Shown here piece by piece: positions 1-64,000 of a stretch of 64,000 bases of DNA. Source of the DNA: Candidatus Cloacimonadaceae bacterium (GTDB lineage: Bacteria > Cloacimonadota > Cloacimonadia > Cloacimonadales > TCS61). A program made the translations under genes and the position numbers. Numbering within the stretch: the first letter of the stretch is position 1; the number at the start of each line of letters is the position of its first letter. The stretch lies in NCBI GenBank assembly GCA_942491655.1, contig CALOBL010000015.1, positions 2,046 through 66,045 of the forward strand, read 5' to 3'. Below the pieces are notes generated by a model that was not told the DNA's origin, did no database searches, and worked only from the letters and a program-made list of their open reading frames with translations.

Positions 1-121
1 CGTACAATTTGTTATCATAATGCTTCATGGTGATCCCGAACACATCATGACCTTCTTTCAGAAGCAGTGCTGCTGCCACCGAGCTGTCTACACCACCACT
101 CATTGCAACTGCGATTTTCAT
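1..121 (-). CDS. mnmA: tRNA 2-thiouridylase MnmA, N-terminal part (runs off window edge)
   Basis: Manual translation from ATG at 121: [35 protein letters not shown]; SGGVDS PP-loop. Not in the ORF track. Confidence 0.9.
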
Positions 122-127
122 GGAAAA

Positions 128-1380
128 TTATCCCTTAATTCGTTTGATATCAGCGCCGATACCGGTTAATTTTTGTTCAATTCTCTCGTAACCACGGTCA
201 ATATGATAGATCCTGGAGATGGTAGTTTCACCCTGAGCAGCAAGTCCGGCCAGAACAAGTGCAGCACTGGCTCTAAGGTCTGTTGCCATCACCTGAGCAC
301 CACTGAGATTCTTAACACCATCTATCAGAGCAGTATTGGCTTCCATGGCAATATCTGCATCCAGTCTGTTCAATTCAGCAACATGCATGAATCTATCTGG
401 AAAGACCGTATCTGTAATTTTTGATTTACCTTCTGCCAAAGTCATTAAAGCCAGAAATTGAGCCTGCAGGTCGGTTGGGAAGGCGGGGTAAGGTGCTGTA
501 GTAATATCAACAGGAAGAATTTTCTTTCCCGGCATGATCCTGATCCTGTTTTCAGCTATATCAAGCTTGCACCCGGTTTTTTCCAACTCTATTGTAAAAG
601 CTGATATATGTTCCGGCTGGCAATTTGTCACAGTTATCTCGCTTCCCGTAATCGCTCCGGCTATCAGGAAGGTGCCAGCTTCGATCCTGTCAGGTATCAT
701 CTCAGCTTCTACAGGGGAAAGCTTGCTTACACCTTTTACCGTTAGAACATCACTTCCAATACCGGAGATCTCAGCCCCCATTCTGTTCATAAAGTCGATC
801 AGGCTACCGATCTCAGGTTCACAGGCCGCATTTTTTATTGTTGTGACTCCCTTTGCTGTTACGGCAGCCATCAGGGCATTTGCTGTGGCTCCCACACTAA
901 CTTTAGGGAATTCGATCTCGGAGCCTTTCAATCTCTGGCATTTTGATAAAATATAGCCATGCGAAATTTCTATTTCCGCTCCCAGTTTCTCCATGGCCAT
1001 CAAGTGTAGATCTACGGGTCTTGTTCCAATCGCACAACCACCCGGGAATGATACTTTGGCTTCTCCGAATCTGGCCAGCAGTGGACCCATCACATAAATT
1101 GAAGCCCGCATTTTGCTTACCAGTTCATAGGGCGCTTCGAAATAGCTGCAGTGGGTGCTGTCGATCTCCAGAGTGCCATCATCATAATCTACCCGTGCCC
1201 TATCACCCTTAGAACATGTGCCATCATTTTGATGTCATTGAGATATGGTACATTGTGCAGTACAGATTTTCCTTTGGCCAGCAAAGCTGCTGTCATGATA
1301 GGCAAAATTGCATTCTTAGAACCGCTTACTCTTATTTCTCCGCTCAGCTTTTTTCCGCCGTTTATTATGAATTTATCCAT
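128..1380 (-). CDS. murA: UDP-N-acetylglucosamine 1-carboxyvinyltransferase (one apparent frameshift near 1197)
   Basis: ORF 1189-1380 (SGSKNAILP) plus ORF 128-1111 (RASIYVMGPLLAR, GGCAIGTRPVDLH, AFPTDLQAQ). Adding one G to a GGG run joins them as VIGARVDYDDGTLEID. Confidence 0.95.
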
Positions 1381-1381
1381 A

Positions 1382-2320
1382 TCAAGTTTCCTTTATATCC
1401 ACTTCTAAATGCTGTGCTAATTTATCAAGTGCTATTTTATGTTTGGTTCTATCCATTTGAGAAAGATTGTATAATTTCCATCTCACAGCCGGCAATTTCC
1501 TCATGTGATCAACTTCAAATAAATCCCATTTTGGTTCCATCTTTTTGAAGGAAATTATGAAATTTTTCTCATTTTCAGTTAAAGCTTCGTTTATATCTTT
1601 GATCAATTTATTTCGTGTTTCAATTAGCTGCTGTAAGGAAAACTCAATTCTTGTCATACCTCTGAACTCTGTTTCAAAAATATGATCAATGTCAATCAGG
1701 TGGGGATTCAACATTTCATAGATTGGTCTGGGATGGCTTAGTAGATATACGATTAATGCTTTGCGAATTTCTTCGGTCAACCCTTCATTCTGATATAAAA
1801 TTCTAATATCAAAAAGATCTCGCGGATGTTGTCGATCCAATGCAGCACAAATCTTTCCTGCATATAGATCTGGTGTAGAAAGAGTTTGGACTTGTACATT
1901 TTTTTTGAATAATTGCTGAGCCTCAGGAGATAATGTTCTGTTCTGCGGAGGGAATACAAAGCCCCTTAAAACTGGATTTATCTCAATCTTGATAAAAAAA
2001 TATTCCACAAAAACAGCTAATGTACTGATATACTTTGTTCCTTTAATAACTTTCTGCTTTGTACTGCTCCCTGGAATACGATGCTTTATGTAATCTTCGA
2101 AACGTAACAGCATGGAAGACATTTCCTCTAGACTTTTAAGCCTATCTTTTATTGGAAGATAGCTGAGGTCGATGTCGACTGATAATCTTTCCAGATTTCG
2201 AGTAAAAAGATTTATTGCACTTCCACCTTTTAAGGCAAAATCTCTTTCTTTTCCAAGAAAGGGAAATAACTCCAGTAAAAAATTTGTTTGATCAAAATAC
2301 CGGGATTTCATCATTTTCAT
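1382..2320 (-). CDS. abiEii: AbiEii/AbiGii-family nucleotidyltransferase toxin (type IV TA)
   Basis: ALKGGSAINLF...RLSVDIDL nucleotidyltransferase motif, KICAALDRQHPRDLFD motif; overlaps the antitoxin gene upstream. Confidence 0.88.
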   Translation of the reverse strand: MKMMKSRYFDQTNFLLELFPFLGKERDFALKGGSAINLFTRNLERLSVDIDLSYLPIKDRLKSLEEMSSMLLRFEDYIKHRIPGSSTKQKVIKGTKYISTLAVFVEYFFIKIEINPVLRGFVFPPQNRTLSPEAQQLFKKNVQVQTLSTPDLYAGKICAALDRQHPRDLFDIRILYQNEGLTEEIRKALIVYLLSHPRPIYEMLNPHLIDIDHIFETEFRGMTRIEFSLQQLIETRNKLIKDINEALTENEKNFIISFKKMEPKWDLFEVDHMRKLPAVRWKLYNLSQMDRTKHKIALDKLAQHLEVDIKET

Positions 2321-3066
2321 TCATTTCAGGAACAGTTATTAGATATTTTTTATTAAGTATACCATTCTTTACTATTTCCCTTTTCCCATGGCCAAGACCA
2401 ATATTTTTTAGATTTAATTCCTTGTACCAGAAATGTTCTGTTTGGTCTGCAAAGAAAAGAAATAACCTTTTCACTTTTATGGAATTACAACTCTCTAACA
2501 AATTCTGCACAATGTTAGAGCGTAAAGTAGTTAAATTCTGGAATATTTTAAATGCCTCATCAAAACTTTGTTTCTGAGGAAGGTTATGCAGCATTTCAAA
2601 CGCAGCTAATTCGGGCGAAGATATTTTCACAGAAAAACTCTTGTGCTGATACTCCACCAGAAATTCATCTGGATAATCTGAAAATAGATCTGATGCCCGG
2701 AAAATACATTTATCAGCATCCTGCAATCTCTTGAACCATACTGGCATTCTGTCTTTTGGAGTAGCATATAAATAGATATTATGATATTGGAATGGTATGT
2801 AATGTGCCAGACCAAGTAGCTGTAATGCAGATTTACCTGCCGGATGTATTCTGGACTGGGTTTGAGTTTGTAATGTATAAATACCACCCAGCCAGTTCAC
2901 TTCATCTCCCTGCTGTATAAATACTCCACGGCCGATACTTTCCAGCCAGCCACTTTTTTTATATTGAAATATTAATGCATTACTGAACCCCAAACTGTTT
3001 AAATGTCTTCGATGTACATGCTGTTCCCCGGGGCCAGTTCCGCAGTAACCAGTATATTTTTACCAT
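2292..3066 (-). CDS. abiEi: AbiEi-family antitoxin/transcriptional regulator (apparent frameshift near 3005)
   Basis: ATG at 3066 gives MVKIYWLLRNWPRGTACTS, continuing after a 1-nt shift into LGFSNALIFQYKKSGWLESIGRGVF...SPELAAFEML...KVKRLFLFFA, typical of AbiEi_3-type antitoxins. Confidence 0.85.
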
Positions 3067-3102
3067 GATATATTTACTAATCCTTGATCTATGCAGGAAA
3101 TA

Positions 3103-3146
3103 TTAAACCAGTATTGGTTTAAAAAAAATCCTATAAATCTATTATA
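3103..3146 (-). promoter_or_regulatory. Putative abiE promoter: TATAAT -10 (3141-3146) and palindromic operator (3103-3122)
   Basis: TTAAACCA-gtat-TGGTTTAA is a perfect 8-bp inverted repeat lying between a minus-strand TATAAT and the abiEi start. AbiEi proteins are known to autorepress via inverted repeats. Confidence 0.55.
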
Positions 3147-3172
3147 CCTTTATTAATGGGGGCAATCATAAA

Positions 3173-4031
3173 CTAAACGGTTTTGGCTGCAAGCTTTTTT
3201 TCTATCCTCATGATCCGGTCGAAACCATTCAGATCCTGAAAAACTGTAATCTTTGAAAAACCTCTTTCTAAAGCGATAATCCTGATCTCTTCAGCTTGAT
3301 CGTGACCGATCTCAAAATAGATCTTACCGTTATCAGTCAGGTACTTCTCCACCTCATTCAGTATTTTTCGATAGAAATATAATCCATTCTCCTCTGACAG
3401 AAGAGCGTTTCCCGGTTCAAAATCTTTAACTTCGGAAGGAAGTCCGGTGAATTCTGCCGGGGAAATGTATGGTGGATTAGAGACAATTATGTCATATTTT
3501 TTTTGTGATTCTGGAAAATACATCAGACTGGAAAAATTTAACTTCAGCACCATTTAATTCAGCATTTTCCCTTGCGGTCTGCAGCGCTTCAGAAGAAATA
3601 TCAACGGCATCAATCTGAACATTATCTAGTTCTTTTGCCAGTGCAATTGCTATACATCCTGATCCAGTACCAATGTCCAGAATATTTGTTACTCCGCTTG
3701 AATGTTCAATCACCTTTTCTACCAGAAGTTCTGTTTCAGGACGGGGAATGAGAACAGATTTGTTTACTTTTATCCGGCAGTCGTAAAATTCCGTTTCTCC
3801 CAGAATGTATTGTAGCGGTTCATTTTTACTTCTTCTAATGATCATCTGCTTGATCATTTCTCTTTCCTCTGGTGTCACGATCTGATCAAATTTCAGATAT
3901 AGATCCAGTCTTTTCAGATCTAATACATGGGAAACTAGTATTTCAGCGTTCAACCTGGGATTTTCGATCTGTTTTTCACGGAAGAATTCTTTTGTCCAAT
4001 TCAGAATTTCCAGTATCGTCCAGCTTTTCAA
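3173..4031 (-). CDS. prmC: Release factor glutamine methyltransferase (frameshift in an 8-A run, 3497-3504)
   Basis: EPLQYILG, VLIPRPETELLVE, LDIGTGSGCIA and NPPY motifs split over ORFs 3492-4031 and 3173-3553. Confidence 0.93.
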
Positions 4032-4051
4032 ATTTCCTTCCTTTAATTTAC

Positions 4052-4085
4052 AAATAAAAAACCTTCAAGGTATGCCTCGAAGGTT
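4052..4085 (-). terminator. Rho-independent terminator after fusA
   Basis: Stem AACCTTCAAGG/CCTCGAAGGTT (one mismatch) with 4-nt loop, followed by a U-tract on the minus strand. Confidence 0.7.
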
Positions 4086-4109
4086 AAAGTCTGTTCAATA
4101 AGTCAGGAA

Positions 4110-6200
4110 TTAATACCCTCTAACCTTCTTTAAAATTTTCTCCTGAATATTGGCAGGAGTTTTTTCATGTCTAAGGAATTCAATTGTATGAACAGCTCTA
4201 CCTTGTGATATGGAGCGCAGCTGAGTGGCATATCCGAATAATTCACTCATGGGGATCTCTGCTACGATCTCCTGCTTCATACCGCTGGCTCTTATCGTAT
4301 CTATCTTGCCGCGTTTGGAATTAATATCTCCAATTATCTCACCCACAAATTCATCCGGAGTGATAACATTTACCAGCATCAGGGGTTCCATAATAACTGC
4401 ATCAGATTTTCTTAAACCGTTGCTGATGGCAATGGATGTTGCTATCCCGAATGCTGCTTCACTGGAATCAACTTCATTGAACTTGCCGCCGACCAGCTCC
4501 ACTTTAACCCGTTCTACTGGACTGCTCATCAAAGGTCCGTCCATCAAAGCATTGATAGCACTGATTGCAATTGTATCCCAGTAGGCATGAGGTATGATCT
4601 CATCTGTAATGGAATTTACAAAAATATTTCTTTTCCCGGCAGGAAGATCATCTAATTCCATTGGAATCAACTTTAGATTCACTACTGCAAAATGACCCTT
4701 ACCACCCATTTCGCGAATAAATTCTCCCTCTACACGGACAGCTTTCTGAATGGTCTCTTTATAAGCAACCTGAGGATTTCCAACATTGGCATTTACATTG
4801 AATTCTCTCTTCAATCTGTCGATGATTACTTCCAGATGCAGTTCACCCATACCGGAGATCAAAGTCTGTCCGGTATCTTTGTTTTGAGTTACTTTAAAGG
4901 TTGGATCCTCTTCTTCCAGTTTTCTCAAAGCTTCCGCCAGTGCATCCTGATCTGCTTTGGTCTTGGGCTCTATTGCTGTGGAAATAACGGAATCCGGGAA
5001 AGTTATGGTGGAGAGTAGTATATCAAGCTCGGGATCGGTTATTGTGTCACCTGTACGCAGGAATTTTGGACCCACAATTGCTCCGATATCACCTGCTTTC
5101 AACTCCAGGATATCTTTCCTTTTGTTGGAATGTATCTGCAAAATACGGGATATCCTTTCCTTCTTATCATTGGTATGATTAAGAACGGTCCCACCTCTTT
5201 TAATGGAACCAGAATATACTCTAACGTAGATAACCTTACCGACAAATTTATCCATTTGGACTTTAAAAGCCAGGGCTGAGAATTTTTCATTCTCATCTGG
5301 AACGATCTCTATTTTCTGAGAATTTCCTTTCATGATCCCTGTAGCTGGTTCAACATCCAGCGGGGAGGGAAGATAATCCGTGATAGCATCCAGCAAAGGT
5401 TGAACACCTGTATTTTTCAAAGAAGATCCGCACATTACAGGCACAAATTGATGCTCTATCACAGCTTTTCGAATAGCTTTGATGATCTCATCTTCGGTGA
5501 TTTCAGTTTCTTCCAGGATCTTTTCCAGCAGGACATCATCGAATTCAGATAAATGCTCCAGCAGCTTTTCCCGGGCTTCCTCAGCCTGTTCCTGGTAATC
5601 ATCAGGTATCTTGTGATAAAGGAATTTCACACCTTGAGTTGCCTGATCAAAATGAATTGATCGCATTTTTACCAGATCAATCACTGCTTCAAAATTATCT
5701 TCTTTACCAAGCGGGATCTGGATTGGCAGGGCATTGACTGTCAGTCGGTCATGAATCATATCTATCACATGAAAGAAATCAGCACCGGAACGGTCCATTT
5801 TATTAACAAAAGCAATACGGGGAACATTATAGCGGTCTGCCTGATGCCAGACAGTTTCAGATTGAGGTTCAACACCACCTACCGCGCAGAAGACTCCCAC
5901 AGCTCCATCCAGGATCCTGAGAGAACGCTCAACTTCTGCAGTAAAATCTACGTGGCCGGGCGTGTCAATAATATTGATCTGATGCTTATTCCAGAAACAG
6001 GTTGTGCAGGCCGAGGTAATGGTGATTCCCCTTTCCCGTTCCTGCTCCATCCAATCCATCACGGCATTTCCGTCATGAACCTCGCCCATTTTATGAATGA
6101 TGCCGGTATAGAACAACATCCTTTCGGTTGTAGTTGTTTTACCGGCATCAATATGAGCCATTATACCGATGTTTCTAATGTCAGAAAGTTCAACTGGCAT
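4110..6200 (-). CDS. fusA: Elongation factor G (str-operon copy, divergent domain IV)
   Basis: [24 protein letters not shown] GTPase motifs; 696 aa; directly after rpsG. Confidence 0.95.
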
Positions 6201-6214
6201 AATGATTAAATTTC

Positions 6215-6685
6215 TTATATTCTGAAATGGGCAAAAGCTTTGTTGGCTTCGGCCATTTTATGCGTGTCTTCGCGTTTTTTAATACTTGCACCTTCTTTTT
6301 TGTAAGCAGCTAGTAATTCGGCAGCAAGTCTTTCAGTCATGGTTTTTTCTGAACGGCCGCGTGAATAACCAATGATCCAGCGAAAAGCCAGAGCCATAGC
6401 ATTTTTAGGTGTTACTTCAGTTGGAACCTGATAGTTGGCACCACCCACACGTCTGGAAACAACTTTAATTAAAGGTCTTACGTTTTCCAGTGCCTGGGTG
6501 AAAACTTCCATCGGTTCTTCTTTGGTTCTCTCATGAATAAGATCAAGAGCACCGTAAACAACTTTCTCTGCTATACTCTTCTTGCCTTGCTTCATTACTG
6601 TGTTTATGAACTGGCTTAAGACGATGCTATTATATTTGGGATCAGGAAATATTTCTCTTTCGATTGTTTTACGTCTTCTTGACAT
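6215..6685 (-). CDS. rpsG: 30S ribosomal protein S7
   Basis: MSRRRK...[33 protein letters not shown]. Confidence 0.98.
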
Positions 6686-6695
6686 TTAATTCCTC

Positions 6696-7070
6696 CTACT
6701 TCTTAGGTCTCTTGGTTCCATATTTGGAACGGCTGTTAACTCGATTTTCAACTCCAGCTGTATCAAGAGCACCTCGTACGATATGATATCTAACACCTGG
6801 TAAGTCTTTTACTCTGCCGCCACGTACTAATACGATACTGTGTTCCTGCAGATTATGACCTTCACCCGGAATATAAACTGTCACTTCAAAACCATTGGTC
6901 AATCTGACCCTGGCTACTTTTCTCAATGCCGAATTCGGCTTTTTTGGGGTTGTTGTGTAAACCCTGGTACATACTCCTCGCCTTTGAGGACATGAGGAAA
7001 GGGCACGGTTTTTCTTTTTCTTTTCTATTTGCTTTCTGCCCTTTCTGACTAACTGATTAATTGTTGGCAC
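6696..7070 (-). CDS. rpsL: 30S ribosomal protein S12
   Basis: [34 protein letters not shown]. Confidence 0.98.
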
Positions 7071-7091
7071 AATTTCCTCCGTCTTTTTTAT

Positions 7092-10000
7092 TTAAAAATC
7101 AAGGATGTCTTCCAGATCTTCTGATTCTTCGGTATGAGCAAAATCTTTAATGATAGTACTGATGGTATTTCCTTCATCAACAGCTTTCTTGATCTGGTTG
7201 TTATAGAATTTAGTACCGGTACCGATCGGAATTCTATGACCGATGATGATACTTTCCTTCAACCCTTCCAAATGGTCTACGCTGCCCTCTATGGAGGCCT
7301 GGGTCAATACCTTGGTGGTCTCCTGGAAAGAAGCAGCCGATAACCAGCTGTCTGTTAATAAGGAAGCTTTTGTAATACCAAGCAGCAATTGCTCAAATGT
7401 GGCTCCTTCGCCACCCTCTTGTTCGATTCTACTGTTTTCTTTCATCACTTGATTTCTATCTGCAATTTCTCCTTCCAGGAACATGGTATGTCCCGGATTG
7501 AGGATCTTCAGTTTCTTAAACATCTGTCGGATGATAACACCGATATGCTTGTCATCGATCTTTACACCCTGTTTACGGTAAACTTCCTGGATTTCATTCA
7601 GGATCAGCATCTGAGCAGCATTGATACCCTTGGCTTTCAGAATATCATGCGGATCAAGCGGACCGCCGGATAAGGCATCACCACTTTCTACCTGGTCGCC
7701 CTGATGCACAATGATTCTCTTACCTGGAGGAATAACGTATTTTCTTCTCGGTTCCACTTTCAGATTTTATAAAGATTACACGGCCTGATTTAGTCAGATC
7801 ACCGATCGAAACAATTCCGGCAATTTCAGACAGGATTGCTTTGTCCTTCGGCACCCGGGCTTCAAACAGATCTTGAACTCGTGGAAGACCACCAGTAATA
7901 TCACTTTGTTTAACCGTTATTCTGGAAGATTTTCCTAGCACATCACCCGGATCTACATAAACACCATCTTGTATCTCAACGCTTAAACCGGTAGGAATCG
8001 GAACCAGCTCTTCTTCACCACTTTTCTGGAGAATCTTGAACTGAGCCTGGATCTTACGGTCTTTAGACTCGATGGTCGTGATCTCACGGGAACCGGTAAG
8101 CTCATTGAACTCTTCTTTATAGGTTACATCTTTAATGAAATGTTCAAATTTAAGTTTACCTTTGGCAGTTGCAATCAGTGGATTGTTATAGTGGTCCCAG
8201 CTGAAAAGTTTAGTGTTCTTAACAATTTTCTGACCATCTTTAACATAAATTGTAGCTGCATATTCAACTTTATATTCTTCCGATTCGGAAGTTTCTTCAT
8301 TTTCTATAATTACACTACCGATATGACTGATGGAAACCAGCTCTTTATTACGGTTAACAACTGTATTCATACGGTTGAATTTGACCACACCATCTATGTT
8401 GGCTACAACCTCTGCCAGGTCAACATCTGTACTTGTTGTTCCACCAATATGGAAAGTTCTAAGAGTAAGCTGAGTTCCAGGTTCTCCAATACTCTGAGCC
8501 GCTATCACACCCACCGGCTCACCAATGGTTACAGGTTTCTGGGTTGCAAGGTTACGTCCGTAACATTTGCCACAAATACCTCTTTCAGATTCACAGGTAA
8601 GTACTGTACGGATCTTAACACTGTTGATACCGTGATTCTGGATCCTGAGAGCCATTTCATTAGTGATCTCTGAATTTGCTTCCACAATGATTTTTTCCGT
8701 TACAGGATCGATAATATCTTCAGCTGCAGCTCTACCCTTTGATCCTTTCAGATAAAGGTTCTACAGTCTCCAACCCTTCTTTCAGGGCGGAAACGGAAAT
8801 ACCTTCGATTGTACCGCAATCCATTTCGTTAACAACCGCGTTCTGGGCTACATCCACCAGACGCCTGGTCAGGTAGCCGGCATCAGCAGTTTTCAATGCT
8901 GTATCTGCCAGACCTTTACGAGCACCATGGGTAGATATAAAGTATTCCAGTACGGTCAATCCTTCCTTGAAATTAGACTTGATCGGGGTTTCAATAACCT
9001 CGGCTATACTGTCTGATGTTCCCTTGGAAGGTTTGTCCATCAAACCACGCATAGCTCCCAGCTGTTTAATCTGGTCTTTACCACCACGGGCACCGGAAAT
9101 ATACATCATGTTTATGGAATTGAATCCATCCTGATCTGATTCCAGCTGCTCCATCAATACATCTGTAACCAGTTCAGTAGTTACTTTCCATTTATCAATG
9201 ATTCTGTTGTAACGCTCTGTTTCAGTAATCTCACCATTCAGGTAACTTTCAATGATCGTCTGTACTTCCTTCTCTGTCTTATTGATGATAGCATCTTTTT
9301 TAGTTGGAGAAAGAACATCACTGATACTGAAAGTGATTCCCGCTTTAGTAGCATATTTGAATCCGAGATCTTTCATTTCATCAAGGAATAATGCAGTTCT
9401 ATGCTGTCCTACATGATCGAAACATTCCATTGCCAGATCATTAAGTTTTCCCTTTGTAAAAGTAATATTCTTGTACGGCACCTTGTCCGGAAGAATATTA
9501 TTGAAGATCACTCTGCCTACGGTTGTTGTAACTAATTTGTTATTTATTAATACTTTAACCCAGCTGTGAATGTCCAGGTCTCTTACTTTATTATCTACAC
9601 CTTTTCTGTTATGAATAAGTTCATTATGCTGATAGATCAGAATAAGTTCTTCCGGAGAACTGAAGTATTTACGTTTCCAGTAATCATCTTTCTCTGCAGG
9701 TTCATTTACCCTGTTCACGGTTAAATAGTAAATACCCAGCACAATGTCCTGATTGGCTGCCATGGCAAGTTTACCGCTGGCAGGGAGCAGAAGATTTCTG
9801 GTGGAAAGCATAAGCACTCTAGCTTCCATCTGGGCTTCATAAGATAAAGGAACATGAACTGCCATCTGGTCGCCATCAAAGTCGGCGTTGTAAGGAGTAC
9901 AGACCAGGGGATGCAGCTCAATAGCCTTTCCTTCTGTAAGAACAGGCATAAATGCCTGAATACCATGTTTATGCAGTGTGGGTGCACGGTTCAACAGGAT

Positions 10001-11251
10001 CGGATAATCTTTGATCACTTCTTCCAGGATCTTCCAGATCTGAGGTTTCTGCTTCTCTATAAGTTTCTTGGCTGTTTTGGCTTTCTCTACTTCACCCAGC
10101 TTTTCCAGCCTTTCAATTATAAAAGGTTTGAACAACTCAATAGCCATCTCTTTCGGTAAACCACACTGATGCAGTTTAAGATTTGGTCCTACTGTAATAA
10201 CTGAACGTCCGGAATAATCCACTCGTTTTCCCAGTAGATTCTGACGGAACCTTCCGGTTTTACCCTTTAACTGGTCAGCAAGTGCTTTCAAAGGTCGATT
10301 GCCACGTCCTTTTACAGGTCGTGATTTTCTGGAATTATCGATCAGAGCATCTACCGCTTCCTGCAGCATTCTCTTTTCATTCCTTAAAATAACTTCCGGA
10401 GCATTGATCTCGATTAGACCGCGCAGACGATTATTCCTGGTTATTACTCGTCGGTAGAGCTCGTTGAAATCTGCTGTTGCAAATCTACCACCATCCAGTT
10501 GTACAAGCGGACGTAGAGTAGGGGGGAGTACAGGAAGAACTTCCATGATCATCCATTCCGCCTGGTTTCCAGATTTCCTGAAAGCATCTACGACCTTAAG
10601 TCGTTTGATCGCTTTCTGTTTTTTCTGGATCGAGGTTTCCATTTTAATAATGGTACGAAGGTTCATGGATTCATCTTCAAGATTGATCTCTTCCAGTAGG
10701 AACTTAATAGCGTCAGCTCCCATTCGGGCATCAAAACTGTTGCTCAACCGGTCTCTGATCTCGTAATATTCGTCAACATCGATCAGATCTTTCTTCTCAA
10801 AATCACCATCACCCGGATCTAGAACCATGAAAGATTCGTAATAGAGGACTCTTTCCAGCTTATTTACCGGCATATCCAGCAGAGTACCGATCACACTTGG
10901 CAGGCTTTTCACAAACCAGATGTGTGCTATTGGTACGGCCAACTCAATATGCCCCATTCTGCGTCTTCTCTCGCGGGATGTCGTGATCTCTACACCGCAA
11001 CGATCGCAGATAGTATTCTGGAATCTCTTTTTCTTGTATTTACCGCAGCTGCATTCATAATCTTTTTCAGGACCAAAGATCCTTTCACAGAATAATCCGC
11101 CCTTTTCGGGTTTCAAAGTTCTATAATTAAGCGTATCTGGTTTTATCACTTCACCGTAAGACCATTCTCGGATGGTATCGGGAGAAGCGATTTTGATCTT
11201 TACTTTATCGTAATTTTCTATTCTTTTATCTCTTTTAATTTCTCTAATCAC
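7092..11251 (-). CDS. rpoC: RNA polymerase beta' subunit (two apparent frameshifts, near 8735 and 7740)
   Basis: GTG start at 11251; zinc finger CSCGKY...CDRC, NADFDGD, AGYLTRRLVDVAQ, SAASFQETT across ORFs 8732-11293, 7720-8685 and 7092-7757. An extra G (GGG) and an extra A explain the breaks. Confidence 0.96.
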
Positions 11252-11261
11252 ATTTGCCCCC

Positions 11262-14200
11262 TTACGATTCCTTATCAACCAGAAACTCAACATCGAAGCA
11301 TAGTGATTTCAATTCACTAACCAGTACGTTGAACGATTCAGGAATCCCAGGTTTAGGTGGATTCTGTCCGCTGGTGATAGCTTTAAATGCACTGGTTCTG
11401 CCATCAACATCATCAGATTTTATCGTTAACATCTCTTCCAGTAACCGGGAAGCTCCATAAGCTTCCAGGGCCCAGACCTCCATCTCTCCCAGACGCTGAC
11501 CACCATGCTGAGCTTTTCCGCCCAGAGGCTGCTGCGTGATAAGTGAGTAAGGCCCAGTAGAACGGGCATGCATCTTGTCAGCTACAAGGTGATTAAGCTT
11601 TAGCATATACATCACACCAACGGTTACCCTTTCTTTGAAAGGTTGACCCGTTTTTCCATCATACAGAACCTGCTTGCCGTCCTTAGGCAGATTAGCTTTT
11701 TTCATTTCAGCCAGGATATCATCCAGGGTCGCTCCATCAAAAACCGGAGTTTCAACATTAAAACCCAGGATCTTGGCAGCCATGCCCAGATGTGTCTCCA
11801 TGATCTGACCAATATTCATACGGGATGGTACTCCGAGTGGATTGAGTATGATGTCAACGGTCTCACCATTTTCCATGAAAGGCATGTCTTCGATCGGACT
11901 GATCCTGGAAATAACACCTTTATTACCATGACGCCCGGCCATCTTATCTCCAACCTGAACTTTACGTTTTTTGGCAATATAGACTTTAACCATTTTACGA
12001 ACTCCATAAGGAAGCTCGTCTCCATGCTTCAGCCTTTCCTGGATCTTTTTATAAATATTTGTACTCTGCTCCTGAGCAGTTTTAACTTTCTGGATAATAT
12101 TATAATAGATATCCTGATTAGTTGTAGTATCTTCAACCAGATCATACTCAAGATTGAGTTTTTTGAAATTAATTTTCTTCAGATCGTTCTTAGTGATCTT
12201 TTTATTGGAAGGAACATAGAACATGTTTGTTTTGGAATCAACAATGTTCTTGGAAGTTTGTCCTAAAAGAGCTTCAGACAATTTATTCTTCTTGTATTCC
12301 TCAATTCTATCAAGTCTTTCCAGGTGTTCTTTTTTAATTTTCTTTAAGGAAGATTCACGACGGTCCTGTTCTTCGAATTCCTCAACATCTTCCATTCTGG
12401 AAAACACCTTAACATCGATCACAACACCTTCCATACCTGGCTTCGATTTAAGTGAACTGTTGGTGAAATCACCAGCCCTGTCACCAAATAAGGCCCGCAT
12501 AAGATTCTCTTCCGGAGAAGGATCTATGTCCACGTTCTTGGGAGTGATCTTGCCAACGATTATATCGCCTGCTTTCACAACTGATCCAACGCGGATAATA
12601 CCTGTTTTATCAAGATTCCTTAATGATTTTGTGGGAACGTTCGGGATGTCATAAGCAAGTTCTTCCTTGCCGTTCTTCATATTTCTGACCAGAACTTCAT
12701 GCTCTTCTATATATATAGATGTAAGCATATCTTCCCGGGCCACTTTCTCACTTAGAATTATAGCATCTTCAAAATTATAACCATACCAGGGCATGAAAGC
12801 AACCACCATGTTCCTTCCCAAAGCAAGTCTGCCTTCGGAAATTGCCGGTCCGTCAGATATGATGTCTCCCTTATTAACCTTATCTCCGACCTTAACTGTC
12901 GGTCTCTGGTTTATGGAAGTTTCCTGATTGGATTTCATGAATTTCTTTAAATAGATCCTGTTATTAATTCCAATATCAAGGATGTCTTCATCAGGATTGG
13001 TTTTTTCAATATCGATATATGAGCTGGTTGCTTTTTTAATTACACCATCGTAATGAGCCAGCGCTACAGCACCACTGTCCTCTGCCACTATCTTTTCCAT
13101 ACCGGTTCCAATTAATGGAACTTCCGGCTGAATGAGTGGAACAGCCTGTCGTTGCATGTTAGATCCCATCAGGGCTCTGTTAGCATCATCATGTTCCAGG
13201 AAGGGGATAAGTGAAGCAGAAACAGATACAATCTGCTGAGGTGATACATCCATATATTGTACATCGATCGGTTCAACCTGAATAAATTCACCTTTATTTC
13301 TGGCTAATACCAGCTTGTCTGTCATATTAAGATCTTTATCGTAATTTACATTCGATTGTGCAATAGTATAATTTTCTTCATCATAAGGATCAAGATAATC
13401 AACCTGATCTGTGATCTTACCGTCTTCCACCTTTATGTAAGGTGTTTCCAGGAAACCAAGTTCATTTACTCTGGCATACATGGCCGGTGACGAAATCAAC
13501 CCGATGTTGGGTCCCTCAGGAGTTTCGATAGGGCAGACCCTGCCGTAATGAGAATAATGCACATCACGAACTTCAAAGCCTGCTCTTTCCCTGGTCAGAC
13601 CACCGGGTCCCAATGCAGAAAGTCTTCTTTTATGTGTGATTGCACTGAGTGGATTGATCTGTTCCATGAACTGAGATAGCTGACCTGTTAAAAAGAATGA
13701 TTGTACCACAGCTATTAAAGCATTACTGTTGATAAGATCGTGGATGGTAACTTCGTCTGAATTTGCGATAGACATTCTTTCCACAGCGGTTCTGGCCACT
13801 CTGGAGAGCCCAATATTATACTGTTCGGAAAGCAACTCGCCTACTGTTCTTACCCTTCTGTTAGCCAGGTGATCTATATCGTCTATGTGGTCTTCATCTT
13901 TATATACTGCGATCAGGGTTTCTATTATGGCAACCAGGTCTTCTTTTGTAAGAATATGCACCGAGCGGTCAATTTTCAATTTCAGTCTGCTGTTGAGTTT
14001 ATGCCTGCCAACTTCGCCCAGGTTATACCTTCTCTCGTTAAAGAACATACGGTTAAAAAGCTCTTCCGCAATTTCATAAGTAGGTTCCTCACCCGGTCGG
14101 ATCAAGGTATATATCTTTTTCAGAGCTTCTTCCTGATTGGTTGTCTGATCTTTGCCAATTGTATGTTCAAGAATTTTTCTGGTTATTTCGCTGTCCTGCG

Positions 14201-15056
14201 CAATAATATCGATCTTTTTAATACCTGCTGTAATGATGGTCTCAATTTCTTCTTTGCCTATTTCTGCCCCGGCTTCGAGTAAAACAACGCCCGTGTCGGG
14301 ATCAACAATGTCGCAGAAGGTAAAACGTTCTTCAGCATCTTTGGTTTTGATCGTTTCTTTATTGTAGAAGTGTTCCCTCAGGTCATTATTTGTGGAAAGT
14401 CCAACTGCTCTTAATAACACAGTAGCAGGAAGTTTTCTTCTTTTATCGATCAGAACGAACATGGCATCATAGCTGTCCATGGTAAATTCTAACCAGGATC
14501 CGTTATCGGGGATCAATTTAGCGGAATGAAGTAATTTTCCATTGGGATGCTGATTTTCTGAAAAGAAAATACCAGGAGATCTGTGTAGCTGGCTGATAAT
14601 AACTCTTTCAGCGCCATTTATAACGAAAGTTCCGCGGTCTGTAACCAGTGGAATCTCTCCCAGGAAAACATCTTGTTCAATTGTGCTTTTAACCCTTTTT
14701 TCACCTGATTCTTTAAGAATATCCTCATCAAATATGATCAAACGCATCCTGGCTTTGATCGGAGCCTGATAAGAAAGATTTCTCTCAATACATTCATCCG
14801 TTGAATATTTCTCTTTTAAGGACAATATAATCAATGAATTCTAATCTGATAAATACCTTTCTGATCTTCAAGAGGGAAAACTGAAGTTAAGTACATGCTG
14901 TAACCCTCTGTCATCACGCTTCATGGGATGGACATCTTTCTGCAGGAATGCATTGAAAGAATCAATTTGCATAGCAAGCAGATTGGGTACCATTACGGAA
15001 GGAAGCCCGTTCTTCAAAGCATTTTTGCTTATTCGGGAATAACTTTTGAATTTCAA
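11262..15056 (-). CDS. rpoB: RNA polymerase beta subunit (frameshift errors at about 14830-14880)
   Basis: ORF 14868-15056 (PNLLAMQIDSF) plus ORF 11262-14834 (INGAERVIISQLHRSPG, GDKMAGRHGNKG, GEMEVWALEAYGA); AGGAG RBS before TTG at 15056. Confidence 0.96.
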
Positions 15057-15116
15057 GAGTTCATACTCCTTTTATTATAAAAAAACAATAGAAATTTTAG
15101 AAAAATCTACTGTTGT

Positions 15117-15159
15117 AAAAATAAGGTAACGGAAGTGAATAGAAATATTCACTTCCGTT
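15117..15159 (-). terminator. Terminator/attenuator hairpin between rplL and rpoB
   Basis: Perfect 14-bp stem AACGGAAGTGAATA/TATTCACTTCCGTT (15128-15159) followed by a U-rich tract on the minus strand. A second, imperfect hairpin lies at about 15084-15114. Confidence 0.75.
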
Positions 15160-15172
15160 GTTTAAAATTGAA

Positions 15173-15547
15173 TTATTTGATTTCAGCAGTTGCACCTGAT
15201 TCTTCAATTTGAGCTTTGATTGATTCTGCTTCTTCTTTTGAAACACCTTCAACAACTGGTTTTGGAGCAGTGTCAACTAATTCTTTAGCTTCTTTCAAAC
15301 CTAATTTTGTGATCGCTCTTACAACTTTGATTGCCTGGATTTTCTTGGCTCCTGCATTGGTTAAAATTACATCAAATTCAGTTTTTTCTTCTACTGCTTC
15401 TGCTGCAACTGGAGCTGCTGCTACTGCTGCAACTGGAGCTGCTGCTGTTACACCAAACAGTTCTTCGAGTTCTTTTACAAGTTCAGATAACTCGATTACA
15501 CTCATCTCTTTAATAATATCAATAACTTGTTGTTTTTTATCAGCCAT
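15173..15547 (-). CDS. rplL: 50S ribosomal protein L7/L12
   Basis: [35 protein letters not shown]; GGAGGA RBS supports ATG at 15547. Confidence 0.97.
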
Positions 15548-15570
15548 TGTATCCTCCATCATCTATTCTT

Positions 15571-16104
15571 TTATTCTGTTTTTTCTTTTGCAATAGCATC
15601 TACTGCATAGACAAATTTCCTCAGGATTCCCTGAAGTACTCCAACTAAACCTGTCATTGGAGCATTGAAACCTTGAAGTATCATCGAGATTAAAACTTCC
15701 TTACCAGGTAAGGCGGCCAATTTGACCAGCTGCTCCGGTCCGAAAAGGTCTCCTGTTACCAGTCCCATTTTGAAGGATGGGAAAGCTTTGTCTTTTGTTA
15801 CTTCTTTTTTGAATTTAGCTAGTTCACGGGCTGGAGCTACTTCATCTTCTTTTGAACAACAGCAACAGCAGTAGGACCCCACCAGTGTCGTCAAGGTCTG
15901 TGATTCCCAAGATCGTTAAGTGCGATTTTGATGAAAGTGTTCTTAGAAACAAAATAATCTACTTTTGCATCTACGCATTCTGTTACGAAGTTCATCAACT
16001 TCTTCTATATTAACACCTTTGTAATCTATCAATACGATTGATTTTGCATCTTCTAGTCGATCTTTGATTCTTTTAACTTCTTCAATTTTATAAGGTTGTG
16101 CCAT
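15571..16104 (-). CDS. rplJ: 50S ribosomal protein L10 (several apparent frameshifts)
   Basis: Manual: ATG at 16104, MAQPYKIEEVKRIKDRLEDAKSIVLIDYKGVNIEEVDELRNRMR; C-terminus LAALPGKEVLISMILQGFNAP in ORF 15571-15894; position between rplA and rplL. Confidence 0.9.
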
Positions 16105-16114
16105 AACTCACCTC

Positions 16115-16819
16115 CTACTTCTTAGACTCTAAGTTGTCAGCAGCTGTTACATCAAGTTTAATACCAGGACCCATTGTTGAAGTAACGGTAATACTTTTGA
16201 TGAAAACACCTTTTAACGCAGCTGGTCTTTCTCTTAAAACTGCTGTGATAATTGTTAAAATGTTTTCTTTTAACTTTGGCAATTCAAAACTCAGTTTTCC
16301 AGCAATCATATGAAGATTGGATAACTTATCTACACGATAGGTAATTTTTCCGCCTTTGGAATCACTTACAGCTTTTTCGATATCCATTGTCACAGTCCCG
16401 ACTTTCGGGTTGGGCATCAGTCCACGTGGACCAAGTACTTTACCCAGCCTACCAATTTTACCCATTAAATTGGGTGTGGCAATTACCACGTCAAAATCAA
16501 GCCAGCCAGAATTGATCTTTTCTACATACTCATCAACTCCAACATAATCGGCTCCGGCTTTGGTAGCATCATCGGCTTTCTCTCCCTCAGCAAAGACAAG
16601 TACTCTGTTTACACGACCTGTCCCGTGAGGTAATACTAGGGAATTTCTGATCTGTTGATCTGCTTTTCGAGGGTCTACGCCAAGATTAAAATGAAGTTCA
16701 ACGGTTTCATCGAATTTAGCTTTTGGATATTTCAAAAGCAATTCTAGAGCTTCGTTGAGCTCATATCTTTTTGTTTTGTCGATCATCGTATGAGCTTGTT
16801 TGTACCTTTTACTAGCCAT
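16115..16819 (-). CDS. rplA: 50S ribosomal protein L1
   Basis: [40 protein letters not shown]. Confidence 0.98.
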
Positions 16820-16905
16820 TTACACTCCTTTTTCGATAATCTCCTGCTTTACATATGAAAGTTGTTCAAGTTTAGAATTAAAACTCAAACAGTTGGTCGA
16901 TTAAA

Positions 16906-17338
16906 TTATTCTACGACCTCGACTCCCATATTTCTTGCAGTACCTTCGATCATACGCATTGCCCCTTCCAGGTTATATGCGTTAAGGTCTTTCATCTTTA
17001 TCTCAGCGATCTTTTTTACAGACGCTTTTGTAATCTTGCCTACTTTTTCACGATTTGGTACTCCTGAACCTTTTGCTAAACCGGCTTCTTTTTTTATAAG
17101 AACTGCTGCCGGAGGAGTTTTTATCTCAAATGTATAAGATTTGTTTTTGTTTACATAAATTACAACCGGAAAAATCATTCCGGGAGAATCTTTTGTTTTA
17201 TCGTTGAAAGCTTTACAGAATTCACCAATATTAATACCAGCTTGTCCCAAGTGCAGGACCTACTGGAGGAGCTGGTGTTGCTTTACCGGCAGGTAATTGT
17301 AATTTTACTACATGTTCTACATCTTTTGGTTTTGCCAT
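16906..17338 (-). CDS. rplK: 50S ribosomal protein L11 (frameshift near 17250)
   Basis: ATG at 17338: [30 protein letters not shown], then [15 protein letters not shown]...TARNMGVEV after removing one G. Confidence 0.95.
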
Positions 17339-17351
17339 TTTTACCTCTTTA

Positions 17352-17877
17352 TTACATATTTTCTACTTGATCGATTTGAACTTCCACTGGTGTAATCCTG
17401 CCAAAAACAGTAACTTTAACAGTAAGTTTTTTCTATCTTCACTGATTTTATCGATTATTCCTTCAAAATCACTGAAAGGACCGGCTGTGATCTTGACCAT
17501 ATCACCAGGTAATATATTCATAATTTCTCTTTCTCAGAATCTTTATCTCTATCAGCAATACCAAGAAGTTTATTTACTTCGTTTTCAGATAAAGGCTGAG
17601 GTTTTTTTCCAGCCCAGAAAATGAGTTACACCAGGGAATATTCAGGATAAAAGAATAAACTTCAGGAGTAAGCTCTGCTTCAATAATTATATAACTGTTG
17701 AATAATTTTTTCTCACGTTCTACTTTTTTCCCATCTCGAATATGAAACGTTTTCTGGGTTGGAATCAGAATCTGGCCGATCTTGTCTTCCAATCTCTGTT
17801 TCTTGGATACCTTTTTCAATTGCTTCTTTGATTTTAAATTCATGAGAAGCATAAGTGTGAACGACATACCATTTCAT
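17352..17877 (-). CDS. nusG: Transcription antitermination factor NusG (multiple apparent frameshifts)
   Basis: ATG at 17877: [13 protein letters not shown]; ILIPTQ...[11 protein letters not shown]; KOW region [18 protein letters not shown]; ends [15 protein letters not shown]. Confidence 0.9.
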
Positions 17878-17882
17878 AAGCT

Positions 17883-18079
17883 TATCCCTTTCAAAAACAA
17901 AATGTTACTGATTAAAAATGAAAAAATCCGCATCAACTAACGATAAAAATATAGCTACAATCGTCGACATGATAATAACTACAGTCGTACCTTCTTTTAA
18001 GGTCAGCTCTAGACGGCCAGGATACATATCCCATCTCTGATCTAACATTCTTTAAAAAAGTGAAAAATCTCTTAAACAT
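17883..18079 (-). CDS. secE: Preprotein translocase SecE (apparent frameshifts; 3' end approximate)
   Basis: Manual: MFKRFFTFLKNVRSEMGYVSWPSRADL then a hydrophobic segment TTVVIIMSTIVAIFLSLVD; canonical position between tRNA-Trp and nusG. Confidence 0.85.
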
Positions 18080-18111
18080 AATCTCTCATTCCTGTTTTTT
18101 AATAAAAAGAA

Positions 18112-18187
18112 TGGCAGGTCAGGCAGGACTTGAACCCGCAACCCCCGGTTTTGGAGACCGGTGCTCTACCAATTGAGCTACTAACCT
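18112..18187 (-). tRNA. trnW: tRNA-Trp(CCA)
   Basis: Cloverleaf AGGTTAG.../...CTGACCT-G-CCA, anticodon loop CT-CCA-AA, GGTTCAA T-loop. Confidence 0.95.
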
Positions 18188-18198
18188 ACACAAATCTT

Positions 18199-18348
18199 TT
18201 ATCTAGTCTGTTTATGTTCAGTATGCGTTCTGCAAAAAGGGCAGTATTTCTTATATGTTACCCTTTCAGGATGTGTTCTTCTGTTTTTCTGTGTAGTATA
18301 ATTCCTGTTCTTGCATTTTTCGCAGGCTAGAATAATTATTTCTCTCAT
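18199..18348 (-). CDS. rpmG: 50S ribosomal protein L33 (Zn-binding C+ type, 49 aa)
   Basis: Manual: MREIIILACEKCKNRNYTTQKNRRTHPERVTYKKYCPFCRTHTEHKQTR; below the ORF-track cutoff. Confidence 0.95.
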   Translation of the reverse strand: MREIIILACEKCKNRNYTTQKNRRTHPERVTYKKYCPFCRTHTEHKQTR

Positions 18349-18374
18349 TACTGATCCTAATTTATTTTATTCTT

Positions 18375-19565
18375 TTATTCATTAATAGCGCTTACAACGC
18401 CAGCGCCAATAGTTCTTCCACCTTCACGGATAGCAAAGCGAAGACCTTTCTCCATTGCGATCGGAGTTATCAGTTCTGCTGATATGGTTACATTATCACC
18501 AGGCATTACCATCTCTACACCTTCAGGTAAAGTAAGACTTCCGGTCACGTCTGTTGTACGGAAATAGAACTGAGGCCTGTAACCAGTGAAAAATGGTTTA
18601 TGTCTTCCACCTTCATCTTTGGTAAGAATATAGGTCTCACCTCTGAATTTTGTGTGAGGTGTGATTGATTTTGGCTTAGCAAGTACCATGCCACGTTCGA
18701 TATCATCTTTTGCTACTCCACGAAGAAGGATTCCTACATTGTCACCAGCTTCTCCCTGATCCAGAAGCTTACGGAACATCTCTACTCCTGTACAGGTAGT
18801 CTCGCGGGTATCTCTAATTCCTACGATCTCTACTTTCTCACCAACTTTGACTACACCACGTTCGATTCTTCCTGTGGCAACTGTTCCTCTACCGGAAATT
18901 GAAAATACATCTTCCACCGGCATCAGGAATGGCTTGTCTTTGTCTCTGTCAGGAAGCGGAATATATCTGTCTACTTCTGCCATCAGTTCGATGATAGCTC
19001 TTTCACCTTCTTCTTCTCCGTTCAATGCTTTTAAAGCTGATCCTGTTACGATCGGAATCTCGTCTCCAGGAAATTCATATTCGCTTAATAATTCTCTTAC
19101 TTCCAACTCAACAAGCTCCAGAAGCTCAGGATCATCTACCAGGTCGGCTTTATTAAGGAATACACACATTGCCGGTACACCTACCTGACGGGCCAGAAGA
19201 ATATGCTCTCTGGTCTGTGGCATCGGGCCGTCTGCTGCACTTACTACCAGAATTGCTCCGTCCATCTGAGCGGCTCCGGTGATCATGTTCTTTACATAAT
19301 CTGCGTGACCCGGACAGTCTACGTGAGCATAGTGACGATTGGCTGTTTCATACTCAACGTGAGCTGTAGCTATTGTGATTCCACGCTCTTTCTCTTCTGG
19401 TGCGTTATCGATACTGTCGAATGAACGAAATTCTGCTGCTCCGTCTTTCTGCTTACTTAAAAAAAGTGTGATGGCAGCCGTTAAGGTTGTCTTACCATGG
19501 TCTACATGACCAATTGTTCCAACATTTACATGTGGCTTATTTCTTACAAATTTTGCCTTAGCCAT
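18375..19565 (-). CDS. tuf: Elongation factor Tu
   Basis: [42 protein letters not shown]. Confidence 0.99.
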
Positions 19566-19608
19566 TATTCCTCCTCAAATTATTCGGACTTATTTTATTT
19601 ACTTAAAC

Positions 19609-19684
19609 TGGGGCTCATGACCGGACTTGAACCGGTGACCTCATCCTTACCAAGGATGTGCTCTACCAGCTGAGCTACATGAGC
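19609..19684 (-). tRNA. trnT: tRNA-Thr(GGT)
   Basis: GCTCATG acceptor stem, anticodon loop TT-GGT-AA, encoded CCA. Confidence 0.93.
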
Positions 19685-19692
19685 AGAGAAAA

Positions 19693-19768
19693 TGGAGCGG
19701 GAGACGGAACTCGAATCCGCAACCCTTAGCTTGGAAGGCTAATGCTCTACCAATTGAGCTACTCCCGC
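19693..19768 (-). tRNA. trnG: tRNA-Gly(TCC)
   Basis: GCGGGAG/CTCCCGC acceptor stem, anticodon loop CT-TCC-AA, encoded CCA. Confidence 0.95.
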
Positions 19769-19780
19769 GTTAAAAAAAAA

Positions 19781-19866
19781 TGGTGGAGGGGGGAGGATTC
19801 GAACCTCCGAAGGTATCCACCGACAGATTTACAGTCTGTTCCCTTTGGCCGCTCGGGAACCCCTCC
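19781..19866 (-). tRNA. trnY: tRNA-Tyr(GTA)
   Basis: GGAGGGG acceptor stem, anticodon loop CT-GTA-AA, long variable arm, encoded CCA. Confidence 0.95.
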
Positions 19867-19872
19867 GCATAA

Positions 19873-19947
19873 TGGTGCCGACAGTAGGAATCGAACCCAC
19901 AACCGCTCGATTACAAGTCGAGTGCTCTACCGTTGAGCCATGTCGGC
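19873..19947 (-). tRNA. trnT: tRNA-Thr(TGT)
   Basis: GCCGACA/TGTCGGC acceptor stem, anticodon loop CT-TGT-AA, encoded CCA. Confidence 0.95.
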
Positions 19948-19959
19948 TATTTAAAGTCA

Positions 19960-20070
19960 CGACACAAAAAATAACGCCTTTTTATATGTCAATCATTTTC
20001 ACACATTTATAAATATAATGAGCATCTTGCAACGGACTGTCAAAAAATTTTCTTTGCTATAATATGTCAA
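19960..20070 (-). promoter_or_regulatory. Three tandem putative sigma70-type promoters for the tRNA/tuf superoperon
   Basis: Exact TTGACA on the minus strand at 19987-19992, 20038-20043 and 20065-20070, upstream of tRNA-Thr. Confidence 0.55.
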
Positions 20071-20156
20071 TTTATTTGTTCTTGTTTTTTCTAATTAATT
20101 GCTTGAATTTCCATTAACTTGTTAATGGCTCGTAAATATTAGAATTCTGGCTTAAT

Positions 20157-21548
20157 TTAATCTGTTTCCCAGACCGTTCCCTCTGGGGTGTCTTTCAGCT
20201 TTATTCTTAAGGCAGCCAGTCTGTCTCTAATCCGATCTGCCATAGCCCAGTTCTTTGTATTCTTGAATTCAGCTCGGGATTCCAGTAACAGCCCTATCAG
20301 TTCATTTGAAATATCGCTTATGTTATCTGTGAGTTTCTCTTCTAAATTTGTGAAAAATCCCAACACGTTTCCAAGTTCAACTAATAACTGAGAATAGATT
20401 TTCCTTCTAGGTAATGGTTCATTATTATTTCTTACAACACTAGCTATTTCAAATAGCAGCGCAATAGCTTTTGCTGTATTAAAATCATTACTCATAAATT
20501 CTATAAATAGTTCTCTGGTAACCTTTTTTTCATTATCAGGATCATTGAGATCTTCGTCTTTGAAAGAAAGGTAATCAACGTTTTTTAAACAGCTATAAAA
20601 ATTTTTAACAGCCTGTTTAGACTCTTTTATGATATCTTCATTAAAATCTATGGGACTTCTATAATGTTTCGAGAGAAAGAAAAAGCGAATTGTTTCTGCA
20701 TCATATTTCTTCAGAATATCTCGGGCGGTGAAAAAATTATTCAAACTTTTCGACATTTTTTCACCTTCGATATTTAGATATCCGTTGTGCACCCAAAATT
20801 GTACAAGTTTTTTCCCAGTTGATGCTTCAGCCTGGGCAATTTCATTCTCATGATGTGGGAAAATCAGATCAATACCACCACCATGGATATCAAAAGTATC
20901 GCCTAGTAATTTGCGGGACATAACAACACATTCAGTATGCCAGCCCGGTCGTCCATCACCCCACGGACTGCTCCACTTAGGTTCCCCGGGTTTTGCCTTT
21001 TTCCAAAGCGTAAAATCAGCGGGATGTTCCTTCTGATGATTAGCTTCCACACGTGCTCCAGCTTGAAGATCCTGCAGTTTTTTTCCAGAAAGCTTTCCAT
21101 ATCCCTTAAATTTGGATACTGAAAAATAGACGTCTCCATTTACTTCATAAGCAAAATTCTTATCTTCCAGATCTTTGATGAATTTTATCATTTCATCTAT
21201 ATATTCTGTTGCTTTGGGATGGTGATCTGCAGGTGAAATTTCTAAAGCCCGGCAATCATCAAAAAAAGCTTTGGTGTATTTTTCTGCAATCTTCGAGACT
21301 GGAACTTCTTCCTCAATAGAGCGTTTGATCAATTTGTCATCTATATCAGTAATGTTTCTTACTAAAACAACCTTATTTCCAGTATATTCAAAAAACTTTT
21401 TTACAGCATCAAAAAAAATGAGTGGTCTGGCATTTCCTATATGGAAGTAATTATAAACTGTAGGTCCGCAAACGTACATTTTAATTTTTCCAGCTTCTAC
21501 AGGAACAAATTCTTCCTTTTTCTTGGTCAGTGAATTATAAATCTTCAT
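20157..21548 (-). CDS. cysS: Cysteine--tRNA ligase
   Basis: MYVCGPTVY, HIGN, GRPGWHTEC, DIHGGG.DL.FPHHENE, KMSKS. Confidence 0.97.
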   Translation of the reverse strand: MKIYNSLTKKKEEFVPVEAGKIKMYVCGPTVYNYFHIGNARPLIFFDAVKKFFEYTGNKVVLVRNITDIDDKLIKRSIEEEVPVSKIAEKYTKAFFDDCRALEISPADHHPKATEYIDEMIKFIKDLEDKNFAYEVNGDVYFSVSKFKGYGKLSGKKLQDLQAGARVEANHQKEHPADFTLWKKAKPGEPKWSSPWGDGRPGWHTECVVMSRKLLGDTFDIHGGGIDLIFPHHENEIAQAEASTGKKLVQFWVHNGYLNIEGEKMSKSLNNFFTARDILKKYDAETIRFFFLSKHYRSPIDFNEDIIKESKQAVKNFYSCLKNVDYLSFKDEDLNDPDNEKKVTRELFIEFMSNDFNTAKAIALLFEIASVVRNNNEPLPRRKIYSQLLVELGNVLGFFTNLEEKLTDNISDISNELIGLLLESRAEFKNTKNWAMADRIRDRLAALRIKLKDTPEGTVWETD

Positions 21549-22098
21549 TATTTTCTACCTCAGTACTTGGCGATAAAACAGTTACTGCACTATCTCCATA
21601 ACTTTTATCATAGATAATTATATCATGAAATTCTTCATTTAACTCTTCTTGTCTGGATCTCTCAACGATTATCTTACCATTTTCGGAAAGAATATTATTC
21701 TTGAAAATAAGCTCTATGACCGGGTTTACTAGATCTTTATTATATGGCGGGTCCATAAAGATCAGGTCATATTGCGTTTCCTCATTATTGAGAAATGCTG
21801 ACACTTTCTTTTTGTAGATCCTGCATTCTGTTTCACATCTCAATTTTAAAATATTTGCACGCATAGCTTTTATCGCATTAATGGACATATCCACCATTAC
21901 GCTTCGAGTAGCTCCTCTACTTAAAGCTTCTATACCCAGGGCACCACTACCGGCAAAAAGGTCTAATACGGTTTTTCCGGAACAATTGCCAGTAACTGAA
22001 AACATAACTTCTTTCAGGAAGTCAGTTGTAGGTCTGGTATTTCGGCCCTTTACTGTTATCAGATTTGCTTTTTTGAATTTTCCGGTGATTACTCTCAT
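21535..22098 (-). CDS. rsmD: 16S rRNA m2G966 methyltransferase
   Basis: MRVITG, RPTTD, LDLFAGSGALGIEALSRGA, FMDPPY. Confidence 0.92.
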   Translation of the reverse strand: MRVITGKFKKANLITVKGRNTRPTTDFLKEVMFSVTGNCSGKTVLDLFAGSGALGIEALSRGATRSVMVDMSINAIKAMRANILKLRCETECRIYKKKVSAFLNNEETQYDLIFMDPPYNKDLVNPVIELIFKNNILSENGKIIVERSRQEELNEEFHDIIIYDKSYGDSAVTVLSPSTEVENNEDL

Positions 22099-22253
22099 TT
22101 TTCTTTTTTAGGAAATGTGAATTTGATTTCCAGCTGCTGAGGTTTGAATTGAAAATTAGGGCATCCCAGCAGGATTTTATCTGAAGTCTGTTTGCAATTG
22201 TTTATGCATTTCAAACATAATTTATTGTAATTTATTTTTTCTTTTTTTTTCAT
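22095..22253 (-). CDS. Small 52-aa Cys-rich protein (CxxCxxxC...C), absent from the ORF track
   Basis: Manual: MKKKEKINYNKLCLKCINNCKQTSDKILLGCPNFQFKPQQLEIKFTFPKKEK; its TGA overlaps the rsmD ATG (ATGA) and its ATG is 6 nt after the upstream stop. Confidence 0.65.
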   Translation of the reverse strand: MKKKEKINYNKLCLKCINNCKQTSDKILLGCPNFQFKPQQLEIKFTFPKKEK

Positions 22254-22259
22254 CTAATT

Positions 22260-22991
22260 TTACTCGAGATCTCTATTATGCTCACTTTCAGAATCAGATC
22301 GAGGGATTATTTCAGGTTCAATTTTCACTTGGTTGTATCTTTTAAAATCTAGTTTATTAAGATCATCATTATTTTCAGGAATTTCCAATTCTGATGCTCC
22401 ATTGTGTGTATTACTTGCGGAGTTTATCTCAGATTGTGCCAATTTTAGCTGATGAAGTTTCTGCTCAATAAGTTCAATTTTTTTAAGCAATTTAGCTTTC
22501 TCTTCCTGTAGTGAAACTTCTTCATTTAACTCATCTCCTTTTTCTCCTGTCTCCGTCACTAATAGTTGATTATTCAGGATTTTTTCAATCTCTTCCAGTT
22601 CTTTGGTTGTTATGCCGTCATAAATTTCTTCTTCATCGGTCAACATCTCGTCCGGGTCATTCTCTATATCACTGTCTGGCTCAAACTCAGGATCAATTTC
22701 TAGTCTGCTCCCAGCCTGTGAGCTTTCATTGCTGGAAATCTGAACTGTATCACCCGGAATTATCCTGAAATGGCGTAGTTCGGATTGACTGAATAAACGA
22801 GATATTCTGTCATCATAATCACGTGTAATATTTTCAAAAATAATATCCGTGAGTTGTTCTATTTTTCTCTCTATTTCTTCAGAAGGTTCTTTTGTTTTCA
22901 GCATGGCATAAACATTTACTGCATCTACCAGCTCATTCTGAGCCTCATAAATCTTTGCCAGTGTTATAGTTGGAACTATGTTATCTCCCAT
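22260..22991 (-). CDS. Hypothetical protein: N-terminal TPR-like helix pair, acidic low-complexity region, coiled coil
   Basis: TITLAKIYEAQNELVDAVNVY resembles a TPR motif; D/E-rich middle; heptad segment LQEEKAKLLKKIELIEQKLHQL. Confidence 0.6.
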   Translation of the reverse strand: MGDNIVPTITLAKIYEAQNELVDAVNVYAMLKTKEPSEEIERKIEQLTDIIFENITRDYDDRISRLFSQSELRHFRIIPGDTVQISSNESSQAGSRLEIDPEFEPDSDIENDPDEMLTDEEEIYDGITTKELEEIEKILNNQLLVTETGEKGDELNEEVSLQEEKAKLLKKIELIEQKLHQLKLAQSEINSASNTHNGASELEIPENNDDLNKLDFKRYNQVKIEPEIIPRSDSESEHNRDLE

Positions 22992-22992
22992 A

Positions 22993-23592
22993 TTATTCTC
23001 CTAAAAAAATATCCGGTTTAAGCTTCTCCAGCGTTTTTTCACCGATTCCCTTAACCTTCAGAAGTTCGTCCAAGCTGGAAAATCCTCCCAGATCATTTCT
23101 CATCTCAATGATCTTTTCGGCTCGGGAAGGACCGATCCCTTTGAGTTTGCACAAGTCTTCTATAGAAGCATTGTTCAAATCTATTTTTTGCTGGATCTCT
23201 TCACTTCTTAACGCAGACTTAAACAGTACCGAATCACCTTCCATGGCATAAAAATAGTCTTTTATTTTATTTAAGGAAGTCTCTCCGATACCCTTGATCT
23301 TCAAAAGGTCATTTCTGGAAACAAATCCGTTTTCATCTCTGAAGCTGATAATGTCGGCTGCTCTTTTACTGCCGATACCAGGTATGGAAATTAACTCTTC
23401 AGCCGATACAGTATTAAGATCAAACTTGATCTCAACGTCTTCCATAACTGTAAGAGAATCTATTACTCCAGTTTCATTGCCAGCAGCAAGGCCAGTATAT
23501 TTTACTGTTATACCGATGAAGGCAAACACCAGAACAAAGAAGATAACTTTCTGTTCTTCAGCAGTAAGGAGATTCATAAATGGATTTTTCAT
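22993..23592 (-). CDS. Membrane-anchored ComEA-family protein with two helix-hairpin-helix domains
   Basis: N-terminal TM; DLNTVSAEELISIPGIGSKRA...KIKGIGE and DLNNASIEDLCKLKGIGPSRA...KVKGIGEK. Confidence 0.85.
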   Translation of the reverse strand: MKNPFMNLLTAEEQKVIFFVLVFAFIGITVKYTGLAAGNETGVIDSLTVMEDVEIKFDLNTVSAEELISIPGIGSKRAADIISFRDENGFVSRNDLLKIKGIGETSLNKIKDYFYAMEGDSVLFKSALRSEEIQQKIDLNNASIEDLCKLKGIGPSRAEKIIEMRNDLGGFSSLDELLKVKGIGEKTLEKLKPDIFLGE

Positions 23593-24479
23593 TTTTGAGA
23601 ATATATAACCTCAATCAGAGTTTGACCTACGGCATGCAAAGATTCGGAAGAACACTTATCTTGAGTATCTTCTAATGTATGCCAGTAGGGATAATCAAAA
23701 TCAATTATATCAATTGCATTAAATCCTGCTTTTAGAAAAGGGAAATGATCATCATACACATATGCACCTATTTTATGCTGGAACTGATCAAAACCTAATT
23801 CATCTGCCTTTTGCCAGATCTCTTTAACCAGGGTAGGAGAATTTTTGTAGGAATAGAATTCAATCGGAAACTCAGCATCTTTCTCTCCGATCATGTCTAT
23901 TATTATCACCTTCTCTGGCCTCTCGCCTTTAAAATTATCGACAAAATAACTTGAACCCAGGCACCAGGTTTCATTCATTCCATAATCTCCCATGTCTTCC
24001 AGATCAAAAAATACAAGATCTATGCCAAACTGGGGAGGAGATTGTTCAGTCAGAACTTCTGCCAAAGCTAAAAGCACAGCAACACCGGAAGCAGCATCAT
24101 TAGCACCAATTATCGGCTGGTCGTGAAGAGCAGGGTCATCCTCTTTGTCAGCCCAGGGCCGTGTGTCATAATGGGCACCAATTAGTATTCGGCGGCTCAT
24201 GGCGGGATAAAATGCTGCAACAATATTAACGCCTTCGTAAGTACTTCCCTGGAGTTCAGCTTCAAATTCCTGCTCTTCGATAATTGCACCGGTGGTCTGA
24301 AGTCCTGATATTATATATTCCCGGCATAATTCGATCTCGGTAGAGCCGGGAAAGCGAGGACCCATTTCACATTGATCGGTTAAGTACCTGAAAGCATCCT
24401 GAGCAGGAAAGACAGGTAGTTTTTCCTGACAGGACAATAAAACTATACTGCTGAATAAAAAAAATATAATCTTTTTCAT
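23589..24479 (-). CDS. M28-family lipoprotein, type II glutaminyl cyclase-like
   Basis: Lipobox LLS-C; GAHYDTRPWAD, GANDAASG, FFDLEDMG, WCLGS, DDH, YWHT match the motifs I recall for Bacteroidota glutaminyl cyclases. Confidence 0.75.
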   Translation of the reverse strand: MKKIIFFLFSSIVLLSCQEKLPVFPAQDAFRYLTDQCEMGPRFPGSTEIELCREYIISGLQTTGAIIEEQEFEAELQGSTYEGVNIVAAFYPAMSRRILIGAHYDTRPWADKEDDPALHDQPIIGANDAASGVAVLLALAEVLTEQSPPQFGIDLVFFDLEDMGDYGMNETWCLGSSYFVDNFKGERPEKVIIIDMIGEKDAEFPIEFYSYKNSPTLVKEIWQKADELGFDQFQHKIGAYVYDDHFPFLKAGFNAIDIIDFDYPYWHTLEDTQDKCSSESLHAVGQTLIEVIYSQK

Positions 24480-24575
24480 AATACCCCAAGTCTATACATA
24501 AAATTTTTAACAACTTTTCTGTCAATCAGGTTTTAAAAGCAGAAAAACCATTTGTATCAGGTGGATTCATAAAAC

Positions 24576-24607
24576 AAAAAAAAGCTGCCCCTGAATGGAG
24601 CAGCTTT
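24576..24607 (-). terminator. Terminator after the tRNA-Lys/tRNA-Glu pair
   Basis: Stem AAAGCTGC/GCAGCTTT followed by a U-tract on the minus strand. Confidence 0.65.
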
Positions 24608-24613
24608 AAATAT

Positions 24614-24688
24614 TGGCATCCCGTAGGGGAGTCGAACCCCTGTTGCAGGAATGAAAATCCTGAGTCCTAACCACTAGACGAACGGGAC
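24614..24688 (-). tRNA. trnE: tRNA-Glu(TTC)
   Basis: GTCCCGT acceptor stem, anticodon loop TT-TTC-AT, encoded CCA. Confidence 0.94.
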
Positions 24689-24711
24689 ATCTATATAATC
24701 ATATTTATATC

Positions 24712-24786
24712 TGGTGATCCAGGATGGACTCGAACCATCGACTCTCTGCTTAAAAGGCAGATACTCTACCACTGAGTTACTGGACC
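24712..24786 (-). tRNA. trnK: tRNA-Lys(TTT)
   Basis: GGTCCAG/CTGGATC acceptor stem, anticodon loop CT-TTT-AA, encoded CCA. Confidence 0.94.
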
Positions 24787-24969
24787 CTGTTTAAAGAACG
24801 AGCGCCAAACTAAAAAGGGGTGGTTTGAGTGTCAATAATTTTTATTATCAAAAAAAGTCTTTTTTTTTAAGTTAATTTTATTGCAGAATTTAGAACTGTT
24901 TGTAAGTATGTTTCCGAATGGACAGAATTTATTTTTTTTTGCACAATTAGAAATTATATTGAGGTATTT

Positions 24970-25773
24970 ATGAAGAAATCTGTGAAAGAAATGCAACTGG
25001 AAAATCAAATTAGAAAAAAACTGAGTGGATTGCCGCTTCAAGTTGCAGACTATATGTTCGCTGATCTTGAAATTCAGACCCTGCAGGATTATGCGAATAT
25101 CCTTTCCATTAAAAGAATGGGATTTAATGATCATGGTCCGGTCCACATGAGAAAAGCAGCTTTAAATGCTTTGAAATTATTCGAACTACTGGATAAGGCT
25201 GGGATAAAATCTAATCTTGTGAAGGAAGGTAATGGCAGTATTGAAGAAAGTAAGATCGTTATCCTGATCGCTTCATTGCTGCATGATGTTGGTATGACAG
25301 TTTCAAGGTCAAATCATGAATTTCTCAGTGTCCAGTTAGCGCTTCCTATTATAAACCGAATTTTGCAGAAATTCTTTGCTGAAGAACTTGAGAAGACCTT
25401 TATCCTGCGCTCCATTATCGTTGAATGTATCTTTGGTCATATGGCAACTCAGCCTATCACAAGTCTGGAAGCGGGTCTGGTTCTAGTTGGCGATGGCTGT
25501 GATCTGGAATATGGCAGAGCCAGAATCCCAACCCTGCTGAAAGAGAAATCCAAGATCGGTGACATACATAGATACTCAGCTTCAGCAATCCAGAAGGTAG
25601 AAATTACTAAGGGTGACGAAAAACCAGTTAACATAACAGTCAAAATGAGCCAGTCAGCAGGTATCTTTCAAATCGAAGAAGTCTTACTCACCAAGATTAA
25701 TTTCAGTCCCGTTAAACAATATATTGAGCTTTATGCCAGCGTTAGAGATGAAGAAATATTAAAATATTTATAG
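24970..25773 (+). CDS. HD-superfamily metal-dependent phosphohydrolase (COG3294-like)
   Basis: FNDHGPVH...SLLHDVG...GDGCD; GAGG RBS. Confidence 0.8.
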   Translation: MKKSVKEMQLENQIRKKLSGLPLQVADYMFADLEIQTLQDYANILSIKRMGFNDHGPVHMRKAALNALKLFELLDKAGIKSNLVKEGNGSIEESKIVILIASLLHDVGMTVSRSNHEFLSVQLALPIINRILQKFFAEELEKTFILRSIIVECIFGHMATQPITSLEAGLVLVGDGCDLEYGRARIPTLLKEKSKIGDIHRYSASAIQKVEITKGDEKPVNITVKMSQSAGIFQIEEVLLTKINFSPVKQYIELYASVRDEEILKYL

Positions 25774-25784
25774 AAGAGGTAACT

Positions 25785-26612
25785 ATGAAAAGAGTAGTAT
25801 CACTATTGTTTATGGTTATGTTCAGTTTAACTGGATTATCAGCACAAATAAAGTATGAAGGGAATGGTTCGGAATTCTGGCAGGATGGTTTTTTTGTTCA
25901 TACCAACGTTGATGCTTCTCAATTGGACAATGACCTGATCAGAGCAAAGGTAGAGGGAGTGTGGCAGGAATATCAGCTGACTGAATTTCCTGAGATTTTC
26001 TTTAATTGGGACTTTGAAAAGAGAATTGAAACAATTGAAAACATTTCAACCGGAGTTATGCCGGGACTGGCCGGGCCACATAACGGTATGGTGGCTACTT
26101 ACGGATACAAAAGAGAAGATTCCGCTTTCAAACTGAACAATGCAGTGAAAGGATGCGGCTTTCTTCCCAAAAAAGAAAAACTGAAAGAGACAATAGAATT
26201 GCTGGAAAGCACCATTTCTACTGGTTTCCCGGAAAAACTCCAGATCTTGAATGACATGTATGTAAAGGGTGATTCTCTATTTGATATGACCAAACAGGTT
26301 TCACTGGAACTATACTCGGTTCCTGAAAAAAATACTCAATCCTTTGTAAACCAGATGGCGGAGCCTGTTTCTGTAATCGTTTTCCTTGATATTCCTACTT
26401 TTAAACTGAAAACTATTTCCTATCTATTACATCCCGATAATCCCGATCTGACAGATTATGAGAAAAATGTTATTAAATACGTTAACCTTGTACACAGCTA
26501 TTTTCATGGTGAATTCAGCAAAGAATTCATTACCGTTATTTATAACGTAATTGAAGTTTATAACAGCTCTCCCGGCAATGATAATGGCAGAGGGAAAAAA
26601 ATAAGTCCCTGA
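25785..26612 (+). CDS. Exported hypothetical protein
   Basis: Sec signal peptide ending GLSA-Q; GAGG RBS; 275-aa clean ORF with no family I recognise. Confidence 0.7.
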   Translation: MKRVVSLLFMVMFSLTGLSAQIKYEGNGSEFWQDGFFVHTNVDASQLDNDLIRAKVEGVWQEYQLTEFPEIFFNWDFEKRIETIENISTGVMPGLAGPHNGMVATYGYKREDSAFKLNNAVKGCGFLPKKEKLKETIELLESTISTGFPEKLQILNDMYVKGDSLFDMTKQVSLELYSVPEKNTQSFVNQMAEPVSVIVFLDIPTFKLKTISYLLHPDNPDLTDYEKNVIKYVNLVHSYFHGEFSKEFITVIYNVIEVYNSSPGNDNGRGKKISP

Positions 26613-26636
26613 TAGAGCAGATTAAAGGGTTGAATC

Positions 26637-27401
26637 ATGAAGAGTATCTTTGAAAAATTCATTACTAATGAAGTATTGATTGCTGTATTTATTCTAATTC
26701 TGGCAGCTCTGCTCATTATACTTCCTACTTATTTAAGAGGAAAATATTCAGATCAGGTCTATCTGGAAAATATCCTGCTGGAAGCACATGGCATGATCTT
26801 TGATCTTATCGTGATCGGTGTACTTTCCACCTGGCTGATAAAACGCGGTCAGAAGCGGCAGATGATCCAGCATTATCAGGATGAGATCGATGATTTCAGA
26901 AACTGGGAATCGGAAGAAGCAGCACATAAAATACTGGGTAATGTTAAAAGACTGAACAAACTAAAAGTTGCCAGTATCGATCTCTCCTTTTGTTATTTAA
27001 AGAATATCAGGATCAAGGCTTTAAACCTGGAAAAATCTGAACTTTTTAAGATTGATCTGGATGGCAGTTCTCTTGAAAGCACTAATTTTAACGGGGCAAG
27101 CATGACGGAATCCAACCTCAGTAACACTCACTTGCGTTTCTCAACAATGAAGGGAACCAGGCTGGGGTATGCCAATTTGCAGAATGCTGATTTGAGAGAC
27201 ACAGATCTGGAGGGTGCAGACCTATATAAGGCCAATCTGAAAAATGCCAATCTGAGGGGAGCTAATTTAAGAGTAGCCAGAAGTATTACGGTTGATCAGC
27301 TTTCACAGGTAAAGACTCTGCATATGGCGATCCTGGATATTCATTATAAAAATGAACTTCAGAAACTGCATCCTGAACTGTTTGTAAAACCTCAGGATTA
27401 A
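26637..27401 (+). CDS. Pentapeptide-repeat protein with N-terminal transmembrane helices
   Basis: Two hydrophobic segments followed by A(D/N)LxX repeats (ANLQN ADLRD TDLEG ADLYK ANLKN ANLRG ANLRV). Confidence 0.85.
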   Translation: MKSIFEKFITNEVLIAVFILILAALLIILPTYLRGKYSDQVYLENILLEAHGMIFDLIVIGVLSTWLIKRGQKRQMIQHYQDEIDDFRNWESEEAAHKILGNVKRLNKLKVASIDLSFCYLKNIRIKALNLEKSELFKIDLDGSSLESTNFNGASMTESNLSNTHLRFSTMKGTRLGYANLQNADLRDTDLEGADLYKANLKNANLRGANLRVARSITVDQLSQVKTLHMAILDIHYKNELQKLHPELFVKPQD

Positions 27402-29190
27402 AGGCTGGTTGAAATCTGCAGCGAGATTTTCATTTTGTCATTTTCCTGTAACCAGCCGCTGATTTTGCTCTGGACTTTAATTTTTTTTAGAAACGCTACA
27501 CTAAGTAATAGATTGTAATATATATCGTTGCCGGAAAGAACAGCGCTGCACATTGCCCCGTCCACATCATATTCATAAAGGTATTCCAGAATCTCGGTAT
27601 CGAAACAAGCTAGCTGGAATACACATTTCAGTTTATCATCCTGGTATTTTATCAGCTGTGAAAAGAGCGCCCCATTTTCATATAAATTTTCCTGATGAAG
27701 ATAGTCAGAGACAAATTCCAGACGAGATCTTAACCTTATTTTTCCTATAATTTTATCCCAGTCGAAACGCATAACGGTTTGCCTGAGATCTCTTATCCTG
27801 CCTTCTTCAAGTGTAATATACTTCTCTTTGTTTCTGAATCTTACCTGACCACTTAAAAAATTCTTTATCAGGAAGCTTCACAGCTGCATTTCAGCATAAT
27901 TTCATTACCGGTCACAGGCATTTTTTCCAGATAAGAAGTTTCAGGTAATCTCCAGATATCCATATAGAAATTTAATTTTAATCCTGCGAAGGAAGAAGCA
28001 GTAATCCCGTAATAGAAGCCTTCTTCATTGGGAAAATTGCTTCTGGCTGAAAAGGGATTACCATGCCAGGCTGGGAGATCTTTAGCATATTTACGGAAAA
28101 TTACTTGCTGTCTGATACTCTTTGTTACGAAACTAAATGAGCTCAGAATTCCTGTACAGCCATTGGACCAGACCAGTTCTGTTTTCAGGGGAAAGAGATT
28201 TTTCCATAGCTCCAGACAAAAACCAATTGATCTAGTCCTGCTTTTCTTCTCTTCATCCGCAAAAGAATGATCAAATTTCTGCTGCAGCATACCGAAATTC
28301 ATACTGTGATTTTTCCATTCCAATTCCGTGAATAAACCCCAGATTGATTCTCTAACATTATTTTTTTCTTTAAGATCATAATTAAGCCCTGTTTCGTTGA
28401 ATGATGTTATTTTGCCTGATTCAAGATTAGCACTAAGAGCAGACTGTGAAAAAAAAGGTATAAACTTTAAAAAACCGAATTTCAATTGAGCACTGCATCC
28501 TTCCAATGCCCAGCTCTCGTAAGCACTCCTGTAAGGAGCAATTGTTGTTCTGATCCGGAGGAGATTTCCTGCTGCATTGATATTCTTACCACTGCCAAGT
28601 TTTGACTGCATTAATATGCCGAGCCCATAATAGAGCTGGTATTTCCCGACGATGATCTTCTCTAGGGGGCCCTGATCTTTCAACTGAATATAATAGGAAT
28701 AAAAATCCAGAAGATTGGATTCCATCTCATCTTTTTGAGTAATGAAACCGGCTTCCAATCTTCCCCTGCTAAAGATATGTTTTGAATAAAATTTCAGGCA
28801 TGAACTGTGTTCAAGTTCAGAACGCTTTAATTCTCCTCTTACAACACTCAGGAAACTGATTTCAGGCTTAGGTGAAAAGACAATGTAATCTTCCATTTCA
28901 TCCAGTGTGAATTCATCGATGCCAAGCCTGATTAACTGCTTTCTGCCTTTAATCAACCGGGTTGTGCGATAACTTATTATATCTTTGATCTGAACTTCAC
29001 TGAGCCAGGGCAGGAGCTGCAGGTCGGAGAAAGATGCAGTATTAATATTCAGGGGAGCGGTTTTAAACTGGATCAAAACGGGATTCATTTGGTTCTCATC
29101 AGAGACTGTTTCTTCATTCCAGGAAGTGTTCAATGGTAGAGTAAACAGAACCAGAATTATCAGGAATAGCTCAGTTGCCGGGTATTTCAT
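27398..29190 (-). CDS. ComEA-like HhH domain fused to a probable outer-membrane beta-barrel (one gene, frameshift near 27870)
   Basis: PLNINTASFSDLQLLPWLSEVQIKDIISYR (HhH), then amphipathic beta-strands. The frame of ORF 27398-27772 is open back to about 27875, where ORF 27868-29190 stops. Confidence 0.65.
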
Positions 29191-29980
29191 AGGTCAGTGA
29201 AATTGAATGAGTATAGGGGAGATACTGATGAGTTCGAATGCCATAAGTTAGCTTCAATCTGCGGATTTGTAAAATTACACCGGCTCCTAACCTGGCTGGA
29301 TCATGCTGGCAGCTGACCAGCAGAGACAGGAATTGTTGTACGTTGCAGCGGGAACCGAATTTAAATATGAATTCTTCTTGCTGCTGTTTTTCCAGCCCCA
29401 AAGCAAGTTCTATTTTTTCAGATATTTTGAAACCGGTTTCCCAGATCAGGAAGCTAGGGATTCTGTCGCCCAGCATTTTCTGCTGTAAAAGATTTTTATA
29501 AACGATGGTTGATTCAGAATTACCGGATGACCAGGTGAGAGCAAGGTCAAATAATATTCTGCCGAACTTATGATATTGCTCAACTTTGTTGTATAAATAT
29601 CTGGTTTGAATTCCAGTTGTGAAATTCTCGATTGAATAGGATAATCCCAGTGCTGCTGCAATTTCCTTGTATGCTGGATGATCCAGCCATCTGCAGCCAG
29701 TAGAAATCCCGAAATTATTTTTAATGTTCCCAGCAATTGATAAATGATGTAGAAGAAGTCCTTTTAAACTGTATAAGCTTGTTGTTGAGGAGCATAGCCC
29801 AGGGTTGAGGAGAGAAGGATTTCTAAAGCTGCTGGAAGGGTCCTTAATTAAAATATTAAGACCGTTGGCAGCATTCTGGCTGGCCGAAACAGGCAGGTTC
29901 AGATCCAGACAGAAGATCTGGCCTGGTGCAAACAGGCAACCCAGAATTATTAATCTGAAAAGCGTGATCTTATTAAACAT
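29171..29980 (-). CDS. Probable outer-membrane beta-barrel protein (PorV/FadL-like N-terminus)
   Basis: Signal peptide; SSFRNPSLL resembles the NPAGL motif; alternating strands ending HSISLTY; overlaps the HhH-barrel gene. Confidence 0.55.
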   Translation of the reverse strand: MFNKITLFRLIILGCLFAPGQIFCLDLNLPVSASQNAANGLNILIKDPSSSFRNPSLLNPGLCSSTTSLYSLKGLLLHHLSIAGNIKNNFGISTGCRWLDHPAYKEIAAALGLSYSIENFTTGIQTRYLYNKVEQYHKFGRILFDLALTWSSGNSESTIVYKNLLQQKMLGDRIPSFLIWETGFKISEKIELALGLEKQQQEEFIFKFGSRCNVQQFLSLLVSCQHDPARLGAGVILQIRRLKLTYGIRTHQYLPYTHSISLTYEIPGN

Positions 29981-30142
29981 GCAATAGCTTGAAACACGTT
30001 TGATTCCAAACAGATACAGATTTTATAAACTCTCTTATAATGCAGTATTAGTTAATGTTGAATGTATAATAATATACTATTATCTGTGTCCTGGCGGTCT
30101 AATTTCAGACACAAAATTCACAAAAAGTAAAATTCCTGAAAT

Positions 30143-30176
30143 AAAAAAAAGAGGGAATTAGAACAATTCCCTCTTT
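30143..30176 (-). terminator. Terminator after the sugar ABC ATPase gene
   Basis: 12-bp stem AAAGAGGGAATT/AATTCCCTCTTT followed by a U-tract on the minus strand. Confidence 0.8.
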
Positions 30177-30191
30177 AAAATATAGCTGTAT

Positions 30192-31284
30192 TTAAATAGT
30201 TAATTCTGTTTTGGGATCAAAGAAATGAGCTCGATTCATATCCAGGGATACAGTGATCTTTTCATCACGTTTTGGCAGACGTTTAGGATCGAAGCGAGCA
30301 ACAAATTTAGATTTGTTTGTTTCCAGGAATACGATGAATTCATTTCCCATCGGTTCAACAACATCACAGATAGTTTCAATCTTTTGAGGAAATTCTGCCA
30401 TGGCATCGAAATCAGCATCATAAATATCTTCCGGACGTATCCCCAGGATAATGTCTGAATCAATGTACTGCTCCAGTTCCGGTTTTGATTTGACCGGGAT
30501 ATTCAGTTCCCCGTCTGTAAAGATTAGTTCTTTTTCTTTTATCAGTTTTCCTTTGACGATATTAATTGCCGGACTGCCCAGGAAGCTGGCAACAAACAGG
30601 TTGATCGGGTTATTGTAGATCTCCAACGGAGCTCCGATCTGATGGATCTCTCCATCTTTCATGACTACTATCCTGTCCGCCATGGTCATTGCTTCCACCT
30701 GATCATGTGTTACATAGATAATAGTTGTATCAAGCTTCTTGTGAAGTTTTATGATCTCCGCTCTCATCTGCACCCGCAATTTAGCGTCAAGATTAGATAA
30801 GAGGTTCATCAAAAAGGAATACTTTGGGTTTTCTTACGATAGCTCTGCCCAATGCTACTCTCTGCCTTTGTCCACCGGAAAGCTGCTTGGGTTTTCTATC
30901 CAGCAGATGGTCTATTTCCAGAAGATCGGCAGCTTCTTTAACAGTGGCATCTATTACATCTTTCTTTTCTTTTCTTAACTGCAGAGCAAAAGCCATATTA
31001 TCGTAGACGGTCATGTGAGGATATAAAGCATAATTTTGAAAGACCATGGCAATATCTCTGTTTTTGGGTGGAACGTCGTTAACAACCCTATCACCGATTA
31101 TGATCTCACCGGAAGTTATACTTTCCAGGCCTGCGATCATTCTAAGGGTAGTTGTTTTACCACAGCCCGAAGGACCAACTAAAATTACAAATTCTTTGTC
31201 CTCAGCTGTGATATTTGCTTTTTTTACAGCTACGAATCCATTATCATAAATCTTTACAATGTCTTTGATCAATACTTTTGCCAT
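30192..31284 (-). CDS. msmX: MsmX/MalK-family sugar ABC transporter ATPase (frameshift near 30797)
   Basis: [29 protein letters not shown]|[24 protein letters not shown]-terminal TOBE domain. Confidence 0.88.
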
Positions 31285-31365
31285 AGCACCCTCTATCCAT
31301 TATCTAATGTTCAATTTAAATTTTATCATCCGCATAATTGTCAATTTAAAAGCATTGCTGTACAT

Positions 31366-33285
31366 TTATTTTTTTTCTTCATTTTTAATTATAAGCATTT
31401 CAATAATGAATAAAATAAGTACGGAGATAAGTAGATATTTCCAGATCTCAAAGCCATATCTTGATTGCAGGATCTCCTTCTCCCAATCTCTATCCACTAT
31501 CTTAATGCCTTTATTTTTTTCAAGCTCCAGCCTTTGCAGAGAGCTTTCTTTATAATCCAGATTTACAGCAACAGGTTTGTTGTCAAAATAGTAAATTCCC
31601 GGGGAATTTACAAAATATCTGTCCTGATTCCAAAGGATCTTATTACCGTCAGGAAGAATAATCTCTTTATCATTTATTTTGAATCTGTCACCCGTAACAT
31701 ATGTCGCATTCAAACTCAGATCCGAGAGCATAAATTGAAGACAGTTATAGGTAAGGACAGGAAAGGCAGAATCAACCAAAAAAGGATTACGCAGGTCAGC
31801 TATATCAAAGAGCCAGAGTATTTGACGATCAGTTTCCAGGATTAATGGGTTGTCACCAGCCTGCATCAGAATATCTGAGTCGGCTTTCACTGACCAGATT
31901 CTGCCGAATTCTATATCTTTCTTATCCCGGAACAAAGCCGTTATCGGATGGTAAGGATTTATAAAGGTGGTGACGATCTTTTTGTTATTGTCCACAAATT
32001 CCTGAAAAGAGACTGGGAATAAGCCGGAAAGTTTTTCCTGCCATTGAGCATCTAAAGCAGGGTCTGCAATGTACAGGATGCCCTTGCCATTTTGCTTTAA
32101 TTGATCAGTCAGCAGCGATAAGCGGGATTTATACTGTTTGTTGTAGACAATGTAGTTATCAAAAGGCTCCAGATCAGTGTAATTCAGATCATTCCTGTTG
32201 AATAGCTTGATGTTGTCAGAACTACCTGCATAGATCTCCAGTATTGTATACAAAGAGATCGGCAATTCAGGCAAATCGGTTAAAACAGCTATCCTGGGTT
32301 CCGGATTATAGAAATAAGTGAAGTAATTCCGGTTATCATACATAAGGCGTTCGTTCTTTAATTCTACAAAGCCTGTGTACCATCCTGCTTCATCAAAGCT
32401 GACCTCGAAACTGGAAGTCTTTCTCTGAGCAGGATTCAGATTAATTACTTTTTCTGCGACTTTGTGGCCGTTCAAGGTGAGGCCAACAATGATGTCATCC
32501 TGCTTGATCTCAGAATGGTTCATTAACTCAAAACTGATCTTACGAAGGCTTTTATTGCCGACAATTTCGTTTACTACGGAAGAGTTTTCACAACTTATGT
32601 TCACCTTGCTTTCAACTTCCATCCCGGAAGCGATCAGAAAGGTAGGAATTTCCATTTTCTCTGGAAGCGGTTGTTTCTGCAGATCGGTTAATACATAGAT
32701 TTCCTGGTTGGGAAGATGACTCTCCTGCAGCTTCTCTGCTGCCAATTCTATGACTTCCTGCAGAGGTGTTATAACCGCAGAGATCTCAATTCCCTGAATC
32801 AGATCCAACGGAAGTTTTCCATATCTGAGACCTCCCTGCAGATCATTCCAGCTTTTATTCAGTGTCAGAACTATGGTTATGTCATTCTCAGAAAGGATCT
32901 CATTTATTTCACCGGCTGTTTCCTTAGCAATCTCCAACTGGGTCCTTGTGTCTACCAGATAATCCATGCTGTAGGAATTATCTATAATCACTGCAATAGC
33001 AGTCCTGGGATGAGATGTTCCCCTGGAAAGATAGGGAGACCGGATTGAAGGTCTTGAAATGGCCAGAACAGTAAACAGAATGATCAGGATGCGGATAATA
33101 AGCAGCAGAATATTTTTAAGATTAATTTTCTTCCTCTGCTGTTTCTGGCTTAATTTTATAAACTTGATCGAACTGAAGATGATCTTCTTTGGTTTCTTCT
33201 TGGCAAATAAATATATTAAGATCGGGATCAGAATAGCTGATGCAAGAAATAATATTCCTGAATTGAGAAAAGAAAGACTAAACAT
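31366..33285 (-). CDS. BatA-domain / vWA-like membrane protein
   Basis: N-terminal PILIYLF...IIFSSIKF...LLLIIRILII...ISRP (BatA); IIDNSYSM MIDAS-like motif; C-terminal WKYLL TM segment. Confidence 0.8.
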   Translation of the reverse strand: MFSLSFLNSGILFLASAILIPILIYLFAKKKPKKIIFSSIKFIKLSQKQQRKKINLKNILLLIIRILIILFTVLAISRPSIRSPYLSRGTSHPRTAIAVIIDNSYSMDYLVDTRTQLEIAKETAGEINEILSENDITIVLTLNKSWNDLQGGLRYGKLPLDLIQGIEISAVITPLQEVIELAAEKLQESHLPNQEIYVLTDLQKQPLPEKMEIPTFLIASGMEVESKVNISCENSSVVNEIVGNKSLRKISFELMNHSEIKQDDIIVGLTLNGHKVAEKVINLNPAQRKTSSFEVSFDEAGWYTGFVELKNERLMYDNRNYFTYFYNPEPRIAVLTDLPELPISLYTILEIYAGSSDNIKLFNRNDLNYTDLEPFDNYIVYNKQYKSRLSLLTDQLKQNGKGILYIADPALDAQWQEKLSGLFPVSFQEFVDNNKKIVTTFINPYHPITALFRDKKDIEFGRIWSVKADSDILMQAGDNPLILETDRQILWLFDIADLRNPFLVDSAFPVLTYNCLQFMLSDLSLNATYVTGDRFKINDKEIILPDGNKILWNQDRYFVNSPGIYYFDNKPVAVNLDYKESSLQRLELEKNKGIKIVDRDWEKEILQSRYGFEIWKYLLISVLILFIIEMLIIKNEEKK

Positions 33286-34136
33286 AAATCTCCAAATTAC
33301 TGTAAATTTTCCTGCCCAGGAAATAAAATGCTATACCGCAGAATATTCCGACAGGAGTATCTATGAAATAATGATAATGACAATATACCGTTGAAATACT
33401 CAGTAGTATTGTTGCCAGAATCATGAACCATCCCAGCAGTTTGTGATACTGAAATGAAGCCACAGTAACTGCCGTTGCCACTGCAACATGGGAGCTTGGT
33501 ATCGCTCCACCCCAATGAGTAGTATTATTATAAACTAATGCCATTATCCGGGTGAATAAACCATAACGATATTCTCTGGATAAGGTCAGAGTTATATCCC
33601 AGAACCGGCCTCCAACGACCGGAATAAAATAGTAAATTATATAGCAACTGTAAAAAACAAAAGAGATTATAAAAAAGTACCTGTAAAAATTATCTCTGTT
33701 TTTGAAGTAGAAAAGCAGGCCAAGACCCACTATCATCAGGTAAAAACTTAAATACCAGAAATGAAAGAATTCCTGTAAAAAATAACTGCTGAATCTGGTT
33801 CCCCATTCTAATGCAGGTTGATAGCCGAAAATGGCTTGTTCAATTTTGTGTATATGAAGATCCCAGTACCCATGCCAGAGAATCTGGTTCATCTGAGTAG
33901 CAGATGCAAATAAAAATCCCCAGATAAACAGTGGATACCAGTGATACAACGGTACTAGGATTTTTAATTTTTTGGGAATATTTTGAGAGTAATAAAATCA
34001 TCGTTGTAATTATCAGATTCCCGAAAAAAATATCGAAACTATTCTCCAGTCTGTTCCAGCCTATAAACAGGAATATAGTACTTATTAAAAGGTATCCAAA
34101 TGTTAAAATATCAAGCGGTTTGTATAATCTTACCAT
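33278..34136 (-). CDS. PAP2-superfamily membrane phosphotransferase, AUR1/IPC-synthase-like (frameshift near 33950)
   Basis: ORFs 33840-34136 plus 33278-33949; multi-TM; GAIPSSH and HYHYFID catalytic-type motifs. Confidence 0.75.
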
Positions 34137-34140
34137 GTTG

Positions 34141-35268
34141 TTAATCGATCTTGCTCTCCAGGATCCTGTACCTTTTGTGTACCTCTCCGCCTAGATGCAG
34201 AGCTATTTTATTCATCATTTCATTATTTTCCAATACCCAGGAAAGTTCAGCATTTTTTATTTTTAGCTGCTTATGATTATTTGCTGTTTCAAAGGTCTTT
34301 GTGTAAAATACTGTATCGATTCCCCTTTTCTGATATTCTTTAATCACACCCATGGTGATGATCCTTAAACCTGTAATTTTATTCCTGTAAAGCAGTGCTT
34401 TAATAAATCCAAATGGAAGAAGTTTCCCTTTCAGATGTATCAGAACCTGATTATAATCCGGCAAAGCAACATAAAAACCTGCTGGTTTCCCTTCCACATA
34501 GGCTAAATAAAAGAACTCCGGTCTTACAACATCTATTACCTGATCAATTTCATGCTGAAACTCTTTTTTGGTAGCAGGAACAAATCCCCAGTTCTTTTCC
34601 CAGGCTTTGGAATAAACCGTGAAAACTGTTTCCAGGTCTTTCCTTAACTTCTTTTTATTGGTCGAAAGAGGGCGTACTATAAAATTTCCTCTTTTCTGCA
34701 GTCTTTCAGTAAGACGAAGCAGTTTTTCCGGAGTCGGTCTGTTGGGAAGCAGATAAGCCAGTAGATCCATGCTCTTTGACATACCCCAGTTCTCCAGCAA
34801 TTTTAGATAATAAGGTGGATTATGGGTCATCATAATAAACGGAGATGATTCAAAACCCTCAACCAGCAGACCGCATTCATGGTTAGTAGAAAGATTCATG
34901 GGACCCCGCATGGCATCACACCCTTTGTTTCGCAACCACTCCTGAGCTGTACTTAGTAATGCATCTGCAGCATCCTGATCATTTGTACATTCAAAAAAAC
35001 CAAAAAATCCGATCTTGTCATTATGGAATTTATTATGCTGAGTGTTGGTGTGAGCAGTTATTCGCCCGACAATTTCACCTTCCTTCAGTGCCAGGAAGAG
35101 TTGTACTTCCGAATGTTCATAATAGGGATTTTTGGCTGGATCGAAATATTTTTTCTGTTCGAAAATCAAGGGAGCTACCCAATAAGGGTCATCTTTATAA
35201 AGTTTGAATGGAAATTTTATAAATCTGACCAGATCTTGTTTGTTCTTAACACTCTTTATTGTTATCAT
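34141..35268 (-). CDS. YghO/bCerS-like double-GNAT acyltransferase, copy 2
   Basis: FIKFPFKLY..DP.WVAPL, GFFGFFEC, MRGPMN, CGLLVEGF, ELSWVLENN; 375 aa. Confidence 0.75.
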   Translation of the reverse strand: MITIKSVKNKQDLVRFIKFPFKLYKDDPYWVAPLIFEQKKYFDPAKNPYYEHSEVQLFLALKEGEIVGRITAHTNTQHNKFHNDKIGFFGFFECTNDQDAADALLSTAQEWLRNKGCDAMRGPMNLSTNHECGLLVEGFESSPFIMMTHNPPYYLKLLENWGMSKSMDLLAYLLPNRPTPEKLLRLTERLQKRGNFIVRPLSTNKKKLRKDLETVFTVYSKAWEKNWGFVPATKKEFQHEIDQVIDVVRPEFFYLAYVEGKPAGFYVALPDYNQVLIHLKGKLLPFGFIKALLYRNKITGLRIITMGVIKEYQKRGIDTVFYTKTFETANNHKQLKIKNAELSWVLENNEMMNKIALHLGGEVHKRYRILESKID

Positions 35269-36399
35269 TTAATTACCTTCTATTGAAATGTCATACATCC
35301 TGTAGGTTTTATAAATATCAGCAGTAAGTGTTTTAGCTATTTTATTCATCATTTCATTGGTTTCCAGAACCCAGGAAAACTCAGCATCTTTATAGGGATT
35401 CTTATGATTTGCAGCTGTTTCAAATGATTTGCAGTAAAAAACTACATCAATACCCCTGTTCTTATATTCATCCAACACGCCCATAATGGGAACTCGCAGG
35501 TTGGGAATTTTATTTAGATTCAGCAGGAGTTTCAGCCAGCCGAAAGGAAATATTCTTCCTCTCATTTTTTGTAAAATGTAATTATAATCCGGAAGAGTTA
35601 CGGACATTCCCACCGCTTTCTCATCAATTTCTGCAATGTAAACAAATTCAGGTCTGATGATTGGCATCAGCTTATCTACGATCATATCAAATTCCCGGGG
35701 AGAACAGGGGACATAACCCCAATTGTCTTTCCATGCTTCCTCGTATAAATGATAGATCTTCTCAATGTCCGAACGTAATTTTTTCCTGTTCTTGGAAGAT
35801 AATGCCCTTATCGTGAAGTTCCCCCTGGCTTCAATCTTTTTTGCCAGCCTGTTCAATCTCTCCGGAGGTGGTTTAACGTCAACATGATAGGCATAAAGAT
35901 CCATGACTTTCATCAATCCGTAGCTTTCGTACAGTTTTATATAGTATTCAGGATTATAGGTCATCAGCAGCATAGGAGGTGAATCAAATGCATCTATCAG
36001 TAATCCGCATTCATCATTAACGGAAAAATTGGCTGGACCCCTCATGATTGTCATTCCTTTTTCCCTCAGCCAATCTCTGGCCGAATCGAATAAGGTATCC
36101 GCTGTTTTCTGGTCATCAATACATTCAAAAAATCCGAAAAAACCTACTTTATCATGATGGACTTTATTGTGTTGTGTGTTAGTGTGAGCAGAAATTCTGC
36201 CGATAATTTTATTATTCTCAATTGCCAGAAAAAGCTGAACTTCCGAATGCTCGAAATAGGGATTTTTCTTTTTATTGAAGAAGTTCTTCTGATCCATTAT
36301 CAACGGGGCGACCCAATTGGGATCATTTTTGTATAGTTTAAAGGGAAACTTGATGAATTTATTCAGCAATTTTCCGGAATCAACTTTAATAATTTCCAT
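35269..36399 (-). CDS. YghO/bCerS-like double-GNAT acyltransferase, copy 1
   Basis: Same motif set as copy 2 (GFFGFFEC, MRGPAN, CGLLIDAF, EFSWVLETN); 376 aa; tandem paralogue. Confidence 0.75.
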   Translation of the reverse strand: MEIIKVDSGKLLNKFIKFPFKLYKNDPNWVAPLIMDQKNFFNKKKNPYFEHSEVQLFLAIENNKIIGRISAHTNTQHNKVHHDKVGFFGFFECIDDQKTADTLFDSARDWLREKGMTIMRGPANFSVNDECGLLIDAFDSPPMLLMTYNPEYYIKLYESYGLMKVMDLYAYHVDVKPPPERLNRLAKKIEARGNFTIRALSSKNRKKLRSDIEKIYHLYEEAWKDNWGYVPCSPREFDMIVDKLMPIIRPEFVYIAEIDEKAVGMSVTLPDYNYILQKMRGRIFPFGWLKLLLNLNKIPNLRVPIMGVLDEYKNRGIDVVFYCKSFETAANHKNPYKDAEFSWVLETNEMMNKIAKTLTADIYKTYRMYDISIEGN

Positions 36400-37025
36400 T
36401 ATATTTCTCCTAATTTTTTTGAAACAAAATAATTCATGATACCCATTAGGATGGCTGCCAGGAACATTTTTGCCAGGAAATCTCTACCACCCGCAAAAAA
36501 GAAATTAACAAAGGGTGTAAGCATAACGATCATATACTGGGAAAACCTGATCTGGTTGAAGAAAATTACCAGGATGAAGGCCAGGAAACAGACAATGATG
36601 GTGGGCCAGGGTGCAAAGAATAATGTGAAACCTATATAAATAAATATTCCTCTTCCACCTTTAAATTTGTGTGTAAGCGGTAAACAATGGCCAATTATCA
36701 TGGAAAATCCAATTACAAGCAGGTGGTTTTGGGTGGTGATCTCGTTCAGACCGGGTATTATTGCTGTTAATTCCGCTGAAAAAAGGATAATCTTAAGAAA
36801 TGCCAGATAGAAAAAGATCTTTCCTACATCCAGTATTCCTGTAAATATACCTAACGCTTTATCAATATTATTATAAATATTAAGCGTGTCCGGATGGCCG
36901 GTGCCGATTTTGTAAATGTTAATGTTTTTATAATATTTCGCCAGAAGCTTGGCAGTGGAAAAGCATCCCAGAAAGTAGGAAACTAAAACTAGAAATATCA
37001 TGATCAAGGTTGATTGCATATTCAT
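36399..37025 (-). CDS. Divergent PlsY-family membrane acyltransferase
   Basis: YFLGCF, DVGK and GH..P....FKGGRG recognisable; motif 1 altered and motif 3 (HxxN) missing. Confidence 0.7.
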   Translation of the reverse strand: MNMQSTLIMIFLVLVSYFLGCFSTAKLLAKYYKNINIYKIGTGHPDTLNIYNNIDKALGIFTGILDVGKIFFYLAFLKIILFSAELTAIIPGLNEITTQNHLLVIGFSMIIGHCLPLTHKFKGGRGIFIYIGFTLFFAPWPTIIVCFLAFILVIFFNQIRFSQYMIVMLTPFVNFFFAGGRDFLAKMFLAAILMGIMNYFVSKKLGEI

Positions 37026-37030
37026 TCCTT

Positions 37031-37720
37031 TTAATTGACTCTGGGGCCAAACAGGGCGCTGCCGATCCGCAGAATATTTGCTCCTTCCTCAATTGCGATC
37101 TCATAATCGCCGGACATACCCATCGATAAAAATTTCATCTCACAATTTGCCTGTTTCAGTTTCTTCATATTAAGAAAGATTTCATGCAGTTTTCTAAAGC
37201 ACTTTCTGATCTTGGCTTGATCCGAAGTGAACATTCCGATCGTCATTAACCCCAGGATCCTGATATTAGCCAGTGTTTTTGCCCTAAGAATAAAGCTTTC
37301 TGTAATATCGGGCTGAATCCCGAATTTACTTTCTTCACCTGATGTGTTCACCTGGATTAGAACATTCACGGTTATTCCATTTTCAATGGCCAGCTGATTG
37401 ATTTTTTTTAAAGTGGAAAAGGAATCAATTGAATGAATAAGATCTGGCTTTAACTGCATAAGCTTCTTTACTTTATTGGATTGCAAATGTCCTATAAAAT
37501 GAAATTGTTTATAATTCTCCTGAAGATAAGGTATTTTGGCTTCTGCTTCCTGAACTTTATTTTCGCCAATTATAGAAATACCGGCCTTTAGAGCAAGGTT
37601 GATCTCTTCGATCGAGCGGGTTTTTGTTACTGCCAGCAGCAATATCTCCGCTGGGTTTCTATCTGTTTTTGCGCAGGCAGCTTCAATCCTTTTCATTATC
37701 TTCAAGTTTATTTTTTCCAA
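37031..37720 (-). CDS. yggS: PLP homeostasis protein YggS/PlpBP
   Basis: LLAVTKT, GENKVQE, HFIGHLQSNKVK, LSMGMSGDY..AIEEGA..LRIGSALFG. Confidence 0.95.
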   Translation of the reverse strand: MEKINLKIMKRIEAACAKTDRNPAEILLLAVTKTRSIEEINLALKAGISIIGENKVQEAEAKIPYLQENYKQFHFIGHLQSNKVKKLMQLKPDLIHSIDSFSTLKKINQLAIENGITVNVLIQVNTSGEESKFGIQPDITESFILRAKTLANIRILGLMTIGMFTSDQAKIRKCFRKLHEIFLNMKKLKQANCEMKFLSMGMSGDYEIAIEEGANILRIGSALFGPRVN

Positions 37721-37812
37721 TATTCATAATTCTACCATTAATCAAATTTGAAAAGATTTGTGTAACCATAAATGTCAAGTACTATTCATTGATTATCTGC
37801 AGTTGATTTCAC

Positions 37813-37852
37813 AAAAAAAAATCCTTCCGGAAGTAGCCACAACCGGAAGGAT
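37813..37852 (-). terminator. Terminator after the S8 protease gene
   Basis: Stem ATCCTTCCGG/CCGGAAGGAT followed by a 9-U tract on the minus strand. Confidence 0.8.
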
Positions 37853-37874
37853 CCAATGTTTATGGGACAATTAT

Positions 37875-40800
37875 TTATTTCATCATGATCATCTTACGAG
37901 TACCGGAATAATCAGCAGTCTGTAATTTATAGAAATAGATGCCTGTAGTTGCCGTTCTGCCGGAATCGTCTTTGCCATCCCACTCAATAATATGTGTGCC
38001 GGCATTCATTTGTTCTGCTTTAAGAGTTCTTACCAGCTGTCCCTTCAGATTATAAATATTCAGCTGAGTAAATCCCTCTTCTTTCAGATTGAAATGAATT
38101 TTAGTAGTTGGATTAAAGGGATTCGGATAATTATTGATCAGATTTGTGACCAGTGAAGGTGTTTCATTGTCCGAAAAACCTGTACCGGCTTCATAAGCGT
38201 TGTTAGTTCTGCACAGATTTCCCTTAAACGTTGCCCAGGCGATATCTTCGTCAGCAACTGGATGATTGTAGTCTATGGCATAATATCCATACTGGTTCGG
38301 TAAAACGATCTCTACATCCCCGTCCCCGTCAAGGTCTGCAATAGCTGGACTTACTTTCAGAGAATTATCCAGGTCGATAGGGAAGTTTACCGTTTCAGAA
38401 CCCGAGATATCATAGGAATGAAGATAGCCGAAATTATCACCGAAAACAATTTCAAAAGTACCATCGTTGTCCATGTCTGCTATAATCGGTGTAGAATCAA
38501 CAGATTGTTCTACATCAACCGGGAAAGGTCCAATATCGGTACCGGTATTATCAACAACATAGACATCCCCGGAATTTGAAACCAGAATGATATCATTGTT
38601 ACCATCTACATCAATATCTGCAACAACAATACCACCTTTGATGATACAACCCAGATCGCGTATAAATATATTACTGCCATCATGATTGAAAGCCATCAGG
38701 TTTCCATTGGAAATGCCAACGATCACTTCTGGTTCATCATCTGCATCAATATTTGCAATAGTCGGGCCCTGATAAGTATTGGAGCCAACATCCACCGGCC
38801 AGCCGGCTATATTGTTTCCTGTAGCCGAGGAAATTGCATACAAGCTACCGGATATGGAGGAAGCTAACAGTTCCAGGTTGCCATCACCATCCAGATCTGC
38901 CGCTGCCGGAGAAGATAAGATCCCGGTTGAACTAAGTGTTGCCGGGAAGTTAGTGAAATCTGTACCATCATGGTTGAGCACATATACCTGAGCATTCGGT
39001 ACAAAGGTAAATGCTACGATCTCCAGTGCACCATCTCCATTTACATCCACGATCATGGGGTTGCCTTTAATCTGACTTCCAGTGGCATAAGAAAAAATTA
39101 CATTTCCTGTGTTATCAATAGCAAAAATGTTGCCGCCTTCATTAGCTGCTACGATCTCAAGATTGCCATCACCATCAATGTCAGCTATTGCTGCCGCTGC
39201 ACTGAATATTCCGCCCAGATCAAGTGGGAAAGGTGCATCTTCTGAAGCATCAGGATTTAATACATGCAGCATGCCATTGAAATCAGCAAAAATTGTCTCT
39301 TTCTGACCATCCTCATCTATGTCTGCTAAAGCGGCAGCAGAATTTGTCGTGCCACCCAGGTTTAAAGGCCAGCCTGTTTGAAAGTAACTTAATGTAGCTG
39401 TAATTTCGTGAGTTACAATATAAGGGAATTCACTTTCAGGGTTTGCTGTAATAATTACAGTTAAAGGGATCAGCTGAACGTTTGTGTCTTCCGGTGTAGT
39501 AAGCATTATGGGTGAGTCAGTATTCCAGTGCGATCCTGCCTGGTAAATTACCGGAACATTGAAAGTCTCTGAGCCATCTAAAAAAGTAACTTCCGATTCA
39601 GTTGTACTTACTGTTACGGTTACATCGTCTGCCTGAGCCCAAAGGCCACCGGAAAACCAGTTATTCCAGATATTAAGTTCAAGATTGCAGATCTCTCCCG
39701 GATTTGGTTCACCGTCTCCGTCACCTTCACTCTCATAAAAATGAAAATCCTCAATTGTTAGATTAGGAATTAGATCATACATGGCAGCCTGATAGGCATT
39801 CACGCGACCCGTACCCAATAAGCCGGCATAATCAGGATTAATATCGTTTATATTATCTGTAGTCATTTCTATTCTGGCTTTTAATTCCAGTCCGCATAAT
39901 TCCGGATGTGCACTCATAACAAGTGCTGCCAGCCCAGAAACAATGGGTGATGACATCGATGTTCCCTGATAAGAAGCATATCCGGAGCCATCGATAACGG
40001 TTGATTTGATATTGACTCCAGGTGCACTAACATCAATAGCAGTACCCCAGTTGGAAAAGTAAGCGATCTCATCTGCCTGATCCGTTGCTGCAACACACAT
40101 AGCATTTGTACAGTCATTGGGATACGAAGGGTGTACGTCATTACTCCAGGTATCATTACCGGCAGATCCAACTACCAGAGCACCTGCATCTGTTGCATAA
40201 TTCACAACATAATTTGCAGTTGTTGCATTTCCTGGACCACCCCAGCTGCAGTTTATAATATCTGCACCAGTATCAGCACAGTAGATAATTCCGTCATAGC
40301 CATTGGATATAGTAGTGCCTGCAACTGAACCTCTGTGAGTAGATACCAGGATACTGGCTGTAAAAGATGAACCGGAAACTCCAACTGCATTATCACCGAC
40401 TGCTGCAGCACAACCCGCAACATGTGTACCATGATCATTCCCCGGATTACTCTGGTAGGATTGATTATTATTGTAATAGTGATTCCAGCCTAAACAATCA
40501 TCTACCTCACCATTCCCGTCATCATCATAACCATTACCACCGGAGATTGCGCCAGTTTCCCAGTTGATGGTCATGGTATTTCCACCATAAGTTGTGGAAT
40601 TTAATTCAGCTTCATTTACCCAGATATTGTCCATCAGATCTTCGTGAGTCCAGTATACACCGGAATCAACGATCCCAATGATAACGTCATGGCTTCCAGT
40701 AATCCAATCCCATGCACTGGGACATTCAATCTGTGGTAAATGCCATTGCTGCGGATATTGTGGATCATCAGGAGTATATCTGATACGGTTGATACCTTCA

Positions 40801-41189
40801 TATTCTGCATAAATTATGTCACTGTTTTTGGCTAACATATCTAGTGCAGTTTCAATATTGTCGTTATTTTTTAAATGAATTCTGTAAATATTCTGCAGAT
40901 AAACACCATCTTCATTCCAGTCCTTGTATCTAACACTGCTGATGAATCTTGTCAGGTCCACGATCTGAAGTGTTTCAGCCAGAATATCAAAATTCTGATC
41001 CCCAGTAACTACCAGTCCGTCAATTATATTATAATCCAGAATGCCGTCATTATTTCCGACAAAGTCTTTGCTGAAAGCAGCGATTATTATATTGGATTCA
41101 TAATTATCCGGATCAAAAGCGACTACATCACCCAGAAGTGTGATAGTGCCGAAAACAATTAAAAACAGTAAAAAGATCCCCCGTTTCAT
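37875..41189 (-). CDS. Secreted S8 (subtilisin-like) protease with FG-GAP propeller and T9SS-type/FlgD C-terminal domain
   Basis: Triad IVDSG / DHGTHVAG / GTSMSSP; eight DxDxDG-type repeats; NYPNPFNP...RKMIMMK CTD. True start is likely ATG 41189 (AGGAG RBS), not 41237. Confidence 0.88.
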   Translation of the reverse strand: MKRGIFLLFLIVFGTITLLGDVVAFDPDNYESNIIIAAFSKDFVGNNDGILDYNIIDGLVVTGDQNFDILAETLQIVDLTRFISSVRYKDWNEDGVYLQNIYRIHLKNNDNIETALDMLAKNSDIIYAEYEGINRIRYTPDDPQYPQQWHLPQIECPSAWDWITGSHDVIIGIVDSGVYWTHEDLMDNIWVNEAELNSTTYGGNTMTINWETGAISGGNGYDDDGNGEVDDCLGWNHYYNNNQSYQSNPGNDHGTHVAGCAAAVGDNAVGVSGSSFTASILVSTHRGSVAGTTISNGYDGIIYCADTGADIINCSWGGPGNATTANYVVNYATDAGALVVGSAGNDTWSNDVHPSYPNDCTNAMCVAATDQADEIAYFSNWGTAIDVSAPGVNIKSTVIDGSGYASYQGTSMSSPIVSGLAALVMSAHPELCGLELKARIEMTTDNINDINPDYAGLLGTGRVNAYQAAMYDLIPNLTIEDFHFYESEGDGDGEPNPGEICNLELNIWNNWFSGGLWAQADDVTVTVSTTESEVTFLDGSETFNVPVIYQAGSHWNTDSPIMLTTPEDTNVQLIPLTVIITANPESEFPYIVTHEITATLSYFQTGWPLNLGGTTNSAAALADIDEDGQKETIFADFNGMLHVLNPDASEDAPFPLDLGGIFSAAAAIADIDGDGNLEIVAANEGGNIFAIDNTGNVIFSYATGSQIKGNPMIVDVNGDGALEIVAFTFVPNAQVYVLNHDGTDFTNFPATLSSTGILSSPAAADLDGDGNLELLASSISGSLYAISSATGNNIAGWPVDVGSNTYQGPTIANIDADDEPEVIVGISNGNLMAFNHDGSNIFIRDLGCIIKGGIVVADIDVDGNNDIILVSNSGDVYVVDNTGTDIGPFPVDVEQSVDSTPIIADMDNDGTFEIVFGDNFGYLHSYDISGSETVNFPIDLDNSLKVSPAIADLDGDGDVEIVLPNQYGYYAIDYNHPVADEDIAWATFKGNLCRTNNAYEAGTGFSDNETPSLVTNLINNYPNPFNPTTKIHFNLKEEGFTQLNIYNLKGQLVRTLKAEQMNAGTHIIEWDGKDDSGRTATTGIYFYKLQTADYSGTRKMIMMK

Positions 41190-41218
41190 TGAAAACTCCT
41201 TATTAATTAATTTTTTAT

Positions 41219-41254
41219 AAAAAAGGAAGGTATGCAAGATTCATACCTTCCTTT
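41219..41254 (-). terminator. Terminator between the 951-aa secreted protein gene and the S8 gene
   Basis: 13-bp stem AAAGGAAGGTATG/CATACCTTCCTTT followed by a U-tract on the minus strand. Confidence 0.78.
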
Positions 41255-41269
41255 ACTTTAAATTAGCGA

Positions 41270-44125
41270 TTATTTCAAGAGGATCATTTTCTTAGTGATC
41301 TTCTCTTGTGAATTATTCAGGGTGTAATAATAAATTCCTGAAGTAACTGCGTCACCCTCGGCATCAGTACCATCCCAGAGAAGATTCATTTCCCCAGCTT
41401 CCAGATATGTATCCAAAAGAACTTTTACAAGTTGGCCTTTGGTGTTGTAGACTTTTATGGAAGTATTTCCCGCTGCTGGCAGAGAAAAATGGATATTCGT
41501 AACAGGATTAAAGGGATTAGGATAATTGGAGAGAGTAATTATGTTTCCTGGAATATCGTTATCATTTGTGCCAACATTAACATCTTCTACAATGGCTCTG
41601 ATCATTAAATTACCTTCATCCAGAACTTCCCATGAACCACTTGCATCTGTATAGGAATTACCTGAACTGCCAGTGTCAAGACCAATAGGTGACTGACTGG
41701 CGATCTCCAGGATACCCACATAAAAATCACCATCAGAAAATTCTTCCTGCTCGGTTTCCGGGATCATCAATGTATTCCAGCCTGCTTCTATTGAGCCGGA
41801 AATAGCAAATTGAGAGATAAAAGCTGCACCAGGCATTCCATTATCTCCATTATCATCAAAGATCCTGAAAATGGTAGTACCAGGTACCAGTGTTTCAACA
41901 TAGAATTGTACCAGCTTAACATTGATCGGTCCATTATCGTAAGTTGGTGAGTAGCGAACAACCATATGTCTGCCCTGTCCACAATTATATCCGTCTTCCG
42001 CACCACCATCATCAAAGTAAAGCAGATCTTCATGGCTACCCAGAACATAGGCGGTAGCTTCATTGGAATTTGCAGAATCATATCCGTCATAAATGGCTGT
42101 TACTACATAATAATTGAATTCACCCGAAGTCGGATCTGTATGAACATAAGTCGGCTCATTGCTTACTTCAACTTCTGCTATTTGATCGTATGGTCCTTCA
42201 GAAGTAGGAGAATGGAATACGTGATATCCCTGTAACTCTCGGGTTCTTGTTGTTGGAAGTTCCATGATTGTGCCGTCTGCAGCTGTTACATACCCTTGAA
42301 GCAGCCAGTTATAATTAAAATCACCACTGTAATCTGAAAAACCAGTACCTTGACTGAGGTATAAGCCAGCTACTGATGGACCTGAATCGTATCCTGCAGA
42401 ATATCCACCAGGATCAGATGGTTCAGTCTGGTTAATATAATAACCGACCCAGAGTTCTTCACCTAACTCTATTGTGACCGGAGTTGTTAGGTCTACTTCA
42501 TTCCATTCTTCTGGAACTGGATTTACGATATCTTCTTCTGACATTAAGTCGGATGCCATGGCTCCAGTCCAGACTCTTACGGAATAATCAGATGTAGTTG
42601 AAGTTCCCGGGATGAATTTCACGGTAGTCAACTCACCACCTACGTAAGGCATCATATCGGAAGCTGTAAATCTGCTGGCAACATACCATTCGCCTGCTGC
42701 GTTTAAACCGATCGAGCCGGCATATGTGCCATTATCCCAGCCTATCCAGCCTTCTTCTCCACCAAGTTCCGATGGATCCCAGGTTAATTGCACATCATTA
42801 TTGGGTAATGTTTCAGCTGTAAGATTCTCCGGTGCAGGGCCTAAAAATATTGTATTGTAAACTCTGAAGTCATCAATGAATAATCCAGTACCAACTCCAC
42901 CATCATCATTGTCATCAGTCAGATTTTTAAATTTGATCTGAACTGTCTGTCCGGCCCAGTTTGAAATATCACATGTACCTGTTTGCCAGCCGAAAGTATT
43001 CAGCGCATATTCCTGATCGATAAGAGTCCATACAGAAGCAACTCCACCCACATCGGGGCCATTAAAATTATAATGCAGTCTAGTCCAGGCCACTTGATCA
43101 ACACCTTTTACGTAAACATGGTATAGGTCTTCCAGTATACCATCAACATCATTATCTCCATCTGAATCGAGCATGTCACAATAAACCCAGTAATCAATAA
43201 AAATCTCTACTTCAGGAAGATCAGGAAGAACGATCTCAGGAGAGATAAGTTCGTCATCAAGATTGTTGTGAACAGTACAACGCATTGCATTATCGCCACT
43301 ATGTGGATTAGTTGTATCCAGAGTCCAGTAATTACCGGAAATGGAACCGGCATAACCTGGAATCATCTGATCGTCTCCTGCTGCGCCATCACCATCGCTG
43401 TAAAAAATGTCTGCTACATTAATATCATCTACCCTGATTCCATAGAATTCAGGATTACTTGCAGTATCAACAGCGGGATCAGAAGCAAAGGCAAATCTGA
43501 TCTTAACATTCTGCCCGGCATAAGCTGAAAGGTCAAATTCAGCATCAAGCCAGCCGTTTGAAACATCGCCCCAGCCCGGTACGTTAACTCCTTCCAGGAA
43601 TTCATAACCAAAACAGTACATGGAAGTACCATTATAAGCGGGTGTTCCACTGATAACAGTCCAACTGGATCCGCCATCAGTTGAGATTCTTACGTTACTG
43701 CCGTCCCAGCCGTTGTAGTCGCCAGTTCCACCTAATTCTTCCACATTCCAGTCGACCTTAAAGGTTAAAGTGGGACTGTCTGTCGGTAGGGTAAGTTCAG
43801 GTGTATCAAGCACAACATATCTATGGCTCAAATAACCACCCAGCTCTTCGTCACCCATCCACCAGGAATTGCCTTCCCAGGCACCAACAGTGGAAAGATG
43901 CCAGTTTTCGTCCCAGTCGTCAGGAGCTGTGGCATCAACAAATTGCCAGTCTCCCTGTCCTGATTCAAAATCATCTTCGAAAATGATATTCTCTTCATCT
44001 CTTGTTGAATTAGCTTTTTCAATAGAAATTGGACTGCCCAGGCCCTGATTGCTCTGAAGATCTGTTTCAGCTGTTAAACTGAAGATCAATCCAGAAATGA
44101 ATAAAAAACTAATTAATTTTCTCAT
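41270..44125 (-). CDS. Secreted 951-aa beta-sandwich protein (MAM/immune-inhibitor-A-like modules, FnIII-like segments, CTD)
   Basis: Signal peptide; FEDDFESG..W, GxxIDD module ends, APENL...LTW / GYHVF...YYVVTA; NYPNPFNP...KKMILLK. No catalytic motif recognised. Confidence 0.75.
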   Translation of the reverse strand: MRKLISFLFISGLIFSLTAETDLQSNQGLGSPISIEKANSTRDEENIIFEDDFESGQGDWQFVDATAPDDWDENWHLSTVGAWEGNSWWMGDEELGGYLSHRYVVLDTPELTLPTDSPTLTFKVDWNVEELGGTGDYNGWDGSNVRISTDGGSSWTVISGTPAYNGTSMYCFGYEFLEGVNVPGWGDVSNGWLDAEFDLSAYAGQNVKIRFAFASDPAVDTASNPEFYGIRVDDINVADIFYSDGDGAAGDDQMIPGYAGSISGNYWTLDTTNPHSGDNAMRCTVHNNLDDELISPEIVLPDLPEVEIFIDYWVYCDMLDSDGDNDVDGILEDLYHVYVKGVDQVAWTRLHYNFNGPDVGGVASVWTLIDQEYALNTFGWQTGTCDISNWAGQTVQIKFKNLTDDNDDGGVGTGLFIDDFRVYNTIFLGPAPENLTAETLPNNDVQLTWDPSELGGEEGWIGWDNGTYAGSIGLNAAGEWYVASRFTASDMMPYVGGELTTVKFIPGTSTTSDYSVRVWTGAMASDLMSEEDIVNPVPEEWNEVDLTTPVTIELGEELWVGYYINQTEPSDPGGYSAGYDSGPSVAGLYLSQGTGFSDYSGDFNYNWLLQGYVTAADGTIMELPTTRTRELQGYHVFHSPTSEGPYDQIAEVEVSNEPTYVHTDPTSGEFNYYVVTAIYDGYDSANSNEATAYVLGSHEDLLYFDDGGAEDGYNCGQGRHMVVRYSPTYDNGPINVKLVQFYVETLVPGTTIFRIFDDNGDNGMPGAAFISQFAISGSIEAGWNTLMIPETEQEEFSDGDFYVGILEIASQSPIGLDTGSSGNSYTDASGSWEVLDEGNLMIRAIVEDVNVGTNDNDIPGNIITLSNYPNPFNPVTNIHFSLPAAGNTSIKVYNTKGQLVKVLLDTYLEAGEMNLLWDGTDAEGDAVTSGIYYYTLNNSQEKITKKMILLK

Positions 44126-44326
44126 AATAAACTCCTCCTTGCTTTTATAGTTTGCTTTTTGAAAAATAATTGCTCACCAATTTTGTCAAATGTTTTAAAT
44201 CAAATAGTAACTTGCATATTTTCTTAAAAAGCAAGTCTTTCAGTTTTATTGGATTTATTAATTAGTTGAATGTTACCGGAGAAAGTCTGGCTTAATGGTT
44301 TTCATGTTAGTTGTATGAAACATATC

Positions 44327-44362
44327 AAAAAAACAGGCCCTGATCATAAAACCAGGGCCTGT
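44327..44362 (-). terminator. Terminator after the 2025-aa protein gene
   Basis: 10-bp stem ACAGGCCCTG/CAGGGCCTGT followed by a U-tract on the minus strand. Confidence 0.8.
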
Positions 44363-44421
44363 CTAAACTCTTAAATCAATAGTTTAATAACTATTTCATC
44401 AAGATTTATCCTGTGAAAAGA

Positions 44422-47400
44422 TTATTTCATCAGGATCATTTTCTTAGTAGAAGTATATCTTCCAGCTTTCATCTTGTAGAAGTATACACCACTAGATACT
44501 GTATTGTTGTTATCGTCTGTTCCGTTCCACTCTTCAGTATAGTAATTAGCTTCTCTGAATCCATCAACAAGAGTTTTAACTTTTTCACCCTTGATGTTGT
44601 AGATTTCAATGTTCACCACACCAGGTTCGCTGACTGCGAATTTGATCTTGGTGACAGGATTGAATGGATTCGGATAGTTGCCGGAAAGTTCTGTAACTAC
44701 CGGGATGATTGGATCACCAGCATCAACAACATCAACTTCTATTACATTAGATGGAGATGATTCACCGGTCGGATCTTCATAAAGTGCTGTAATGTAGTAT
44801 TCATGAAGTCCACCTGGTACTGCTGCATCAAGGTAGAATGTACCGGAAGGATTTCCGATCACGATTCCGTCTCTGTAAACGTTGTAACCCGTAAGTTCTC
44901 TGGTTGTACCAACGAAATGATCTTCTACATCAATTGAGATCTTTTCACCGGATCTTCCAGATCTATTAGCAGGAATTACAGGATCAACAGTAACTGGAGA
45001 AAGTTCAGATATTCTGCCGTCACCATACTGTACTACTGCACGAAGCAGATATGCTTCACCCCATGTAGCCCAGCCTCCGGTATCGGCATGATCCCAGCTT
45101 CTGCCGTTATCCAGATTAGTATCATAGCTCATGTAAGTGTCAGCGTTGATTGAACCGAATGTGACCATGAAATCTCCATCGACCATCAGATTTTCAGCTG
45201 AAATATCGATGGTGTTCCAGTCATCTGTAGCAACGTCTGTGACCAGTTCCTGATAAAGCATGTCTTCTGTCGGTGCTGTATCCCAGCCCCAGACTTCTGC
45301 ATTGAATCCTGAACCCGCAGATGTATGGATCTTCAACTGGAGTATCTGGCAAGACTGTTCAGGACTCATCTGAGTACCCATACTGTAGCCTTCATAACTA
45401 TAGGCTCCTGTACTTACATCATTATCGTAGATCAGTTCTACTGTTTCACCGGTTGGTGGGGCTGGTGCATCCCACTGCAGTACTACGTTCGGATTTGGCG
45501 GGTTGTATGTTGCAGCAAGGTTGCCAGGTGCCCAGAATGCAGGTGAAAGTTGAACGTCATATTCAACCACATCATCCTGTACAACTGTTACGGTTCCGTT
45601 AAATACATTATAGCCATCCAGGGTTACAGTTACAGACATTTCACCCGGATCTGTAATAAGACTATAAGAACCATCAGCAGCAGTTTCGTCTGAGGCTCCA
45701 CCAATAGCAACAAGTGCACCTTCTAAAGGATCACCTGTATCGCTTCTGGTAACAATACCTTCAACTGTACCGACAGCTGTCGGAATAAGTTCTGCTACAG
45801 CTCTGAAATGGTAGTCAGAGAAACCATCCAGTGCTGCCCAGCCTGTTCCATCAAAAGCGAAAGAGTTAGGCCAGAAACCAGGTTGAGTTATAGTACAGTG
45901 AACTACACCATATTCTCCACCTGTATTAGCAAGGAAACCAATGTAGAAATTACCCTGTATGTCTGCCAGGTCATCTGCATAAGGTCTCAAGTCAATACGA
46001 GTCATTGCACTGGTATTGGTATAACTTGCTTCAGGACTAACTATAAATGGAGTGATCAGGTCAGCGCCCGGTACTCCACCATTATCGGCCCAAACATGGA
46101 ATTCAAAGTCATCATTGTCCTGTCCGGACTGGTCAGTATAGTTCCTGATCAGAGCATAAGCCAGGTTCAGCTGGAATCCAGCTGGATTATCTATTCTTAC
46201 AGCAGCACCGGTTCCTTCCGTAATGGTAGTATAGAAGTCAACTATACCATTATCATAAATGAAAGGTGTACCAGCGATATAAACAAATCCGTCCATCATA
46301 CCAACATTGCTGTTTTCAGAAGCATCTGTAGCTTCGATAGCATAATCAACCTGTACACCGGCATCCTGAGCTGGAATTGTAAAGGTATAAACATTACCAT
46401 CTACAGAAGTATAAGGAGCAGAAATAGCATCGCCTTCGTCAAGAGTATAAATTACGTTTGCTTCAGCGATACCTGATACATCATTGATCACTGCAGTAAA
46501 TACATAATCATCTGCAGTTCCTTCATAGAATGCAGGTCCATTATGAATAATAAATGGAGCAGCTGTATCTTCCATGGAAGTAGTAACCAGAACATCATCT
46601 ATGTACATACCGTTAATTTCAAAACCACCATCAGTTTCCAGTCTGAATCTTAACCAGACAGTTTCATAACCGGCTCCAACAAATCCGCCCAGAGCGATCT
46701 CTTCCTGTACGAATTCTGTCATGTCCTGAATATCATAAGTTTCCAGGTTAAGCCAGGTTTCACCATCGGTGCTGATCTCAGCATACATATAATCGAATGC
46801 TGTCTCAATATCACACATATACCAGTATGAAAGTGTAGCATTCAATACACCGGAAAGATCCCATGGTGTGGCCAGAGTTGCACTGATATTAAGATTGGCT
46901 GCATAGTTGCCGCCAGGACTGTCATGCAGTGAGTTAGATGGAGAATGTGATTCTTCATCTGTAACTGCCCAGGTTCCTTCCAGAGTCCAGTTACCTGAAC
47001 CTGATTCAAAGTCGTCTAAGAAGTAAATGTCGCCGCCGCCACCAGGAATCAGGGCGAAGTCTACTACTGCAAGACCACCGTCTGTTATTTCTACGGCAAC
47101 AGGATCAGCAGCATTATATGTTGTAGCAGAGCAATTAACATTATAATCACCAACCAGCATACCTTCAATCAGATAATAACCGGTAGCATCTGTAGAAGCG
47201 CCATAAGGTCCTGCTGTAATAACAGCACCTGCAATTGGCTCACCAGATTCTGAATTAGTAACAGTTCCTTCCAGATCACCGAAAGCAAGAGTAGCTGTAA
47301 CTTCATTAGAACCTGCTGATTCACCCATATGCCATACAGCTGTTACATAGTAGGTGTAGGTTCCTTCAGACACACCAAGATCATCATAATATAGGTCTGC

Positions 47401-50400
47401 GATCAATTCATCATTTAATAAAGTATCATTTCTGTATACGTTGAATCCTAATAATGCTCTAGTTTGTGATGAATAATTTTCAGGAACATCAGTTAGAAGA
47501 GTTGTATTTTCGAAATTCTTAGCTTTGTGTCCATTGGTAGGATTATAACTTGTAGCATATCTCAAAGGAGCGCCATCGCCATTAATATAAATAGATGTTG
47601 CATGTTCAAGGTCTGGTTCCCATGCTCCTGGTTCACCAACATAACCGTGGTTATTGCCAGTATCGGCACCTAAGCTGAATGGAGCACCCTGCCCAGTAGT
47701 TTCATTGTAGACAACAGGTGCAACGGCTACATAAAAGTTATCATCCATTGTAATAGCATCAAATTCATAAACTATTTCAGTAAAATGAATAGCTGTCATT
47801 ACAGCTGATTCATGAAGTAATGTAGCTCCATCAGCAGCATAAATTTTAAACGTGAAATCAGTATCTTCACCCCATTCACCATTATCGTAGAATGTGTGAG
47901 AAACTTTACTGAGATCTATCGGATAAGAGAAACCAAATTCTGTAACATCATACAGTGTTGCTCTTTCCGGAGCTGCTCTGTTGAAGTATTGAGGTCCTGG
48001 ATAATAAGTATTCCAACCATATTGTGTTGGAGCTACCCAATCCAGAAGTATATCGCTTTCATCGATCACATAACTGAGATCGAGTGGAGGCCAGAGAAGT
48101 TCATCTGTGATGTCTTCAATGTCACCCATACTTCTGGGTAGAAGTTTATATTCATCAAAGGAATAGGTGAATACACCGGCTACATTATAAATTCCGGCTA
48201 AAACAGGTTCAAAGTCATAAAACACGTCATCTGTTTTAGCGTCACCAGTTCCATCATCCAGCATTGCTTCACCGTATGTATTAGCTTCAGCAGTACATGA
48301 GGCAACCAGGAACTGACCGTAAACACCTTCATACGGTTCAGTTGCAGCACCTGTAGCAACATGAACAGGACCAGGTAAAGCGTTGCCTGAAGAGTTAATG
48401 TGAGACTCAGTTACATTCTGCAGTTCAGTTAAACCGAAATATTCAGCAACTTCTGCAGTAATAGTAAGTTCATCACCAACAGCAAGCAGAGAGTCGAGAT
48501 CATAGGAATAAACATAAACACCATTCCAGGCACCTTCAGCATCCTGGATCCAGTGCTTACTTACGCCATCAGTAGCAGTAACGATACCTGTTACGGTAAC
48601 TGTCTCACCTACCATAAGTGAAGGATATGTGTTGTCGTCACCAGGAATATCTGTATACTGAACATCATAAATAGAAACAGGATCAAAATCTATTGCGATT
48701 TGATAATCGCCAAAATTAGTTCCTGAAGAACCGTATCCGTCAACAACGGCGACATACGTCCCTGCTGTTAATTCCATATCGAAAATAGCTGATTGTAGAG
48801 CTCTGTTCTGTTGTTTCTTTTCAGCAGCAGAAAATACGTCCCTTCCATTATAATCATCATTATAGAAAAGATAATTGCCTGTTCCCGGAACAACTCCAGC
48901 CTCATAAATCCCAAGCTTGGTGTCAAATGATGAACCTAAAAGGGAAACATCTACAATTGTGTCAAAACCTATTGTGAATTCATAAACGACATCTGGGCAT
49001 CCATCTGTAGAACCCGTATCGTAATCATCATTATAGATCTCTGTTGTTCCTGAGTGGAAATAACTGGTGCCTACAAAATCTACATAAATTGGATCATCAA
49101 TTGTGTCACCATCAAGTTCTTCCAAAGCAAAATCAACAACTATCATATCTCCGGAAGCGACTGCAACATCTGCCACACTGTCAGAGAAGTAATCAACAGC
49201 CATACATGTTACAGTATAGGTACCTGCTAATACATTTTCAATAGTATAAGAACCGTCAGCACCAGAAGTTGCTGTGAAAGAACCAGCTGTTACAACTGCA
49301 CCTTCAATTCCGGTTGCAGTATCAACATCTGTTACCATTCCACTGATGGTACCGCTTGTTGCTTCAAAAACTTCAATATCATCTACATACCATTCTGAGG
49401 CATAGTCTCCGGTATATTTGAAACCAATATATCCTTCACCGCTGTATGCGCCCAGATCAACCATTGCCTGAGTCCAGTCTGCTGCTGTCTGATCGAACTC
49501 GCTTACTAATACGAAATCACCATCCGCTGGATTACCACTGCCTGTAGAAACCCAGACACCATGGTGAACATACCAGGAAGGAACATAAGTATTGGTTTCA
49601 TAGAAGGTAAGCATGTTAGCGACATCAAAGTTTATGACTGGAGTGATTAGCCAGTCTTCAATGCCGGTATCAACATTGTCATCATTATGATAAACGCAAT
49701 TTGTGGGTGAATATGCATCAGCATCTGTTAAAATCCAACCAGCAGGATCGATCAACTGATATTCAGTCCAGCCTGTAGGTGGAAAAGTACCACTTTCAAA
49801 ATCTTCGAATACATAATCTGAAGCACTGCTTCCGCCAACTGTTCCATACAGAGAAAAACTTAAATTAAAATCATCATAAGTTGAGTCTGGGTATTGAGTT
49901 GTTGCCGGAACCCAATCGGTGTTTCCGCTTGCAAAACCATCTCCCGGGTTACGCCAGTAGAACATCTCGCCTATGGTTGGAGATTCCTGCTTACTCCAAT
50001 ACCATTGTCCTGCAGTACCAAAATCTTGTTTACCCTGAACAGATACCCAGTAAGTCCCTTCTGCTAAATAGGAATTGGGTATTGTTATATCAAGGTTACC
50101 AACAGCATCAGGATTTGCGGCAACTGCCAGATATTCGAATAACATATCACCAGGCATTCCAGCATCATCAGCATAAAAACGGACATTAGCGAGATCGCAT
50201 GGTCCAGTAGTTGAATATGAACCCAGAATCATTACCTGGTTAATTGTCCATCCATCAGCTGGGACAGAAAATTCATCTGCACCTTCAGCATCATAAGCAT
50301 TATAGGCATCCTCAAAATCCTGAGCGGTTATGCCACCTTCAGATGCGGGATTTGAGACCTGATCATAGAGTAAATCTCTAGTCTGAAATTTTGTCAGATC

Positions 50401-50499
50401 ATTAACCACTACTGCGTTTGTGCTCTGTGCTGTGATTTCTGCTAAAAGCAGACTAGATGAGAAGACCACCAGAACGAAAATAATTAACGATTTTTTCAT
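44422..50499 (-). CDS. Large secreted multidomain surface protein (cleaved-adhesin-like, three carboxypeptidase-regulatory-like, OB-fold-like and FnIII-like modules, CTD)
   Basis: Signal peptide; EDFESGTFPPTGW...DWLITP; three GxVT...GAxV...GxY repeats; VTVTGIVTA...WIQD...NGVYVY; GNYPNPFNP...KKMILMK. Confidence 0.78.
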   Translation of the reverse strand: MKKSLIIFVLVVFSSSLLLAEITAQSTNAVVVNDLTKFQTRDLLYDQVSNPASEGGITAQDFEDAYNAYDAEGADEFSVPADGWTINQVMILGSYSTTGPCDLANVRFYADDAGMPGDMLFEYLAVAANPDAVGNLDITIPNSYLAEGTYWVSVQGKQDFGTAGQWYWSKQESPTIGEMFYWRNPGDGFASGNTDWVPATTQYPDSTYDDFNLSFSLYGTVGGSSASDYVFEDFESGTFPPTGWTEYQLIDPAGWILTDADAYSPTNCVYHNDDNVDTGIEDWLITPVINFDVANMLTFYETNTYVPSWYVHHGVWVSTGSGNPADGDFVLVSEFDQTAADWTQAMVDLGAYSGEGYIGFKYTGDYASEWYVDDIEVFEATSGTISGMVTDVDTATGIEGAVVTAGSFTATSGADGSYTIENVLAGTYTVTCMAVDYFSDSVADVAVASGDMIVVDFALEELDGDTIDDPIYVDFVGTSYFHSGTTEIYNDDYDTGSTDGCPDVVYEFTIGFDTIVDVSLLGSSFDTKLGIYEAGVVPGTGNYLFYNDDYNGRDVFSAAEKKQQNRALQSAIFDMELTAGTYVAVVDGYGSSGTNFGDYQIAIDFDPVSIYDVQYTDIPGDDNTYPSLMVGETVTVTGIVTATDGVSKHWIQDAEGAWNGVYVYSYDLDSLLAVGDELTITAEVAEYFGLTELQNVTESHINSSGNALPGPVHVATGAATEPYEGVYGQFLVASCTAEANTYGEAMLDDGTGDAKTDDVFYDFEPVLAGIYNVAGVFTYSFDEYKLLPRSMGDIEDITDELLWPPLDLSYVIDESDILLDWVAPTQYGWNTYYPGPQYFNRAAPERATLYDVTEFGFSYPIDLSKVSHTFYDNGEWGEDTDFTFKIYAADGATLLHESAVMTAIHFTEIVYEFDAITMDDNFYVAVAPVVYNETTGQGAPFSLGADTGNNHGYVGEPGAWEPDLEHATSIYINGDGAPLRYATSYNPTNGHKAKNFENTTLLTDVPENYSSQTRALLGFNVYRNDTLLNDELIADLYYDDLGVSEGTYTYYVTAVWHMGESAGSNEVTATLAFGDLEGTVTNSESGEPIAGAVITAGPYGASTDATGYYLIEGMLVGDYNVNCSATTYNAADPVAVEITDGGLAVVDFALIPGGGGDIYFLDDFESGSGNWTLEGTWAVTDEESHSPSNSLHDSPGGNYAANLNISATLATPWDLSGVLNATLSYWYMCDIETAFDYMYAEISTDGETWLNLETYDIQDMTEFVQEEIALGGFVGAGYETVWLRFRLETDGGFEINGMYIDDVLVTTSMEDTAAPFIIHNGPAFYEGTADDYVFTAVINDVSGIAEANVIYTLDEGDAISAPYTSVDGNVYTFTIPAQDAGVQVDYAIEATDASENSNVGMMDGFVYIAGTPFIYDNGIVDFYTTITEGTGAAVRIDNPAGFQLNLAYALIRNYTDQSGQDNDDFEFHVWADNGGVPGADLITPFIVSPEASYTNTSAMTRIDLRPYADDLADIQGNFYIGFLANTGGEYGVVHCTITQPGFWPNSFAFDGTGWAALDGFSDYHFRAVAELIPTAVGTVEGIVTRSDTGDPLEGALVAIGGASDETAADGSYSLITDPGEMSVTVTLDGYNVFNGTVTVVQDDVVEYDVQLSPAFWAPGNLAATYNPPNPNVVLQWDAPAPPTGETVELIYDNDVSTGAYSYEGYSMGTQMSPEQSCQILQLKIHTSAGSGFNAEVWGWDTAPTEDMLYQELVTDVATDDWNTIDISAENLMVDGDFMVTFGSINADTYMSYDTNLDNGRSWDHADTGGWATWGEAYLLRAVVQYGDGRISELSPVTVDPVIPANRSGRSGEKISIDVEDHFVGTTRELTGYNVYRDGIVIGNPSGTFYLDAAVPGGLHEYYITALYEDPTGESSPSNVIEVDVVDAGDPIIPVVTELSGNYPNPFNPVTKIKFAVSEPGVVNIEIYNIKGEKVKTLVDGFREANYYTEEWNGTDDNNNTVSSGVYFYKMKAGRYTSTKKMILMK

Positions 50500-50652
50500 A
50501 AATTAACCTCCTTGTTTATTTAGAAAATTATGATTCCTGAAAAAACAGTTATTCATTATTTTTGTCAAATACTTTTACACTCAACATGAAAAGAGTGTAA
50601 ACAAGTTTGGCAGTTATCCGGTTTGTTTTTTGGGAAAGCTAAAATGAAGAAT

Positions 50653-50680
50653 AAAAAAAGGCGCACGGTTATGCGCCTTT
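50653..50680 (-). terminator. Terminator after gap
   Basis: Stem AAAGGCGCA/TGCGCCTTT followed by a U-tract on the minus strand. Confidence 0.75.
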
Positions 50681-50717
50681 AAACGGTAATTATAAGAAAT
50701 ATTTTCAGTAAGAAAAA

Positions 50718-52699
<1,982 letters not shown>

Positions 52700-52714
52700 A
52701 AAAACCTCCAGTTC

Positions 52715-54445
52715 TTATTCTTCTGATTTTTCCCCAGTTTCTTCCTCAATTTCGAAAGATTCAATGATATTGCTTTTTCCTTGCAATTCATCGATCATGA
52801 AACGAGCAGATTCATGCAGATCACTTTCTGGATAATTCTGTAATAATTCATTAAATATCTCGATGGCCTGATCTTTTTTATTGAGTTCTTCAGCATAGAG
52901 AAAACCTTTCATGAATAAAGCCTTATAATCATCAATATTGTTCTTGTGATTTTTTAAAACTTTATCATAATAATATATCGCATCATCATATCGTCTTTTC
53001 TTCTGTGCTTCCTCAGCTAAATTGAAATACTCTTCCGCAGTTAATACAACAAAAAGCCTGTCGTAATAAGTAATTAAGTCATACTTCTCTTTCAGTTGAG
53101 CCGTAACTTCATCGAACTTAGATCTGGTTTGATCCTTGTTTAGCTGGGCTGAAATTTTGGCTTTAATTTCAGCAAAAGGTTGGGGCTGGGAGGGATTATC
53201 CTGCAGTAGGCGGAAGAAGACAAATTCGCCTTTATTGATCATGAAAATATCCGAGAACATACCGAAATTTTCTTCAGGGATATCTTCCCATATCTTACCT
53301 GAAAAGATCTCATCTTTACCGAATCCCGGGATAATTCCATTATTATAGATATTATCAATTATCCCATTATTATTTGTATAAGTGCAGTTTTCATTAAGAA
53401 GCTCATTTAATTCATCATTATTGTCTTTTTTAAGAGCCTTTTTTGCTTTCTTCAGGATCTTTGTAGCCTGCTCTTCGGAAGTGAAGCTGAAGACCTGTAT
53501 CTTTCTGGTGGCTTTGCTGCTGTATTGGTCTATATTACCATTATAATAATCCATCAGATCTTCATCGGTTATCTGAACAGCATCAACAACTAAAACGTTG
53601 TATATGCTTCTCAATAATACGTTCTTTTTTATCTGTTGAATTGTTTCCTGCAGATCTTCTCTGTCGCGGTATCCCAATTGATCTGCTTCATAAGCAAATG
53701 TCCAGGTTTCAGCCATGTCATTTATGTAATCTGAAAGACTGTTCAGATTCTTTAACTGTTTCTGCTGTTGCGGAGAAAGATCGGGAAATATTTGGATCAG
53801 ATAATTAACATCTTTTTCAATATAATTCTCTGTACTGGAAATAAGTTTGCTGTTTAAAAGATTGGTGTTATTATCCAGATTTTCCAGATCTATTCTGGGT
53901 AAAAGAGTTTGGTCGACACTTACTCCATATTTTGCAGAAAGTTCATTATATTTTTCCGAAATAAAGGATTGTTCTTTCTGACTTTTCAATCTGTTTTCGA
54001 CATCGCCTGCAACTTCTTCAAAAATTCTTCCCGCGTAAATATCTTCTGCATGTTCCTGGAAGAAAATTTGTTTTTCTTCATCTGAGATAACAATATTTTC
54101 TATTAAAAGGTCTTTTTTGTATTCATTTTTAAGCTGGGATACAATCTGCATCTCAGAATGTTCCCTGAAATTGTCCGAATCCTGAAGGTTTCGTTCCATA
54201 GCTTCCAAATAAAAAACTTCTTCTGTGCACATCATATCCAGCAGACTGTTCATTCCATCTTCGGTTCTATATTTCGTTTGATACATCGGGGGTATTTTTT
54301 CTATTCTGTCCTCAATGTCACCATATAATATTTTTCCCCCTGAATATTCTGCAGCAACAGTTTCCCTGGGAACTTGATTTTCACAGTAAACATATAATCC
54401 CATCATTAAAAAAGCCAGCACAATTATGATCTTGATATAATGCAT
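52715..54445 (-). CDS. Exported SurA/PpiC-like foldase with C-terminal TPR domain
   Basis: Signal/TM; SurA-N-like helices; degenerate rotamase region; TPR motifs AIYYYDKVLKNH...KALFMKGFLYAEEL...NYPES. Confidence 0.65.
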   Translation of the reverse strand: MHYIKIIIVLAFLMMGLYVYCENQVPRETVAAEYSGGKILYGDIEDRIEKIPPMYQTKYRTEDGMNSLLDMMCTEEVFYLEAMERNLQDSDNFREHSEMQIVSQLKNEYKKDLLIENIVISDEEKQIFFQEHAEDIYAGRIFEEVAGDVENRLKSQKEQSFISEKYNELSAKYGVSVDQTLLPRIDLENLDNNTNLLNSKLISSTENYIEKDVNYLIQIFPDLSPQQQKQLKNLNSLSDYINDMAETWTFAYEADQLGYRDREDLQETIQQIKKNVLLRSIYNVLVVDAVQITDEDLMDYYNGNIDQYSSKATRKIQVFSFTSEEQATKILKKAKKALKKDNNDELNELLNENCTYTNNNGIIDNIYNNGIIPGFGKDEIFSGKIWEDIPEENFGMFSDIFMINKGEFVFFRLLQDNPSQPQPFAEIKAKISAQLNKDQTRSKFDEVTAQLKEKYDLITYYDRLFVVLTAEEYFNLAEEAQKKRRYDDAIYYYDKVLKNHKNNIDDYKALFMKGFLYAEELNKKDQAIEIFNELLQNYPESDLHESARFMIDELQGKSNIIESFEIEEETGEKSEE

Positions 54446-54497
54446 AATGTAACTCCTTATATTATTAGTGTTTCAACTTAGACATCACAAAAAAAAA

Positions 54498-54515
54498 TTG
54501 ACTTTTTAAAGTCAA
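54498..54515. promoter_or_regulatory. Palindrome made of two back-to-back TTGACT -35-like boxes between divergent genes
   Basis: TTGACTTT-TT-AAAGTCAA lies between starts at 54445 (-) and 54538 (+). Confidence 0.5.
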
Positions 54516-54537
54516 GCAAATAAATGACAGTTCGAAA

Positions 54538-55020
54538 ATGATAAAAAGCATGAAAAGAAGTGAGGTTATGGGAATATTTTCACCAGATCTTATCAAGGTT
54601 AATTACTATGGATTGGATAAAAAAAGCTGTTTGCAGGAAATGGTGGAATTCATAGCCGAGAAAGGAATTATAACCAGCTCGGAAAAGTTTTTCAAGCTTA
54701 TTTATGATCGTGAAAATATCATGTCTACTGGTATTGGCAGAAATATCGCAATTCCTCATGCCAGATCTGCTTTGGTTCAGGAATTGAAAATCTGTGTTTT
54801 TACTCTGGAAGAAGGAATAGAATATAATTCACTTGATGGAGAACCGGTAAAACTAATTTTTCTGATATCTGTACCTGAAGAGATGAAAGAAAAATATATG
54901 AGGATACTTAGCCTGCTTTCCAATTTCTGCCGGGAAGCAGAAAATCGTGAAAAACTGATGAAATGCAAAACTCCGCTGGAAGTATATTATCATGTAAAGA
55001 GGATAGAAGATGAAATATAA
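54538..55020 (+). CDS. PTS EIIA domain protein (fructose/nitrogen type)
   Basis: RENIMSTGIGRNIAIPHAR phospho-His motif; DGEPVKLIFLI; true start may be 54550 or 54568. Confidence 0.88.
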   Translation: MIKSMKRSEVMGIFSPDLIKVNYYGLDKKSCLQEMVEFIAEKGIITSSEKFFKLIYDRENIMSTGIGRNIAIPHARSALVQELKICVFTLEEGIEYNSLDGEPVKLIFLISVPEEMKEKYMRILSLLSNFCREAENREKLMKCKTPLEVYYHVKRIEDEI

Positions 55021-55954
55021 AATAATGATCCTGTTGCTATTTGTTGCTATGGGAAGTTTCCTGTCTGGTATAAATGAGAATGCTGGTACAAGTGGTTTCA
55101 GTTTTCTAAAGGTTAGATATTCTGCCCGACCTGCAGCTATGGGGAATGCTTTCGTGGGACTGGCTGATGATGCCAGCGCTGTTTTTTTTAATCCTTCAGG
55201 TTTAGTGCAGATTAAAACAAGTAAAATCCAGGCTACTTATATGAACTATCTGGATGGCATAAATTGCGGTTCTCTAGTCTATGTCCGTCCCTTTTCAGAA
55301 AAGTTCTCTCTGGCTGGTTTTGCTCAGTTCTTAACAGCAAATGAAACCAGAACAATAGCTGATGATGCAGGTAATTATCTGGGGACAGCGGGTGAATTTG
55401 GGATTTCCGATTTGATAGCTGGTGTAAGTTTAAGCCGGTATATTCTTGATATTCTTAATATTGGAATTAATCTGAAATATATTCAGGAATCTCTGGATGG
55501 AAATGTTGCCTCAGCAATTGCTTTTGATGTGGGAATTCTTCATCAGACCACAAATGAAAATCTTAAAGTTGGGATAGTTTTTAAAAATCTGGGTACTCAG
55601 ATCGGTTATTATTCGGATTCAAAATATGAAGAAAATCTGCCGCGCGTTATAACAGTAGGTTTCAACTATCATCCCAACAGCAAACTGCATGTTCTTCTGG
55701 ATCTGAATAAACCACTGGATCTGGATTTTTCAGGACGCATGGGACTGGAGTATATGGTTCATCAAAAACTAGCTTTAAGGGCTGGTTACAGATCGGAAGC
55801 TTCAGACTGGAGGAATGGGGGAGATCTGGAATTCCTCGCTGGAATGTCATTTGGTCTGGGGTTTAATTTCCGTTCTTATCAAATTGATTATTCTGTTAAT
55901 TCCTTTGGTGATCTGGGCTTTGTTAACCAGATAACCCTGGGATATTCTTTTTGA
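55010..55954 (+). CDS. PorV/PorQ-family outer-membrane beta-barrel
   Basis: GTSGFSFLKV..SARPAAMG.AF.GLADDASAVFFNPSGL; terminal ITLGYSF. Confidence 0.8.
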   Translation: MKYKIMILLLFVAMGSFLSGINENAGTSGFSFLKVRYSARPAAMGNAFVGLADDASAVFFNPSGLVQIKTSKIQATYMNYLDGINCGSLVYVRPFSEKFSLAGFAQFLTANETRTIADDAGNYLGTAGEFGISDLIAGVSLSRYILDILNIGINLKYIQESLDGNVASAIAFDVGILHQTTNENLKVGIVFKNLGTQIGYYSDSKYEENLPRVITVGFNYHPNSKLHVLLDLNKPLDLDFSGRMGLEYMVHQKLALRAGYRSEASDWRNGGDLEFLAGMSFGLGFNFRSYQIDYSVNSFGDLGFVNQITLGYSF

Positions 55955-55979
55955 TCCTTTAAAAAGTACATAGAAAATT

Positions 55980-56008
55980 TGCGGTCATTGAGACCGCATT
56001 TTGTTTTG
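55980..56008 (+). terminator. Terminator after the porV-like gene
   Basis: Stem TGCGGTC/GACCGCA followed by TTTTGTTTT. Confidence 0.65.
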
Positions 56009-56069
56009 AAAAACATAGACAAAAAAAGTTCAGATTCAAAGTTGGCGAAAAATTTTATTCGGGGTTTGA

Positions 56070-58163
56070 ATGAAAACTAAAGATTTGTTACTTGAAATCG
56101 GGGTTGAAGAATTGCCAGCCGGTTACATTCACAATGCAGTTACTAAATTAAACACTTATTTCGCAGACATATTCCATGAATTGCAGCTTAGTTACAGACA
56201 GATCCAGGTATTTTCCACTCCCAGAAGGATTGGTCTTATTGTTAATGATCTTCAAGCTAAGCAGCTGGATAGTACTGAAGAAAAGGTGGGACCTGCAAAA
56301 CAGGCTGCTTATGATTTGAACGGAGAACTTACTAGGGCAGCCCAGGGCTTTTTAAAAAGTGCTGGAGCGTCTGAAAAGGATATCTATATTGTACAAACTC
56401 CTAAGGGAGAAAAAATAGCCCTAAAAATTGAAGTTAAAGGATCGGAGACAGAGGTTTTACTAAAAAAATTAATTCCGGAAGCTATTGAACTTCTGCCATT
56501 TCCCAAAAAAATGAAATGGAAAAACAAAGATCTTACTTTTGCCAGGCCTGTACGCTGGCTTCTGATTTTATTTGGGAATGAGATACTGGAACTTGAATTC
56601 AAAAATATAATCTCCGGGAAATATACATTTGGAAATAGATTTCTTTCTCTGGATAATAAAATTGAGATAAACAATATTGATGAATATGAAATTAAGCTAA
56701 AAGAGAATTTTGTTATAGCTCAAAGAAACAAGAGACAAGAGCTTCTGCGGAAAAGAATTGAAGATTTGCTGATTGATTCGAACTTGAAGCTTATTGAGGA
56801 TGCTGCGTTATTTGAAATAGTGACAGATCTGATCGAACATCCTCAACCCGTTATAGCTGAATTTGATAAACGCTATTTAGATTTACCGGAAAGGATAATA
56901 ACCAGCACTCTGTCACAACATCAGAAGTATTTTTCTTTAGCGGATTCAAATGGTGAACTTTCAAATAAATTCCTCTTTGTTTCTAATGGAGATCCTCAAT
57001 TCAGCGAATTAATTAAACTGGGTAATGAAAAAGTTATAAGGGCCCGTCTGGAGGATGCAGAGTTCTTTTATAAAGAAGACCTTAAAACTACCCTGGAAGA
57101 ATATGTGCCACGATTATCAGAGGTTACATTTCAGGAAAAACTGGGCAGTATCCTGGAAAAAACAGAAAGAATTAAGAAAAATGCTGATTTTATCAGTAAT
57201 TTATTAAAACTTCCAGACTTTGTTAAAGCCAAGACCTTAAGAACTGCAACATTATGCAAAGCTGATCTGGTTACTTTAATGATGGGTGAAAAGGAATTTG
57301 CCAAACTGCAAGGTTATATCGGCTGGAAATATGCTGAAAAAAGTCAGGAAAAAACGCCTGTCCCAAAAGCTATTTTTGAACATTATCTACCTCGCTGGCA
57401 AAATGATGCTCTGCCTGAGTCTATGGAAGGTTCCATAGTGGCAATCGCAGATAAAATTGATACTATTTGCGGCATCATAGGTGTTGGTATGCTACCTACT
57501 GGTTCAAAAGATCCTTTCGCCTTAAGAAGGGCAGCCAATGGTGTTGTACAGATAATTGCCGAAAAGGGATTTGATCTTAATCTGGAAGATTTAATTAGAG
57601 AAACCTTTTCCAATCTAAAAGCTAAATTGGCAGAACCGGAAAATAACATAGATTTTGTTTTCGATTTCATGAAACAGAGGATCAACTGGTTCCTGCGTGA
57701 AAAAGGGATAGATTACGATGTTATAGATAGTGTTATGCATATTGACCACAATCATATTACAGATCTTTTAAAACGAGCCAATGCACTTCAGGAATTGAAA
57801 AAGAGCAGCAGTTTTATCGATCTGGTGACTGGATTCAAAAGAGTTTCCAATATCATTGAAAAATTCGATGGTTCAATATCTGTTCAAAAAGAATTACTCG
57901 AGGAAAATTCTGAAAAGAAATTATTTTCTGAGTATCATCTGCTCAAAAAGAATATTGATGAGATCCTGAAAAACAGCGAATATGGCAAAATCCTTTTGCT
58001 GTTAGTAGATTTTGGGAAATACATAAATGAATTCTTTGATAATGTACTAGTAAATGTTGAAAGTGAGAAATTGAGAAACAACAGATATGGGATTTTGGGT
58101 ATGATCAGGGTACTTTTCCTGAAAGTAGCTGATATCTCCAAAATAGTAATAGAAGGAAATTAA
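56070..58163 (+). CDS. glyS: Glycine--tRNA ligase beta subunit
   Basis: LLLEIGVEELP, FSTPRR, FARPVRW, GNEKVIRARLEDAEFF, GSKDPFALRRAA, LRNNR; 697 aa. Confidence 0.95.
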   Translation: MKTKDLLLEIGVEELPAGYIHNAVTKLNTYFADIFHELQLSYRQIQVFSTPRRIGLIVNDLQAKQLDSTEEKVGPAKQAAYDLNGELTRAAQGFLKSAGASEKDIYIVQTPKGEKIALKIEVKGSETEVLLKKLIPEAIELLPFPKKMKWKNKDLTFARPVRWLLILFGNEILELEFKNIISGKYTFGNRFLSLDNKIEINNIDEYEIKLKENFVIAQRNKRQELLRKRIEDLLIDSNLKLIEDAALFEIVTDLIEHPQPVIAEFDKRYLDLPERIITSTLSQHQKYFSLADSNGELSNKFLFVSNGDPQFSELIKLGNEKVIRARLEDAEFFYKEDLKTTLEEYVPRLSEVTFQEKLGSILEKTERIKKNADFISNLLKLPDFVKAKTLRTATLCKADLVTLMMGEKEFAKLQGYIGWKYAEKSQEKTPVPKAIFEHYLPRWQNDALPESMEGSIVAIADKIDTICGIIGVGMLPTGSKDPFALRRAANGVVQIIAEKGFDLNLEDLIRETFSNLKAKLAEPENNIDFVFDFMKQRINWFLREKGIDYDVIDSVMHIDHNHITDLLKRANALQELKKSSSFIDLVTGFKRVSNIIEKFDGSISVQKELLEENSEKKLFSEYHLLKKNIDEILKNSEYGKILLLLVDFGKYINEFFDNVLVNVESEKLRNNRYGILGMIRVLFLKVADISKIVIEGN

Positions 58164-58167
58164 TTTT

Positions 58168-59382
58168 ATGGAGAGAATTATTGAAATGCAATTAGCACAT
58201 CGGGCGAAGGCAATAAAGCCCTCACCTACTCTAACAGTCTCGGCATTAGCAAATCGTATGAAAGCTGAAGGTAAAGATGTAATCAATTTCGGTGTAGGAG
58301 AGCCCGACTTCAGTACGCCTGAGTATATTAAACAAGAAGGGATCAGGGCGATTCAAAATAATTTCACCAGATATACCGCTTCTTCTGGAATATTAGAACT
58401 CAGGGAGACTATTTCACGCAAACTTGAGATAGATAATGGACTTAAATGCGACCCGGGTGATATTTTAGTCTCTCCCGGTGCAAAAGCTTCCATCGTAAAC
58501 GTTCTGTTTTCAATTTGTGATCCCCGTGATGAAGTGATTATCCCTTCACCCTACTGGGTAAGTTATACTTCTCAGGTGGAAATGGTGGATGCACATCCCG
58601 TATTGTTAAAAACAAATCCCAATAACGATTTTAAGATCAATCCCAAGAAACTGGATAATATATTGAGTGAACTTTGTAACCCGAAATGTATCATTTTGAA
58701 TTCTCCTAACAATCCTACCGGAAGTGTTTATTCCAGAGAAGAACTGGAGAAGATAGGTGAGATCTGTTTAAAACATAATATATTGATCATTTCCGACGAA
58801 ATATACGAGAAGTTGATCTATGATGGCCTGAAGCATGTCTCAATTGCTTCTATTTCAGATGAAATAAGAGAAAGTACTATCGTTATAAACGGAGTTTCAA
58901 AAGCCTATGCTATGACTGGTTGGAGATTAGGCTATGCTGCTGGACCAACCGAAGTTATTAAGCTGGCCAGCCGGATTCAGAGCCATACAACTTCCTGTGT
59001 GAATTCCATGACCCAAAAAGCTGCCCTGATTGCCATGAAAGAAGATGATGGAAGTGTAGAGGCTATGAGGAAAGTGTTCGAGAAAAGAAGGGATTTCCTC
59101 TTATCAGCATTTGATAAAATTGAAAATATCAAATGTAATACTCCCCAGGGTGCTTTTTATGCAATGCCCAATATCAGTTACTATATTCGGCATAATAATA
59201 AAAAAATTCGCAATTCAGTGAGATTTTGTGAATATATTCTCGAAAACTATCTGGTCGCCCTGGTTCCTGGTTCTGCTTTTGGCGCTGAAAATTATGTTAG
59301 ATTTTCCTATGCCAACAGTATGGAAAATCTGATGGAAGGTGTTAAAAGGTTTGAACAGGCATTAAAAGATATGGTACGGTAA
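58168..59382 (+). CDS. Class I/II PLP-dependent aminotransferase (AspC/AspB-like)
   Basis: FGVGEPDF, NSPNNPTG, ISDEIY, GVSKAYAMTGWRLGY. Confidence 0.9.
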   Translation: MERIIEMQLAHRAKAIKPSPTLTVSALANRMKAEGKDVINFGVGEPDFSTPEYIKQEGIRAIQNNFTRYTASSGILELRETISRKLEIDNGLKCDPGDILVSPGAKASIVNVLFSICDPRDEVIIPSPYWVSYTSQVEMVDAHPVLLKTNPNNDFKINPKKLDNILSELCNPKCIILNSPNNPTGSVYSREELEKIGEICLKHNILIISDEIYEKLIYDGLKHVSIASISDEIRESTIVINGVSKAYAMTGWRLGYAAGPTEVIKLASRIQSHTTSCVNSMTQKAALIAMKEDDGSVEAMRKVFEKRRDFLLSAFDKIENIKCNTPQGAFYAMPNISYYIRHNNKKIRNSVRFCEYILENYLVALVPGSAFGAENYVRFSYANSMENLMEGVKRFEQALKDMVR

Positions 59383-59385
59383 CTG

Positions 59386-59589
59386 ATGAGTGAGTTCAAA
59401 GAAGAGATATTGCGTAGGAGGAACCAGCGCCGAACGAAAAAATCTTCTTCCTGGCTTAGCGTAATAGCGAAAATCCTTTTGCTTGCCTTTATCATTGTTA
59501 TGATCCGGTTTATGGGTAAACCTTCAGGAAGGCAGCTTTCTCCAAAGCAAAGTAATATTATTCTGGAAAACAAAGATCAGGCTGATTAA
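59386..59589 (+). CDS. Small single-pass membrane protein with basic N-terminus
   Basis: 67-aa ORF starting 3 nt after the aminotransferase stop; RRRNQRRTKK followed by one TM helix. Confidence 0.55.
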   Translation: MSEFKEEILRRRNQRRTKKSSSWLSVIAKILLLAFIIVMIRFMGKPSGRQLSPKQSNIILENKDQAD

Positions 59590-59824
59590 TATGTCCTACG
59601 ATTTCCCGTTTGCTCCATGTATTTTTTGCTTAGCAATTTTGACAAATTGTATGTCTGAATCATCAATTAATAAATCTTAACCTTGATGGCATTTTTTCCA
59701 CTAAACACGTCTGAAATAGCTGATAAAGAACATCACAACATTTTCATATATAATAATTTACATAGCGTCAAATACGAGATTTACTGGGAACAGAAATTGC
59801 ATTTAGTTATAATGTGAGGTAGAA

Positions 59825-60649
59825 ATGATTGAATGGAGAGTTGTTGTATCAGGTAAATTATCCGCTGCTGAAAATATGGCAATTGATGAAGCGGTTTTCA
59901 ACGGGATAATTGCCGGTACATCTGTGCCAACGATCAGATTTTACGATTGGATCAAACCGACTGCTTCATATGGTTATAATCAGGTTTGGGACAAAGAAGT
60001 TGATCCAGTTTTGCTGGAAAAGTATGATTTTGATTATGTGAGAAGGCCTACAGGTGGCAGGCTAGTTCTGCATAATGAAGAGATCACTTATGCTGTTATT
60101 GCCAGAGCCGAAGAGCAGCTGGCAGGCAACGTGATTCAGTCCTATTCTGAAATCAGCCGCGCTCTTAGGGAGGGATTTCAGCAGATGGGCCTGGAAGTTG
60201 ATTTGGAAAAGGGGGAACTCTCCTCGCAGCATCAGCGTCAAGAGAAGAACCCTTGTTTTACCAGCAGTTCCAGATACGAGTTGAAAATGAAAAATAAAAA
60301 GATATCCGGGAGTGCTCAGGTGAGGAAGAAAAATGTTATCCTGCAGCATGGGTCTATACTGTTAGATCGGGATCAAAGTGTAGTGGCCGATATATTGCCT
60401 GGACTAGGGGATGAACAAAGGATAAGGGTGAAGAATTTTCTGAAACGGAAAAGCACTACAATAAATGAGAATTTAAGAGAAAAAATGCATTTTACTCGGG
60501 GAGCAGAGCATTTCATTAACGGGTTTAAAATAGCCTGGGATGCTGATAAATTCAGCTATTATGATGATTTTGAAGAGCATGAAAAAAAAGAGATTGAAAG
60601 GTTAAAATCGACAAAGTATTCCAGTGAGGATTGGAATAAAAGGAAATGA
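59825..60649 (+). CDS. Lipoate-protein ligase family, LipM-type octanoyltransferase
   Basis: NMAIDEA, RRPTGGRLVLH, CF...YE...KKISGSAQ, LQHGSI resemble B. subtilis LipM motifs. Confidence 0.8.
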   Translation: MIEWRVVVSGKLSAAENMAIDEAVFNGIIAGTSVPTIRFYDWIKPTASYGYNQVWDKEVDPVLLEKYDFDYVRRPTGGRLVLHNEEITYAVIARAEEQLAGNVIQSYSEISRALREGFQQMGLEVDLEKGELSSQHQRQEKNPCFTSSSRYELKMKNKKISGSAQVRKKNVILQHGSILLDRDQSVVADILPGLGDEQRIRVKNFLKRKSTTINENLREKMHFTRGAEHFINGFKIAWDADKFSYYDDFEEHEKKEIERLKSTKYSSEDWNKRK

Positions 60650-60681
60650 AATTTACACCTATTAAATAGGGTAAAAAAAAA

Positions 60682-60710
60682 TTGACATTAATATTCTTAA
60701 TAATTTTTTG
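60682..60710 (+). promoter_or_regulatory. Putative promoter of the TonB-receptor operon
   Basis: TTGACA at 60682-60687 followed by a T-rich -10 region, 61 nt upstream of the start. Confidence 0.5.
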
Positions 60711-60747
60711 TCAAAAATAGTAAAATTCAGACAATAGGGGGAATTAA

Positions 60748-63700
60748 ATGGCAAAGAAAATTATTCTATTGCTTACAATTTCTATTCTTTTTACAAGTAT
60801 ATTGTTTGCTGGTACTACCGGTAAATTAGCAGGAAAAGTCAAAGATCAGAATGGCGATCCTATCCCATTTGCCAATGTTGTTTTGGTGGGAACGGAAATT
60901 GGAGCCAGGACAAACGACAAAGGACAGTACATTATTATTAACATTCCTCCAGGTACTTATAGTGTTCAGATCTCACGACAGGGATTTCAACCTGCCAGAG
61001 TTGAAGGATTGAATATAAACCTGGATGAGACCACTATTCAAAATATGACGCTTTCTAAAGCAGTGATTGAGATGGGTGGTATTAGTGTTACTGCAGCTAG
61101 GAATGAACTGGTCAGCAAGTCTAACACTTCTTCAGGTCTCACCCTCAGTGAAGATGCTATTGAAAATATCTCAGTGGATAACATTGAAGGTCTTGTTGCT
61201 ATTCAAGCGGGTGCTTCAGTTGTTGATGGCGAACTACACGTTAGGGGAGGGCGTCCGGATGAAGTAGTTTTCTCTGTTGACGGTATGTCGGTTTCAGACC
61301 CTGTAGACGGTGGAGCTGCTCTTACGATTGATACGGATGCGATTAAAGACATGAAAGTTATGACCGGCGGGTTTCCTGCTGAATTCGGTAATGCTCAATC
61401 CGGTATTGTTAATATTATTACAAAGGATGGAGGTCGAAACTATTCCGGCAAAATGGAATTGAGTTCAGACCATATCATCGAAGATACCGATAACTCTAAC
61501 TCTGATGTTGTTAAATTTTCCCTGGGTGGTCCCGTGCTTGGGCCAATTGCACCGAGTTTGAGGGACAAATTTACTTTTTTCTTTAATGGTGCTGCTAACT
61601 GGCATGACACACGCTACAAGGATTATTATGATGATAGCCCTGTTGATGAAATTTCCACATTGATTTCAAGCTGGAATGAGTTTGAAGCATACAATCCCTA
61701 TGATGGCCGGGAAGATGTTTTAGGGTTTGATCTAGGTGACAGAAATTATAATAATTATAATGCTAATCTGAAAATGAAGTATGTGTTTAATCCAAAATCA
61801 AATGTTACTTTCGCATTAAGGGGAGATCAATACCATAATCTGCCTTTTGCTTATACTTGGAAGTATGCTCTGGAACATTACGCTGAGATTGAAGGAACAC
61901 AGAGACAGTACATTAGTACATTTGCTCATGTTTTCAATCCACAGATGAACATTAAAGTAAAGGCAAGTTTATACGAGAAAACAGTTAAACAGAATCCTAG
62001 AGGTATAAGTTTAAATGATTATTTCGTAATGGATCCTGACAGTTTTGAGTTATTGTCTCCTAATACTGCAGGCAATAGTACTGGAATTATATATCTTACG
62101 GAAACTGATGGTGATGGAGTAACAGGGGATTATCAGTATTTTAACTGGCAGTATGAAACAAATGACGGTGATGCTGAGGGCATCCCTTTCCAGAGACCAG
62201 GTACTATCTGGGGATCTTATTTTGATGATAGTAACCAGGAACTTGCTCTTAAAGCTGATTTTGAATATCAGGTCAATCAAATTCACGGATTAAAAACAGG
62301 ATTTGAGGTTAAAAAACATCATATTGAAAAAGATCGAGTCCTAAATCCATGGAATATAAGTGATACAAGGTACAATAACTATTTGACTGAACAGCAACCA
62401 GACTCTTCTTTTGTGGCTGGAGACACGATTTACGTCGGTGGATCTGAAGTTGTTTTAACTGAAGACAAGAATTTCTATTCTTTGGAAAACATCTATGCGG
62501 CAACAATTGCAGCTTCTGGTACTACAGATGGTTATAAAGCAGATCCCTGGCAAGGGGCTTTTTATTTACAGGATAAAATGGAGTGGGAAGGAATGATAGT
62601 CAATGCAGGTTTAAGATTCGATATGTGGTATCTGGGTAGCGATTATGATATAGTCACTGCCAATTACACAGGCTCCTATCTTACCTCGATCAATCCTGAT
62701 GCCGAAATGAACTCTATCTATTATCTGCCTGACGCGACAGAAGAAGAGGACCCGGAAAATTACTATAAATATCGTGAAGCTAAAAAATATTACAATAATA
62801 TTAAAGATAGGTTTGAGACTCCTGAGGTTATGGTCTCTCCAAGACTTGGGATATCCCATCCAATCTCAGAAAAAGCAGTTTTGCATTTTGCTTATAACTA
62901 TCAAAGACAGCTTCCTCAGATGCAGTATATCTTTACAACAGGCAGGCCACAGGATGTAATAGAAAATCCAAGTGCCAACATTATTATTGGTAATCCTGAA
63001 CTGGAAGCTCAGTCTACAATTACTTATGAGGCAGGGTTGCAGTATCAGCTGGGAGAAGATTACGTTTTAGATATTACAACTTACTATAAAAATATTTATA
63101 ATTATGTTAGCACTCAGGAAGTCACTGACAGTCTGGATACAACCCTTCAATGGAATGAGTATATTTCTGAAGACTATGGCAGTGCTAGAGGTGTTGATAT
63201 AAACCTGCAGAAATTGTTATCTAATTTCATATCTGGTTCAGCTTCTTATTCTCTGACCTGGGCTAATGGTAATCATTCAGAAACTAATTCGAATAACGAG
63301 GAAAGTTTAAGAGAATTCCCGCTTAACTGGGATATCAGGAACAGCTTCAATCTTAATGTAACTTTCCAGATTGCTAAAGGTGAAGAATTTTATATTCCAT
63401 TCACAGATGTTGTATTGCCTTTAGATGACTTCACTACCAATTTCAGCTACAATATTTCTTCCGGCCGGCCTTACACAGTAGCAGATGATGAGGGCAATCT
63501 GAGTGAGGAAACAAACTCTGATTTACAACCTTATACAGAAGAAGCTGATTTAACAATCAGAAAGAATTTTAGTTTTGGCGAAAAAAGGAAGAGGCTTAGT
63601 TTTTATATGACTATTAACAATCTCTTCAATAAAAGAAATATATATGAAGTATATGCAATTACGGGATCACCCTATTACAGTGGTGTTGATCTTGATACTA

Positions 63701-63816
63701 ACAATGATAACTATGTAGCACCAGAAACAATTGATATTCGTAATATGTATGACAAAGATCCGTCAAATTATAGTAGTGGGCGTACTTATAATTTTGGAAT
63801 TTCATATAGATGGTAA
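60748..63816 (+). CDS. TonB-dependent receptor with N-terminal carboxypeptidase-regulatory-like domain
   Basis: GTTGKLAGKVKD, plug LHVRGGRPDEV.FSVDG, GGFPAEFGNAQSGIVNIITKDG; C-terminal GRTYNFGISYRW. Confidence 0.9.
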   Translation: MAKKIILLLTISILFTSILFAGTTGKLAGKVKDQNGDPIPFANVVLVGTEIGARTNDKGQYIIINIPPGTYSVQISRQGFQPARVEGLNINLDETTIQNMTLSKAVIEMGGISVTAARNELVSKSNTSSGLTLSEDAIENISVDNIEGLVAIQAGASVVDGELHVRGGRPDEVVFSVDGMSVSDPVDGGAALTIDTDAIKDMKVMTGGFPAEFGNAQSGIVNIITKDGGRNYSGKMELSSDHIIEDTDNSNSDVVKFSLGGPVLGPIAPSLRDKFTFFFNGAANWHDTRYKDYYDDSPVDEISTLISSWNEFEAYNPYDGREDVLGFDLGDRNYNNYNANLKMKYVFNPKSNVTFALRGDQYHNLPFAYTWKYALEHYAEIEGTQRQYISTFAHVFNPQMNIKVKASLYEKTVKQNPRGISLNDYFVMDPDSFELLSPNTAGNSTGIIYLTETDGDGVTGDYQYFNWQYETNDGDAEGIPFQRPGTIWGSYFDDSNQELALKADFEYQVNQIHGLKTGFEVKKHHIEKDRVLNPWNISDTRYNNYLTEQQPDSSFVAGDTIYVGGSEVVLTEDKNFYSLENIYAATIAASGTTDGYKADPWQGAFYLQDKMEWEGMIVNAGLRFDMWYLGSDYDIVTANYTGSYLTSINPDAEMNSIYYLPDATEEEDPENYYKYREAKKYYNNIKDRFETPEVMVSPRLGISHPISEKAVLHFAYNYQRQLPQMQYIFTTGRPQDVIENPSANIIIGNPELEAQSTITYEAGLQYQLGEDYVLDITTYYKNIYNYVSTQEVTDSLDTTLQWNEYISEDYGSARGVDINLQKLLSNFISGSASYSLTWANGNHSETNSNNEESLREFPLNWDIRNSFNLNVTFQIAKGEEFYIPFTDVVLPLDDFTTNFSYNISSGRPYTVADDEGNLSEETNSDLQPYTEEADLTIRKNFSFGEKRKRLSFYMTINNLFNKRNIYEVYAITGSPYYSGVDLDTNNDNYVAPETIDIRNMYDKDPSNYSSGRTYNFGISYRW

Positions 63817-63850
63817 TTTAAATAAATAAAAAATCAGGAGGATTTTTAAT

Positions 63851-64000
63851 ATGAGGAAAAGATTCTTAATGTTGTTCATAATAATGGCATTAGCAAATTT
63901 CATGTTTACAGTTGTTGCATATGCCCAGGAAGAAGTTGTGGATGAAGCTGTAACAGGTGAAGAAGTGGTAGCTGGAGATGCTGTCGCAGAGGAAATGCCA
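63851..64000 (+). CDS. Exported protein, N-terminal fragment (possibly ExbB/TolQ-type given its position)
   Basis: AGGAG RBS; MRKRFLMLFIIMALANFMFTVVAYA-QEEVVDEAV; runs off the window, so the family call is positional only. Confidence 0.5.
   Translation, partial: MRKRFLMLFIIMALANFMFTVVAYAQEEVVDEAVTGEEVVAGDAVAEEMP

Follow-up and report, generated by a model that had tools for sequence, protein, structure and literature searches.

A candidate phosphosphingolipid operon with tandem bCerS-type acyltransferases in an uncultured Cloacimonadota bacterium

Swit_3908 is listed as the orthologue of the Caulobacter bCerS CC_1154/CCNA_01212 in a published table (PMC11324152). The glycerol-3-phosphate pocket of PlsY was reported not to vary among 7,288 homologues; in A. 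aeolicus PlsY (aaPlsY) each of the single substitutions S35T, R45K and K104R loses 75-90% of activity, and His177 is indispensable (PMC5700162). In a Black Sea study, Ding et al. 2024 reported 33 Cloacimonadota MAGs with Spt-like genes as potential sphingolipid producers, with bCerS and CerR not near these genes (PMC11334938). The first-pass annotation of the DNA studied here knew of no report of such lipid synthesis in the lineage, which needs qualification: Spt-like genes had been published, none of them with bCerS nearby. Here we describe a gene cluster in a 64-kb window, i.e. the whole stretch of DNA that was analysed, from an uncultured Cloacimonadota bacterium. On balance it probably codes for the second half of a bacterial sphingolipid pathway, arranged as one transcription unit.

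The cluster lies on the minus strand in the order yggS, PlsY-like, GNAT-A, GNAT-B, PAP2_3 and BatA-like, with spacing from +5 to -8 nt. The features, including those further downstream, are:

37031..37720, minus strand: yggS, PLP-binding protein of the YggS family (TIGR00044, 197.6 bits, cut-off 106)
36399..37025, minus strand: putative divergent PlsY-family membrane acyltransferase, "PlsY-like" (PF02660, 82 bits)
35269..36399, minus strand: GNAT-A, bCerS-family tandem-GNAT N-acyltransferase, paralogue A, 376 aa
34141..35268, minus strand: GNAT-B, bCerS-family tandem-GNAT N-acyltransferase, paralogue B, 375 aa
33278..34136, minus strand: putative AUR1-like PAP2_3 lipid phosphotransferase gene (PF14378 PAP2_3, E 3e-13)
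31366..33285, minus strand: BatA-like membrane protein, N-terminal double-TM domain, weak VWA (PF07584, TIGR02226)
30192..31284, minus strand: MalK/UgpC-type ABC ATPase, split by a 1-nt insertion near 30797
30148..30176, minus strand: intrinsic-terminator-like hairpin, 13 pairs and a T run

yggS is the first gene of the conserved cluster. It is separated by 5 nt from the PlsY-like gene, which overlaps the GNAT-A gene by 1 nt; 0 nt lie between the GNAT genes, 4 nt between GNAT-B and the first PAP2 ORF, and the PAP2 and BatA-like genes overlap by 8 nt. The four lipid-type genes annotated at first pass were recovered on the minus strand at the positions given for them, and the tight operon from yggS to BatA that it proposed is borne out by these distances. 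The first good terminator-like hairpin (30176-30148) is only encountered past the gene downstream of the BatA-like one and likely marks the end of the transcription unit. The final gene upstream of this hairpin, that of the ABC ATPase, consists of two ORFs in differing frames; aligned with the intact L004 orthologue of 364 aa, they cover residues 1-162 and 153-364.

GNAT-A and GNAT-B are paralogues that are 54% identical. In BLASTP comparisons with the Sphingomonad bCerS orthologue, GNAT-A shows 33% identity (E 2e-60) and GNAT-B 34% over 381 aa (E 2e-63). A HMM of the Cloacimonadota-type GNATs gives 280-309 bits (E 1e-83 to 1e-92) for the gene that occupies the position of Swit_3908. In about 30 Sphingomonadaceae loci this gene lies downstream of spt; their layout, CerR - ACP - spt ... 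LptF/G x2 - fatty-acid hydroxylase - GNAT, agrees with the published Swit_3908 orthology table (PMC11324152). In a NJ tree the GNATs of the window nest inside the bCerS family, among Spt-linked homologues, which have spt and cerR as neighbours, and the Sphingomonad bCerS, with GNAT-A grouping with orthologues of the 'A' copy and the PlsY-linked GNATs forming a monophyletic clade of their own. The AF2 model of GNAT-B (pLDDT 90.6) has the tandem-GNAT fold. P0171 and P0252 are Spt::GNAT fusions of which the Spt half matches S. multivorum Spt 8guh (E 6e-108); GNAT-B is 41% identical to the GNAT half of P0171, and in L005 the flanking genes of a Spt::GNAT fusion are those of a CerR-like reductase and a PAP2_3 protein. 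By profile, alignment and tree both GNATs belong to the bCerS family, as had been supposed at first pass, a membership that does not fix the amine acceptor.

The PAP2 gene ends at 33278 and matches PF14378 as annotated, but it is not a single ORF in the window. A 1-nt frameshift near 33961-33973 splits it into ORFs 34136-33840 and 33949-33278 in differing frames, so that the first ~58 codons are read in one frame (34136 downwards) and the other 223 codons (33949-33278) in another. Taking one A from the A-run near 33961-33973 yields a 285-aa protein that aligns gaplessly to the intact 285-aa orthologue of the close relative L004, at 53% identity. The proposed resemblance to AUR1 was recovered by profile, with AUR1 as best PDB match (E 7e-7) aligned across PSxH...HHYFxD, as well as by fold: for the AF2 model (pLDDT 95.7) the best matches are Aur1 9ivc_A and IPC synthase 9vj4_A, with TM 0.60 over the whole length and the next best at 0.37, although the Foldseek E-values for Aur1 are weak (4e-3) despite good TM-score and coverage. 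P-S-S-H216, H255 and D259 are invariant. Homologues occur inside Spt/bCerS/CerR clusters (L139, L147, L162, L168, L005) and close Spt-bCerS-CerR clusters in other lineages.

The annotation of the remaining lipid-type gene as PlsY-like stands as far as the Pfam family is concerned. It does not extend to canonical PlsY, since TIGR00023 scores only 55 bits against a cut-off of 137, the match to A. aeolicus PlsY 5xj5 has an E-value of only 2e-5, and the glycerol-3-phosphate pocket is replaced. Residues were mapped in 122 family members with roles according to PMC5700162, leaving out the unmappable Ser142. All or nearly all members retain His92 and the GG-x-G phosphate hole; Ser35 has become Thr, Thr41 Gln, Glu or Leu, and Lys104 Arg, Arg45 is lost, and the His177-x-x-Asn180 (HxxN) motif is absent from the family alignments. 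There is also a family-specific C-terminal motif, N-x-x-V-S-K-K-L-G-E. Because the acyl-phosphate site is kept and nearly every glycerol-3-phosphate contact is replaced, an ordinary PlsY is unlikely. Members of the family come almost exclusively from Cloacimonadota, and their coupling to bCerS is without exception.

The order yggS - PlsY-like - bCerS-type GNAT(s) - BatA, with or without PAP2_3 preceding BatA, recurs in L001-L004, L087 and 29 of 80 metagenome loci, hence the arrangement is not due to chance. Of these 29 PlsY-type loci, 25 have yggS right before the PlsY-like gene and 21 have the BatA-like gene, a conserved downstream neighbour; the PlsY-like gene is immediately upstream of the bCerS homologue in every case. 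In the sub-clade L091-L097, bCerS is present in two or three copies and PAP2_3 is lacking, which indicates that the bCerS and PAP2_3 functions are separable. A Spt-like gene is directly upstream of the GNAT in 28 of the 80 metagenome loci, 13 of these with CerR; two such genes checked against NCBIfam had SerpalmtaseCFB as best match, at 578-587 bits and under its 640-bit cut-off. No PlsY-type locus (0/29) has Spt or CerR as neighbour, and no metagenome locus combines Spt upstream of the GNAT with yggS and the PlsY-like gene. Synteny thus shows a conserved cluster, of which the GNAT and PAP2_3 families appear in other lineages within, or fused to, Spt-CerR clusters; it is a real and conserved candidate phosphosphingolipid operon. 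Spt, CerR and a dedicated ACP were found neither in the window, in agreement with the earlier statement that it has no serine palmitoyltransferase or ceramide reductase, nor less than 10 kb from any of the 29 PlsY-type loci, so the supply of substrate rests on the literature and not on the present genome.

Given two bCerS copies, an AUR1-like transferase and a PlsY-type acyltransferase in a tight operon, the organism very probably makes phosphosphingolipids via a partly new route. A long-chain base (3-ketosphinganine or sphinganine) would come from a serine palmitoyltransferase whose gene is in another part of the genome, where CerR is presumably found as well. The two soluble tandem-GNAT paralogues, perhaps joined in a heterodimer or perhaps with distinct preferences for acyl chain or acceptor, would N-acylate it to (oxo)dihydroceramide. 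The AUR1-like PAP2_3, with its His-His-Asp triad, would then take a phospho-alcohol headgroup from a glycerophospholipid and attach it to the ceramide 1-OH, giving a phosphosphingolipid and freeing diacylglycerol. Pfam scans of most ORFs of at least 150 aa (a 2025-aa ORF was left out) revealed no myo-inositol-phosphate synthase or PI synthase; as there are no inositol genes nearby, the headgroup is probably not inositol, and ethanolamine or glycerol is more likely. The PlsY-like protein, a PlsY paralogue translationally coupled to the first bCerS gene, with the acyl-phosphate site kept and the glycerol-3-phosphate pocket lost, may use acyl-phosphate to acylate some other acceptor of this pathway; O-acylation of the sphingolipid or its hydroxy-acyl chain would be one example. 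The first-pass reading, N-acylation of a long-chain base followed by headgroup transfer, is in this way largely supported by the GNAT, PAP2 and synteny comparisons.

The GNATs, PlsY-like protein and PAP2_3 could instead build a non-sphingoid amide lipid for which Spt is not needed, e.g. an N-acylated amino alcohol, amino acid or aminoglycerol phosphate. The separate monophyly of the PlsY-linked GNATs, a clade beside Spt or CerR in 0 of 29 loci, is consistent with this, two to three paralogues suggest diversified acceptors, and the PlsY-like phosphate clamp keeps altered basic or polar residues (Thr, Arg, Asn) while those reading the 2-OH of glycerol phosphate are gone, which would fit a phosphorylated acceptor differing at C2. 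We nevertheless consider it rather unlikely, as the GNATs are highly similar to genuine bCerS over their full length, the same PAP2_3 family is present in true Spt-bCerS-CerR clusters and Cloacimonadota MAGs do carry Spt-like genes (PMC11334938). An ordinary glycerophospholipid operon, with the PlsY-like protein as the divergent glycerol-3-phosphate acyltransferase of the lineage, PAP2 as a lipid phosphate phosphatase and the GNATs as unrelated passengers, is very improbable. The clear PF02660 match, the NCBI name glycerol-3-phosphate acyltransferase and the housekeeping-type yggS and ABC ATPase in the transcription unit would agree with it, and a second, canonical PlsY is not established in these genomes. 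However, the replaced pocket residues include those of which the loss is so costly in aaPlsY (PMC5700162), TIGR00023 stays far under its cut-off, PAP2 is similar to the transferase Aur1 from end to end and far less so to phosphatases (TM <=0.37), and the pairing of bCerS-homologous GNATs with PAP2_3 recurs with Spt.

If the frameshift inside the PAP2_3 coding sequence were real, the strain would lose the last pathway step and make ceramide at most, no phosphosphingolipid; L091-L097 show that some relatives naturally do without PAP2_3. Such decay seems improbable to us. The essential rpoC is broken up into three ORFs inside a single domain and at least three further window genes are broken compared with intact orthologues, for which reason the frameshift is probably an assembly error, and the break coincides with or adjoins A-runs five to six nucleotides long.

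Our preferred reading, phosphosphingolipid synthesis, can be compared with four known systems. The window GNATs share family, size (about 375-382 aa), solubility and tandem-GNAT architecture with bCerS (Caulobacter CC_1154/CCNA_01212, S. wittichii Swit_3908, B. fragilis BF9343_4218), with 33-34% full-length identity to the Sphingomonad orthologue, and have bCerS-type relatives that are next to Spt or joined to it in one protein, and next to CerR. Unlike known bCerS, they occur as two tandem paralogues (three in some relatives), never adjoin spt or cerR, and are always preceded by a PlsY-like gene, mostly with yggS before that (25/29). With AUR1 / IPC synthase (yeast Aur1, PDB 9ivc, 9vj4; Bacteroides BT_1522, PMC9246714) the window PAP2_3 shares family, aligned PSxH and HHYFxD catalytic motifs, the whole-length fold (TM 0.60) and genomic partnership with ceramide-synthesis genes; it is only 17% identical, shorter (285 aa) and has a broken ORF. 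PlsY (acyl-phosphate:glycerol-3-phosphate acyltransferase; A. aeolicus 5xj5, E. coli b3059) and the PlsY-like protein have the Pfam family, the seven-TM size, His92 and the F-K-G-G-x-G loop holding acyl-phosphate in common, whereas Ser35, Thr41, Arg45, Lys104 and His177-x-x-Asn180 are replaced in the latter, which scores under the NCBIfam equivalog cut-off and carries its own C-terminal motif. Finally, the Spt-bCerS-CerR(-PAP2_3) clusters of L005, L139, L147, L168 and other uncultured bacteria likewise have members of both the GNAT and the PAP2_3 family, with the GNAT gene ahead of PAP2_3 as in the window. There the GNAT directly follows Spt; in the Cloacimonadota operon, seemingly a variant of this known pathway, the place of Spt is taken by yggS and the PlsY-like gene.

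The gene cluster picked out in the first-pass annotation was recovered as six packed, co-oriented minus-strand genes with family matches, which follow each other almost without spacers in the order yggS, PlsY-like, GNAT-A, GNAT-B, PAP2_3 and BatA-like. GNAT-A and GNAT-B are tandem paralogues of the bacterial ceramide synthase (bCerS) family, PAP2_3 is an AUR1-like lipid phosphotransferase gene, and the PlsY-like gene encodes a divergent PlsY-family membrane acyltransferase. Close homologues are named as Candidatus Cloacimonetes or Cloacimonadota. The features are as follows.

37031-37720, minus strand: yggS, PLP-binding protein (TIGR00044, 197.6 bits, above the cut-off of 106.25)
36399-37025, minus strand: PlsY-family gene (PF02660, 82 bits)
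35269-36399, minus strand: GNAT-A, 376 aa, 54% identical to GNAT-B
34141-35268, minus strand: GNAT-B, 375 aa, 54% identical to GNAT-A
34136-33278, minus strand: PAP2_3 gene (PF14378, E 3e-13)
31366-33285, minus strand: BatA-like gene (PF07584)
30192-31284, minus strand: MalK-type ABC ATPase, 3' of the BatA-like gene
30176-30148, minus strand: strong terminator-like hairpin, the first one, after the ABC ATPase

Three very large secreted proteins of 1120, 951 and 2025 aa are encoded upstream of yggS (37875-50499, minus strand), among them an S8 peptidase bearing FG-GAP repeats and one InhA-like protein. In L004, the locus of a close relative, the orthologues of these proteins carry C-terminal FlgD_ig and Por_Secre_tail (type IX secretion) domains. 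Many relatives have a protein of about 335 aa between PAP2_3 and BatA, with a signal peptide, outer-membrane beta-barrel character and a weak TraF_2 match (L002 12073-13080, L001 11110-12129 and about 16 metagenome loci). It is absent from that position in the window and is a possible partner in lipid export or in the outer membrane.

All four lipid-type genes of the first-pass annotation are present, but PAP2_3 is not a single ORF: its first ~58 and last 223 codons lie in different frames, with one extra base near 33961-33973. Deleting one A from the A-run there gives a 285-aa protein that aligns without gaps to the intact 285-aa L004 orthologue at 53% identity, and the reading frame is intact in L002, L004 and at least 60 homologues. 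An extra base outside any homopolymer also interrupts the ABC ATPase, near 30797, and a 600-aa gene without assigned function (27413-29190, minus strand) is split as well, both genes being intact in L004. Finally, rpoC (7092-11293, minus strand) is broken into three ORFs of 853, 321 and 221 aa that form consecutive pieces of the Pfam domain Rpb1_5. Since essential rpoC and further genes are broken likewise, the window frameshifts are read as indel errors of the assembly; that of PAP2_3 is probably such an error rather than gene decay, and a real pseudogene was dropped as its main reading. PrmC (3492-4031) and EPSP synthase (128-1111) seem to be truncated too. Inserted between these two, at 1382-2993 (minus strand), is a type IV toxin-antitoxin or abortive-infection module that consists of the toxin AbiEii, a nucleotidyltransferase, and the antitoxin AbiEi.

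In Sphingomonas wittichii, Swit_3900 is spt, encoding serine palmitoyltransferase (Spt), and Swit_3908 is the orthologue of Caulobacter bCerS CC_1154/CCNA_01212, with 45% identity and 97% coverage (PMC11324152). We used the Sphingomonad orthologue as bCerS reference, standing in for the Caulobacter protein. The S. wittichii Spt sequence (PDB 2x8u) served as query to collect 80 Sphingomonadaceae spt loci, which were screened with a GNAT HMM built from Cloacimonadota-type GNATs alone (alignment A1). In about 30 of the 80, this profile matches one same-strand ORF 4-9 kb downstream of spt, at 280-309 bits (E 1e-83 to 1e-92). One such locus, L007, encodes a CerR-like reductase (CerR, ceramide reductase), Spt, two LptF/LptG proteins, a fatty-acid hydroxylase and a 382-aa GNAT; its Spt is 93% identical to the query and its gene order is the Swit_3905/3906/3908 arrangement. 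The hydroxylase gene (L007 18227-18991) follows the LptF/G paralogues and directly precedes and abuts bCerS in Sphingomonadaceae; its product probably hydroxylates the amide-linked chain.

The proposal that both GNATs are bCerS-like holds over their full length. By BLASTP (database size 1e8), the Swit_3908-position gene product of L007 is 34% identical to GNAT-B over 381 aa (E 2e-63) and 33% identical to GNAT-A (E 2e-60), well beyond the threshold that Ding et al. applied to bCerS homologues in Black Sea metagenomes (E <= 1e-30, 50% coverage; PMC11334938). The AF2 model of GNAT-B (pLDDT 90.6) comprises two GNAT domains in a soluble fold without transmembrane segments, and its nearest PDB folds are the tandem GNATs 2wpw, 7q3a and 5kf1 (TM about 0.6). 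PDB sequence searches with both GNATs and their profile returned nothing useful; the PDB entries searched include no bCerS structure. NCBIfam holds no bCerS model and the Sphingomonad orthologue matches nothing in it, so we give no weight to the missing NCBIfam match of the window GNATs.

The GNAT family is large, with 8,586 representative clusters at E <= 1e-3. A neighbour-joining distance tree of about 110 sequences, drawn without support values, places the PlsY-linked GNATs, window copies included, in one monophyletic clade nested among Spt-linked and Sphingomonad sequences. The phylogenetic check thus puts them inside the Spt-associated clade, not outside it. In the same tree GNAT-A and GNAT-B arose by duplication within the PlsY-linked clade, and a third, long-branch paralogue occurs in L091-L097, loci of a Cloacimonadota sub-clade. 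These have three tandem bCerS paralogues (e.g. L091 7685-11128), the first very divergent (about 280 vs about 670 bits), and the PAP2_3 gene is absent from their cluster. Two further loci (L127 9365-13220 and L131 9230-13082) hold a second, separate bCerS clade, again with BatA downstream and with an upstream PlsY-like gene that is more divergent, so the PlsY-like/bCerS/BatA association either predates the Cloacimonadota clade or is more mobile than it.

Natural fusions join members of this family to Spt or to each other.

L005 10001-12343: P0171, Spt::bCerS fusion, 780 aa
L090: P0252, Spt::bCerS fusion, at least 648 aa
L089 8001-10355: P0121, bCerS::bCerS tandem fusion, 784 aa

In P0171 and P0252 an Spt-like alpha-oxoamine synthase is fused to a bCerS-family GNAT; the Spt half has S. 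multivorum Spt as its best PDB match (E 6e-108) and serine palmitoyltransferase as its best NCBIfam model. P0171, on an 819-kb contig, has as its neighbours a gene for a CerR-like NAD-dependent reductase and a PAP2_3 gene that is collinear with Cloacimonadota PAP2_3 (26% identity, E 9e-26). The architecture of P0121 suggests that GNAT-A and GNAT-B might work together as a heterodimer.

Metagenome contigs were also scanned with the GNAT profile and 80 loci annotated with our own HMMs. An Spt-like gene lies directly upstream of the GNAT in 28 of these (13 with CerR, 3 with PAP2_3), and the Cloacimonadota arrangement is seen in 29 (yggS in 25, BatA in 21, PAP2_3 in 19, two to three GNAT copies in 5); none of the 80 combines the two. 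As first noted, neither Spt nor CerR is encoded within the 64-kb window; the sole Aminotran_1_2 protein there (58168-59382) is of the aspartate-aminotransferase type and was ruled out as Spt. Ding et al. (2024) detected Spt-like proteins in 33 Cloacimonadota MAGs from the Black Sea, none with bCerS or CerR within ten ORFs of the Spt-like gene, and suggested rearrangement or genes 'possibly replaced by non-homologous proteins'; the supplement of that paper gives no per-phylum bCerS data (PMC11334938). The window operon fits rearrangement, with bCerS homologues present in a separate operon.

The PlsY-like gene overlaps the first bCerS gene or is immediately adjacent to it, and belongs to a small family with few members outside Cloacimonadota. 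Its product scores 55.2 bits against the PlsY equivalog TIGR00023, below the cut-off of 137.2, and reaches E no better than 2e-5 against A. aeolicus PlsY (aaPlsY). Residue roles of aaPlsY (PMC5700162) were mapped onto 122 family members, leaving out Ser142 of the glycerol-3-phosphate (G3P) pocket, for which no position was assignable.

His92 and the Gly-Gly-x-Gly loop, holding the acyl-phosphate: invariant His (122/122), glycines of the loop kept in 120-121/122
Ser35, G3P pocket: Thr in 101/122
Thr41, binding the acyl carbonyl: Thr in no member, with Gln, Glu or Leu in its place
Arg45, G3P pocket: not conserved
Lys104, G3P pocket: Arg in 121/122
His177-x-x-Asn180, G3P pocket: absent, N-x-x-V-S-K-K-L-G-E instead

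The acyl-phosphate 'phosphate hole' is thus kept and the glycerol-3-phosphate pocket is not. For aaPlsY these positions are described as invariable, and most of the activity is lost even on conservative substitution (PMC5700162). From this residue pattern we conclude that the protein is a putative acyl-phosphate-binding enzyme with a different acceptor. No canonical PlsY was found among all fetched loci, and neither PlsY nor Spt appears among the annotation entries listed for Black Sea Cloacimonetes MAGs.

PF14378 matches the C-terminal 223-aa ORF of PAP2_3 alone at 50.4 bits (cut-off 27). The best PDB folds for the read-through model (pLDDT 95.7) are 9ivc_A, yeast Aur1 of the Aur1-Kei1 complex, and 9vj4_A of the IPC synthase-ceramide complex, both at TM 0.60 over 295-306 columns, vs 0.2-0.37 for PAP2 phosphatases and SMSr (LpxE 0.37, PgpB 0.27, SMSr 0.31). 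AUR1 is also the best PDB sequence for a profile of 66 homologues (E 7e-7), in which 'AFPSSH...YCHYHYFID' pairs with 'AFPSLH...LTHHYFVD' of AUR1 and P213-S-S-H216, H255 and D259 are invariant. The AUR1-like assignment is thereby borne out in motifs and whole-length fold, the latter nearer to Aur1 than to PAP2 phosphatases, and we regard PAP2_3 as a candidate AUR1-like ceramide phosphotransferase.

Taken together, the evidence best supports an operon, of predicted function, for a phosphosphingolipid branch. The duplicated bCerS would N-acylate a long-chain base produced by enzymes encoded elsewhere in the genome, the AUR1-like transferase would add a phospho-headgroup, and the rewired PlsY paralogue would perform a further acyl-phosphate-dependent step. 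The main rival is a switch of this GNAT clade to a non-sphingoid amine as acceptor. A glycerophospholipid housekeeping operon, compatible with the PF02660 match, is a weak alternative, given the departures from the glycerol-3-phosphate pocket. We think it rather improbable that the PlsY-like protein would be the first case of an acyl-phosphate-dependent acyltransferase acting in a sphingolipid pathway or, in a stronger form, that yggS and the PlsY-like gene fill the slot upstream of bCerS, taken by Spt in all other clades, because they jointly supply or modify the amine substrate in a novel manner. In that case Cloacimonadota would make an amide lipid via acyl-phosphate, not acyl-CoA or acyl-ACP.

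Bacterial sphingolipid synthesis was elucidated as recently as 2021-2022 and, to our knowledge, the bacterial enzyme class for phosphoethanolamine- and phosphoglycerol-ceramides is poorly defined. Cloacimonadota are uncultured and abundant in anoxic waters and digesters, and their lipids serve as biomarkers. The operon offers a concrete gene set, testable by heterologous expression and useful for biomarker lipids of these uncultured bacteria, and its PlsY paralogue with altered acceptor pocket points to a new acylation step. It also shows where Cloacimonadota bCerS homologues are located, a gap that the 2024 metagenomic survey had made explicit.

Among known systems, a characterised bacterial precedent is the AUR1 homologue BT_1522, which B. 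thetaiotaomicron needs to make phosphoinositol-dihydroceramide (PMC9246714). A Pfam scan of most window ORFs >= 150 aa (the 2025-aa ORF not among them) found no MIPS or PI synthase; since the scanned ORFs include no inositol-supply genes, inositol specificity of PAP2_3 was dropped. Whereas the BT_1522-1526 cluster links inositol supply to its AUR1 homologue, the window PAP2_3 has no such linkage among the scanned ORFs. The operon connects bCerS homologues with a putative ceramide phosphotransferase that is AUR1-like and comes from neither Bacteroidota nor eukaryotes.
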